A DNA stretch of 64,000 bases. It comes from Lama glama (lineage: Eukaryota). The notes below the pieces were generated by a model. It was not told the DNA's origin. It saw nothing but the letters and a program-made list of their open reading frames with translations, and searched no databases. Position numbers and translations under genes: made by a program. This document shows positions 1 through 64,000 of this stretch, piece by piece; positions within the stretch are counted from its first letter, which is position 1, and each line of letters starts with the position of its first letter. The stretch covers positions 64,048,001 to 64,112,000 of the forward strand of contig CM052816.1 of NCBI GenBank assembly GCA_028534125.1. Reading direction: 5' to 3'.

Positions 1-97
1 AGGGAAATGAGCCTCCTGCCCCGGCAGTGGGCTCTGATACAGTGAGCTTCTGGAAGCCTCTGCCCACAGTTGCTCCTCTTCCTCAGTACTTCTGGGT

Positions 98-660
98 CAG
101 TGGTTCTCAGTGGGAGTGTCGGGGAAGCTTGAGGGAACATTTTTGGGTTGTGTCAATGATCAGGAAGCACCACTGGCATTTGCTGGTAGGGGCAGAGATG
201 TAGGTGTTCATTCTAGAGCACGTAAGACAATGGTCACAACAAAGAATTGTCCTGTGTCCCACATGACTTGGTGGTCCCACCAGATATGGATGCAAGTGAA
301 AAACCTATGCACAGGTTCCTGAGACCAGAGCCTAATTGTGTTTTACGTTGCACAGTATTAATACACACTGAGTTATCCAATAATAAAACTACAGTTGGAA
401 ATTGGGGGATGATTTACTTTGTTTTTCCCAAAACTTCACAGGGTTACTTATCATTTCCCAAAAACCTATCATGTATTTGAGTCACCAACAGGACACACCC
501 ACATAAACTGGCTTTTGAAACTATCACATTTACGATGATTACATAAACAGGTTTCCCCCTCGCTATCCAAAAGTAGAGTGTTCCTGTGAAGCCTTTCCTA
601 AGTTGAAATGGCATAAAGTGAAGAAGCAATTACCTAAGGACACATCTTGCTACCAGATGC
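98..660 (+). mobile_element. MER20B-like hAT-Charlie DNA transposon remnant (left part; probable right end at ~1270-1470)
   Basis: Begins cagtggttctca. Contains MER20-type segments acatttttgggttgt...cactggcatt...cacaacaaagaattgtcc followed by a longer AT-rich body. Confidence 0.6.
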
Positions 661-1129
661 ACAAAATAAACGGACATAAAGCACAGATGCTCCCAGACAT
701 AGTTCAAAGCTACGGTGGCTTGACGCTGAGATGCCTAGTGTAGTTCCCAGGGAAGGAGCTGGCAGCACCTCTCTGCCTGCTGGGGGTGCGCACTGCCTCT
801 GTAACACACACCAGTACTTCTGCTTTTCACCTTTTTCGTAAAAGGAAAAATCCTCTTTAGGTTTCTTTCAGTTGGGAAAAAACAGGGACTAATGTGCGTC
901 TTTCATAAAAGCAAAGGGATGTAAAGCAAACTGGCCAAAAGCAGGGGATATCTGTATGTCTTATTTCAAAACACCACTCTAAAGTGTCTTTGGTGTTCAG
1001 TTAAATGCCGTTTTACTTCTCTTAAATCCAAATATATTTGTTATAAGATGAGGAGAGCATCCAAGTACTTCCTTATGAATCCTACTTCTACCCCAGAGGT
1101 AGTACACAGCCCACCAGCAATGACAGGTA

Positions 1130-1250
1130 CCAGCACCCCTGTTAGGAGGAAGGCTCTCGGGCCCCGCCCTGGAACTACTGAATCTCCGCCTGCATTTAAT
1201 AGGACCTCCAGGTGATTCAGATGCACATAAAAGTTTGAGAAGCTCTCTTC
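1130..1250. mobile_element. MER5-family hAT MITE fragment
   Basis: gggccccgccc...actgaatct...ccaggtgattcagatgcacataaaagtttgagaa matches the MER5A/B core. Confidence 0.65.
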
Positions 1251-2249
1251 TAGGTTACGTAGATCTGAACATGAAAAAAGTATTCTTTTATTGCAAAAGA
1301 TTTTCCTTTTATGGCTTCATTACATTTGGACATTGCATTAATTTTTTCATTATATGTAAAAGACGAGGTATGTTATCAACAAATTTCACCTCAAGAAAGT
1401 AAAATGGAAGTTATAAAATAGATTTTTATGAAAGAGGATGTCGTGTCTGATAGGGTCAAAAATGCAGCTCCAAGATCCCTGGAATTCAGTAACTGGGTGT
1501 GATGAACTTTGGAGCCTGTAAATGAGACTAGGGCACCAGAGTCAAATTTCTCTGAACTTGGCCATTTATAAACTCTAATGACTCCTAAATCTGTATCTCC
1601 AGCTAGTGTCTCACCCTCAGCACATACGTGATAAATCCCTGCTTTCTAAATATACATTTGCCAGATCACAGAGTAAGTGCCCTGCTGTCTTCCACAGGGT
1701 CAGGCTGCTCTCACTTACTTATTCTACAAATGTTTTTTGATCCCCTTCTATGGGCCACGCAATGTCACAGGGCTGTGAGTAACAGAAAGACAAAGCCCGC
1801 CTTTGTGGAGCTAACAACAGTCTAGTAGGAGAGCTAAGAAGCCCGCAAATAACTGTACAAAGAGTCAGAAACTGACAAGTGCACTGAGAGAGGTACAGAT
1901 AATGTGACGGAGATGACTTCTGCGTAGAAAGAACATTGAGAGGTCGCCAAAAGTCAGCGGAGCCCTCTACACTGCCTAGAAACCCATGGTCTCCCTCAGG
2001 AGCTCTCTGGTTCCCCGAAGCAGCTATTTAAGCCTTCTATACTCTCCTCAAACCTGGGTTGCTACACCTGCTTTATTCTCAAAGCGGAATAAATCACCAG
2101 GTGGAACTCCTTCCAATTCCGTCACTTCCTCCCTGCACCCGCACTGGTCTCCATCTCCTCCCCACCTCCTGTCACTGTGGCAGGGCTGTTCCTACTCTGC
2201 TTCCCATCCCTGCTTTCCTCCTCGGACATCTCTCTACAAAGTGGATCAT

Positions 2250-3190
2250 TCTCTCCCTCCCCTGTAAGGTCCACATCGCCCTCTCGACGGGATTCTTCAT
2301 ATTAACCTTTAGACATGCTTCCACTATTTATTTCTTAACCATCATTCAAGCTACAGTCTTTCCTCTCCACTATCAAACTTCTTTGAAAACAGAATGTGCC
2401 TCCACCTCCTTAACTTTGCAACCAGCTTCTGACCTAACCACCCACAGAAGCTGCTCTTACCCGTACGGTCACCAACTACCTGCTTGTTACCAGTGCCAAC
2501 AAAATCTTCTGTCCTCATCTCATTTGGACTTCCAGTATTTGACACTGCTGATCAGGCCCCTGAAACAGTCTCTTCCCTTGGTTTTCATGCCACCCCACCC
2601 CAGTCATCTTCCCCTCCCTCTCAGACTCGCCTTCTCTACAGGTTCTCGTCTCTTAAAGCCAGTGTACTTTGCAGTTCCACCCAAGGCCCTCTTCACTCTC
2701 AATAACACTTTTTCTGGACTTAACCATTTATACCCTTTAATGATCCCTAAATCTGTAACTCGAGCTGAGTTCTCCCTATTGGACAGACTTCCAGACAACT
2801 CCATTTGGACGTCTCCGACTCAGAATATCCAGCACTAAATTAATTCACTATCCCCACCCGACCTGTTCTTCCTTCCTTGATCTCCCTGTCAATGAATGGC
2901 ACCTCCGTATCTCAGCCTAGACACTGAGACATCATCCTTGACCCTTCCCACACACCAACACCAAATCCATCACCCCCAAATCCATGCTTAACCCTACAGC
3001 CAGAGTCGTCTGACATGTGAACATGATGACTTCACCACTCTGCTTAAGACACTGTCATGGTTCCCTCGTGTCCTCAGGATAAACCCCAGCTACACTGAAC
3101 GCTTCCTAGTGCTTCCCTTTTTTCTTTTTCATCCTCCAATCTCAGACCAACTTGACCTTTTAACTGACTCATGTTACCCTCACTTCCACA
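2250..3190 (+). mobile_element. L2 LINE remnant (degenerate ORF2/RT and 3' region)
   Basis: ORF 2484..2705 gives PVFDTADQAPETVSSLGFH, resembling L2 RT 'AFDTVDH...ETLSSLGF'. Pyrimidine-rich L2-type segments (atccctaaatctgta, gacatcatccttgac). Confidence 0.75.
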
Positions 3191-5094
3191 GCTGTTAGAA
3201 GTGCTGATGGATCCCCCATTACCAACAGGACCAAGTCAGACATCTTCACGTATTCAGGTTCTGCCAGGAAAAACACGGTGCATTCAGAATGGTTGGACTG
3301 TTGTCAGGATGGCTGGAATATAGTGTCCTTCAGGGAGGGGCAAGAGATGAGCCAGACAAATGCACTGAACCAGATCACAGAGAGCCCTGAGTGTCAAAAC
3401 AGGAAATTTAAACTTACCTCATGAGCAATGGGAAATGTGTCTTTGCAAAGATTTTGTACAGCAGTCACTTTGGTGCCCACACCTCATTGCCTCAGCTGCA
3501 GTGGGCAGTTCAGCATGAGTACAGACTCTCCTGGAGAGAGTCTGACCTGAAGCATGACCCACGGCAAGCTTACACCATGTACATTTCCACTTTTTGCCTC
3601 AGGACTTCTCCAGGACAAAAACTTCACAGAACATGTAAAAATGCACACATACCCTCCAGTTCCCAACAGCTTGATGATAATAAAGAAGGCAGGGCAAACA
3701 CTCAAGCGTGCGTGACTGAGAAGATGAGGTACCACTGACAGAAAAAGAGACAGTCTCATCAGGAGACAGAGGCACTTGACCTCAGAAATCCGGTGAGCAG
3801 GAGGAAGCAGGGAACCAAGGCAGATGGGGAGCAGAGAAGTAACTTAGGATGTCCAAGCTGCAGGACAGAAAACCGAGGGAGGGCACAAGAGCTCTCTGCA
3901 CATATATAAATGTCTGACAGGAAGGAGAGACTAGAAAAGGGAGGAGACAGAAGGATTATCAGCAAAGAGCAGAAAACCTCACGGAGGAAGACTGCAGCTC
4001 AGTCCATCGAAGTACTTTCGGACCCCTGGCTGAGTGTGAGGGAGTGAGCATCCTCTCCCAGGATGGCTCAAACAGGATGTCCAGGAGGCTGGAGATCAGA
4101 TTCCTAATCCAGGGCGGCCAGACTAAGTAAGATTAGATCCAGCTCCCAGGGCTCCAACCTCCATTTCCCTCCGATTCCTGCCACTCCCCATCTTCACCTT
4201 GGTGATGTAGTCTCATCATGGCTTTTGCCTCAGAAGCAACTCTGAGCAAGACTAGGGAAGAGATGATGCTTGTCCTAGGTCCCCTCCACCACTGCTCCCG
4301 GGACCGTTTCCCTCCCACTCACCCCCTCCCCACCAGGAGCCCAGCACCTCACCCTCCCTGCAGCCAGCCCTCCCAGCACTGCCACCCCCCCAGGATCTCT
4401 AGCTCCTTCAAATCCATCTTCCCAGGCCCCTCTGCCTTTGGGTGTTTGCTCTCCAAGGCTAGAAACTCTGAGAAACTGAGCTCCGGACTTCAAAAGAACT
4501 GACTTTATTTGCATATATTAAAACAAGCCAAAGTGCCAGGTGGGCCCTTTAGTGCCCCTGCAGCCACACCACGCACAAGTCCAGCCATTTTCCAGGCTGT
4601 CCCTCACCCTGAAATCTTCACGAATCTTCCCAGACAAGGATTCCAGGAAAGAGCCTTTACCTTCTGGGTCAGACAATTCTCTCAGCAATATGTCCCTTGT
4701 TGTCCTTCTCTGGACAAGAGGACGGGGGGTGCTTGACTCAAAATACTTGTTCAGGAGAGCAGCACACATACCCATAGACACACACATATCAATTTATCTT
4801 AAACATCAAATTAGCAAATTCATGATCCAATCTTCTGGGGGAAGAGTTTCTCTGAATAAGTTCTAAGCAAAAGGAACTTATTTTTGGCCTTTTATTCAAT
4901 AAGTGTTTTTTTGTTTGTTTGTTTGTTTGTTTTTGAACACTGCAGTGAACTAGGCACTAAAGGGGACAAAAAAGAAACGGCAAGTGTATCCCTTGCCCTT
5001 AGAACTGCATTGGGAAGAAGAGACCCTCACACATAGGAAGCCAAGTGATAGCACAGGCAGCAGGCTAAGGCGGGGGCCATGTGGCTACACAAAC

Positions 5095-5290
5095 TCAGTG
5101 GCCCTTAAACTCTGGAGTGCCTAAGAATCCTCAAAGGGTGGAGACGTTAAAAATGCCGATTCCTCATCTCTATCCAAAAGATTAGAGTCACCAGGTCTCT
5201 GGTGAGTTTCAGAAATTCGTGTTTTAAATAAGCTTTTAAATAATTCTGATGCAGATGGTCCACAGGCCAACATTGATGAACACAGTCCAG
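5095..5290. mobile_element. MER5-family hAT MITE
   Basis: cagtggcccttaaact...gttaaaaatgccgattcct...taattctgatgcagatggtccacagg. Confidence 0.6.
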
Positions 5291-8200
5291 CTAGCTGCTC
5301 TCCGTAGGTGACCAGGAGGAAACAGAAGCCAACTGGGCAGGCTCGGAAAATGAGCTGTTTTTGTGTTTAGACCTTAAGAAGCTGGAATCCTTTTCATTCC
5401 TCCTCTGCACAGTTGAGTGTTCTGAAGGAGAGCCAATTATCTGGAGAATGTGCAATTGGCACTACGAATAAAAAAGGACATGTACGTACAGCTGAGTCTA
5501 GAGTCGATGAAACCAGTTTATCTGAATCTGATTCCGGGGCAGTTCGATGCTGAAAGGTGGTGTTATGACTCACTGAAGCTTTCACATCTATTGTTTTTCT
5601 TTTCCTGGGTGGCTTTGCCAAGGACCTCACAGATACCATTATTTTCAGATTACTGTTATTACACACATTCTTCTTGAATAAAATACTACTTTGTTTTTTA
5701 TCTCCATAGAGCGAGGACCAGGTTTCAGTTGTTTTCTTATCTGTATATGTAAGACAATCGGAACACTGCCCTGCTGGGCTTATTCTCCAGTCTCGCGGGT
5801 GTGGTAGAAAGCAGGCAGAATCCCAGGGAGGCTTGCTGAGGCCCAGGGAGAGAGGAGGAGCTGTGGGGAAGCTCTCCATTCTCCTTGGGCCCTTCCTGGA
5901 GAGCCATGCACTCCTCAACATCGGTGGACCACCTGCTATGACCTGCTATGACTCGGGGCTTCCGTTCCCGAGGAGGGAAACATAAATAAATGAAGAAACA
6001 CATAAACTGGAAAATAACGGTAGGGATAGGTGCTAGGAGAGGTTTTCAAGCCAATGAGGCAGGAGAGAAAGACCAGGAGGAGCTGACGGGTAGCAACAGG
6101 AGGGAGAGCTGGGGGCAGAGCCAGCCAGGTGCCCTTTGGAGGGGACAAATTTAGCATATTCAAGGAACTGAAAGCACGTAAATACGGCTACAGCCAAAAT
6201 GAGATCAATGCATAAAAGTAATACAGAGAATTCTGAGAAGACTCAGAGGTTTCGTCTCAGATGGGAAGGAAAAGAAACTAAAGCCACAGGCTGACAGTGG
6301 TTGCCTCACAACCAATGGACGGGGTGCTACCTAGTTCCCTGCGGACACTCCAGAAACTGGGCTTAAACTGCATCATGAGCAAACAAAGTCTGATATGAAG
6401 GAAAGGAGTTTCTGCAATTTAGCAGGAATGAGTGATTGACAAGTAACACCACCCAGAAACTGACAGATTGTCAAGCCTGCCTGCTAGCCCTGGGTTATTT
6501 CAGCCTGGAATCTCTGGCCCAGAAAGAGCAGTCATTGCTTTTCCCCTCGACGGATTTCTCCATAGAGAGTTCAGAACAGGAGAAAACGAGAGATTAGCAC
6601 GCTTTCTGAAAGCCATGAAACGAGGGAGTTCTGTGTGCTGTGCCGGCACTGGGCTCTGTCTGCATCTCCACAGCAGCTCCTGTTGTGTGTATCTACCAAG
6701 CTGACTGAGCCTCACTGGTGGGTGGCACTTTAACAAGTGGACTGCAGACTAAATTCAAAGAATTGTCGGTGGCAAATGATACTTTATTCAATATGTGTAC
6801 TTGTTCTGCTGACTCAGGTTCTGGTCTTTAAAATGGACCGTTCCTTGAGGTGGAGTCAAGGAAGACGCTTGCCTGATTTGCTCTGGCCTGGCACCTGGGC
6901 TTGTCTAGAACAGCTGTTCCACCTGGGCTTCCGCAGGTGGGATTTACTTTTAACCTACTGCAGAGAAGTGTACACTGTCCTGTGCCTGGGCAGACGCCTA
7001 GAAGACCTCTACTGCGGGGGGGGGGGGGTGGCGTGGCCCAACACTGGAATTATTAGACAAGGCCAGTCTCTAAGACTGCCCTCTGTTCTGTGGCAAAAGG
7101 GACACAGAATATAGCCCCTTGCTAAGCCTGAGTGCACTTCCAAATGTTCCTCATGAAGAATGAGTGTATCTCAGTTTTTTTGGAGGGACCCATCTGCTCA
7201 AACGTTTCTGAGTCTCTACTCCTAAGCTGTGTCCTTAAGCCCTAAGACACAGATGCCCCAGATACAGATGCTCCCAGGAGCCCCTGGATGCAGGTCCAAG
7301 GAGCGCCTGGCACACAGATGCCTCGGGGTTTCCTTCGGGCCGCGCCGTCTCACGTCCACCCTCACACTGCACTCACTAGCCTCCTTGGTCCCTGATGCCC
7401 TTCTTATTCACCTGACTCTCCCTTCTCTCCCCTGGTACAACCTTGGTAACTCGACGCCGGTTCTGGGTTCCTCTGCCCTGGGCATCAGTGGCTAAGTTCC
7501 TGGGTATTACTGCTGGGACTTGCTCTGGCCTCTGAAATATGCCACCTCAGCCAGCGCAACTCCCAGACCCTGCCAGCCTGCTCTGTCCAGAGAGAAGTCA
7601 AGACATTAAGACCATTCAGTGTCTGTCCATGAATTCCACACTCTGGTCCCATACAGTACAAGTCAGTCTTCCCCTAATCCCCAGAAACGTCCTCAGACAG
7701 GTTCGGCTCCCGTGTGCCAGCAGCTCAGAACATCGTGACCAGGTATGTTTACCTGACTGCTCCTGCCCCTCGGCCTTCTCTGGCCAAGGTCTGATGGCGC
7801 AGAAGCCCAGGACAAGGCCACAGGGATGCCAGCGTGCAGAACCTCTCCTCATAGTCCCTGTCTGGCTTTAAGGGCAGAGGCACCCCACCTAGTGGTCTGC
7901 CCTCCTCTCACCACTCTCTCTCTCACAGTTTTGGGGCTGGTCTCTGGTTCCTCTCACCTCCTTCTCCAGCCATGTTATCCACGACTGTATTCGGGATTTC
8001 TGGGGCAGCTTCACTGTGGTTTGGTAGAGGGACGATGAAAGATCGTTTTCCACCTTATTGTCTTGAGAAAGCATGAACCTACCAGGTTTAGGGGCCCGGA
8101 CAGACAGTTACTCTAAACAGATAGCGTCCCCGCGCTGACCCATTTCTCTTGTGGGCCGATCAGACGCTGCCTCCTCCACTTCGCCAAGGCACACGGGCTG

Positions 8201-9024
8201 CTGCTCCTGGGGTTCTTTTCTAGGGCTGAAGTGGCAGTGCTTCTGATTTGGCCCCTGCATGTTATTTGTTTATCTTGACATACAGGTTTGTCCCAGAGGG
8301 AAATGCTTAAAAAGTGGCGTGGCATCCCGGATATAGAAAGAAATGCAGCTTTAACTTATGTCAGCCCCTCTCCTGCCAGACTCCTCCCAATTATTCTGCA
8401 GGCTTCTTTGCCCCGAGGGCAGTTTGCGGCTCCAGGGGACTGGAATTGGCTTAAAAAAATTTCTTTCCTCTCTGTGCCCCATGTGAGGAAGCATTGTGTG
8501 CTCTCTAAATAATAAGACTGGCTTTGTGTGACCTAACTGGACAGGCCCTTTGAGAGATTTTTCAGTTGCAGAAAGAGCAGTCAGCTGCACCCTAGGAAAC
8601 CAAGAAGTTTCCAGACCAAGGAGAAAAGTCCATGACAGCAAGATTTTTTTTTGCTCTTAAATTACATTGTGTGTGAACTAATTCCTCTCTCCCACTAGCA
8701 TTTAAGGTAACTAGGTAAAAGTGCAGCAGAAGAATCCAAATTTATATTTTGGATCTGATAAATAATAGCATTTAATAAGATGTTCCCCACCCACCCAATG
8801 CTAACAAAGTAACAATCAATCAACAAATCATTTGAGAGCCCTTATTATATGCAAAGTATTGCCATCGATCAAGATAATTATTTATTACATTTATTGATTT
8901 CCTACTTGGGACTCAGCACTAACTAGAAGCTAAGGCATTAGAAAGAGGCAGAAGTCATAGTGTTTGGCCTCCAGCTTACAACCTCCCACTTAGAAGAGAA
9001 CATGGACGAGAATTAACCACCTCC

Positions 9025-9145
9025 ATGGTACCAGGCACGAACTAGGAATTTATGTATATAAGTTACCTCATTCAACCACCTCAATAATTCTGTGAGGGAG
9101 ATAGTAGTATCTCCATGTTACAGATGTGGAAATTGACATCCAAAG
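9025..9145 (-). mobile_element. MIR SINE fragment
   Basis: Reverse MIR core: ctgtgaggg...atctccatgttacagatgtggaaattga. Confidence 0.65.
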
Positions 9146-9153
9146 AGTATATA

Positions 9154-9599
9154 TGTGGAAGGCAGAAATATGCCTCCCCCTACTCCAAAGATGCTCATGC
9201 CCAAATCCCTGTGAATATGCTACCGCAAATGGCAAAAGGGACTTTATAGAAGTGACTGAGCTAAGGATCTTGAGATGGGGAGGTTATCCCAGGTTATCCG
9301 GGTGCCCACTGTAATCACAAAGGTCCCCAAAAGAGGCAGACCTCTGGGAAGGTCAGAGTAACAGAGGCATAGATGTGACGAAGGAAACAGAAGTTGGACT
9401 GATGTGAGGCCATGAGCCAAGAAATGTAGGCAGCCTCTAGAAGTTAGAAAAGGCAAGGAAATGGATTCTCTTCCTAGAGACAGCTGCCTTGCTGACCCAT
9501 CTAAGACTTTCAACCTTCAAAACTGTAAAGTAATAAATGTATATTGTTTTAAGCCCCTGTATTTGTGGTAATTTGTTACAGCAATAGAAAAAAAATACA
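9154..9599 (+). mobile_element. MLT1 (MLT1D-like) MaLR solo LTR
   Basis: TG...CA termini. Diagnostic ggcaaaagggacttt, aaggatcttgagatgggg, aaaaggcaaggaaatggattct, aataaat...ttttaagcc...tttgttacagca. Confidence 0.85.
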
Positions 9600-10644
9600 G
9601 TATGCTTATTCACACCTGCCCCTACTGCATCCCACTGTGGACTTGAGTTGGCCAGAAAAGGTTACTCCAAGGGGGAAGAGCCATGTAGGGCTATCACACT
9701 GAGTGACTGGCTCCTGCAAAGCAGGGACCCCCATAACAGGATTCAAACCAAATAAACGTATCCTTAAAGTCTAGGTCCTTTCTTTTTTGTTGATCTGCTC
9801 CCTGAAGGGGAGGGGGAGGGGTAAAGTGAGTGAAATGCCAGAAGAAATATTCCATGATAAAATGACATGCTCAATGAATCAGTAAGGAATTCAGGAAATG
9901 TGTGAGTTCCGAGAAAGTTGCTGGTGCCTACTGCAGCGATCAGAGAAGGCTTAGCTGGGGAGGCAGAGCTTAACCTGGGCCTGCAGCATGGGTAGAGTGG
10001 GCAGCACTAGAGGAAAACAGAACGTCTTGCAGGTGGGGGAATGGCCTGATGTAAGAAACGCCCTTAGGAACAGAAAAATAAACCGATCTTCCCAACCCGT
10101 ATCGTCTCTCTTATTCTCACCCCATTCTCTACCTGTGGATTCTCATTAAATCTGCTGACCGAAATCTTGGCAAAGGCCTTAGATAACATCTTGTGGTCCC
10201 GCTTAACTCACAGATGGCAGGTCTTGACCCCAAAAGGTGTATTTGTCTTTTTTGCCCACAGTTAAGTCTCCCGGTCAAGTACTCCCCAACAATAAGGAAC
10301 AAAGTGTTTTCAGTTCTTCAAAGTCAACAAGGACATTCTTCATATGTAAGAGTGGCCAGTTTGATTCAGCATGTCTAAATGAAGAAAATTTGCATTAGAA
10401 TTCTAGACTTTGACCTAGGTGGGGCAATTTTGTTAAGTACAAAGGTAGTGTGTTCACAGACACACTTTTAAGCCACATTTAACTTAGTAAACTATGAAAG
10501 AGGTGACATATAATACAAATGACCCTGGGGCAGAAGACCCAACCTCTAGTCCTGAGGTCTGTCGTCACCTTCAACATGACATTGAGCAAACCCCGTTACA
10601 TCTTCTGGGAAATGAGAACTTGGTTTTAAAATTCTCTTAATCAT

Positions 10645-11590
10645 TTAAGATAGTTTGGCCATAAGCAACAGAAATCCTGATTTGAACTGGTTTAAACATT
10701 AAGGAAATGTACTATCCTGCAAAACAGAAAGCTGAGTGGCAGGGCAGCTTTGGGCTTTATTAGTCAAGGTTCTCCAGTGAAACAGAACCAACAGGAGAGA
10801 TATGTATACATATATGTGTATATATATCATGTATCATATGTGTATATATATTATATTACTGTATTACATTGTATATTATATTATACTATGTTACATTATA
10901 TTGGCTCACATGATTAGAGAGGCTGAGAAGTCCCATGACCTGCTGTCTACAAGCTAGAGGCTTAGAAAAGCCAATGGTGTAACTCCAGCTCAAACCAGAG
11001 GCATGAGAACCAGGGGAGCCAATGGTGTTAATTCCAGTCTGAGTCTGAAGGCCCAAGAACCAGAAGCACTGATGCCTGAGGGCAGGAGGAGACCGCTGTC
11101 TCAGTTCAATCAAGGGAGCAAATTCACCCATCTCCCTACTTTTGTTCTACTCAGGCCCTTAACAGATTGGATGATACCCATCCACACTGGTGAAGTTGAT
11201 CTTCTTTACTCAGTCTACCTATTCAAATACTAATCTCTTCTGGAAACACCCTCATAGGCACACCCAGAAATAATGTTTTACCAGCATCCCTTAGCCTAGT
11301 CAAGTTAACACAAAAAATTAGCCATCACACAGGTTGACCGATTCAGCGTCTTGATGATGTCATCAAGGACCCAGGTTCTTTCTATCTTTCTTTCCAGTTT
11401 TGCCATCCTGAGTATCAGCTTAGTCTTTATGCTGGTAGTAAGATGACTGCCATCATTCCAGGAAATACAGTCAACACAAAGAATCCAGAGGAAAAGAAGT
11501 GAGAGAATCTCCCAGAAGACTTCCACTCACATAGAACTGGTCATCACTGACTCACACGTGCCCATTTCTGAACCAACCACTGACAAGGAG
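10645..11590 (-). mobile_element. Old MLT1J/K/L-type LTR split by the MLT2 insertion
   Basis: gcaacagaaatcc...aactggtttaaaca on the left of the MLT2 and gatgtcatcaaggacccagg...ctgaaccaaccact on the right. Confidence 0.55.
10756..11329 (-). mobile_element. MLT2 (ERVL) solo LTR with internal TA-rich microsatellite (10800-10900)
   Basis: tattagtcaaggttctccag...aaacagaaccaacagga, attggctcacatgatt...gctgagaagtccca, ending agtcaagttaacacaaaaaattagccatcaca. Confidence 0.85.
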
Positions 11591-13714
11591 ACCCCTTGAG
11601 GGGTGTCCTGAGGATACAGGAGAAAGAAAAACTGAACAAAATCATTATTCTGTATGGAAGAAAAATGAGAAAATTGTTGCTAGACAGGAAATTATACTGA
11701 TCCCTATTCTCTCAAAGGTCTCTTCCAGCTCTAAAAATCCATAAATTAAAAAGTCACTGGTTACCTGATGTGGTTTAAAGCCAGACTGCCAATCTGTGTG
11801 CCTACTCAGGACCAAATGCTGTGTTATACACCAGGGATACAGCACAGAGCAAGCATCACGGAACATTCAGGGAGTGTCCAGTCGAGGGGATCCTGACCAC
11901 ATCACAGCCAAGACAGTCAATACTACTGCTTCACCTCTTCTAAAAGTGCTCTCCAGCAGTGGTTCTGGATGAGGCCTGGGAGTCAGGTTGTGCAGATGAA
12001 TGAGCGAAAACGAGTGCCATTGACTCACAAAATTACATGAGAGCTGGCCAACCAACCTCCCTGCTTTCTATCCTTAGACAATCCAAAATTATCTGCTGGT
12101 GTTACACAGTAAGGGACGGCATGGTCAGTTGGGGGTGTTGCATTTTCTTAATAGAAAATCCAAATTGGCTGTTAGAGTTATTGACCTAACACTGACCGTG
12201 GCCGGTTTTGTCTGTTTAAACTCATTCCCAGGTCACTTGAATGAGGAACAGCATTTTTCCCTAGCGTAGACCAGGCCTCAAAAGTTATTTCTTACACCCA
12301 CAATGACTCTTCTAAGGAACGGAGAAAACAGACAGATAGATGTTTCATGAGAAATTGTCTACTTCTCGTTAGTCTTCTTTTGAAGGGCTCAGTACGTTTG
12401 CTCAGTTCCAGTTACCTGTGTCTGTCTTCTCTGGCTGGATTAGTAACTATTCAACTCAGCCAAAGCACAGAACAGTGTCACTAAAATGACTGTTCTTCCC
12501 CCAGCAGGATACTTAGGTTTTGACTGAGTAATCAATTTCACCAGGGTCTTTATTATACCAAGTAATAGAAACAGGAGGTATGTTTTCTTACATAATATAC
12601 TGTAAACTAGCTAGAAGTAGATGGCAGAAAAGTCCTTTCTTAAATATGAAAGTTACACATACGAGGTCATAAATTTATGTCCCTCATCTCCCAACAGTTT
12701 CACCAGACAACCTTGAGAACAGAATTATAAATACAGACATATTGATACATAAGTAGAAAGTAATAAGTATATTAGAATGAATGAAAATTAAACATTTTTC
12801 AAGCTCTAATTTTTCTACCAAATTATTGTTGGCAGTTGTTGGACTATGGGGAAGGCATTCTGTTCTTGTTATAAGGCTTGAATTTACCATATAAAAGTGG
12901 ATCTGGGCAGCACATTGAGGGGAACTCCGTAAGACCAGCAGTAATAATTAATTCTATCTTTCTCCCCATCAAACTTGTAAGCAGGCCTACTCACAGATGC
13001 TACATTGCCCTATATGAAGTTCATTTCCATTTTCCATCCTTGGTGGAGCTGCTGATAAGCAGTGAAATGGCCCAAACAAGGAGAAGTAAAGAATAACCAG
13101 GAGAAAAACAAAGGCCCAGAATCATCAACAAGCTGAACAATTAGGACTTGAAAAGTGGTGGTCCTAACAGCAACCGAAAGGGAGAGTAGTGGGATCTGTC
13201 AGTTTTCCTTCAGACTCTCCTTTCGGGTCTATTAATTTGGTGGAGACTTCTGATTTGATGGCTTTAAGATCACATATAGCATTGACTTTTTATACCCCAT
13301 CTCTCACTTTCCTGCTTGAGGTTTTTCCTTGGGGGGAGGCATCTTTAAAGCCTATTGCTTTTCATTCTCCCAGGATCTATGCTTTGTCTCTTGATGTATT
13401 TTAGTCACAGTTCCAAGGGGGGACAGGTAAAATAACTTTACAATCAAAATCCAAACATAAACAGATGGCTCCTTTATTCAAAGAAAATGCAAGGACTTTA
13501 GGTCTCCTGTGGTGATGGGATTTGGCCTGAACACTAAGGGATCTCAGGGTCAACGGCCCAGAGTTCAGGCCTGGGAGCCCAGTATCAAGGGCTCTCTGCT
13601 TCATTTCAACTCCAAGCCAACTGATTGTGTGTTTTTCCAGCCAAGCACTTACTCCAGGATGTGCTAGAAAGACAAATGCCTGAGAAAACTGTGGGCAGGC
13701 TGATAACATTCTCC

Positions 13715-14283
13715 AAGAGTGGCCTTTAAACTATCAGTTCACCTGAAAACTTGTTAAAGATGCAGATTCCTGGACCCCATCCCTGACACTCTGAAACAGC
13801 CCTGGAATCTGCTTTTTCAAAAGGCTTATCAGATCATTTTTGTGCTCACTGAAACATGAGGACCTATTCTAGACTCCTGGTACTCAAAGGTGGCCTTGAG
13901 ACCAGCAACATGAGCATCACCTGGGAGCTTGTTAGAAATGCAGAATCTCAGGCCCCATCTCAGATCTTCTAAACCAGAATCTGCATTCTAACAAGATCTC
14001 CAGATAATTCCTTAAAGTTTGCAAAACATTTTGCTAGGATAGTTTTGTCTTGTAAATTAGTTCTCACCAGCTGGGAAGAGATAACACAGCAATGCAAAAG
14101 GGGGCTTCTTCTCAATCCTAAACTACATACTAGAATCACTAAGGAGCTTTTTACCAATTCTGACATCTCGGCCCTACTACCGGCCAGTTTAATCCAGCCT
14201 TCTGGAAGTGGGGCATCTGCAATTTTTAGACCTCCATGGCTAATTCCAACATGCAGCCAGAATTGAGAACCACTGCTCCACTG
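13715..14283. mobile_element. Cluster of three adjacent MER5A/B MITEs
   Basis: Repeated MER5 cores (tgcagattcctggacccc; cacctgggagcttgttagaaatgcagaatctcaggcccc; attgagaaccactg). Confidence 0.75.
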
Positions 14284-15134
14284 AAGCAAAAATTCAGAAT
14301 CAAAGCTTGAAACCTCACATAGAGAGCATCAAGCTGAGTCTCACTCCCCTAAAAAGCAATCAGGCACTTGCCTAGTAACAAGGGATTCCTAAAATATTTG
14401 CCTTTTTCTAAGAGAAGGCAGCTTCAGCCTTTTGAATGGCTACTCATTGTCTACGCGTCATAAAAATATGCTGGCCTCCCCTGCCCTGGAGCTGAAGAAC
14501 AGCATCCCGTTCCTTTGTTAATCAAGGCCAGGCTGCAGGCGTCCTCACAAGGGGAAATGGCTCCTTCTGAGGCAACAGTACTCTTTGCTTTCTCTGCCCC
14601 TGGGATTTGTGATTCTGGACAAGGCATATGCCTTCTCACCATGTCATTTTCCTCATTTGCAGAGGGAACACACAGTGTCCATTGATTCCTTTGGTTAAGC
14701 TGACTGGTGCCCCTGGCTCACATCCAGTGACTATTTCTCTTTGCAGCAATCCTCAGCTGGGGGTGAGCCAGGAGGGAGATGGCTGCCCACTTAGAGCCCC
14801 AAGCCCCGGTGCTCTCTATCCTGTAAGCTCTCCAAATGCTGGCTTGTTTAGCTGATTCTCTTCAGAAATGCTACCAGATTCCTCTGAAATGTCTGAGTTT
14901 AGTTTAAGTCGGGACTCAAATAGATCCAGGCTGTAGGAGTATAAGCCCTTTTTTCCCAGGGGAAACTCTCCTAGTTGATCTGCATAAATGCTCCTGAACT
15001 CAAACTGTAACTGCAGCAGATGGACTTGTTACCTCTATTTCTATAATTATTGAGAGTTTGTATTTCTCTTTAAAATCTCCATATCACATGCTGTTGCATT
15101 CATCTTCCCCATCTTCTCTCCACCTATTACTACT

Positions 15135-15320
15135 AATAATATTGAGTGCTTGCTATATGCCAAACATACTATCACATTATCCTCACATCCATCTTCAGAG
15201 GTAGGTGCTATTGGTATACCCATTTTACAGATACAAAACTGAGGTTTAAATAAGTTGTGACTCACTCCAGGTTCCACAGGGTAAAAGAGGCAAAAGCTGG
15301 ACTTCATCCAGATGTATGTG
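15135..15320 (-). mobile_element. MIR SINE
   Basis: tattgagtgcttgctatatgcca...cccattttacagatacaaaactgagg. Confidence 0.75.
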
Positions 15321-15524
15321 ATTCCAATCATCTGTGGCTACAAAACAGGTCCTGTTGCTGTTTTAGGAAGTTTCTCAGTCCCTCAACTCAAGTCTCTGTG
15401 CTTCCTTGAAGCAGGATCCCTGCACCGGATCTTCCCTTCTGGCTGTGTCTGTTTAGGAATTCGCTATAGTTTATGCTAGAGTCAAAAATATTTGGAACCA
15501 ACAATGAGGGTAGGGGGACTGGGC

Positions 15525-16510
15525 AGGGAGAAAACTTAGATTCCTACTTTGTACCATATGGAAAAATAAATTCCATATGAATCAAAGATTGAAATGAAAC
15601 AACAGAAGTACGAGAGGAATATATAGGCAAATAGTTAGAAAATCTTGCGGTAGGAAGGACTTTATAGAATAACCACCAAAGTCAGAAACCATAAATTAAA
15701 ATATTGAGAATTTCAACTACACAAAAACTTTAAATGTAAAATGAAATTGATAAATTGGGGGGAAATGCAAAACATGTGACAAAGAATGAATAGACTGAAT
15801 ATATAAAATACTCTTACAAACCAGTAAGTAAAAGATTACTGGTCAGTTAAAAAATATAGTCAAAGAATTAAAAAATAGTCCAATTAAAAAATAGTCAGAG
15901 ATAAAAGAACAAAAAGAAGACTAACATTTATGATTGATGATGATGAAGTCTGGCAAAAGAATTTTGCATTCTCTGCAGGTGGGAGTATCAGTTGACATAA
16001 CCTTTCTAAAGGTCGATTTGACAAAATGTACTAAAACTTTTTTGAAATGCAGAGCAGTTGACCCAGCTGTTTTGAGAAATAGATCTTAAGGAAGTAATTA
16101 AGGGCATGCATAGTGACCCAGCAGGAGAATGACCCTCAAATGGTGTGGACAGAAGGAAAAACTCAGCAATACCCTAAAAGTTGAATAAGGAATGGCATAA
16201 GATATCACACTGCATCCCTGTAATGAAAGTACTGTGAAGGTACTGTGTAGTCAACAAGGAGAGAGTCTATTTATTGAACTATATTCACTGGAAGGATGCT
16301 TGCACGGAAGAATATTAACAAAACACTGTTTTGCAAAGGAAAAGCCAGTTGTCCCACAGAACTGTTTGTACTCAGGATACACAGGAAAGGTTTGTCTGTA
16401 GGTAATGGGAGTGTGTTTGATTGGTTTTTACTTTCTTCCTCTTGCGTGTTTGCGTTTTTCATTAATTCTACAATAAACATGAACCGCTTTTGTAATGAGA
16501 AAGAAAAATA
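15525..16510 (+). mobile_element. Old L1M (L1ME-like) ORF2 3'/3'UTR remnant
   Basis: A-rich degenerate L1 sequence: cttagattcctactt...aaaataaattcca...aaagtcagaaaccataaa...gcaggtgggagtat. Confidence 0.65.
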
Positions 16511-17044
16511 CAATAGGAGTTGTAAAAGAAGAATCACAGAGCCCCAGTCCTTGCTTCCAGGCCACCAAGAATAGGAAGGTTGGCTTGAGTCACAGAATTG
16601 ACCCACACCCTCCTAAGAGGGAGCTGGGACCTGCCAGGAACATCTTGCCCTCAGCACCTTGCTGGTCCCATGGAGGTAGGCCTTTCCCTGAAATCCAGCC
16701 GGTAGTTAGCCCCCAGCTCTCTCGACCCTTCCTCAGAGAGATCTGGGCCCCCAGTACAGGTCCTTGCCCAGGAAACTGAAGGCACGAACAGAGGCTGACT
16801 GCCTCAGGCAGCTCCGTGGGCCAGCAAGGATGCGGCAATGATGCAGCATGTACTCCAGGTTTGGTCTCTGTTGGACGCCTGTGGGTTTGTTCTCCAGAGA
16901 TAGGTTTCTCTTCTCGCCAAAAAAACACCCTTTGACTCACCTGCCCTAGGTTAAGACTCACTAGTGACCGAAGGTGGCTGCCACTATCTGCCAAGTGCTG
17001 ACAGCCCCACCAGCCGTTTGGCTGCAGTCTCCCTCCATTGTCCC

Positions 17045-18130
17045 GGGCCAGCCTTGGGCACGCCTTAAATTCCCCCTAGGAGGCAGAAATGCCAGCTAAC
17101 AGTGTGAGTGGCAGCGAGCCACCCCCGCGAGGCCGTCCAGCCTGGGCAGGGCAACGCGCATTGCTGGGAAGCCATTTGCATCCAGTTACTGGTTCCCGGA
17201 GAGTGGGGGCCAGGGTTCGTCGAGCCAGAATCGGGGCGTCTGCCCCCTGCGCAGGCGTCCTGGGTCACAGGCCACTTCATTCTCTCCTTGGGAACCCCGG
17301 GAGCCTCTATCCTACCCGGACTTCCGCCCGGGGTCTCTGGGCGAGATTGTCCCGGGACGCGAGTTCTCTTCCCTCCTGGAGCCCCCAGCTTCCCCAGCTT
17401 CCCCAGCTGATCGGAAAAGGCGCGCTCCGCCGAAGCCTGGGCTGCGCAGGCTCTGCCTCCTCTGCGGGCAGCGCCAAGGGAAGCGAGGGCATTCCCGCGC
17501 CTGCCGGGGCCGGTCCCGGTCTCCTTCTCCCCCTCCCCGGCGCCCGACACCAGGGGCTTCCTCGCACCTCCCCTGCCCTTAGCCAACAGAGTGTCTCAGA
17601 TTCCGCTGCCTCCTCGGGGTGGGACTCCAGCGCGCCAGAGCCCGTGAAGCCGGGGCGTTGCGGGGTGAGGGGGCGCTGGAGGCGCCGCGGGGCCCAGATC
17701 GCTTTGTCGGGTGGCCTCTGCTTTTCCTCTGCCCCCACTGCAGGCCTGAGGTCTCTGAGGGGCACTCATGACCACCGCGGGGGAAAGCAGGGAAGAGGAA
17801 GGGGCTCCTAGGCCTGGACCGCGCGTTCAAGGCACATGGCGCTGCTGGGCGCTCAGAGAAACAGACCCAGGCTTGCCGGACGGAGAAAGAGGTGGAGACC
17901 CCGCAGTCCGGCCACGTCAGAGCTGCGGAGCTCACCAAAGGCCAGAACTAATTTACTAAAAGAGCAAAATTTAAGAGGGGGAATTTGACACAGTAATAGC
18001 GACAGCATCTGGAGGGAAACCGCAAGGGGAAAAAAAAAGTTGTGAATCAGGCTTTTGCGCAGGGACTCAGATTTTGCAATAGGCGCTTAATTAAACATAA
18101 AATGTATCGATACGGTAGGCAAGTCGCGTT
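17045..18130. promoter_or_regulatory. CpG island (apparently orphan; candidate poised enhancer or lncRNA promoter)
   Basis: Abrupt GC- and CpG-rich segment in CpG-depleted surroundings. Overlapping ORFs are low-complexity G/P/R/A with no recognisable domain. Confidence 0.85.
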
Positions 18131-18180
18131 CCTGAGAAGGTAAAAATACAGTGGACTCCCCCACACCCCAGATGCTCCAC

Positions 18181-18357
18181 CTGCCTGCTGTAATTACAGG
18201 GCTTCAGAGAGGAGGGGAAAGAACACGACAAGAGCGAAATCTGCTTGCATATTTTTCTTCTATTGTGCCGGGCTCATTTGAATTATAATGTGTTGCCGGC
18301 CCGAGTAGAAAATTTTGTGCCTTGAATAATGAATCCCCCTGGAGCCCGCGGTACCTG
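18181..18357. promoter_or_regulatory. Putative enhancer / duplicated non-coding element, copy A
   Basis: Four collinear blocks shared with 29280-29445; motifs TAATTA, TGCATATT, ATTGT, CTCATTTGAAT, TGAATAATGA. Confidence 0.65.
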
Positions 18358-19089
18358 TACTTCTCTTCAGTGTCCTCTGAGAATAACGTGTTCAACATTC
18401 AAGTGACAACACTGGAAAGGATTTCAAAGCCCCGGAGCCCCAGAAGGCTGTACACCCTGATGGCTCTTCTGCCTGCCCTCTCTTTGGCTTCCAAATGCAG
18501 CAAGCTCTTTCTTTACTTAAAATATGTTCATCTTCCACACAGGTCCTGGCTGTACCACAGAAATACAGTCCAGATAAGTAGGCTCTTACTTCTAAATCTG
18601 AGCTAGCTCTACCAGCACAAAGGTACCAAGCTGCTCAGGTCCCAGGGTACTACCTAGATTTTTTTTTTTAATGGAAAAACTGGGTACCAGAGAGGCGCAA
18701 CGTCTTGTCACAAGCCAAAACAGGCTTTTCTGGTATTGATATTATTTGACTGGCTCAGGGTAGCTTTCCATAAGAAAAGAGAGTAAACGTTCAGTAATTT
18801 AGTAATACAGACACGGTTTAAGTCACACACAGTATCTAAACCTTTGGGAGGCTCCATAGTTCTGAACAGCTATTTGATAGGGGTTTGAAGTTAAGGGGCA
18901 GAAGGAAAACAATCTGAAAATCTCAGTAAGATGAGAGAATAAAAGCTTTACAAAATGAAAGAAGCAAGCGGTCTTTCATGCCTAAACTTCCAGTTTTGTT
19001 TTGTTTTTGTTTTTAGTTGAGCATTCTTTCTGGCTTGAAACAGATTCAGAAGCCTTTTTAAAAAACAAGTCACTTTTGGCCAGATATAT

Positions 19090-19400
19090 TAAGGTATATG
19101 CATATGATACCATGGAACCAATAAAAAAAAAAGGTTCTTAGCAGATATGGAGGGATTTCCAAGATACATTACTGAGTAAAAAGCAAATATACTACTGCTT
19201 GAATAGGATGAAAAGATCAAAGGAAAGTGTATATGCAGATTTGTTTACATAGCCATAGAATATCTTTGGACAGATACTGCTTTTGGGGATGGGATGGGAA
19301 GACAGGAAGAGGGGACTGTGCCCTCTTTATCTAAATCCTTTGTCAGTTTGTTTTTAAACAATGTAAATGAATTGCTTGTTTAAAAAATAAACAAAATGTA
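19090..19400 (+). mobile_element. Old L1ME 3'UTR fragment
   Basis: gatatggagggatttccaagatacattactgagtaaaaagcaa is a typical L1ME 3'UTR motif. Confidence 0.55.
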
Positions 19401-20251
19401 ATAAATATTACAGTCATTCAAGCTGTCATACAGCCTGGTCAGGGTGTGGGGATGAAGGGGGGACAGCATGGTTAATTGTTAATTTCCACTAGTTTAAATT
19501 AATTGTAGCCATTACTTCCTCATTTTTTCATCCAGGCTGTTAATAACTTGCCAAATGAAGCTGATACAGAGTTTTCTTCTCTGTCTGCTCCTTCTCTCTA
19601 ACCGAGGCACAGACAGACAGGCAAGGAAAAAACCTGAAAATGGGGTAGAGGAAGGAAGTGAATACAAAAGCAAAGACCAGGTTTAATCAGTAAGTTAACA
19701 AAGGATAGCTGACTACAGTCGTTTACTTTCTGAGCCGGGACATTCCCTTTGTGTCCTGAGAACTATTTCAGGACTTTGTGAGTTCCTACTTATTAACATT
19801 CTAAGAGCTTTGAGCTGAAAAGCAGAGAACCCCAAGGCCTGGGAAAGGCAAGAACTCTGCCAGACCTTTGGGTCTGGCTGAACCATCTTGAAATAGCTCT
19901 TTAAAGTCTGCTGTACCACTTCCAGCAGCTGCAAAGAGCAGGGAAACACAGAGGGTCATCCCGTGGTCTGAGACATTACTCCAAAGAGCTCTCAATCCTG
20001 CTTCTCAAATGCTTGACCCTGCAGTCCAACCGATTTCCAAGAGGCAGAGAGTGAGCCCAAGAGCCCAGTTGGGCCCCCAAAGAGGGCCATCCTCCCCAAA
20101 GACAGAAGTGGAAGCTTCCTCTGTGATAAGTTCTTCCTACACAAACAAAAAAAGCAAACCAAACAAAAACACACAAAAATCCTTTTTTTTTTTTTTTAAC
20201 CTGCTCTCTGATTCCCTTTCACAGAGCCCAAACCTCCTTCTCTCCACTTAG

Positions 20252-20390
20252 AGCAGAGTTTTTCAACCTTGGCACTATTGACATTTTGTACCAGATAATT
20301 CTTTGTTATTGGAGGGCTGTACTGTGCATTGCAGGATGTTAAGCAGCAATCCTCTGTCTGCTAAGTGCCAGCAGCACCCCTCCCCAGGTC
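20252..20390 (-). mobile_element. MER20 hAT MITE
   Basis: ttttcaaccttggcactattgacatttt...gataattctttgtt...gggctgtactgtgcattgcaggatgttaagcagca is the reverse complement of the MER20 3' half. Confidence 0.85.
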
Positions 20391-20460
20391 GGGATATACA
20401 CATATATACAACAAATGTATATATTTGTTAGAAGTCAGAGATAAGGTGACATTAAGATGC

Positions 20461-20972
20461 TGTGCTAGATGCTTCCTGTTTACCCCTCCAGACCCACTCT
20501 CTGCCCTTCTCCACCCTGCTCTGTGCCTCAGGAGCTTGACTCTTACAGGCTGCGCTGACGGGCTTCATCATCATGCTGTCTCTGTGTTCTGGGTGGGGCT
20601 GGCTATTGGGAGGAACTAGCCAGTGGGGGTGTGGGAGGAGTGTGAGACAGGTTACTCTGGATCCCCCTTAACCAGATTATGGTTGGCTGATATAGCTTCC
20701 CTCTTCCACAGGGCACAGCTTCTGTCAGGAGGCTGTCTGCAAGAACCGTCTCTCTCTCTCTGGCAGGCAGTAAACGCTCTCTCCTCTTGGACTTCAGGCC
20801 TAAGAGCAGTGACCATTTTCTGCTGTTGTTAGCTCCAGGATACTGTACTATTCCTCACTGGTTTCCCTAAGCTTTCCCTGCCTATGCTTTTGAGTCACCC
20901 CTTTATTAAAAATCTCCTTAAATTACTCAGTCTGAGTATGCCATCTGTCTCCCGCTGGACCCTGATGGATAC
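20461..20972 (+). mobile_element. LTR33-like ERVL solo LTR
   Basis: cccctccagacccactctctgcccttctccaccctgctctgtgcc at the start; ccctttattaaa...gccatctgtctcc...ggaccctga at the end. Confidence 0.7.
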
Positions 20973-22584
20973 GAATGATATGGGAAACCATTTGATGGAG
21001 GAGTTGTTAGTCTGAGACAGGATTTAGGAATTCTTGAATTCCTTGACCAAACACCCAATACATTGAAGTGCCTTGAACCAAAGTGATTGTGGTGCCCTTT
21101 CTCTGTGTATTTCTGCCCCAATAACCAAACCCAGGGCTGAGATCTCCCACTTGCAGCATGAGAAAGCATTTGTCCCAATACCAAGAGTAGAGGTTATCCA
21201 GGCCATATCTGGCCTTCTCAAAACAGACATGATTGAAGACTAAAAAATTTTTAAAAAGCATGAGAAAAGAGATAGCAAGATCTTTCCCCAAGAGAGCAAG
21301 CTCTGTCCCCTTTATCACTTAAGCCACACAAAAGAGAGAGGAAAACATTGGCATGTTAATCCCTTTGTAAGTGCATTATCTGGAAAATGAGGGCAAATGA
21401 GCATCTTCCAATTTAACGCAAAAGTTTCTCCATAGACGTAGAAAGTCTTCATCCTAATTCTAATGTATACAGCAGAATAAGTAAAATACGTAGGCTGCGT
21501 GGGAGAAGGGGGGTCCTCTTCCCTGGCCCCTGGGCTATCTGGGTTGGACAGGGGGAGGCTGTCCCAGGCCTCAGCTGCCAGGAGGTGGGAAGGAACAGAG
21601 CTCCTGTATGGCTCTGACCCGCAAATGCCCAACGATAAGGAGGGCAAGTGTGGCAAGGATGAGCCCAGGGAGCCAGCCCTGCATCTGGCAGTGGTGCCTC
21701 TGGGCCATACCAGGACAACAACCTCGATTGTCCCTCCCAACAGTAGCCCTGCTGATCTCAGAGAAAAGAAAGCCATGGGGCCATTTGGACCAGGCCTCTG
21801 CAGAAAGAATGCTGCCCTTTCTTTGCAGCTTCGGGTCCCAGAGTCATGGAATCAACAGCTCAGAAGCTGGCAGCCCCCTCGGAGGCCTGGGCAGCCTCCC
21901 CCATGATCACATGGCCCAAGACACTCTGTTCTTTGTGACAGCAGCTTGGCTGGATGGGCTGAGGACCTCCGCAGACAAAGATGCTTCAGGTGCCCCCCTG
22001 AACCCCTCGGATATTGATGAAAGAGCCTCTCTCCTCTCATCTGTGCCCCCAGCATGCCCAGCTCACCTGGTCTCTGGGCACCCCCATGACCTGATGCTTG
22101 ACTGTTATTCACAGTAGACACAGCCCCTCCCTCAGCCAATGCCAGAGGCAGCACTGGACTCAGGGAGCAGAAGGGCAGACAGACACCTTCAGGGCGTTTG
22201 CCTCATGCAGCTAACGTCAGAGATGTTTTATTACACAAGATTTGAGGTCATGTTGCTTCTTAGATAAAAGGAACTTTGCTTCAAAGAAATTTACTTGCTA
22301 AACAATGCTAGGAAAATTGCCAGGCTATCACTAGGCACAGCCAGCCACTTTTGAGTTGCCCAGTGTTTCCAGAACTGCCAAGTAAATTGCTCACATTAGA
22401 TCAGAGCTCCAGAGAGTGGATCACAGAACCCTGTGGGCCCTCAGTTTCTCCCTCTGTAAGAACACAGAGGCTGGACTGAATGAACCTCTAAGATATTTCC
22501 AGCTCTACACTCCATTCATACTTAGGAACAGCCTGTCTCTTGGCACCTGCCAAGGCCAAGTTAGTCAAGAAGGAAAAGGAGGCA

Positions 22585-22820
22585 GCACAACTCTGGAGCT
22601 AGACTGCCCAGGTTCGAATCCCAACTCTATAGCTTACCGTCCGTGTAACACTGGGTGAGCTATTTCATCTCTCTCTGCCTCAGCTTCCTCATTTGAGAAG
22701 TAGGGGCAACTTCAGTACTTGCTTCACAGGGTTGTCATGAGGCTTAAACAAAGTAACACCTGCAATGTGTTTAGAACACATCTAGCACAGGGTAGGCACA
22801 CCGTAAGCATTTGCTATTTT
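22585..22820 (+). mobile_element. MIR SINE
   Basis: ctctggagctagactgcccaggttcgaatccca...ctctctgcctcagcttcctcat...cagggttgtcatgagg. Confidence 0.8.
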
Positions 22821-24454
22821 CATTGCTCTCTTTACTTTTACAGAATGCCGTCTGAGTCTTTTCCTGTCACAGTTAAGCCTTGCTAAAAGCAATTTGGCAA
22901 ATGGGCTCTCACAGGGCAGAGACTGGTTATTTTTCTGGGGGAACTGAAAATAATGCCAACTTTATTCCCTTCTCAGCTAGCATTCTCCTGGGCTGGGAAG
23001 GAGGTTTGGTGAGGGGGCTGCAGTGATTTACAGAATTTGGCAGGATGCCATTTCTTCCAGATTGGAGAAAAAAGTGAAGCCCAGAGAAAGGCCCAATCAG
23101 GAGCCTCCACGCAGGTCATGGAGAGCGCCAAGGCTCTGTCTGACCCTGAGCCTGCAGCAGGCTCCTTCACCCACCACCCACCTCTGCCTTCTACCAAGAG
23201 CCTCCATTTCCTGCCAGGGCTCAGGCCTGCACTCAGGGCCCTCCCTGCACAGCTGGTGGCTGGGCCATGCCAATGAGCCCTCGTATACCACTTCCACAGG
23301 CCTGGAGCCACAGCCGAGGGGGCTAAAGCGCTGGGCAGTAACTGCCGCTGAATGGAGGCTGAGGAGTCATGGCCCCTTGGACCAGGAGCACAACCACAGG
23401 TGGAGGGCTGATCTGGGGCCCCCGTGGTTAGTTCCCAGGCAGCACAGGGTAGGAATGGACCATGACCTTGGGTCCCAGCCCGTGCAGGGCCTAGGAGGCT
23501 CCATCTACACAGCCCATTAACAAGTAGGCATTGGACAAGGCTCTAGGTATATCCACTTTTACCGCTACAGATCCCCCCACCCTTCCTGAGCCTGCTCTGC
23601 CATTGGAGAAGGTACCACTGGCTTCCCTTGCCCTCTGGATTCTGGTTGGGTTTGGCAGTAGAAGGTAGTACCATGAGAACTGAGGGCAAAACTCAAGTGA
23701 GGTCAGGACATTCAGTTCCCTGGCCCCCACTCCCAGTCCATCCAAGATCCCTTTTCCTAAAGCCATAAGTTCCATCAGAAAGGCCTCTCCACGGGCTCAG
23801 TTCCCTCCTCTTGACCCCGTCAGGCCTAGGAGTGAGTGAGGCCTCTTCCTGCTTCCAGCCCCTGTTGTTTTCCCTGAACCTTGCCCACAGCTTTGTCGAT
23901 AGGCCCTAAGTCCCCTAACTGCCTGGCATGGGCATGCCCTGTGTCCTGAAGGACCTTGATACAGGCCCAGTGTTGGCCCAAAGGCTCATCACCTCATCAT
24001 CAGCTTCCTCTTCTTTTTCTTTCCGCATGTTTGTACCACAAAAGAATACCTATGGCATGCATGCAAGATATGAAGTCATGACTCAACTTAAAAATATAAT
24101 AGTATCAATGCTTTTGAAACTTTCTGTGTGTTTCACAGCCACATTTCTATCCCGGACATGTACGTACACACACACGCATGCATGCACAAGCACAAAGTTC
24201 ACTACAGCAAAAGGCAAGGGAAAACCAGGCACCTCCTTTTTGCACTTGTCAGCTCAGGGTTCACATCCTAGCTGGCACATCTGACCCAACAGACCATGTA
24301 CTGGCAATGCCATGGGGTGGGACAGCCACACAAAATTAGACCCTCAATGGGTAGAACCCAGGGGACAGGGAACACTGGAGTAATTCTCCTAGTCCTGTCT
24401 GCTTCCTAATGGGGGACAAGGACAAAATGCCACACACCCAGGACTTTGGGGTAG

Positions 24455-24900
24455 CTCTCCTTCCTTCCTGCTGTGATAATCATTACTGTACGCAGCCCAG
24501 CAATTTGGCGCCTCAGCAGCCAGACTCCTGGTAGGTGCCTGGGCCTGACCATTATGGGGGATATTATGATCATGATTACAGGATGGCTGAGCCGTCCAGC
24601 AAAGTGACCGGTAATTTGCAATCTAATGGCCATTCAGTGGTGGGTAATATTATGGACCTTACCCTGCAATTGTAAAACAACCGGCCCTCTCTAATGCAGC
24701 AGTTTTCCCATCTAAAGCCCGGCCTTTGCTTTTGATTTCTGCTAATCAGTAGCTGTGCCAGCTTTGGCTTTAGCTTTGGAGAAGCTAAACAAGGGAGCGT
24801 GAAATGATACACTCCTCTTAGGACTGAGAAGTTTAGGCAGCTCTGTCAAGTGGAGAAAACAACAAGTGAAAGAAGCATCTGGAAGGCAATTTCATTTCTT
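24455..24900. promoter_or_regulatory. Candidate conserved enhancer, rich in homeodomain cores
   Basis: Repeat-free; about eleven TAAT/ATTA cores in 24470-24750 and several retained CpGs. Confidence 0.45.
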
Positions 24901-27339
24901 AAAAGAGTAACAGAAAACGGCCCGAAAGCTTTGCAGAATGTAGCAAGTGTTGCCTGGGAATCCAGGAAACCGGCACGGCCAGGTGCGCACACAGGTCCCG
25001 TTGGGTGCACACCCACAGCCCAAACCCATTTCTGATACACACACTCACATACACGGACACACAGGAAAATAGGCACAGACTCGCAGAATAGGCATTGAGG
25101 GTCTCTTCTGCAGGCTGCCCACAATTCTGCTAGTGAGCACAGCCTACTTCCATCTGCCTTGATGGCAGTAGGCATTGTCAGGAGAGAAGACAGTCAGATT
25201 AGAGGTTCAGGTCCCACTTGTATCACAGTCCACTGAGACACCTCAGTTTCATGCATGTGGACCCGCAGCAACACTCAATGTTGAACAGATAAGGGCTCTT
25301 TCTAACCCGCCCCCATAAATCTTGGATCAGTCCCACCACAGTCTGGGGCCAGCTGAGTCTACAGGTGTGGAATTCCTGGTTTCAGCTGCCAGTCAAAGAG
25401 CTGAGAGGCACAGAGCCAGGCAGCCCATTATAAAAACCCACCCCAGGGCTTCTGGAACACAAATGTCCAGGCCAGTTGGGCACTTCCCCTTCCCTCCAGG
25501 GGCCTCCCCTCAGCCTCCTCGTCAGCCAGGTCCCACAGCTGCCAAGCAGAGAGGCTGACTCCAAAAGGGGAACAGTGCTCCATGGAGCCCCTCTCAGAAC
25601 GCTATATCCCTGAACAGCTGGGGCTTTGGGGCACTTGTCCCCTGTGAAACTGCTCATTCCAGAGCGATGGAAATGCACACTGAAAGCCATCATCTCTCAG
25701 ACCCTCTACCTGTCATATTGGGATGGCAAGAAAGTTGAGCTGCACGGTTTCAGATGGAAATCAGTGTCTCTGACTCGGTGTAAATGGCTTCTGAGTTCTT
25801 AGGCTGTTTGTGACTAGTTCTCATCCAATGGGACAGGCAGGCCAGAGAACACCAGCGTTGACTTCACTACCCTTCAGAGATACACAGGACACCCAGAGTA
25901 GAAAAGTGCATCAGAAAGCACATCTCTCAGCTTCACAGCGAGGAAACGGAGATCTAGAGAAATGAGAGGTGCTCACAGCACCACACAGTCAGCAACTGAG
26001 ACTGCTGTTTCTTTCCTCAGCTGTGACAGAAGGTTGGGGGCGAGGGGGTGTCCAGAACAGGTGGCTAATGCTTCCAAATTAATAGTGCTACTTCACAGGG
26101 CCCTCTGGGGATAAAAACGTTAGGTGTAAAGCAGCTTCATCATAAACCAAGAGCAACAGTGTTGGTGCATCATGCTGTGCAGCGGCCACCGAGAGCTGAT
26201 GCAAGTGCCGGTCACATCTCCTAACCTGAGAAAGAGGAAAGGAGTCGTTTGCCGTGGGCGTGGAGTCAGAGCTGCCTGAGAGCCACGTCAGCAGGTGGTG
26301 TGAGCTCAGAGCTGCTGAAGGACATTTGAGTCTGCAGCAGCCACACCTCCCCCAGGAAGAGGCTCTGGGTGCAGCCAGGGCCCCAGAGTTGACCCCACTC
26401 TGTCATTTGGCTGCCCTGAGAGGACCCTCGGGCCATGGCCATGCTCACACCCACAGAGGGCTAGACCAGCTCCTCAGAGGCCTGGGAAGCAACAGTCCAC
26501 TTAGCCCCCAAGTGGGTGACAGCCCCCAGTGTAACCTCCCACCTCCTGATCCGTGAGAGTGGGTGAGATCTGGGCATCTGAGTATCTATTATCCAGCATG
26601 GTGGCACAGGACATCATGGGAGAAGGGGAAGGAATGTCCCACAAAATGAAGAGTTTACCCCTCGGTGAAGCCCACCATTCTCACCTTCTCCCTGACTCCC
26701 TGGAGGAGCTGACACAGAGGCCAGCATGGTTTGTAGACTATTCTGAATCCTGAGCTTTTAGAACTGGAGAGGTTCTCAAAGAAGACACCAGTAATTCCCA
26801 GTGCAGAACTCAAGGGCAGGAAACCTAAGTGTTAGGGACAAAATAAAAAATTTGGGTTTTCAAGCCCAGCCTCCAGGGAGTCTTATTCAGAAGGCCCAGA
26901 AATCTCCATGTTTAAGAAGCTCTCAGGGTGATTTCCCAACCACTGCAGTGAGCCAGTCCTCCCCCTACAAAAGAAGAACCTGTGGTCCAGAGGCCCGTGT
27001 CACTCAGCATGGCTGAGGTGACAGGCCACAGATGCAAGTGCCTCCAGTGGGGTTGAATGTGAGCTCTGCAGCCCACTTCCTGGGAGACCATAGCGAGCCT
27101 CCTAAACCCTCTGGCCCAGTAATTCCACTGCTAGAAATTCTCAAGAGGCCACAGGTTCCTGGAAGCATGGTTTGTAATAGTAAAAGACTAGGGCCAACAT
27201 AATTTTCCATCAAGAGACTAATTGTATGAATTATGGCACATTCATGCTGTGGAACACTATGAAGATTCCAAAAGAAAAACAGTAAAACGGCAGCTCTGTG
27301 TGTGCTGCTGTAAGAAGTGAAAAAAGCAAGGTATAATCC

Positions 27340-28040
27340 AAGACTAGCATCTTTACCTCCATTCCCTCCTGCCCCTTCAGTGGCCTCTTTCTTCTCCATC
27401 AACCCTCACGTCCAACGGAAGGACCTTAGTTTGGTAGATTCCATCTCATCAATGTGTCTAAATTCATGCACTTCCATCTGTGCTAAACCATCTCCCTGTG
27501 GATCCCCATAGCATCTTCCCAACCCAGCCTCCATGATGCATCCTTACATGCAGATCTGACCCCTCCACTCCCTCCACCCTTAATTCCCTTCGGTGCTCAC
27601 CACTGCCAACTCCTCAGTAGGGCCTATAAAGTCATTCCTGATCCCTGCTTCCCTCTCCAGCCCCATCTGTTGCAACTTTCCATTCTTCCACCATGAATTT
27701 TTAAGTCTTAAAATGCATCACATTTTCTCTTACTTCCATATCTGCTACACTCTTCCGCCCTGCTCCCCATCCTCCTTATTTAGCTAAGGTGTCACCTCCT
27801 CACAACTTTTCCTTGATCCCCTACACCAAGTCCAAGTGCTCCAGGTAACGGTATCCCCTTGCCTCTCCCATCATAGCATGTTTCTGGCCACACTGTCATT
27901 GCATGGTTCCTTCTCCACACAATTCAGTGCAACTTGAGCTCTGGGAGAGAAGAAACTGGATCTGTGTCACACCTAGATCCTTAGGGCCCAGAACTACCAT
28001 GATGCAGATACTTAGTAAGTATCTGTCTTGTGAATAAATA
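27340..28040 (+). mobile_element. L2 3' remnant
   Basis: Pyrimidine-rich L2-type sequence ending cttagtaagtatctgtcttgtgaataaat. Confidence 0.55.
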
Positions 28041-28499
28041 ATAGTACTCACTATAATGTATTAAAACTTATCTGAGCTAATGAATGGTAAACTTGGTGTG
28101 ACAGGGACTGAGTATAGAAAGACAAATTAGCGTCTGAAATCGAGGGAAATTTTTTTAGGGCCAATTAAGTATAGGAAGGTTGTACTTTCAACCATCCCAA
28201 GTTCTAGTCAGTATTGGAGAGACACAGAAAATCACTCAATAGCAACTCAGAGCCATGTAATGGGTCAGAGGAAATGGTATCAGCACAGAGGTCAAAGAAC
28301 TCCATTAATAATCTAATTCTCCTTCAGAAAAACACAGACCACTGTGAAAGTTGATTCATTTTTTCAAGCTATGAAGAGCGTACCCTAAGAAAAATATTAT
28401 TTGGAAAAGAACACTAAATAACCTATGTATCATTTATTAGTCTTGAAGATCAGTGTTTCTCTAAACATATTTAGATTCCACGCAAGACTATGAGAATCC

Positions 28500-28700
28500 T
28501 TTTTTTTAACCTTTTTTCTTCTTTTTCTTCAGTTGTATTGAGATCTATTTGACATATAACCCTGTATTAGTATAAGGTGTACAACATAATAACTTGATAC
28601 AAGTATATATTGCAAAATGATTATCAATATCCATTAGTTAATATCCATCACTTCACATGGTTATTATTTTTTTGTGTGATGATGATTCTTTTTCTTTAGC
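28500..28700 (-). mobile_element. L1 3'-end fragment
   Basis: T-rich tail then ttgagatctatttgacatataac...aaggtgtacaacat...ttgcaaaatgatt. Confidence 0.7.
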
Positions 28701-29279
28701 ACACTTAAACACAATTTGCAGAAGTGTATTTAGTTGAGCATTTATTTGTTGAATATTTGACTCTGCCACTAGCCTTTAAGCTATGGTAAGGGTGAGAATA
28801 ATGAGTGTTTTGTAACCTCAGAACCCAGCATGGTGTTCTAGCACTTAGTAGGTGTTCATTAAATATTTGTTGTCTGAATGAATGCATACATGAGTGCATG
28901 CATATGTGGGAAAACACACACAAAACACAGCCCAGGAGTTCCCTCATCCTTGGAAAAATACTGAGCATTAGACAGGAGAAAGTCATCATGAAACCACTCT
29001 GATGAAAGACAAGAAGAATGAAGGGCAGAGATGAGCCAAGGTCACAAATGAGTCAGTTTTTTTTTTTTTTAATGGAGAGACAACCAAAAATATGGAGCCA
29101 AGAGGAGAGATGCTATGATAGACCACTGACTGATAAATTCGGAGCTTGCTACACCACTGAGCTGTGAATAAAATCCTGCTTACCTAAACAGCTAGCAAGT
29201 TTATGCATTGTTTGTGTTTTGCTTAGATGAGAACACCACGGCTGTCCCGTCAGACTCCATGTTCAACTGTCCCAATCAA

Positions 29280-29445
29280 CTGCCGGTTGTAATTAGGGAG
29301 TGCTGGGGAAGGCCGTTGGAGAGAAATCAGCGTGCATATTTTGTCTTTCGTTGTGCCTGGCTCATTTGAATGATAATGTATTGCTGTCTGGGGTGTAACA
29401 CAGACTGCGTTGAATAATGAGGCAGCTCTGGACTCCTGGTACCTG
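29280..29445. promoter_or_regulatory. Putative enhancer / duplicated non-coding element, copy B
   Basis: Paralogue of 18181-18357; 53/62 identities in the core by manual alignment. Confidence 0.65.
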
Positions 29446-29919
29446 AGTGGCCGGTTAGTGGCCATCGACAAAACAGGAGCAGAATCTCTGGGCAATAAAA
29501 AGATGATCTCAGTGTGGCAGGAGACAGATGCTGGGAAATGCCCCTCTGCAGGTACTACCAAGAGCTTCCATCACTGAGAGCTTCATTTATTTTACTCATA
29601 GTCATTTTTCCAGCTGAGAGTCTTAAAAGCATCTGGCCAGTGGCATCCTGAGGTGATGAAACACTAGGGTGGGAGGCCAGAGGAGGTACAGAATCCCCAT
29701 CTCTGAGGGATGCTTAACGCCCATGAGCTGGCTATCTGTTTTCAAGGATTCAGAGGAAAACTTGGCTCAACTCAGCGGAAAGAGCCAGATGACAGCTGGA
29801 GGGCCCTGCCAGTTTGGGGATTTCAAATATCACTTTATTTTTGTTAGCACAGATATTCCTCGTAAGATGCCCATGTGGCTGTAGACACCTGGTCCTAGAA
29901 ACCTGAAGCCAGGTAATGG

Positions 29920-30460
29920 AAGCAGCATGGTAGGTGATTAGGAGTGTAGTTTCCGGATCCAGACTGCCTGGATTTAAAGCCTGATCTGCCACTTACCAGC
30001 TGTGGGACAGTTGTGTACCTCAATTTCTTCATCTATAAAACGGAAAGAGGATAATAATCGTATTTACCTCATATGAAAGTTTGCTACAAGGTTTAATTGT
30101 GTAAATCAGTGTAAAGCACTTAAAACAGTGCCTTATACACATTCAATACCCAATAAATATCGGTTGTTATCAGTATGGCTCAGTGCAAATGCCAGGAGAC
30201 ACTCGAGGTGGCACAGCATGACTTAATGGGATTGGTGCAGGCTCTGGAGTCAGACCGATGGGGCACCACTCAGCTACCTACTAGAGAGGTCACCTTACCC
30301 TCCTGAGCCTCAGCTTGCTCATACATAAATGGGAACACCTACTAGTAACAACTTCATAACACTGCTGTGAGGGATTGATCACACAGTACATGCACTGAAA
30401 AGAGTGTCGGACACAGGCACATAGTACATGCTCAACACTGGATGCTAATAATGCTACTAC
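29920..30460 (+). mobile_element. Two tandem MIR SINEs, followed by a short (CAT)n run at ~30485-30510
   Basis: ccagactgcctggatttaaa...ctcaatttcttcatctataaaa and gctctggagtcagac...tgagcctcagcttgctcat...gtgagggatt. Confidence 0.75.
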
Positions 30461-32034
30461 TGTGCTGCTCTTGTCACCGTTGTTGTCATCTTCGTCATCA
30501 TCATCATCAGAAACCACCATAAGGAGTCTTGTTTTTAGGCAGTAGGCAATGGGGTGTCATGAAATGTCCATTTGAGGAAGTATCTGTCCAAATCAGGGTT
30601 ATTGAAATCTTACTCTGACAGCCAGTTAGAAAGTGGACTAGAGAGGGTAAATCTTGGGAGAGAGACCAGTTAGAAGGCTTCTGCAATGATCAAGGCAGAG
30701 GATGGTAACTGCAAAGTCATCCTTTGAAATCCCTTAACCAGGACCTACACACTACAATTAACCTATTTTATTTCTGTTTGTTCTTCTGCTGTGCCATCCT
30801 TTTCCCTGGGGGTACTGATGGGCAAGGTCTAGCTTCCTTGAAAAAAATGACAAGGCAAGTGAAAAAAAATCTCTTTTCTTTCTCTCTCTCCACACATACA
30901 CACACCGCTCCCACATAAGCATATATTGTTTAATTTGTCTCAACTTAAATATACTGCCCAACTCTATTAATAATAAATATATCACACCAAGACTTCCTAA
31001 AACCTTTCTGGAACAAGACATGTTATTAACGCACAGATAAATTATGTGGGTGACCTAGGGATGGGGGAGTAGGGGAGGGAGTAAGAAGTAAAGATATTTT
31101 GAATCTGTACCTAGACACCTATGCTGATAAAGGAATCTCGGGTAACAATCTCATAAGCCTTCTGAGTCCCGAGCCTCAGAAACCTCAGACGGAGCAGCGA
31201 GGCTGCAGCTTCTCCCCACCCCTATCTTTGGTGCCCACCCCCCTACACTTTCCTTCAGTCTAAACACTCTTTCATACAGGAGGTTGAGCCCACCCCACTC
31301 CCAGTGACAGGACACACCTTCTCCCTCATCTCCCTGGGCTTGTCAGCTGAGCTGGGATACATGAATGGCAAAGCATGCCGAACTGGAGCCCAGACGGTGC
31401 TCATCATCCTGTCACCGGGACAAAGGAAGGAAATTCCGTTATGTCACCTTCCACAAGTGAGAGACAGCGACAATGTCCCCTGTAAACACCGCACTGACAC
31501 TGTTATGATGCATCTCAAGCACTTCTAATCAGCATGGAAGTGGAGTGACTGCCGAAGCTCTTCAGCCTAAAAGATGCCATTCAGTTGGAATTGTGGTCTC
31601 CTGCTGTCACTGAAATGATCTTGCTAGGAGCATCTACTGCTCTCTGCACCCATCGCATCAGACACAAACAGAGAGAGAGAGTATCTCCTACCTTTGCAAA
31701 GTACGTTCACCTGTTTGGTACTCCAGGTGAGCACCGGAAGTCAGGAGCATTTAAACTGTTACCACAGTTTCACCTGTATTTACACACTGGCCTCTCTGTA
31801 TTTCTTCCCCTCCAAATTATAAAAAGGGAAAAGGTTTTTATTTCTCTAGTTCTGAAAAGGAAAAGTGCTTTTATTCTTGAAGTTTTGAAGAGGGAGAAGG
31901 CTTTCCTTTCTATAACTTCTTACCAACAGCAGCAATGGGCTTGAGTTTCTAAAGGTTTGGTCAATACTACCCAACTGTATAAGTGTTTCTAGTTTAAAAC
32001 TGGCTTGTTTTCTCTCTGCAAATGACATATTAAT

Positions 32035-32625
32035 TACAGGCATTATCTTAACTGTGTGATCAAATTTAACATACCAATAATGGGACAAACTGACATCATG
32101 GGCTACCTCATATGATAGGTAGGACTCAGAAGGACAGAACACCACTTGGTGACACTCCTGCTGAAACAGTCATAACCTGACTTGAATAGTGAGGAAATAC
32201 AAGACAAACCCAAACTAAGGGAAATCCACAAAACAACAAGGCTCTACTCTTCAGAAATGTCAATATCATGAAAAATAAATAGCTAGACTAAGGAATTATT
32301 CTAGATTAACGGAGATTAAAGAAGACTGTATGATAGATTGTAGTACTGAATCAATGTTAAATTTCACAAATTTGATTATTATATTATAGTCTTATAAGAG
32401 AATGTTTTTGTCCTTAGGAGATACATGTTGAAGTAGTTGGGGAGCAAAGTCTGCAACTTACTATCAAATGGTTTACCACACGGTAATAAAAATGTGTATA
32501 TGCATGTGTGAGGACATATACAAAGAAAGATAAAACAAAAATGGCAAAATAGTAACCACCTGAAGGATAAATGGGTGTTTGCGGCATTACTCTTGCAATT
32601 TCTCTGTAGGTTCAAAATTTTCAGA
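32035..32625 (+). mobile_element. L1MC-type 3' fragment
   Basis: gacaaacccaaactaaggga...tcttcagaaatgtcaatatcatgaaa...actgaatcaatgttaaattt...cttgcaatttctctgtagg. Confidence 0.7.
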
Positions 32626-32699
32626 ACTTTCAGACCAAGTTGCCCAAGGGGAGGGCACCAGCCGGGGCAAGGGGCATAATGAGTCTGCTTACCCAATAA

Positions 32700-33960
32700 A
32701 GATGGAATATCAACGAAAATACAGAAGAATATCTTCCTGACATTAGAGGTAGGAAAGCATTTCTTAAACAGGACACCAAACACACTAACCATAAAAGAAA
32801 TGTTAGTAAATTAAATTACACTGTAATTAAGAATTTTTTTCATCAAATGAAATTTTTAAGGATGAAAAGTCAAGTCAAAATCCAGAAAGGATATTTGCAA
32901 CATACAAAACCTACAATGTGATGGTATCCAGAAAGTATAAAGAAAACTTCTTATACTAAGTCAAGAGAAAATTGGGCAAAATACATAAACATGTATTTCA
33001 GAGTGGAGGAAATACATGGCTCATAAATATAAGAAAAATGGTTCAACTTAATAGTGATTAGAGAAATGGAAATGAAGACCATAACAAAGTAACAATTTGC
33101 ACCTAGAATGGCAAAACTTAAGAAGTTAATAGTATATGGTGGAAAAAATTTAGATCAACAAAACTATTTTATCCTACTAAACAGGAATGTAAATTGATAT
33201 GGTCACTTTGGAAAACAACTTGGCATTGGTTTGCACTAGCTGCTCACTAAATCCACTTTATTTTCCTCCTAGAGACACAGAAAGACTACATTTCCCAGCC
33301 TCCATTGCTCTTAGTGGTGGCCATGGACTGAGTTATGGCCAACGGAATGTAAGCAGAAATGATGGTACCACTTCCCTGACTTGCAAATAAAACTTCCTCT
33401 GTGATCCTCCAGTCTCCCACTTGCCCATCTGTTAGCTATTTGCACACTCCCAGAATGACTCTGGAAGCCTCATTTTCAAGATAAGGGGCTTTCATCATCC
33501 TGGATTCCTGAATGACTAGGTGGAAAGGAACATACCTCCTCACCCAAATGCCACCCCAACTGCAAACAGGCTTTACATGAATAAGATTCCTTCTACTGTG
33601 TTAAGTCCCTGACATTTTGTGTGTTTTCTGTGGCAGCAGCTAGCGGAATTTTTTAAATAAAGGTTTTAAGTTGAACATTTACAAATGCTACAACCCAGGA
33701 ATTCAGTTCCAGAAAATGATCTAGAGAAATTCTTGCACATGTAAACAAAGAGGCATATATAAGAATGTTCTTAGCAGCACAGATTGATATAGGAATAAAC
33801 TGGGGGAAAATCCCACTGAAGAAGAATGGATAAGTAGATTGGGGTTAAATATAAATATATATGTGTATATATGTATATATCATACAATGGATTATTATAC
33901 AGCAGTTAAAATAACCAAAGTACAGTTACATACAACAATGTGGATGAATTGTAAACCTCA
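32700..33960 (+). mobile_element. Old L1M ORF2 3' remnant, interrupted by an MLT1 LTR
   Basis: aggaaagcatttcttaaacaggacacc...actttggaaaacaacttggca; L1 resumes after the LTR with gagaaattcttgcacatgt...aagaatgttcttagcagca. Confidence 0.7.
33230..33645 (+). mobile_element. MLT1I/J-type MaLR LTR
   Basis: gactacatttcccagcctcc...ggccatggactgagtt...ggccaacggaatgtaagcagaa...tgttaagtccctgacatttt. Confidence 0.7.
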
Positions 33961-34924
33961 TCTAAGATGATGCCATGGTAGCCACATAGTCATTTACATG
34001 AAAGTGTGTGGGTGGTGCCGATATACGGCTTCAGGGCAGGGAGGGCCCTAGAGCAGCCAGGCAGGGCCCCTTCCCTCTCCGCTCCCCCTTCTCCCATGAC
34101 CCCACCCCTGTCCAACACTTCACCTACATTTCCTTCAAGCCACACTCAGGAAAGTGACCAAGCACACCTCCCTGACACACACCCTCCATGCATTCCCTGT
34201 GTTACTTCTTTTGCTTGCTAACCCATCTTGAAGGTCTGCCTCTCCCCACAACAATTCTGAATGTCAAATCCAGGGAGGAGGGAAGAGGGAATGGGAACTG
34301 ATATGGACACATCACCAGAGGCATCGGCACCCCGCCGCATGGCAGGTGGTAAGCAGGCAAGAAGGAGGGTCATGTGTGCACACAGCCAGGGACACTGGAA
34401 CGAGTGAGTCCCTGGGCAGAGCCAGGGACAGGCCACTGTGTATGATTAGTCAAGTTATGCAACAATATTCTAACCTAATTTTGTATTGTTACTCTCATTT
34501 TGCTTGCTTGATTTTTCTTGCAGAAATGGCACTGTGCACTGAAGCTACAAGGATGAGTGGAGGGCTCAAATCTTTCAACCCAGGTCCCTGACATCCTTAA
34601 AATATGCTGGTGCCCTCCCCTTGGGCAACTTGGTCTGATATTCTGATCTGCTCTGTTATGTTCAGTAGGGGCCAAAGGGCTTCTGAAAACAAGCCCTTCA
34701 TTCAAGAAAATAATACAAACAACAGGGATTCCAAGCAGTAGTGCCAGCCCACAACGGAGCCATTCCTCATCAGAGTTCTTTCACACTTCAGAGGCAGGAG
34801 CCAGCTCTGCTCCTTCTAAAGATGGCCCCTGGGTTAGAAAGATTGGACAAAGCTGTGAGATTCTCAAAGACTTCTCAATGATAATGAACCCTTTCCTATC
34901 TGAGATGGAGCAGGAAGCATGAGC

Positions 34925-35520
34925 TTGCTCCTAGAGCTGCTATGCCCTCTCTGCATGTGACCTTGGGCAGATCGCCTGCCCTTTCAGCCACTCACTTACC
35001 TCTTCTGTCCAGTGCGGGTAATAACAGTACCCACCTCACAGGGTTGTCTTGAGAATTAGCTGAACATAATGTGCACAAAGTTCTTACCACATTGTCTGGC
35101 ATTCACTGGACAGTAAATAAATGCCATCTACTTTTATTATCACCAACCTTAAACAAAAAGCTCTCACTTTTCACATGGCGAAGAGGACATATGTGAATTC
35201 TTCATGGGGTGCTCCAGCTGCCTCCTTCCTCCCTACTTTTCATCCTCCCCATCCACAGTCCTCTCATCTAACAGCCATCACTCATCAAGGTAAGCTGGAC
35301 TCCTAGGTCAGACTGCCAGGGTTCAAGTTCCAGCTCTGCCACTTCCCCGCTGGGTCACCTTGGGAAATATGCTTAACCTCTTGGTTCCTCAGTTTCCTCA
35401 TCTGTACAAAGAGGGTGACAGCAATACATAGCCCTTAGGAATGTCATGAGGACTAACTGAGATAACACATGGAAAGCATTTAGAACAGCACCTAGTACAC
35501 AGTAAAGGCTCAGTAATCTT
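34925..35520 (+). mobile_element. Two MIR SINEs
   Basis: tgtgaccttgggcag...cccacctcacagggttgt and gtcagactgccagggttcaag...cctcagtttcctcatctgta. Confidence 0.75.
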
Positions 35521-35776
35521 GGGAGAATTAACTCAGAAAAATGGAGGTTGGAGAGTTAAGGCACTAACTGAAAGAAACTGTTCTTAATTTTGTTTGGCTT
35601 GAATGGAAAGACACCAATGATACAATCCCTCACAGAGACCTCACATCCCTTGTTTGTGATGCTTTAGGTATATTATTTAAAGTGAGTTTCTGTCACCAGT
35701 CATTCCTGTGACGAGTTATTCATCTCACTGTAGACACAGTAACATAAAATCTGTAAAACAAAAGTGTGATGCTACC

Positions 35777-36177
35777 TGTATTAGTCAGGGTTCTCCAGAG
35801 AAACAGAATCAATAGAAACCAATAGAAGTGTATCTGCTGTGAACAACATGGGGGTTAGGAACACCGACCCTAAAGTGTCCAAAATCCACGTATGACCATA
35901 CAGCCGGCCCTTCGTATCTGAAGGTCCTCTATATCCGAAGTTCCACATCCATGAATTCAATCAACTTCAGATTGTGTCGTACTGTAGTATTTATTGAAAA
36001 AATCCTGCATATAAGTGCACCTGTGCAGTTTAAACCTGTGTTGTTCAAGAGTCATCTGTATACTGACTTAAATGTCAAACCCATCCAAAAACTACCTTCA
36101 CAGAAACATCTAGAATAGTGTCTGACCAAATACTTGGGTACCATGGCCTAGCCCAGCTGACACACAAAACTATCACA
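35777..36177 (-). mobile_element. MLT2 LTR with the middle missing, hosting a Tigger element
   Basis: tgtattagtcagggttctccagagaaacagaa start; ctagcccagctgacacacaaaactatcaca end. Confidence 0.75.
35834..36058. mobile_element. MER8/Tigger2-type Tc1-mariner MITE
   Basis: tgaacaacatgggggttagg...aaaatccacgtat...tgttgttcaagagtcatctg followed by TA. Confidence 0.75.
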
Positions 36178-38039
36178 GTATCGGAAGCAAAACTACTCTG
36201 CATCCTGATACAGTGTTTCCACCCTTGTTTCCACACAACCCTGCCATATGAACCATTCCTTTAAAATCCAGACCCTCAAAAGGGGCCAAAGACTCTGGCC
36301 GTGAGCCTCCTGTTTGCTGTGCCTCCAGACTCTGATGTAGACCGATGTACCACAGCCTTTTAGACCCACATCCAAGGAACATCCAAGCACAGCCTGAATT
36401 GCTATCATGCCACTTTTGGTGAAGCTGCTAGCTCCACCCACATTAATTAACAGATATTCTCTAAGGTCTTACGTTTGTCATTAAACAGATCATCAGTCTG
36501 AAGAATAACACTCAGTACATTTCTCAAGCAATCACTCTAAGCTAGAGCTCTCATTCTCACTTGTCCTTTGTATCAACAAAAACTTATTTTCCCTTTCAGG
36601 ATCCTGGTAAAGGAAGGCAAGAGAAGATGTCAAACAAGCCATTTGCTATGGCAGGTTCAGGGAGGTCAGAAAAGTTCCCTGAGGGAAGGAGGATTCAGTC
36701 TGAAGGCAAAGGGTGAGCTGAGATCCAGTGGGTGAAGAAGAGCAGTTGAGAGAAGGGTCTTGTGGAAGGGGAGGGGGCTCTACCGGGGCCTCGCCCAAAT
36801 CCCCAAGCCCACCCCAGACAGCACCTGCAGGCCAGCCAGGTACACAGTGGTTTCCAGGTCCTCGCCTGAGGGCACTGTCTGGCAATTGCAGAATTAACAG
36901 GTGAGAGGTGGAAGCAGCCTGGACTAAGGTGGTGGCAGGGATGCAGAGAAACGGAGAGGTCCAGATATCTCTACAGGAAGAATGGACAGAACTTCATGAT
37001 GCATATTGAAAAGGGAGATGAAGACGTAGGGGTGGATGGGTGATGACGAACCACATACTCACATGAACTCAACTCCAGGAATACTTCTCTCTTCCTTTCA
37101 AATAGTTCTCTCTGCCTTCTCACCCAGAGCCATCCTGATTGCCATGCCTGGTCAATCCAGACATGAGACAGTGACAGACAAATGCCCAGGAGTCATGGAC
37201 CTCCCAATCACAGAGCCACATGCAGATGCCACCCTTGGGTCTGACCAAGAACCAAGGGCTGGAACGGTTCTGAGACTGTCCAGGCAGCCTAGGGCACCAA
37301 TACACTTCTGTAAGAAGAGTAGGGTCCGAAGGGCTTAAAAAAGCTCCTTTCAGAATTTTCTTTTTCTTTTATTGCCTTCCCATAGAGGATTATAGATAGC
37401 TGAAGTTTGTGAGTTGGATTACTTCCATCTATAAAATAAAGACTATAAAGTCTTTTCACCCTAATCAGAAAAAGTATCCTTTTGTCCCACTGTATTCATC
37501 AATATGTCATATTTAACTGCTACAATTATTGACAGGTATATAAAATGTTTGGTGACAGCGAAAATAGCTTCCTATAAAGTGTTTATTCTTTTTTATTGAT
37601 AATAAGTTGGCTTCCCTGGCCCTACCAAGAGAATACAGACCACTAACAAGAGATCAAATCCATTTATATGGCTTTCTACAATCATCGTTTTTACTCTGGG
37701 GCTCTGTTCTAGGCCCTGTCTTTTAAATTTCAGCATCCGAGGGAGCTTGGAGCCCTAAAGCAGGATCATATTACTTCTGTAATGAGGAAAGTATAATTCT
37801 AATAGCATCATTTACTACACCCTTTCATTTTTCTTCTTCAAGACAGACTGTACTCCTGTGTGCCTGTGACTTGAATCTTTAAAAGAGAAAAATTTCAACT
37901 GTAAAGAAATATTAATCAAAGGAACTGTCTGCAGGCAATGCCAGGTGGGCACCATGCACCACAATAATACTGTATTAATAATAACTATAAATATAATTGC
38001 TACTTGGATTTAATGACTACTGTGTACCAGGCATTTCAG

Positions 38040-38200
38040 CAAAGCCACAATTTCCAGTTGTGCCTTCCACAAAGGTGTCTGGCTGAGGGGCAGGTGGGAA
38101 GTGAAATCCACTTGCCAAATTCTTTGTCCTTGTGCAGGCTGCGTCATCCTGAAGCCAGGGGTGCCTCTTTGTGATGTGCTATCACATGTGCCAGGAGATG
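38040..38200. mobile_element. MER91-like hAT-Tip100 element
   Basis: ttgtgccttccacaaaggtgtctggctgagggg...gtgaaatcc resembles the MER91 core. Confidence 0.45.
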
Positions 38201-40625
38201 TCCTGCCTATATCCTATTTCTGACCCCCAGGGCACTGATATATTTCACAACAAGGAAATCCAAGTCTGAAAAACCAATGTTTTTTCTCATGCAACGTTGC
38301 CTTTCTACAGAAAGAGAATCAACAACCTGAATTACTATTTTTTTAATTCTAAGGGAATATTGACCAGAGATAGAATTGGTTTGTCTACTGGTTTCACAAA
38401 CACAAGTTAATTTACTCACAGGATGAACTTCAGCAGAATTTGTAGAGGCTATAAGCGTGGTCTCCAGGAGCTTACATTCTCATGAGAAAGACAAGCTGTC
38501 TGGGTGATAAATTATAACTCTAAAGAGGATAGGAGTTCAAGACAGGGAGAAATTGCTGCTCTGAGATGCTCACAGAGTGTTTGAGGGAAGCTTTGAAGGA
38601 TGAGAAAATTGGGTACACAAAGATGCAGTGGAATTCCAGGCAAAGGCAAGGAAGCTGCCCCGTGCAGTGAGATGAGGCCTCCACTATCCCTGTTCTGGCC
38701 TTAGCCTCCTGATCTCCTTTCTTATAGAATCAAATCAGCTGGATCCTTTCTGTCTTCCACCTTTTCCTTCCCAGCCCAAGTGCCGTGTTTCATCACACAC
38801 ACCCAGCAACATTCAAAGCTCTATGGAGCCCCCATCACCTTCTTTGCACTCATACTGGTCAGTTGAAGCCTGTGAGAGACGTGTGGATGGTGCTGCAGCT
38901 TCAGGGCACCCCACTCTGGACCCTCAGGAGTGCCCCCAGTTTCCTAGGAGCTCTCTTCGTATTCACAGAACTGCTAAGTCAAAACTGCAGCCTCCCTGGC
39001 ACTCACCTCGCAGGCAGCCTCATCAGCTCTTCCTCTCCTGCCCTCACTGTCACCCAATAAGCCTGTGTCCCAGGTGTCCCTGCCTGACACTCCTGGCAGA
39101 GGGAAGGCTGGGCACTTTCTCCATCCATCACCCTGGACCTCATCTCCGCCAGAGGTGTTACTGGGGTATGATCCCCTCTCACCTCCATTCTCGACGTCTT
39201 CTTTCACTTTCCTTTAGTCCAAACAGTTATGGACTGTTTCCTCCCTGCCCTGCACTGCTGTGGGGAGTCGACAAGAGTGAACAGAGCACACAACCACACA
39301 CAGCCTGCCTGGGATGACAGTCCAGCTCTCCTTACCCCATGCCTCTTCCTCCTCAGTGATGAACAGGCCCCAGGCTCCACCTGAACTTCACAACTTCCAT
39401 GCCTCCATCTTGCTTGCAGCATCCCAGCCTTTGCCTCTGCGTTCTTGCCCGAATGGCTTTCCCACCCCATCCCTCCACTCTGCTCCTGCCTTCCACCCAG
39501 ACTACCCACATCTGGGGCCTCCCATATGCTCTGACCTGTCCTACGGCTCTCATCTCCCACTCACTATGAGAAACAGCAGAATGATTTTCTGTCTCCCTAA
39601 CCAAACTGTAAGACCACTGCAGCCCCAGACTGGCCTGCTGGTCTGTGTCCATGGTGATCAACAGAGAGCAAGTAAGTGTGGTGTCCACTGAATCCCAATG
39701 GGCTCTCTGATCACAGTGAGCTCCCCTTCCTCTCAGCACAGGCTGAGGTGCTCCTCGGCAGGCACGAGGTCTCAGCTCCTTCAGAGGAAATGCAGGCCGG
39801 GCCCAGCACTTTGGGACCATGGAAGATTCTCTCAATTTCTGCAATGTAACCAACTTCTTTCAGGCTTCCTTTCATAGGGGAGAAAGGAGAAGAAAGCTAG
39901 CCTAATTCTTCCCCTTTTCACATATAAAGGTTCTGTCTTGCTTTGCTTTGCTTTTTGTGCCTCTAATTCTTACTGCTTTAAATACTAAAATTTGTACTAG
40001 ACCTCACTCAGTTTTTAACACAGACTTCTGGCATTCTAAACTCAAGCCATGGTTTCTCTGCCTCTGCAAAATACCCTAATCATTATCCTCAAAAAACGGG
40101 GATGACGAAATGACCACAATTTCCCCCACACCCAGACCTCATCTTAGAAAGAAGTAAGCAGAAGGATGAAGCAGCCTGTGCTGGAGCACAGACTTGAAAG
40201 AGACCAAACGTTTACCAGATGGACAGTTTAAAGTATGCAGGGCAGAGAAACGACTGATGGACAAGTTACGCTTTACCCCTGTTGCCCAGGGGGGTGGGAT
40301 GGATACAAGAAATGATCTTGGGCTCACAAGGACATCAGACTGATCACAGAAGATAAAGTGATCACATCTTCTTGGGGGTGGGAGGAAGGAGCAGAGCATC
40401 CCCCAACCCTCAGCCTTGGCTCCAGGTGAACAAGTGCAGGACGAACTCACCTGGGGTGTGGGTTTGCTTCCGCACATGCCCAACCACTCCCACTGTAGCT
40501 CTCACATCCTCTCAATCCAGTTCTGAGGGGCATTCAATCCACTGGACCGTAAGGCCCAGCTCTGCCTGAAACTTGGCAGAAGTCCTGCTCCAGGAAGTGA
40601 ATAGTTTTCCACATTCCCATGAAGC

Positions 40626-40651
40626 AAAAAAAAAAAAAAAAAAAAAAAAAA
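40626..40651 (+). repeat. Poly(A) mononucleotide tract
   Basis: Uninterrupted A run read directly. Confidence 0.95.
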
Positions 40652-40857
40652 GTCATGAGAAATGCAGGGGTTGTGCTTACAGAGGTGGGTCTGCTGGTGA
40701 TATTGACAAGTTCTGTCTTGCACAAGCAGGAGCTCCCAGCAGCCTGGGGGCACCCAGCCTGGGTGGACTTGAATCTGCAGGCTGGAGAGGGGATGGCAGG
40801 CTCTGGTGTGCTCAACAGCTGTAAATAGGCAGGCCCAGGCTGCAGCAGTTCTGACTG

Positions 40858-41040
40858 CTGTGGTTCTCAGTCTTTAGCAAGCATCAGAAGCACCTTGGAG
40901 GGCTTGTACAAACACAGATGCCTGGACACCACCCCCAGAGATCGTGATTGGAGCAGGGCCCATGAATTTGCATTTCTAGCAAGTTCCTGGGGATGTTGCT
41001 GCCGCTGCAGGTGTGTAACACTTTGAAGAGCACTGCCTGA
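40858..41040. mobile_element. MER5A MITE
   Basis: gtggttctca...gcatcagaagcacc...tttgcatttctagcaagttcc...actttgaagagcactg. Confidence 0.75.
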
Positions 41041-41899
41041 CTGCTACACTCTGTCCATGTAAATCTAAGAGAATGCTGCACTCGGACTGCTTCTAAAGAC
41101 TCTGAAGTTAGAACCGTGGACGAGGCACTGTGAGAATGGTCTACGTGAGAGAGACGAGAGGAATCCGGAGTCAGCAGAGCTCGCACCTGAAAACAAGGCT
41201 GTGGCCCTAATTGAAAGGATGTGGAATTAATGTGCGTGGCTATGTTTTAAGTAAAAATGCGTTTAAGTCAGTATCAGTAATCAGAAAAGGCGGTGGAAGC
41301 AGCTAAATCAGGATGCCCAGGTCACGCGGTCCCTTTCCAGCTGGTGAGCCTCGGGATTCTCTCTGTTGGGAAGAAAACCTCGCAGGAGGGAAAATACAAC
41401 TCACGAATACTGGTGGCTACCTTTTGGGTTTGCAGCCAGCACCTCCTTGCCATCTGCCCAGTGACAGCACTCCAGTTTCTTTGTGGGAAAACCATTCTGC
41501 CCTTGCTCTCAGCCTGGGACCTTCTAGAGGCAGAACACCCCACTCAGGATGGGCAATCTACACAGACCACCTACCCAGCTACCACAATTGCATCAAGGGT
41601 GGTACAAGGCTCAAGTCTGGGCAATTGGGACTAGTAAGACTCTGCTTTCCAGGATTTTAAGTTATCAGGGAACTGACCTCTCTCCTCCCCTGGCTTGGGT
41701 ATGGTCATGATGTGAGCCTGAAGGCAGCCAGAAAAATTGGAGGATAGAGCCAACCTATAGGAGACAGAGACAAGGGCTGAGTTCAGAGGAAGGTGTGGAC
41801 ATCACTTCAACCCTGCATCAAGCCAGTCTTGAAGCCAGACTTTCATTATATGAGCAAATATATTTCTTTTTTACCTTAAGACCATTTGATTTGGGAGTC

Positions 41900-42380
41900 T
41901 TCATTTATTTACCCCAGAAGAAGACCCTAAGACAAAGACTCACCTGCAAGGCATTTATGTGGGAGATGATTGCAGGAAACCATGGGAAGGGGAGTAAGGA
42001 AGTGAGGCAGGGCAGGGAAGAAAGCCAGTAAAGGGGACATTATCTGGCTGGTGTCATGGTGGGCAGCTGAAGTACAATCCCATGGTGAAGCTCTGGAAAA
42101 CAGTGCAAGCACACCTCCCAGAGTTATCTTAGCCAAACGGCCAGGGGACAGGACATTTACCCACAGGGTCCCACTATCAAGGCTGAGGGCTGCTCAGGGT
42201 ATGAATGAAGGGCATTCCCTCCCTAGTGCTGCTGACCTGACCCAGGCACAGTCAGAGTGCACGTCTGCTTCCAGAAAAGGCCCCCAGACACAGAATTGCA
42301 GGAGCTGGCAGCTGGATTGGTGTTCATGAAAATAATGGGACCAAGAGGACAGAGGTGGCTGCCAGCAGCGTCTGCTTCAT
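41900..42380 (-). mobile_element. LTR16-family ERVL LTR
   Basis: cccagaagaagaccctaagacaaagactc...gcaaggcatttatgtgggagatgat...aggaagtgaggcagggcagggaagaaagcca. Confidence 0.7.
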
Positions 42381-42741
42381 CTGGGTTCTCTATTACTTGC
42401 AAAAGAGAAACACTCACTGATATTTTAAGGGGCTCAGCACCATGCTTGGAACATAGTAGGCCCTCGAAAATCAGTCACCATCAATACTAGTTTCATCGCT
42501 ACTGACCAGCAATGAGCATTATGAAGATCCAACTTGTGCTACAATTACAAGTATTATCTTTGCAACCAAGAATTCTTAAGTAGATTAGGTAAAGAAAGTG
42601 ATGTCTCAAAAGAAGTCCCTCAGTGCCAACCAGAGCTGTGGGTTCAGGGACTCTACCCTCTGCTGGGCCCTCCGTACGGCAGAGGGTATCTGAATCCCTG
42701 AGCCAGCCTCAGTGCAAATGGTCCCTTCAAGAGTTGCTTGT

Positions 42742-42824
42742 CTCTAGGTCCATCCATGTTGCTACAAATGGCATTATTTCATTCTTTTTTATGGCTGAGT
42801 AATATTTCATTGTGTGTGTATGTA

Positions 42825-42867
<43 letters not shown>

Positions 42868-43209
42868 CACATCTTCTTTATCGATCATCTGTTGATGGAC
42901 ATTTAAGTTGTTTCTATGTCTTGGCTGTTGCAAATAGTGCTGCTATGAGCACTGGGGTGCAGGTATCTTCTCAAATTAGTTTTCTCCAGATATATTGAGT
43001 GAAGTAAGGCAAACAGAGAAAGACATATCATATTATATCACCTATATGTGGAATCTTAAAAAAAAATTAGGAGGTGGGGATTAACAAACACACATTACTA
43101 TATATAAAATAGATAAACAATGACCTACTATGTAACACAGGGAATGATAATTCAGTTTCTTGTAATAACATATAATGGAAAAGAATCTGAAAAGAAAATA
43201 TACATGAAA
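42742..43209. mobile_element. 5'-inverted (twin-primed) truncated L1: antisense part ~42742-42994, sense part ~42995-43209
   Basis: Minus-strand ORF2 C-terminus (MKYYSAIKKNEIMPFVATWMDLE, ORF 42727..42933) abuts plus-strand agtgaagtaaggcaaacagagaaagac; candidate TSD flanks. Confidence 0.8.
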
Positions 43210-43659
43210 AAGAGTCACTTGTGGGCTCCCTAAACAAGGAAGATGGGGAAGCCCACCTGGAGGGGCTTGGTTATATAGGTTGAGAAGACATGTACAAAAG
43301 AGACTTTTTGTTCTTTTTTTTTTTTTTTCCAATCTTGGTTACAGTTCCTGCTTTTCTTCTTAAAGAAACTGATATAATGTTGAAGACTATGACTCATTAA
43401 TAATTAACTGGTTGGAATAAATGTACTTAACTATTTCAAGGGTTTGGACTGAGAGGTTTCACTACTATAGTCCAAACACCTGTCAGGAAGAAAGATTCAG
43501 CCTCACCAAGGTCATGCCCAGTTGATCTGTTTGGGCCTGGAGGTGGGATTGGGGCCCAGAGCCAGAGCTGCTGCATCGTTTGGGCATGGCCCACCCACCC
43601 CTGAGCTCCCGGAGAGGCTGCCCTCTTCCTGCATTCCAGTGGCACCTGACTCCCAGGGT

Positions 43660-43830
43660 CACATGTTCCAGGCACTTTTGTATGCACTTACTGCCTGTGA
43701 GACAGGAACTTTTATAATTCCTATTTCACAGATGAAGCAACTGAGGCACCAAGAGGGCACACAGCTAGTAAACGGTAAAGTCAAGATCTGAACCCGAGTA
43801 TTCTGGTTCTAGAGGCCACTGTGCTCTGTG
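43660..43830 (-). mobile_element. MIR SINE
   Basis: ttcctatttcacagatgaagcaactgaggcac...cacacagctagtaa...tctgaaccc. Confidence 0.75.
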
Positions 43831-44289
43831 GTTTAGAATATCATGTTCTGGACATATGGTTTATCCATGCCCAAGTTAGGTACAAGCCTTCACCCAGCCA
43901 GGAGATAGAGATATGCTCTCACAGCCCTTCTCTGCCTGCAGCCATCCTCTGTCCGCTCATGTGCTGTGTCACATGCAGCCTGAAGAAGGTAAACAATACA
44001 TATTGTTGTGTGTCATTTGTAGCGTCCTATATATCTGGGATGTATTCAGGGAGCCACCATTCTCACAGGTTTCTCCTACTAGTCCCACGTAAGTAGGACA
44101 AGGCTACTCCCTTAGCCTCGTGAACTGCATATGCTGCAGAAAAGTTGTATGTCCCATTTTTGAAGAGTCAAGACAAAACTTTATAAAGGAAGTCAGAGAG
44201 GGAGAAAGAGCATTAGCAGCAACTCTAAACGTGACAAAGAAGCTTGTGGCTTTGAGCACAAGTACAATCGGCTAGGCAGAAATTACAAT

Positions 44290-44470
44290 GGCAGCTCTAC
44301 TCAGTGACACTGGAAAAGTGACCATCCTTTCAGAGCCTCATTTTTTCCCATCTGTAAAATGCAGGTGATACTGCTCATTTGACAGGGATGTCACAAGATT
44401 TCAATGAGAAAGTCTGGATAAGGCTGGTGCCAAGCACAGGCATACGGTGGGCTTCCAATAAATGCTCATT
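44290..44470 (+). mobile_element. MIR SINE
   Basis: gagcctcattttttcccatctgtaaaatg...caataaatgc. Confidence 0.7.
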
Positions 44471-45434
44471 TCCTTCCCTCCTCTTGGTAAAGGGAAGAAA
44501 CATGGCATATGGAAGGTTAACTTTCCTCCAATTCCAGGAATAATGGAAATGGTTTTGCTGATGTCATGGGAAGAAGGGCCCCACTTGGGAATGGATGCTG
44601 CTGGGGGAAGAAAATCCTGCTCAGCATCTATACATTGTGCAGGGATTTCTACCTCAGGCTTCCAGCAAGTCATGGCTGTGAAATTATGGCAGTTGTTTAT
44701 CTAGCCAGGGGAGAGGGTGAGGGGAAAGGAGTCTTTGCTTGGGTCCCTATGTCCTCAGCCCACATGCATACCTCCTGGGACTGCAGCTTTAGACTGAACG
44801 TGAACCCTGCAGTTTGTGAGTTTGTTTGCTTTGGGCAAATAATGACTTCCTGTTTCTTAGAAGACAGAGCAAAGCTTCCCAAGGCTTCTCTGCCAGGCAG
44901 CAGTTCTTACCAAAGGACAGGAATGCTTGTGGGGTAAACAGAATGGAGACACGGGGATGAGGCCCGCCCACTGAGCAGCCCCAAGAAGGGCATTTGGGGT
45001 TTGAGAAATAGGCAGGACATCTCAGCTTCCCCAAGCTCCCAAGAGCGGTTTCTAGGACTCCTAGGCTGCTGCCCACACACGCTGCATCTGCACTGTGAGA
45101 TTCTCACTGGACCCCCGGAGTTGACACAGTAATTCCCCTGCCTCCTGTGCCACTTGGCAGCTCTTCCTACCCACAGGGCAGTCTGAAGTCTGAATTCTTC
45201 TCTGTCCAAAAAGCATGCCAATCTCATTTTCACCCCTAAGCCCCCATAAGTTGTCCCGTTTGCCTCCCCATCCTTCAAATATGCTCAGCTCTTACCTCAC
45301 TTCTTACAGGACATCCTCCTGGATTGCTCCTCTGCTCTTCCTGTTCATGGGTCTTGCCACTCAGTACTATTCTGTAAAGTTAGTCTCATTTCCATGGCCC
45401 CAAATTGCAAATGGTCTGAATTCAAGGGTCTAAA

Positions 45435-45620
45435 TATTAGCTAATGTATGCTGAGAGCTTTACAAACTTGATTTTATTTAGACCTTCACAACCCTTACGA
45501 AGTAGGCACTTTTAGTATCCCCATTTTACAAATGAGGAAATTAAGGCTCCAGATGTAAACAATGTACCCGAGATCACAGAGGTAGTGGCAGAATCAGACC
45601 ACGACCCAGCTCTGACTCTA
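45435..45620 (-). mobile_element. MIR SINE
   Basis: cttcacaaccct...atccccattttacaaatgaggaaattaaggctc. Confidence 0.75.
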
Positions 45621-45691
45621 GTGCCTATTCTTGTGGGCACCACGGGATGTTGCCTCCTGGAAAAATGTTAACTAGTCGTTGACTAGACAGA

Positions 45692-45877
45692 CTGGTGGTT
45701 CTGAAAGGACTGCTCCAGACCAGCAGCATCAGCAGTGCCCAGGAACTTATCAGAAATGCAAACCATTAGGCACTCCTCAGACTTACTGAATAGAAACTCC
45801 AGGGGTGGGGCCCGGAAATCTGTGTTTTTAAAAGTCCTGCAGGTTCTTCTGATCTTTGCTGGTGTTTGAGACCACCT
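45692..45877. mobile_element. MER5A MITE
   Basis: gtggttct...ccagaccagcagcatcagca...cagaaatgcaaa...ggggtggggccc...gtttgagaccac. Confidence 0.8.
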
Positions 45878-45884
45878 GACCAGA

Positions 45885-46280
45885 ACAAGGATTGGCAATT
45901 TTTTTTTCTGTTAAGGGCTAGATAATAAGAGATTTTATTTTAGACTTTGTAGGCCTAGAGGTAAATTGAAGGCTATAACACAGATAATTTCATAACAAGA
46001 TAGAAAAAAATTTCCAGGAACTTTTTACTGATGAAACTCAAAATATGATAATCATTTAGTGTGACTTTTTCTTATAATAAAGACCTAAAAATAAGAAGAG
46101 TGGGATTCATTGGGCGTGGGGGGATAGTATCTTGCTTACTTGGGACTCAACGTTAGGGTTCCCTATCATCAAATCAACTGCAGATGTTCATCTGTAAAGA
46201 CCATTCTTAGTTTCCTGCACAAAGCAGGCAGTGGGCAGGGTCTGGCCTGCAAGATGCAGTTAGCCAACTCCTGGGCTGGA
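45885..46280. mobile_element. MER58-family hAT element
   Basis: caaggattggcaattttt...ctgttaagggctagata...ggcagtgggcagggtctggcc...gttagccaactcctg termini. Confidence 0.7.
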
Positions 46281-46364
46281 CCATCCCCCCTGAATCAGTA
46301 GCTGTAGGTGCCCTGGGGCAACACTTGTCTAAACTGAGCAGTCACTGTGAACAATCAGTTTGGT

Positions 46365-46585
46365 GATTCCACGCCCCTAACCCCACTCTCCACCCCCCAA
46401 AACAGTTGCTCAACAGAACTGACAGATTTGACCAGGCATTTTGGCATCGTGTAACTCTCAGAGAGGCTGTGATAAGCCAGGCAGGCCCTGCCTTATATAG
46501 CTCCCTGGTCGGGAGAACAGCTGCCCGGCCAGGTGGCCGAGCAGCTGCAGGGAGCCCTCAGCCCTGCTCCCACCGCCACCTGTGG
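46365..46585. promoter_or_regulatory. Candidate enhancer: GATA site, CArG-like/TATA-like element and clustered E-boxes
   Basis: GATAAG 46471; CCTTATATAG 46491-46500; CAGCTG 46518, CAGGTG 46530, CAGCTG 46542; also CAGTTG 46403 and CACCTG 46577. Confidence 0.4.
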
Positions 46586-46844
46586 CTTCCCTTTCACCCT
46601 CAGTCTGCCCCTCCCAGACTTCTCAGGGCAGGCACCCTGCTTGCTCCCGGAAAGGTGGGTGTCTGCAGAGGACAGAAAGTAACAGTTTGCCCCATTTTTA
46701 TTCTTGACCTGGCTTTCTCAGCACCTGTCTGAACAAACAACAGGATGGGAGATCACAGGCAGCTAAGATATAGAAGTATCCAGAAGAGCTAAACCTTTAA
46801 TGGTCCCTTAACAAAATAGCTGGAAAGAACAAATGGCTGAATTA

Positions 46845-48650
46845 TTTGGTTGAATTGTGTCCCTCAAAACAGTATATTCAAGTCTTAACTCTCAGTACCT
46901 GTGAATGTGACCTTATTTAAAAATAGGGTGTTTGAATATAGAATGAAGAAAAAGACAGTCTCTTCAGCAAGTGGTGTTGGGAAAATTGGACAGCCACATG
47001 TAAACCAATGAAGTTAGAACACACTCTCACACCATAGACAAAATTAAACTCAAAATGGCTTAGACTTAAACCTAAGACAAGACACTATAAACCTCTTAGA
47101 AGAAAACATAGGTAAAACATTCTCTTACATAAATCTCAGCACTGTTCTTCTAGGGCAGTCTGCACAGGCAATAGAAATAAGAGCAAAAACAAATGGGACC
47201 TAATTAAACTTACAAGCTTTTGCACTTACAAACAAAACAAAAAGCCTACGGAATGGGAGAAAATTTTTGCAAATGATGCAACTGACAAGGGCTTAATTTC
47301 CAGAATATACAAACAGCTCATACAACTTAATAAAAACAAACAAACAACCCAATCCAAAAATGGGCAGAAGATCTAAACAAGCATTTCTCCACTGAAGACA
47401 TACAAATGGCCAATGGGCACATGAAAAATGCTCAATAATGCTAATTATTAGAGAAATGCAAATCGAAACTACAATGAGGTAGTCACACCAGACAAAATGG
47501 CCATCATTAAAAAGTCCACAAATGATAAATGCTGGAGAGGGTGTGGAGAAAAGGGAACCCTCATACACTGTTGGTAGGAATGCAAATTGGGGCAGCCAGT
47601 ATGGAAAACAGTACAGAGATTCCTTAAAAAACTAAAAATAGACTTATCATATGATTCAGCAATCCCACTCCTGGGCATACATTGAGAGGAAGCTTTAATT
47701 TACAAAGATGCATGCACCCCAATGTTCATAGCAGCACTATACAATAGCCACGACATGGAAACAACCTAAATGTCCATTGACAGAGGACTGGATAAAGAAG
47801 TCATGGTATATTTATACAATGAAATACTACTCAGCCATTAAAAAATAAAATAAAATAATGTCATTTGCAGCAACATTGATGGACCTGTAGATTGTCATAC
47901 TAAGTGAGGTAAGCCAGAAAGAGAAAGAAGAATACCATATAATGTCACTTACATCTGGAATCTTAAAAAAAAACACAAATGAACTTATTTACAAAACAGA
48001 ATTGGACTCAGACATAGAAGACAAACTTATGGTTACTGGGGAGGGGCACAGTGGGAAGGGATAAATTGGGAGTTTGAGATTTGCAGATACTAACTACTAT
48101 ATGCAAAACAGATATACAACAAGTTTCTACTGTGTAGCACAGGGAACTAAATTCAGTATCATGTAGTAACCTACAATGAAAAAGAATATGAAAAGGAATA
48201 TATGTATGTGCATGTATGACTGCAACATGATGTTGTACACCAGAAATTGACACAACACTCTAAAATTACTATACTTCAATAAATAAGAAAAAAATTAAAA
48301 TGGGGTCTTTGCAGGTATTATCAAGTTAAGATAAGGTCATCCTGGATCAGAAAGAATCTTATAAAAGGAAGGAAATTTGGACACAGGGACTCTCAAAGAA
48401 ACATGTGAAGATGGAGACAGATATTAGAGTAATATGTCTACATGCCAAGGGATACCAGAGTTTGGGAGCAACTTCCAGAAGCTAGGACAGCAGAATGGAA
48501 CACATTCTCCCTTTGACACTCCAGAAGGAACCAACCATGCCTACACCTCGACTTCAGACTTCTAGTCTCTAGAACTGTAAGAGAATAGTTTTCTGTTGTC
48601 TTAAGCCACCCAGTCTTGGTACTTTGTGCCGGCAACTCTAGTAAATAAAT
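46845..48650 (+). mobile_element. MLT1A/B/C-type LTR split by an L1 insertion
   Basis: ggttgaattgtgtccc...gaatgtgaccttattt resumes after the L1 as ggggtctttgcag...aagttaagataaggtcat...agaactgtaagagaata...ttaagccacccag. Confidence 0.8.
46935..48296 (+). mobile_element. 5'-truncated L1 (ORF2 C-terminal remnant + 3'UTR + A tail), artiodactyl/camelid type
   Basis: Reads [18 protein letters not shown] (L1 ORF2); 3' end cagaaattgacacaacactc...atacttcaataaa; 15-bp TSD. Confidence 0.92.
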
Positions 48651-49314
48651 GCAGCTGGTAATAAGGGAGTGGTAAGATACAGTGAGATACATCAGAATGA
48701 CCAGAGAGGACAAATCAGTATACTTTTAGAAATCCCTAGCATTTGAGACTGTGCTTGATGTAAAGAAGCAGATTTCAAAACTAACTTTGCAATTTTAAAA
48801 CTTACATTTATGTACACATACTACGTAGACAAAAGTTTGGACAAAATATAATATTTGCATTATTTATCACTGTGGGAGGATAAAATAAACATGGGTTATT
48901 AAAATTAGGAAAATAAAAACAATTAAATAGAAGTAGTAATCCATGTTTACTCTGAACAAAAAAAATCCAAGAAGTAGTAAAGCAAAAGGACAACTATCTG
49001 GAATCGGAGCTATCTGAAGTGGGTCTGAAATAAGCCTGAAGCCTAGGCTGCTGAGCAAGGCACCTGGGGAGCTCCTGTGAGAACAGGTAAAACAAAGGCA
49101 GACACCAAGGCTGCTTCCCAGCCCCAGCTGCACATTAGAATCATCCAGGGAGGTTTCCAAACAAACCAAGTCCCACCTGAGGCCAAATGAATAAACCAGG
49201 AGAGGTCGCCTAGGACCACATGAAATTTAAATTTCATTTTAATCAGTCTTTGCCGTAAGAAAATTCTATATGAGAACACCTGAGTTTGGCCTGCACCAGT
49301 GACAAAATTAATAA

Positions 49315-49550
49315 TCAGTAATATTTCTGAACATTCGCTACATGGGTGGTGTAATTCTAAATTATTTACATGGATTATATCCCTTAAATGTCATAACAGC
49401 ATCATAATCATGGCTGTCACAAATATACACATTTTAGAGGGAACTGAGACCCAGTGATGTTAAGTACTGTGGCCAGGGTCACACAGTTTGCAAGTGGCAG
49501 ATCTAGAATCCAAAATAAGGGAGTTGAGCTCTTCAACCACCACAGTATAC
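49315..49550 (-). mobile_element. MIR SINE (MER5 fragments flank it at ~49120-49300 and ~49650-49790)
   Basis: attttagagggaactgagaccca...ccagggtcacacag...aagtggcaga. Confidence 0.65.
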
Positions 49551-51267
49551 TCCATCTTTGAAGCTTGAGACATGATTACCCAAGCTGGGAATCTGGTAAG
49601 GAAGGTTGTCGCTCAAATCCGGATTGATATTGGAGCCCTACCTTTTCCAGTTTTAGACCTACTTTAAACTTCAGTCTCCCGAGGGGCTTTTAAAAACCCT
49701 GATGTCCAGCCACACCTCAGACCAACGGCCTCAAGCCCTCAGGGTGGAACCAGGCATTGGTTCTTGGAAGCTCCTCAGCAAGCGATAAGCAGCTAAACAT
49801 GATCCCCAATTCTTTCTGGAAAAATACACGGCAATAGACAAATAATAATTTGCCCTAGACAATTTCAAAAAGCTAACTTACAATTATTATAAGCACAGAT
49901 TCTTTTTTTTTATGTTCCCCTTGCCTTTTGACCTCGAAGCCCTTATTTTAACAGGAATTCTGTATCTTCCATATGTTTCTCTGAGTGCCTCCTCTTTTGC
50001 CCTCCCCCAAAACAAGCCACCTGCTCCTTGTTATTCAGAAACTTTCTCCCAGACCCACTTCCCATCGTGTTCCAACATCTGTGCCTCCACCAGGGACTTG
50101 AAGAGCAAACCCAAAACCACAGCAAACCACTCTCCTGTAATTTGCTAAGCTGCCAACCTAAAAAGAGACTAAATAGTCCCTCTTTTTTTGTTGTTTAAAT
50201 GAACTGTGAAACAAACCAAAGTATGGTTTTGTTTTCCAGAAAAAATTCAGTAAATCAGTTTAATGCAGAAGCAAAGACAACATGCCCACAAAACTACAGA
50301 ATGCAAAAAATTCTCCAAAAGCACCTAACATATTCATTTTGAGTGAATCAGACGCAACACATGTGAATAAAACAGGAAGAGGGTGAGGGGTGTTAAGAAG
50401 CTTCAGAAGGGCTGATCTTTGAAAAGCATGTAACAGTGGAGCCACTGAAGACAGAGGCACAAATGTTATCTGCAGAGTCAGCGCAACATTATAGTGCAAA
50501 ACTTTTTATAAATATTAAGCTGCCATCTACCCTCATTGGAAACCATTGCCACTCTTCATGTCCCTGGCCTTCTCTGCTGCATTGAGCATGTGAGACTATG
50601 GCTGGTGAGAGAGTGCCCAAGAAGAGATGGAGATGGAAAGGGGTCCCAGGGTTCAGAGGCCCCACTGCTGTGCTCCTCAAAAGGACAGTCAGCGTAGGTT
50701 GTAGCTGGGGATCAAACTACAGACCTGGGCTCATCACTGACTGAGCTATGGACCCTGAGGCAACTCTCTTTGCACCTCTGAGTCTGTTTCCTGCTCAGTA
50801 AGATGCAAGGTCCTGCAAGGCTTGGAATTTAAAGCAACAGGCTGTCGAAGCCAAGCCAGGTAGCTACCTCTGGATCCTGGGTGGCCTCAATTCCCCCAGG
50901 ATTTGAGGAAAGGTTGCATCCCTTTTGCATCTGGGACCTGGAATGGCTGCCCTCTGGTTTCTATGAAGGGATCCCCTTGTCTTGAGTAGGGCCATGGATA
51001 TCACTGCAACAAAAAAAGATAGCCACGGGAGGGGTCAGCTTGGCGGAGGGTTCTGCATACTCCAGATGACCATGAAGTCATGAGGTGTTGGGAACAGAGC
51101 CTGAGCTTAAACATATATACATACACACACACAATTCTGACAAAAACCAGATTTAGAGTTGGCAAACCTATCTTCCAATCCAATTCAGTTCTGGCACTTA
51201 CTCACTAGACCACTTCAAGTAAATTAATTTTGTATAAAAAATGTCAAATGAGACTCATAATACCTAC

Positions 51268-51672
51268 TGTAGTAGATTAAAGATAGCCGCCAATTTTCTG
51301 CTACTCTTCCCACTGAGAGGTGCAGCCAAATTTCCCTTCTCTTGAATCTGAGTTGGCCTCAGTGACTTGCTTGACCAACAGAATGTAAAGGAAGTGACCC
51401 TGTGTCTGCGGAGGCTAGATCGTATGGAGTCGGGGGCATCCGCGGTGTTTCCTAGAGCGCTCACTTTCAGGATGCTCCCTCACAGGACCTAGCTGTCACG
51501 TCCTGAGAAGCTCAAGCCACCTGGAGAGGCCTCCTGCACACGTTCTGAACAACCAACAATGATCCCAGCCAACAGTCCGCATCTACTACCAGCCATGTTA
51601 TGTGCGCCATCCTCAATGTATCAGCATCAGGTTTGGGGGGAGTGTCTTGTAGCAACAGGTAAACGGACACAC
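51268..51672 (+). mobile_element. MLT1G/H-type MaLR LTR inserted in a MIR
   Basis: tgtagtagattaaagatagccgcca...cttgaatctgagttggcc...tgacttgcttgaccaacagaatg...aagccacctggagaggcc. Confidence 0.75.
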
Positions 51673-52629
51673 CTAACCTGCGGAGCAGGGGACTACCATG
51701 TGAGATTAACTGTCAAAATTATACAAAAGCACCTTGTAAATCATAAAGTGCTCCACAAATGTAAAGGGTCATTGTTAATATTATGAGTTCCTGCATTGCC
51801 CTTCCTGTCCTGGCCCAAAAAGCAACTGTTGGCCCTTGTTCCAGCCCATGGCAATTTTCTGCCTTGGCTCCATGCCTGTGCTCTTGGCTTTCCAGGTGAG
51901 CTTTTTAAAAGAGGCCAAGATCACAGAGAGGAATCCCTGAGGTTTCTTCCCTGAGTTTACTGACCTATATGCCTACACTTGCATCCCTGTACCCTGGGTT
52001 TCCCAGTACCTAAATGTTTCCCAAAGCGCCTCTGTCCACTTATGCCCTGAGAACTAGATGTTCTGTGTCTGAGGTTAGTGTTTCTCTAAGCAGAATCTGC
52101 GCATATCCCTCCTGTAGACAAGTATTCACTGTTGTGGTGAACCAGACCCTCACATTTAGTGGGTCACAGACTGACATGAGAGTGGAAATACGACCATAAC
52201 CAGCTTACTGTGATTTCTTCTCCAAAGGTCTTATCAAACCCACTGCTAGAGAACTGTGGGACTGTTCTTCAGCCAGTCTGCTCACTAACACAGATCCTTC
52301 ATCCTTATTCTCCTCTATACGCTCAAATGACAACACACGAGACAAAGTTCACAGCAGACGCTGTTTAAAAATCCATTCAAGTGTTGAAATTTAGTTCTAC
52401 TCTCGTCATGTAGAGAAGAACTAGATGAAGGGAATCTCTTGATCTAGAAGCTAGCTCTTTGGGCATACAATTAACAGAATTGTTTCTGGATTTCCCACTG
52501 TGTTAATATGTGAAGTTGGGTTACTCTTGTCACCCGTTGTCCCTCCATTTCCTCAACCAGTCAGTGCAGAGAGAGGACAGCGCGCACCCATGCTGTCTCA
52601 CAAACCTGACGGCATCAGCCTCCACCTCT

Positions 52630-53305
52630 CCCACCACTGCAGGAGGCTGATGCCTGTGTCATCATTCGTCTTATGCCATTCTGGCCATCTGCGCTCCTTG
52701 CTATGTCACAGAGGCTGGAAGCCTGCAAACCACCTCACAACATTTCCCAGATCAGTTCCCACCCTGTTGGCTCTCAGCTAGGTTCTGCCAATGGCAGGCC
52801 CTGGGGAGAATAGCAGGAAGGAGGAAGGGTGAAGGTATCTTTGTTCTTTCTGCTTCTGGTATCATCAGTGCAGTAGAAGTAGCAGGCAAGGGGTCACTCC
52901 TGGGTTCCTGGGCAGTAGTGGCAGCAACTTTGGCAACTCAGTGCCCGTGGGCTCTGGCCCTGCAGCAGCCCTGTAAGGGCAGAGGTACTTGGGTTCCCAG
53001 GCTCAACGTGGTGTCAATGAGACCAAGGCTTCTGGTTTCCGGCAAGGTGGTAGCACCAGCAGGTATACCAGTAGTCTGGGAGTCCAGCAATCCTGAATTT
53101 GGGGGAAATACCATATTCTTTTCTATAGTTACAGCCTAGGGGATAGTAACTTCCTATAATTCCTAACACCTAGGTAACCTGATTTTCCTCTTTTTCCTCC
53201 TTTGGTCTTCTGATGCCTGTTAAACACCCAAATCTCTCATTGAATTTCCTCTATTTGCCACACTTGGAGCGGTTTTTGTTTTCCTGACTAGACCCTGATG
53301 CTACT
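52630..53305 (+). mobile_element. LTR40/41-like ERVL LTR
   Basis: gaggctggaagcctgcaaac...acatttcccaga...taggttctgccaatgg...gttttcctgactagaccctga. Confidence 0.6.
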
Positions 53306-53329
53306 CGATAGTCTGAGCACCTACAGAAG

Positions 53330-53750
53330 ACACTGCCCACTGCCTCCATCTCTCTGGTAAAGGAACTCTAATTGTGATCATATCAGCAAGGTTCCCAGAT
53401 AAATACCTACTTTCCTAGTCTCTTTTGTACCGAGGGGTGACCATGTGACCCTGGTTCATTTTGACCAATGAAATATGAGGAGTCTATCGGGATTTCAGGA
53501 AAGCTTTCCTGATAGGATGAAACAGGCAGAACCAATGCTACCTCTTCCCCTCTCCTTCCTGCCTTGACTATACATGTGATATTTAGACCTGCAGCAGCCT
53601 TCCTGCACCCATGAGTCAACAAAGGTGAGGACAAAAGGCAATACTCTAGGGATGATGTAGTAGAAAGACAGAAAAAGCCTGAGTCCATGATGGCACTGCG
53701 AGCAGCTAAACCAACCCTAAACCACCTTAGCCCTAGAGTCCATGTTATAG
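53330..53750 (+). mobile_element. MLT1J/K-type LTR remnant
   Basis: ccatgtgacc...ttgaccaatgaaat...ggaaagctttcc...gaaaaagcctgagtccatgatg. Confidence 0.6.
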
Positions 53751-55289
53751 TCCCATCCTATGACAATTTTGAGTTCTGGAACTTTCCTTCTAAGTGCCAG
53801 TTCTTTTCAGTAACTTCTTCCTTGATCTGACTGCACAAGAACATTGGAAAATGGTTTCTAGCTCCTGCTCAGCTCCGTTTGCATATACACTCATACAGGG
53901 CTTCTGCAAAGAGGGAAAAGGGGGCAGATGCAGAAAATTCAAATATGAGCATTTCTTCAAACAGGGGAGCAGGCGAGAGGTGTTCCTGGGCAGAAGTCTG
54001 ACAGGAGCAGCCCACATATTTGACCTCCCTGTTCTCATTTTGAATTGCCCTTTATAAAAGTTCACCACACAACTCTCATTAGAGCCTCTGAGATAAGCTG
54101 GAGTAGGTCAGAGGCAGATTATTTGGGTCATGGCCAATAATACAATATCACGAATCCTTTCCTCTCATCCTACTAGTTCTCTTTTCTTTGTCACCCAAAT
54201 TGGCTTTGGAGCCTCATCTTCCTGGAGAGACAAGCTGGTGATCCCTGCTGACCATGGTTTCTCTTGGCAGCAGGTCTAGTTTGGTCAGTACCCAGCACTG
54301 CTAAGGCTCTCGTCCTGGGAGCCGCCTGCCGCCTGGCCATGCTTCAATTAAGTGGACATCGCATTCCCGCAGAGGTTGTGCAGCTGCTGTGTTCTGCTAG
54401 TATCTTGAAGTCAAATTAGAATTTTAAAAATCCTTAGCTCTTATTCACTGAGTTCCCTCATCTCTTGTGGGAACTGCACCCCTCATCCCCCTTTCACAGC
54501 CCCACCAGCCGCAGGTCTTTAGGAAGGGTGCCGGGGCAAGGGGGACAGGTCCCTCCCTGGAACTGGCCCTGGTCACGTGCACACGCCTTGTTAATGAGTG
54601 CCCTATTTGTGAAGAAAGGGAGGGAAGGAGGAGAAACCAACCTCATTTCTCTCCTTCGATTTGTTTTTTAATCAAATCAAATTCTTAATTACGTTTGGCT
54701 GGAATGAAATTATGCCTCTGAAGAGCTTCCAGATGGAGCTCGGAAAGTGACTCTAGCTGAACTCTGCAGCCATTTTGGTCAGTATGAAATGTCTGCTTCT
54801 GAAGGGGCTGCCAGCCTGGTGGTTTTGTTCCAAGGGACTAAGGACACTTCTGCCCACTCTCCCCTCCAAATATTGCTTAGGGACTTCCCACCTGGCTGCA
54901 CTGGGAGACTTCCATGTTCAGGGGTTTCCTAACACATCCACTGGAGGGGGACTCTGGGATTTGTTATCAGACAAGCCGAGGACCAAATGCTGACCTCTCC
55001 TTACTGGCTGTGTGATACTAGGTGGTACACAACTCTCTGAGCCTCAGTTTCTTCAACAGATCTCTCTTACCCCACCAGAGTACTGTACAGATTAAATCAC
55101 ATGGTTTGTGCAGAAAACTTACTTCTTTCTCTTTCCTTGTTCCCCACCTGCTTCCTCAGAGAAAGTCTGCCCAACACAACTGAAGTCTAAGATGCTGGTT
55201 TTCGTAAGAAACAAAAAACAAAAAAACTTCTGGTTTATGAGCCACTGTTTTCAGGAATTCATGAAATGGGTGGACACACAAGAATGCCA

Positions 55290-55672
55290 GTTATTCTTCA
55301 CAGAAAAAGAGATCAGATTTGTAGTTACCTGAGTTGGGAGGTGGGGGGAGGGGAAATTGGAGGAAGGCATTCAAAAGGTATAAACCTTCAGTTTTAAGAC
55401 AAATAAGTTCTAGGAATGTGATGTACAACATGATAAATATAATGAACACTGCTGTATGTTATATATGAAAGTTGTCAGAATAAATCCTGAGTTCTCACAA
55501 GAAAAAAAATTTATTTCTTTTATTTTGTATCCATATGAGATGATGGATGTTCACTAAACCTGCTGTGGTGATCATTTCATGATGTATGTAAGTCACATCA
55601 CCATGCTGTACACCTTAAACTTACACAGTGCTGTATGTCAATTATCTCTCAATAGAACTGGAGGGAAAAAAC
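55290..55672 (+). mobile_element. L1 3'UTR fragment (laurasiatherian L1MA-age)
   Basis: gagatcagatttgtagttacc...aaataagttctaggaatgtgatgtaca...tgtacaccttaaacttacacagtg...tctcaatagaactggagggaaaaaa. Confidence 0.85.
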
Positions 55673-56356
55673 TAAGTGTACAGCTCGAAAAAGTTTTCTT
55701 AAAGAAATTCAGAACTCCAAGTCCTGGAGTTCTCCTCTCTGCAGCCTTATGATGGGGCTTCTACCACATGAGCATCCTCTTTCCTCTCTCTGGATGCACC
55801 ACCTTACACATCATCTCCCAGAATTTCACTATTTAAACTAAGCAAATCCAATCCACCTAAAGAAAGACAACTGATAATGTAGCCTTTGAGGACACAGGAT
55901 TGATGCTCAGGAATTTCTCCTGGTTCTGTCCTGAGCCCACTAGTCAGGTGGAGGGGGGAGAAGGCAGGAAGAGAGCCTATCTGGTTCTGTGGGGCAGAGG
56001 AAACTAATATTTTAACTACTGACTCCCTAGATGTGATGAATTAGCCACCTAATCCAAAATGGAGTGCACAGCCCAGCCACGTGATCAGGTATATCCAATG
56101 CACAGTGGAGGCCAGCAGGCGGGGAAGATGGCCTGGCATCTGTTGCTGAAATCTGCAAAGCAGAGCAGCAAATGTTTTGACACTCAAATTGGTCATTTTG
56201 TTTCCACGGGATATGTCACCAGGAGCACCTTTAGAACTTTTACAGGGGACTTGCGTTGGAATAAACTTGTATGACCACTCCTTTTAGATTCCCCCCGACC
56301 CGCAGCGGGCTTACCAAACCACCCTGAAGTGGCTCATCTGTTCCTTTGTCTAGGGG

Positions 56357-56375
56357 TTGCCACCAGGAGGAGCTA
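56357..56375 (+). promoter_or_regulatory. Candidate CTCF site
   Basis: ttgccaccaggaggagcta matches TGGCCACCAGGGGGCGCTA at 16/19 positions. Confidence 0.45.
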
Positions 56376-56659
56376 AAGTCAGAGGCAGCTCCATTTTCTC
56401 AGGGAAAAGAAGACAATCAGCTCTTTCCCTTTTCCCACCATCTTCTTCACTCCTCAGCTGAGTGGAACTAAAACACTGTGAAATAATCTTTCTAATCAAA
56501 CATTACGAAAATTCCTGTTGAGTTATTGAGTGCAACATGGAGCTGCTCTTCGGGCAGCTATTTATCTTTGGGTTTAACTCACTGACATTAAAAACAGTAT
56601 GTATATGTACGAGTTCTTGCATTTCAAAAATTCCAAAATGGTTTCCAGAGTGTTGCAGC

Positions 56660-57110
56660 AGATACTGCAGAGTGGCTTACTAGGCACCCAATCCCAACCA
56701 TCTTTTTTCTTACCTTACTCTAACACAGAGACTGAAATGCTGAAAACTCTATCTTCCTAGCCATCTTCCAGCCAGGAAAAGCCATGTTCTGGCCAAGGAG
56801 ATATATGTGCAAGGCACAGGGAAGCACTTCCCCGTCCAAACAAGCTTCTCCAGAAGACAGCTTTTGGCATTCCCCCTTCTTCCTGCCTGGAAGTAGCCTT
56901 GCAAACAGGAAGCTCAAAGCTATGTGCTAAGAATGATGAGATCGAAAAGATACAAAGGAACTGACAGCATTCTGGAGCAGCTATACCAGCCCTGGGCTGC
57001 TCCCCTCCCAACTTTGCGTTATATGAGGGGAAAACAGCCCACTCAGCAGTTGAAGTCTCTTAGAGTTTTCTGTAACTTGTAACAAAACTGATTCCTAAAT
57101 TATACAACGA
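56660..57110 (+). mobile_element. Old MLT1K/L-type LTR remnant
   Basis: gccatgttctggccaaggagat...ccccttcttcctgcctggaa...ttttctgtaacttgtaacaaaa. Confidence 0.5.
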
Positions 57111-57899
57111 TGATCCCACAGAGACAGGAAAGATTTGGCACATTTCTTTTTTCTGGCCTTAAATAATCACAAATTAAAGGGTTAGCACTTGTTTTGGTGA
57201 GGTGGGGCAAAGAGTAAAGAGAAGGAAGAGTTCAAAATCACCCACCAGTTCTCAAACTGGGGTTGAAACTGCTGATGCTGTGTTGCTTGAGTTACAGACT
57301 TCCTGTTCCTTTGTATTGGGGGATTTCTCAAAATTTGATATTTAGAAGACTGTAAGAGACTCAAGTCTCCTGACATCAAAACATGAATGGTTTCACTTCT
57401 CAAACATTTCAGTTGAATGTTTGCCAAAGTTTTTCTCTCAGGGAAACTATTTGCTGAGGTTCTAATATTATGTAAAACGCTGAAGTGAGGCTTCCCCCAG
57501 GGGATTATATTACTATTTAGTTTTATATTTCTTCTGATGCCTCCAATAAATCATGAACTTCTTCAGAGATGTCAGAGGGCAGCCTGCCTCTCCGACTGCA
57601 AATGACAAGTCATGAATAATGCACACAGGTCTCGGAGAGAGGCTCTCAAACCCATAGCCTGCTGCCTTTGGGCTCTGGCCTGCTGTCAGACCCATCCGCT
57701 TCAGTGGAGCCTGGTTTCTGCCTGATGTCAGGTGAGCTCTGCACTGGACAATCACTAGGAATCCCCAGCCATGGGTCTCAGCTCAGAATACATGATTCCT
57801 GGGGTCAGGCACACCATTAGGGAATCTGGAGTACCAAGAGGGGACTGCAACTCCCAAAAGAAAGAGACTACAAAACTCTAGAGAAAGCAGCCAGAGTAT

Positions 57900-58790
57900 T
57901 CTAACCTCAGCTAGACTGAAAACTCCTTGAGGGCAGTCCTGGTTCCCTACAATGCCTAGAGTAGTGCCTGGATCTTAAGGCACTTAAGGATCTTAAGGGT
58001 GGCCCAATAAATACTTATTGTATGGAAGGATGAACATATGAACATGTGGATGATATAAATGGATGGACTTCCATAGGATAATTGGCAGAAAAAGGACAGC
58101 CAGTACATAACATCATAGAGGTTACACAATAATGAATAAAAACTTGTTTATCAAATATCGGGTCAGGAAGAACTTCAAGAAAATAGCAAGACAATTAGAG
58201 AAGGGAGCAAGTATGGCATTACATTACAAAGAAAGCTTTAAGAGCTCACTCACTCAGTTAGGGCAGGCTGTATATGTAAGTGTGTGTCTGTGTTCCCCAT
58301 CCTAATATTTTCATCATCCCTGCTCCCTCCTCATTTTCCATGGAATTCCCAAAGGAACAGTGTTTACTTGCCATCTACACAAATAAATCTGGCTTTCCTC
58401 TTAGTCAGCCTTCTGAATCTGCTTTCAAATATCTCATTAATGATCTCCAAATTGCAATACCTAATATTTTTGTGTAAATCTTCTTCCCAGACTATGTGCA
58501 GTTTTGACCCTTCTGACCACTACTTAAATTCCCCATGTTCTCCTTTCTTGATTTCTGCATCTCTGTGTTCTCTTGCTCTTTCATGGACCCAATCCTTACC
58601 CTGAATTTCTCTGTCATTTTCTGTTGCCTCCTCTGAGCCCACTCTTTCCCATCCACATTCTGTCTTCATCCCCTTTTCTCATGCTACACTCCCCAGCTGA
58701 TCACATTCATACCTACGACTTCAAGAGTCCTCTTTTGGTAAATGACCCCCCATGTGATGTTTTTGGCTCCATGGACTAGACTGGACATCG
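57900..58790 (+). mobile_element. L2 fragments
   Basis: tagactgaaaactccttgagggca...tagtgcctgg...caataaatacttattg, and RT-like tgtgcagttttgacccttctgaccac. Confidence 0.55.
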
Positions 58791-59732
58791 CCATCCACCC
58801 ATTAACTCATCAATTAAACATTTATAGAAACCTTGTTATGTATGAAGATTACTGCTACAAACTGGGAATACCAAGAAAAATCTGACTTCCTTTAAGGAGA
58901 TAAAAGTTTTGAGAATGACACAAAAACAAAATAATAAAAATGCAGGACATCAATTGTCATCAAAGGGAAGGGCCACCTAGGAGACCTCCAGGAGAAGTCT
59001 AAGCAGATAGACTTAGCAGATACATAATAATTCAATGAGTAACTTTTGTAAGGTCAAGGGATGGCAATGGATTTGGTCTATTTGTTAAACCTGAACTGAT
59101 TAAACAATTGGTAAGGGGATGAAAGTAAAGAAAGAGGGAACAATGGTACCTGGTGGTAGAGAACAACCAGCTGAAGGCCTAGTGAACAGATGGAAAGGAA
59201 CACACCAAGATCAACTAGGGGCTCAACAGAACAAAAATGACCAATCATTTTTCAAATTGAGATAGAGTTGATACACAATATTATATACGTTACAGGTGTA
59301 AAACACAGTGATTCACAGTTTTAAAAGATTATATTCCATTTATAATTACTATAAAATATTGTCTATATTTCATGTTGTACATCATTGCAGATTATTTATT
59401 TTATATGTAATAGTTTGTACCTCTTACTCCCCTACTCCTGTCTTGTCCCTCCCTCCCTCCCTCCTTTCCTCTCCTCGCTGGCAACCACTAATTCTCTACA
59501 TATGTGAATCTGATTCTCTTTTGTTACACTTACTAGTTTGTTTTATTTTTTCAGATTCCACATATAAGAAATATCATATAGTACTTGTCTTTCTCTGTCT
59601 GACTTTGTTCACTTCGCATTAATACCCTCCAAATCCATCCATGTTGTTGCAAAGGGCAAAATTTTCATTCTTTTTTATGGCTTAGTAGTATTCCATTGTG
59701 TGTGTATGTACGTGTGTGTATCTCACATCTTT

Positions 59733-60691
59733 TTTTTATTGAGTTACAGTCAGTTTACAATGTTGTCAATTTTTGGTGTGCAGCACAATTCTTCAGTCAT
59801 ACATGAATATACATATATTCATTTTCATATTCTTTTCCACTGTGAGCTACAAGATCTTGAATATATTTCCCTGTGCTGTACAGTATAAACTTGTTTATCT
59901 ATTTTATATATACCAGTCAGTTTCTGAAAATCTTGAACTTCCAGTTTATCTCTTCCCACCCCCTCCCCCCTGGCAACCACAAGTCTGTATTCTATGTCTA
60001 TGAGTCTGTTTCTGTTTTATATATAAGTTCATTTGTCTTTTTTTTAAATTCCACATATGAATGATATCATATGGTATTTTTCTTTCCCTTTCTGGCTTAA
60101 TTCACTTAGAATGACATTCTCCAGGAACATCCATGTTGCTGCAAACGGCATTATGTTATCATTTTATGGCTGAGTAGCTGAGTAGTATTCCATTGTATAA
60201 ATATACCACAGCTTCTCTATCCAGTCATCTGTCGATGGACATTTAGGTTGTTTCCATGTCTTGGCCATTGTAAACAGTGCTGCTAGGAACACTGGGGTGC
60301 AGGTGTCTTTTTGAATTAGGGTTCCTTCTGGATATATGCCCAGGAGTGGGATTGCTGGATCATATGCTAAGTTTATTTTCAGTCTTCTGAGGAATCTCCA
60401 TACTATTTTCCACAGTGGCTGCATCAAATTGCATTCCCACCAACAGTGTAGGAGGGTTCCCTTTTCTCCACAGCCTCTCCAGCATTTGTCATTTGTGGAC
60501 TTTTAAATGATGGCCATTCTGACTGGTATGAGGTGATACTTCATTGCAGTTTTGATTTGCATTTCTCTGACAATTAGTGATATTCAGCATTTTTTCATGT
60601 GCCTATTTGTCATTCATATGTCTTCACTGGAGAATTGCTTGTTTAGGTCTTCTGCCCATTTTTGGAATGGGTTATTTTGTTTGTTTGTTTT
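59733..60691 (-). mobile_element. Young 5'-truncated L1 (nested insertion 1)
   Basis: ORF 60164..60427 ([31 protein letters not shown]...KTWKQPKCPSTDDWI) is the L1 ORF2 C-terminus; poly(T) at left end. Confidence 0.92.
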
Positions 60692-60723
60692 GTATATACC
60701 ATATCTTTATCTGTTCATCTGTT

Positions 60724-61571
60724 TTTTTTCCAACATTTTTTATTGAGTTATAGTCATTTTACAATGTTGTGTCAAATTCCAGTGTAGAGCACAATTTTTC
60801 AGTTATACATGAACATACATATATTCATTGTCACATTTTTTTTTCTCTGTGAGCTACAAGATCTTGTACATATTTCCCTGTGCTACACCGTATAATATTG
60901 TTTATCTATTCTACATATGACTGTCAGTATCTACAAATTTTGAATTCCCAGTCTATCCCTTCCCACCCCACTACCCCTTGGCAACCATAAGTTTGTATTC
61001 TATGTCTATGAGTCTGTTTCTGTTTTGTATTATGTTCTTTTTTTTTTTTTTTAGATTCCACATATGAGCGATCTCATATAGTATTTTTCTTTCTCTTTCT
61101 GGCTTAATTCACTTAGAATGACATTCTCCAGGAACATCCATGTTGCTGCAAATGGAATTATGTTGTTGGTTTTTATGGCTGAATAGTATTCCATTGTATA
61201 AATATACCGCATCTTCTTTATCCAGTCATCTGCTGATGGACATTTAGGCTGTTTCCATGTCTTGGCTATTGTAAATAGTACTGCTAGGAACATTGGGGTG
61301 CAGGTGTCTTTTTGAAGTAGGGTTCCTCCTGGATATATGCCCAGGAGCAGGATGACTGGGTCATATGCTAAGTCTATTCCTAGTCTTTTGAGGAATCTCC
61401 ATATTGTTTTCCACAGTGGCTGCACCAAACTGCATTCCCACCAGCAGTGTAGGAAGGTTCCCTTTTCTCCACAGCCTCTCCAGCATTTGTCATTTGTGGA
61501 CTTTTGAATGATGGCCATTCTGACTGGTATGAGGTGATACTTCATTGTAGTTTTGATTTGCATTTCTCTGA
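60724..61571 (-). mobile_element. Young 5'-truncated L1 (nested insertion 2) with a 170-codon open ORF2 C-terminal segment
   Basis: ORF 61051..61563 ([19 protein letters not shown]...[18 protein letters not shown]...) contains the L1 ORF2 CCHC zinc-knuckle region; 17-bp TSD. Confidence 0.95.
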
Positions 61572-61814
61572 TTATCCGTTCATCTGTTGATGGACACTTA
61601 GGTTGCTTATGTATCTTGGCAGTTGTAAATAATGCTGCTATAAAGATTGGGGTGCATGTATCTTTTTGAATTAATTTTTTGTTTTTTTCAGATATATGCC
61701 CAGGAGTGGAATTGCTGGGTCACATGGTAGTTCTATTTTTAGTTTTTTGAGAAACCTCCATACTGTTTTTCACAGTGGCTGTGCCCAAAAAATGGCCAGT
61801 TGTGATTGATATCC

Positions 61815-61960
61815 CCAGCAGTATGCTGGTGAATGTTTAATTACTGACCACTCAAGAGGAGAAAGCCCCCAATTTCCACCAATTTCTGTGGTGTAAAAAC
61901 TCCCACTGTGGCCAATTTCAAACTACCAACCAAAACACTGCAAACTTATGAGACCTGGGA
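61815..61960 (+). mobile_element. MER63-type hAT-Blackjack MITE
   Basis: cagtatgctggtgaatgtttaa...ccaatttctgtggtgtaaaaactcccactgtggccaatttcaaactaccaac. Confidence 0.75.
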
Positions 61961-63189
61961 TTTAAGGGAGGTGGCAGGGAGAAATGGAAGTAAGCAGTAG
62001 ACTCAAGACACTGTGGTCAAATAAAGAGATAAACATTGTTTCTGCAGATGCAAGACCTTTGGGGGGAAGGTTTAAAAATTAAGTACTCCTCTTGGACCCC
62101 AAATTCTGATTTTCAGTAGATGAGTCAAGCTTTATTCACAGATGCACACCCACACTGCTCCTTCCCCTGCTTCATCCCTAACTCCTGCACGTAGTCATTG
62201 CAACCTACTCAGGGAGGCCACCCCTGGCCTTGATAATTCAGGGCGTGGGGAAGATTAATATCAGATCCATCTTGAGTTCTTTTGAAATAACTGAGGAAAC
62301 ACAGTTAGACATTTCTACTCATACTCTATTGTTGTAAATTTATTTTGAATTTTTTAATTTACTTTTTAAAGTAGGAAATATATTTATATTGTTCAAAATC
62401 CAACATGAAAAATGATGTGGTAAATATTTTTGCTGCCACCTCTGTCCCATTTCTGTTGAGCTCCTACCTGTACCTCACACAGATAATCACCTGACTGTGA
62501 CTGTTCGCAGAGTTTTTTATCTCCCACTATAATCTTCATCAGTTCCTTTTTTGTTTCACTGAAGTCCAAGTCCATTGCAATAGAAATTGTACCTGCTATT
62601 TCCCTCAAATCCAAAGTCTCATGTTTCTTTATTGTCTCTTTGCCAACAGTCTTATCACTTTCATTTTCACTACTCCCCCAACACACATCTGTGCATGAGC
62701 ACACTCACATACAGACTCACACATAGCCCTACCAACCCCATCCAAAGACCACACTGCTTCCAGAGTAATCTCCATCAAGTGCAGCTCTGACAAAGTCCCT
62801 TTGTAGCTAGAGAATGCTGCAAAAGCATGAGTGGCCCAACCCTGGCTGACCCAGCTGACTTTGAGCTCACTCCTTTTCCCATCCACACCTACATACACTG
62901 CTGTCACCTGACCCTGCTGTTCCCAAACACACCATTCCTCCCCACGTCAGGGTCTCAATCTAGTTCCTCTGCCCAGAATCGCCTCTTTTCCTCCTGAACT
63001 CCAGCTCTTTTATGGTAACAAGGATTTCCTTTCCTTTATTATCTTTTCTCTATTCTCCTTCTCAAAGTTTGCCTTGTATTTTTCTTTAAAAGTGTACTAG
63101 GCTATAGGTTCCTTAAATTAAATGCATCTAATGTGAGGAGTGGACACTATTTCGCTTCTCCTGACTCAGCACCTAGAATCTTGCATGTT

Positions 63190-63600
63190 GAGCATGGAAG
63201 ACAGAAACTACTAACTGTTGTCTAACATCCTGTCTCTGCTTCTCTGTTCCAATAATAGAAGGGCTGCTTTTCAGCTGCACACATGGCCACCTAGAATAAA
63301 GATTGTGTGAGCTGGGACCCTGTGCCTAAGTTCTGGACAAAGGAAAGTGCGCCAAAGGGTATGCACGGCTTCAGGGTTTACCCTTAAAAGGAAAGAGTGC
63401 GCCTCCCCATCCTCTGCCCTCCTTTCCTCTGGCTGGAATGCAGATGTGCTGGCCAGCCATGTTGGTCCACGTAAATGTGAGCAAAGCACCCTGGTAACAG
63501 GAGAAGAAGGAAGAGAGAAAGACTGTCCAGATTCCACAAAGCCACCTTCCTAGGCAACTGAGCTGCTGTGCGCGGCTGGGTCTGCCAAGTACAAGAGCAT
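63190..63600 (+). mobile_element. MLT1J-type LTR
   Basis: cacatggccacctagaataaaga...ctaagttctgg...ccttaaaaggaaag...ggctggaatgcagatgtg. Confidence 0.65.
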
Positions 63601-64000
63601 TCACAGTTTAAACAAGGTGCTTAATTCATGTTTACTGAACTAAAGTCATGGACGACGAATTCTACATTTGTACAGGAAATAAGAAAATTGACGAAAATCC
63701 TGCTTCATGTGTTTAGATGGAAGTTTTAGGCAAAGGGCCTTGCAGGCCCATCCCACGATGCCTCTGTCTGACAGAACACTCATGAGAAACTGAGCTAGCC
63801 CCGTGCTTGCTCCACTGATTAAAGGCACTTATCCCAAGATCAAACACACTTAGTTGGGCCAGAAATCACCCTCAGTGGAGGCCGGGCCTAGTGTGCCGAT
63901 TCTCTTTGCCACACACAGGAAAGGGAGTAAGGAATACAAAGAAGAGACTTTCCCCAGGACAGCGTGGCCCAGTGTGGCTGTTTTTAGGCCCCTGTAACCA

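What the first reader, a model, noticed from the sequence alone, without database searches (positions are those of the whole stretch)
18181..29445. Paralogous pair of ~170-bp non-coding elements 11.1 kb apart with conserved motif grammar (candidate duplicated/shadow enhancer)
Seen: 18181-18357 and 29280-29445 share four collinear blocks in the same orientation. (1) ctgcctgctgtaatta / ctgccggttgtaatta, 14/16. (2) Core gaaatc.gc.tgcatatttt..tctt...ttgtgcc.ggctcatttgaat.ataatgt.ttgc at 18236-18296 vs 29323-29384, 53/62 by hand with one 1-bp gap. (3) tgccttgaataatga / tgcgttgaataatga, 14/15, exactly 21 bp after the core in both copies. (4) ctgga...ggtacctg. The spacers are largely unalignable and I see no similarity in the flanks. 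Established: TAATTA is a homeodomain core; ATTTGAAT, TGCATAT and TGAATAAT resemble POU-class sites; ATTGT (copy A only) is a SOX core. Inference: conserved blocks with scrambled spacers and one fixed spacing indicate an old duplication under purifying selection on binding-site grammar, not a recent segmental copy. The pair may be a tandem shadow-enhancer system for a nearby neural/developmental gene. Copy A abuts a CpG island and copy B does not.
Basis: partly seen in the sequence, partly recalled or inferred. Interest (0 to 1): 0.8.

Follow-up and report, generated by a model that had tools for sequence, protein, structure and literature searches.

The report
Ancient twin conserved non-coding elements
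Two related 170-base non-coding stretches lie 11 kb apart in a gene-free region and each has its own slowly changing counterparts in other genomes, so they are likely twin gene-control switches (enhancers) born from a very old local duplication, although their activity and target gene are untested.

Summary
In detail: the two copies align at blastn E 3e-13, with a 53/62 core, a 102-bp gap-free diagonal, no third copy in the window and unrelated flanks. They are not coding, not a known RNA and not the Lmx1b LARM pair. No genome alignment was available, so I read each copy through in one open frame and searched machine-called ORFs from public contigs. Of 23 distinct hits, 7 carry copy A's flanks, 12 carry copy B's, 3 form a distant group about equally far from both, and 1 is chance. 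In B the core is far better kept between genomes (0.82-0.86 amino-acid identity) than its flank (0.53), which indicates purifying selection. Best reading: an old tandem duplication of a conserved enhancer-like element whose copies diverged and then froze. Enhancer activity, shared target, redundancy, bound factors and the species of the hits are untested. New member of a known kind.

The parts
17041..18030 (.). CpG island next to copy A, with no coding exon found nearby (apparently an orphan island)
   Evidence: 66% G+C, CpG o/e 0.66, 70 CpG; no Pfam hit above cut-off in 425 ORFs of the window
18097..18398 (.). larger conserved element that contains copy A
   Evidence: A-type ORFs align at 84% over 18097-18231 and 76-89% over 18222-18398; weaker alignment reaches 17912-18848
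18181..18357 (+). copy A of the duplicated element
   Evidence: 7 A-type counterparts
18181..18196 (+). block 1 of A, holds TAATTA (homeodomain core; label recalled)
   Evidence: 14/16 to B
18236..18296 (+). core of A; holds the first TTGAATNAT site (18278-18286) and the SOX-like ATTGT
   Evidence: 53/62 to B; 0.87-0.89 amino-acid identity among A-type rows; site position
18297..18317 (+). 21-bp spacer of A: copy-specific, conserved within A
   Evidence: 8/21 to B; 0.79-0.85 among A-type rows, 0.07-0.08 A vs B
18318..18332 (+). block 3 of A; second TTGAATNAT site (18322-18330), 44 bp after the first
   Evidence: 14/15 to B; 1.0 among A-type rows; spacing
18350..18357 (+). block 4 of A (GGTACCTG)
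   Evidence: 8/8 to B; block plus spacer 0.92-0.95 among A-type rows
29280..29445 (+). copy B of the duplicated element, no CpG island but CpG-rich for its surroundings
   Evidence: 12 B-type counterparts; 7 CpG in 200 bp, top 1.7% of windows outside the island
29280..29295 (+). block 1 of B, holds TAATTA
29323..29384 (+). core of B; first TTGAATNAT site 29366-29374; four neighbouring codons of the read-through frame (29344-29358) differ here from most other B-type rows
   Evidence: 0.82-0.86 among B-type rows, 0.91 in the tightest 12 codons
29385..29405 (+). 21-bp spacer of B: copy-specific, conserved within B
   Evidence: 0.69-0.80 among B-type rows
29406..29420 (+). block 3 of B; second TTGAATNAT site 29410-29418, 44 bp after the first
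   Evidence: 0.75-0.79 among B-type rows
29438..29445 (+). block 4 of B (GGTACCTG), weakly kept together with its spacer
   Evidence: block plus spacer 0.51-0.53 among B-type rows; the two codons on the block itself kept in 9 and 8 of 11 rows

Best explanation
The two stretches are homologous non-coding copies, each conserved with its own flanks in other genomes, that likely arose by a very old local duplication and likely act as enhancers read by homeodomain-type transcription factors at sites held at a fixed distance. Shown: homology, non-coding nature, separate counterparts of A and B, a slower core than flank in B, and fixed differences between the copies. Inferred: one ancestral element (resembling the distant group) was copied 11 kb away; the unconstrained rest of the duplicated segment decayed; each copy took its own substitutions, also in the spacer, and was then held nearly still. 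The letters kept in all three groups (CTCATTTGAAT and GAATAATGA, always the same distance apart) would be the binding sites; POU-class or PBX-type factors are recalled candidates. Because the differences are fixed, the copies more likely drive related but non-identical patterns than fully redundant ones. A, beside an orphan CpG island, would be the larger and more constrained partner.
For: Homology and isolation. Non-coding: mismatches fall 13/10/9 on the three codon positions and 16-18 of 33-34 codons change residue in every frame; no Pfam hit above cut-off in 425 ORFs. Counterparts: 6 of 7 candidates, 3 of 5, 17 of 1350 and 17 at E<=0.001 of 1.84 billion; 23 distinct ORFs sort by flank into 7 A, 12 B, 3 distant, 1 unrelated. 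Constraint: among 7 B rows core 0.86, spacer 0.80, flank 0.53 (0.44 with one frameshifted row); by simulation 0.53 is about 25% and 0.86 about 7% nucleotide change. Fixed differences: His 11/11 vs Asn 6/6 and Ile 11/11 vs Thr 6/6 at two core columns. Age: within A 0.90, within B 0.73, A vs B 0.45, distant vs A 0.52, distant vs B 0.47; three clean groups in the tree, supports 99/97 (B), 99/96 (distant), 82/90 (A). TTGAATNAT occurs 7 times in the window, 4 of them in the two copies, 44 bp apart in each.
Against: No chromatin, reporter or expression data. Conservation is seen only through one translated frame of unnamed ORFs, which must be stop-free and machine-called, so the sample is small and biased; several rows are close kin (for example five B rows share one sub-pattern), so independent lineages are fewer than rows. 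The species are unknown, so 'other mammals' and the age are inferences. A's whole neighbourhood is well kept (flank 0.82-0.86), so the core does not stand out in A, and the A rows may simply be closer relatives. The distant group changes one letter in the second site and the ATAAT half of the first in 2 of 3 rows, so the tidy repeated 9-mer is not strictly ancient. The tree tool warns that long branches meet between B and the distant group. Synteny of A and B in the other genomes (that they lie 11 kb apart there) was not seen.
Confidence: 0.65

Rival explanations
1. The copies are two separately inserted and separately tamed members of a low-copy ancient transposon family (UCON, Eulor or MER121 type; names recalled), not a local duplication.
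For: Similarity is confined to about 170-200 bp with unrelated flanks; exapted ancient repeats cluster near developmental genes (recalled); independent exaptation explains at least 31% of human redundant enhancer pairs (PMC7093719, abstract passage). No Dfam search was possible.
Against: All 22 homologous ORFs fall into three flank-defined groups; none has the core with unrelated flanks. No third copy in 64 kb. No hairpin, terminal repeat or stable fold. The search is weak for core-only copies, which would score near the cut-off.
Confidence: 0.15
2. The pair is a true shadow-enhancer set: both copies drive the same gene in largely the same cells and buffer each other. This is a narrower form of the best explanation.
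For: Shared sites and spacing; 11 kb apart in one gene-free stretch; body homology is found in 31.9% of mouse shadow sets (PMC13345019).
Against: Both copies stayed constrained and carry fixed, copy-specific differences in core and spacer, which fits divided or new roles better than interchangeable ones; only A has the island and the larger conserved frame.
Confidence: 0.3
3. The family has three members per genome: the distant group is a third paralogue elsewhere in mammalian genomes (for example from the vertebrate genome doublings), which would make this a classical duplicated CNE family with one extra tandem copy.
For: The three distant ORFs are about equally far from A and B and differ among themselves (0.79) about as much as B rows do (0.73); species are not given.
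Against: They follow A's flanks on both sides (32% over 131 codons, 18144-18509, E 1.5e-14), as an orthologue of A from a distant lineage would.
Confidence: 0.15
4. The copies act as RNA or protein: duplicated exons, a structured RNA, or splice-regulating elements of a long transcript.
For: One minus-strand frame is stop-free across the diagonal in both copies.
Against: No codon periodicity, 18 of 33 codons non-synonymous in that frame and a frameshifting gap; many counterparts shift frame beside the core; no Rfam hit; folding z-scores -0.3 to +1.4 on all four strands.
Confidence: 0.05
5. A neutral old duplication, with the blocks as chance survivors.
For: Clumping of matches between the two copies alone is only borderline (p 0.02-0.16).
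Against: Core about three to four times slower than flank among B rows; no gap in 102 bp despite 32 differences; five columns invariant in all 20 rows of three groups; CpG retained at B.
Confidence: 0.04

Closest known systems
Duplicated conserved non-coding elements, dCNEs (McEwen et al. 2006; paper not held; seen only as described in passages of PMC1896008)
   Same: Short non-coding element present in more than one copy, each copy conserved across species, found by sensitive BLAST.
   Different: As described there, dCNEs sit beside paralogous developmental genes and date from the vertebrate genome doublings, with conservation to fish. Here both copies lie 11 kb apart in one gene-free stretch, and conservation to fish was not testable.
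Duplication-born shadow enhancers of mouse (Ness, Kosztyo and Wunderlich 2026 preprint, PMC13345019; parts 1-3 of 8 read; its supplement was listed but not read)
   Same: Enhancer-body homology well past their fly-set cut-off of E<=1e-4; no flank homology, like 31.5% of their mouse pairs.
   Different: Their sets are defined by chromatin, expression and contact data, which are missing here; they read BLAST hits as recent-to-intermediate duplications, whereas this one appears older than the split of the genomes sampled.
Apolipoprotein E hepatic control regions HCR-1/HCR-2 (Allan et al. 1995; seen only as a reference title in PMC7093719; details recalled)
   Same: Two enhancers of one locus made by local duplication, some 10 kb apart (recalled).
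   Different: A recent primate duplication with long, highly similar sequence and duplicated genes (recalled); here only a 170-bp core is left.
Lmx1b LARM1/LARM2 (Haro et al. 2021, PMC8452625; parts 1-3 of 6 and supplements 1 and 4 read)
   Same: Two conserved homeodomain-site modules a few kb apart in a gene-free stretch, with divided rather than redundant roles: a model for how this pair could work.
   Different: Not this locus: two wild-type LARM2 site primers have no real match in the window, and the parts read do not describe the LARMs as paralogues.

Membership tests
duplicated CNE (dCNE) | more than one copy in the genome by sensitive BLAST | tested here: met
   E 3.2e-13 within the window
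duplicated CNE (dCNE) | non-coding | tested here: met
duplicated CNE (dCNE) | each copy conserved across species | tested here: met
   7 A-type and 12 B-type counterparts, core slower than flank in B; seen through translation only, species unnamed
duplicated CNE (dCNE) | conserved between mammals and fish | not testable with these tools
   no vertebrate genomes held; the distant group is of unknown species
duplicated CNE (dCNE) | copies lie beside different paralogous developmental genes | tested here: not met
   both copies lie in one 64-kb stretch without a detected gene; a tandem pair, unless the distant group is a third paralogue
shadow enhancers | each element has enhancer activity | not testable with these tools
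   no chromatin or reporter data
shadow enhancers | same target gene and overlapping expression pattern | not testable with these tools
   target not identified
shadow enhancers | duplication signature: enhancer-body homology | tested here: met
shadow enhancers | duplication signature: flank homology | tested here: not met
ancient exapted repeat (UCON/Eulor/MER121 type) | many dispersed copies with unrelated flanks | tested here: inconclusive
   0 of 22 homologous ORFs have unrelated flanks, but the search is weak for core-only copies
ancient exapted repeat (UCON/Eulor/MER121 type) | match to a Dfam or Repbase consensus | not testable with these tools
   no such library on hand
ancient exapted repeat (UCON/Eulor/MER121 type) | terminal inverted repeats or a strong hairpin | tested here: not met
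structured non-coding RNA | Rfam match or a fold more stable than shuffles | tested here: not met
   (copy A region at E-value level; B at gathering level only)
duplicated coding exon | shared frame with excess of synonymous change | tested here: not met
Lmx1b LARM1/LARM2 | published binding-site sequences present | tested here: not met
   2 of the 6 wild-type site primers tested, neither matches

The most novel reading that the evidence does not exclude
An undescribed tandem pair of paralogous developmental enhancers as old as the split between mammals and birds or reptiles, in which one copy kept an orphan CpG island and the other did not, both froze with different spacers around the same two homeodomain-type sites, and camelids later lost the SOX site of copy B: a natural experiment on how fixed spacing, copy-specific letters and a CpG island each change what an enhancer does.
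Probability: 0.25. Interest if true: 0.65.

Novelty: new member of a known kind. Interest (0 to 1): 0.45.

Why it matters
Most ancient duplicated conserved elements described so far sit beside paralogous genes; a very old pair side by side at one locus lets one ask directly whether duplicated enhancers stay redundant or divide their work. The three-way comparison narrows the likely functional letters to two short sites at a fixed distance and gives a short list of fixed copy-specific differences to swap in reporter assays. With a CpG island beside only one copy, the pair could also test what such an island adds. Without activity data it remains one more conserved non-coding pair among thousands of conserved elements.

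Tried and rejected
Own genome: none held. Rfam: only a mir-544 hit far away at 13911-14008 and two chance-level hits near A. RNA folding: nothing. Genes: 425 of 425 stop-free frames of 58 aa or more scanned against Pfam, 4 weak hits, all below cut-off; shorter exons would be missed. Exact-pattern scans of metagenome contigs: 0 hits and 1 chance bacterial hit, L001. Sequencing runs: for copy B with the library word ATAC none was listed; that is no evidence either way, and without run ids no reads could be laid, so chromatin and transcription stay open. Lmx1b LARM idea rejected. Papers: exact motifs gave 0 papers and 17 papers whose listed titles are unrelated (15 listed); topic searches showed no description of this pair in their listings; subscription papers, figures and most supplements were not searched, so the pair may well be listed in CONDOR, VISTA, ENCODE or the McEwen tables. 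Earlier findings: no look-alike stretch and nothing near. P0040 was dropped as a repetitive chance hit. In one search rows P0032 and P0034 were left out because they change frame inside the core, and frameshifted parts of P0030 and P0033 were skipped; one search left out P0030, P0032, P0033 and P0034. The locus could not be confirmed by sequence.
Full report
Observation. Block 1 is 14/16, the core 53/62 with one 1-bp gap, block 3 14/15 and the last eight letters 8/8. Self-blastn of the window gives 76.5% over 102 bp at E 3.2e-13. Copy A scores 148 against B, whereas 838 other tiles give mean 36.8, sd 6.3, maximum 59. A profile of both copies finds no third copy in the window, the 1-kb flanks are no more alike than random stretches, and nothing else lies on the 11.1-kb diagonal except one pair that I read by eye as MIR-like. 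New detail: the alignment is gap-free for 102 bp (70/102), so two spacings are fixed, and each copy holds TTGAATNAT twice, 44 bp apart; 4 of the window's 7 such sites are in the two copies. From the two copies alone, the clumping of matches is only borderline (p 0.02 to 0.16).

Setting. The window is CpG-depleted vertebrate DNA with one clear CpG island at 17041-18030, about 150 bp before copy A. No gene was found: 425 stop-free frames of 58 aa or more gave 4 weak Pfam hits, all under the cut-off. Earlier, unchecked notes on this genome call it a camelid and place SLC22A4 42.5 Mb before the window and CAPSL and SPEF2 15.1 and 15.2 Mb beyond it. With human and cattle coordinates that I recall, and if gene order is kept, this points to the counterpart of human 5q11-q13, best guess the gene-poor stretch near ZSWIM6-KIF2A. 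A human genomic regulatory block holding ZSWIM6 and C5orf64 is listed in PMC6906185 (table passage). This placement is unverified by sequence and nothing below depends on it.

What it is not. Not coding: mismatches spread 13/10/9 over codon positions and 16-18 of 33-34 codons change in every frame. Not a known or stably folded RNA. Not the Lmx1b LARM pair.

Cross-species test. No vertebrate genome is held, pattern scans of metagenome contigs gave only a chance hit and no sequencing run was listed. However, one minus-strand frame is stop-free in both copies, and the protein collection contains machine-called ORFs from public contigs, so I used that frame as a lens. Copy B found 6 of 7 candidates, copy A 3 of 5, a joint profile 17 of 1350, and a full HMMER scan 17 at E<=0.001 of 1.84 billion. 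Mapped back to the window, the 23 distinct ORFs are 7 with A's flanks, 12 with B's flanks, 3 distant ones and 1 repetitive chance hit. None has the core with unrelated flanks. The sources give no species; that A and B rows come from other placental mammals is inferred from their flank divergence.

Constraint. Among 7 B rows the pairwise identity is 0.86 in the core, 0.80 in the 21-bp spacer, 0.75 in block 3, 0.51 in block 4 with its spacer and 0.53 in the next 20 codons of flank (0.44 with one frameshifted row); simulation equates 0.53 with about 25% and 0.86 with about 7% nucleotide change. With 11 rows the figures are 0.82, 0.71, 0.79 and 0.53. A rows are 0.79-1.0 throughout, flank included, so A lies in a larger conserved element, at least 18097-18398; the A rows may also be closer kin. 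The sample is small, biased to open frames and includes close relatives.

The spacer is conserved within each copy but only 0.07-0.08 identical between them, so it is copy-specific rather than free. Two core columns are fixed differently (His 11/11 vs Asn 6/6; Ile 11/11 vs Thr 6/6). Thr-Met in 8 of 10 other B rows implies CATTGT on the plus strand if the Thr codon is as here, so the SOX-like site is likely ancestral in both copies and eroded in this genome's B. At one column both copies of this genome read Gly while 10 of 10 other B rows read Ala and 5 of 5 other A rows read Ser, so some of the 53/62 identity arose in this lineage, by chance or a tiny gene conversion.

Age. Over 35 codons identity is 0.90 within A, 0.73 within B, 0.79 within the distant group, 0.45 between A and B, 0.52 distant to A and 0.47 distant to B; the tree gives three groups (supports 99/97, 99/96, 82/90, with a long-branch warning). 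The distant group follows A's flanks on both sides, yet sides with B at 4 columns and with A at 6, and shares half of the spacer with each. So A and B parted about as long ago as either did from the distant group. If that group is from non-placental vertebrates (inferred from its distance; a third paralogue is not excluded), the duplication is far older than the placental radiation. Five columns are invariant in all 20 rows; they correspond to GAATAATGA and part of CTCATTTGAAT.

How it most likely works. Shown: homology, non-coding state, separate conserved counterparts, fixed spacing, fixed differences. Inferred: a local duplication of an enhancer-like element, decay of the rest of the duplicated segment, early divergence and later stasis. 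The invariant A/T-rich sites at a fixed distance fit cooperative binding by homeodomain-type factors; POU-class and PBX-type assignments are recalled resemblances, and no motif library could be run. I put 0.65 on the whole account and about 0.3 on strict shadow-type redundancy, since long-kept copy-specific letters suggest divided roles, as in the LARM pair (PMC8452625).

Comparison and novelty. Duplicated conserved elements are a known class (124 families, beside paralogous genes, as described in PMC1896008), and duplication signatures occur in 33.9% of mouse shadow sets (PMC13345019). This pair differs in being both tandem and apparently very old. Ten paper searches showed no description of it, but the McEwen paper was not held and element databases could not be consulted. 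Verdict: a real, constrained, old tandem pair; new member of a known kind; interest 0.45.

Noticed in passing
window 24450-24850: Single-copy stretch between the two copies, rich in homeodomain cores (7 TAAT/ATTA in 170 bp at 51% G+C) and not similar to anything else in the window; a candidate third conserved element.
   Followed up: partly
window 29344-29358: Four neighbouring codons of copy B's read-through frame differ in this genome from most other B rows, including the SOX-like site; possible camelid-specific erosion.
   Followed up: partly
window 13911-14008: Rfam mir-544 hit above the gathering score (76.9 bits); likely a MER5A-type transposon hairpin rather than a real microRNA (recalled).
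   Followed up: no
window 8200-8600, 37400-37620, 41150-41330: Further stretches that look like conserved non-coding elements by eye; single-copy in the window.
   Followed up: partly
window 32621-32662 and 34606-34646: A 42-bp inverted pair, 95% identical, 2 kb apart; unexplained.
   Followed up: no
window 59732-61781, 47334-48294, 42741-43201: L1 3'-end fragments: two tandem copies 88% identical at 59.7-61.6 kb, one in the other orientation at 47-48 kb, and a patchwork of pieces in both orientations at 42.7-43.2 kb (L1 label recalled).
   Followed up: no
window 5394-5945 (-): 183-aa stop-free frame without Pfam hit; possibly a decayed retrocopy.
   Followed up: no
P0003-P0039: The protein collection holds machine-called ORFs from vertebrate non-coding DNA; translating a non-coding element in an open frame can recover its counterparts when no genome is held.
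   Followed up: yes
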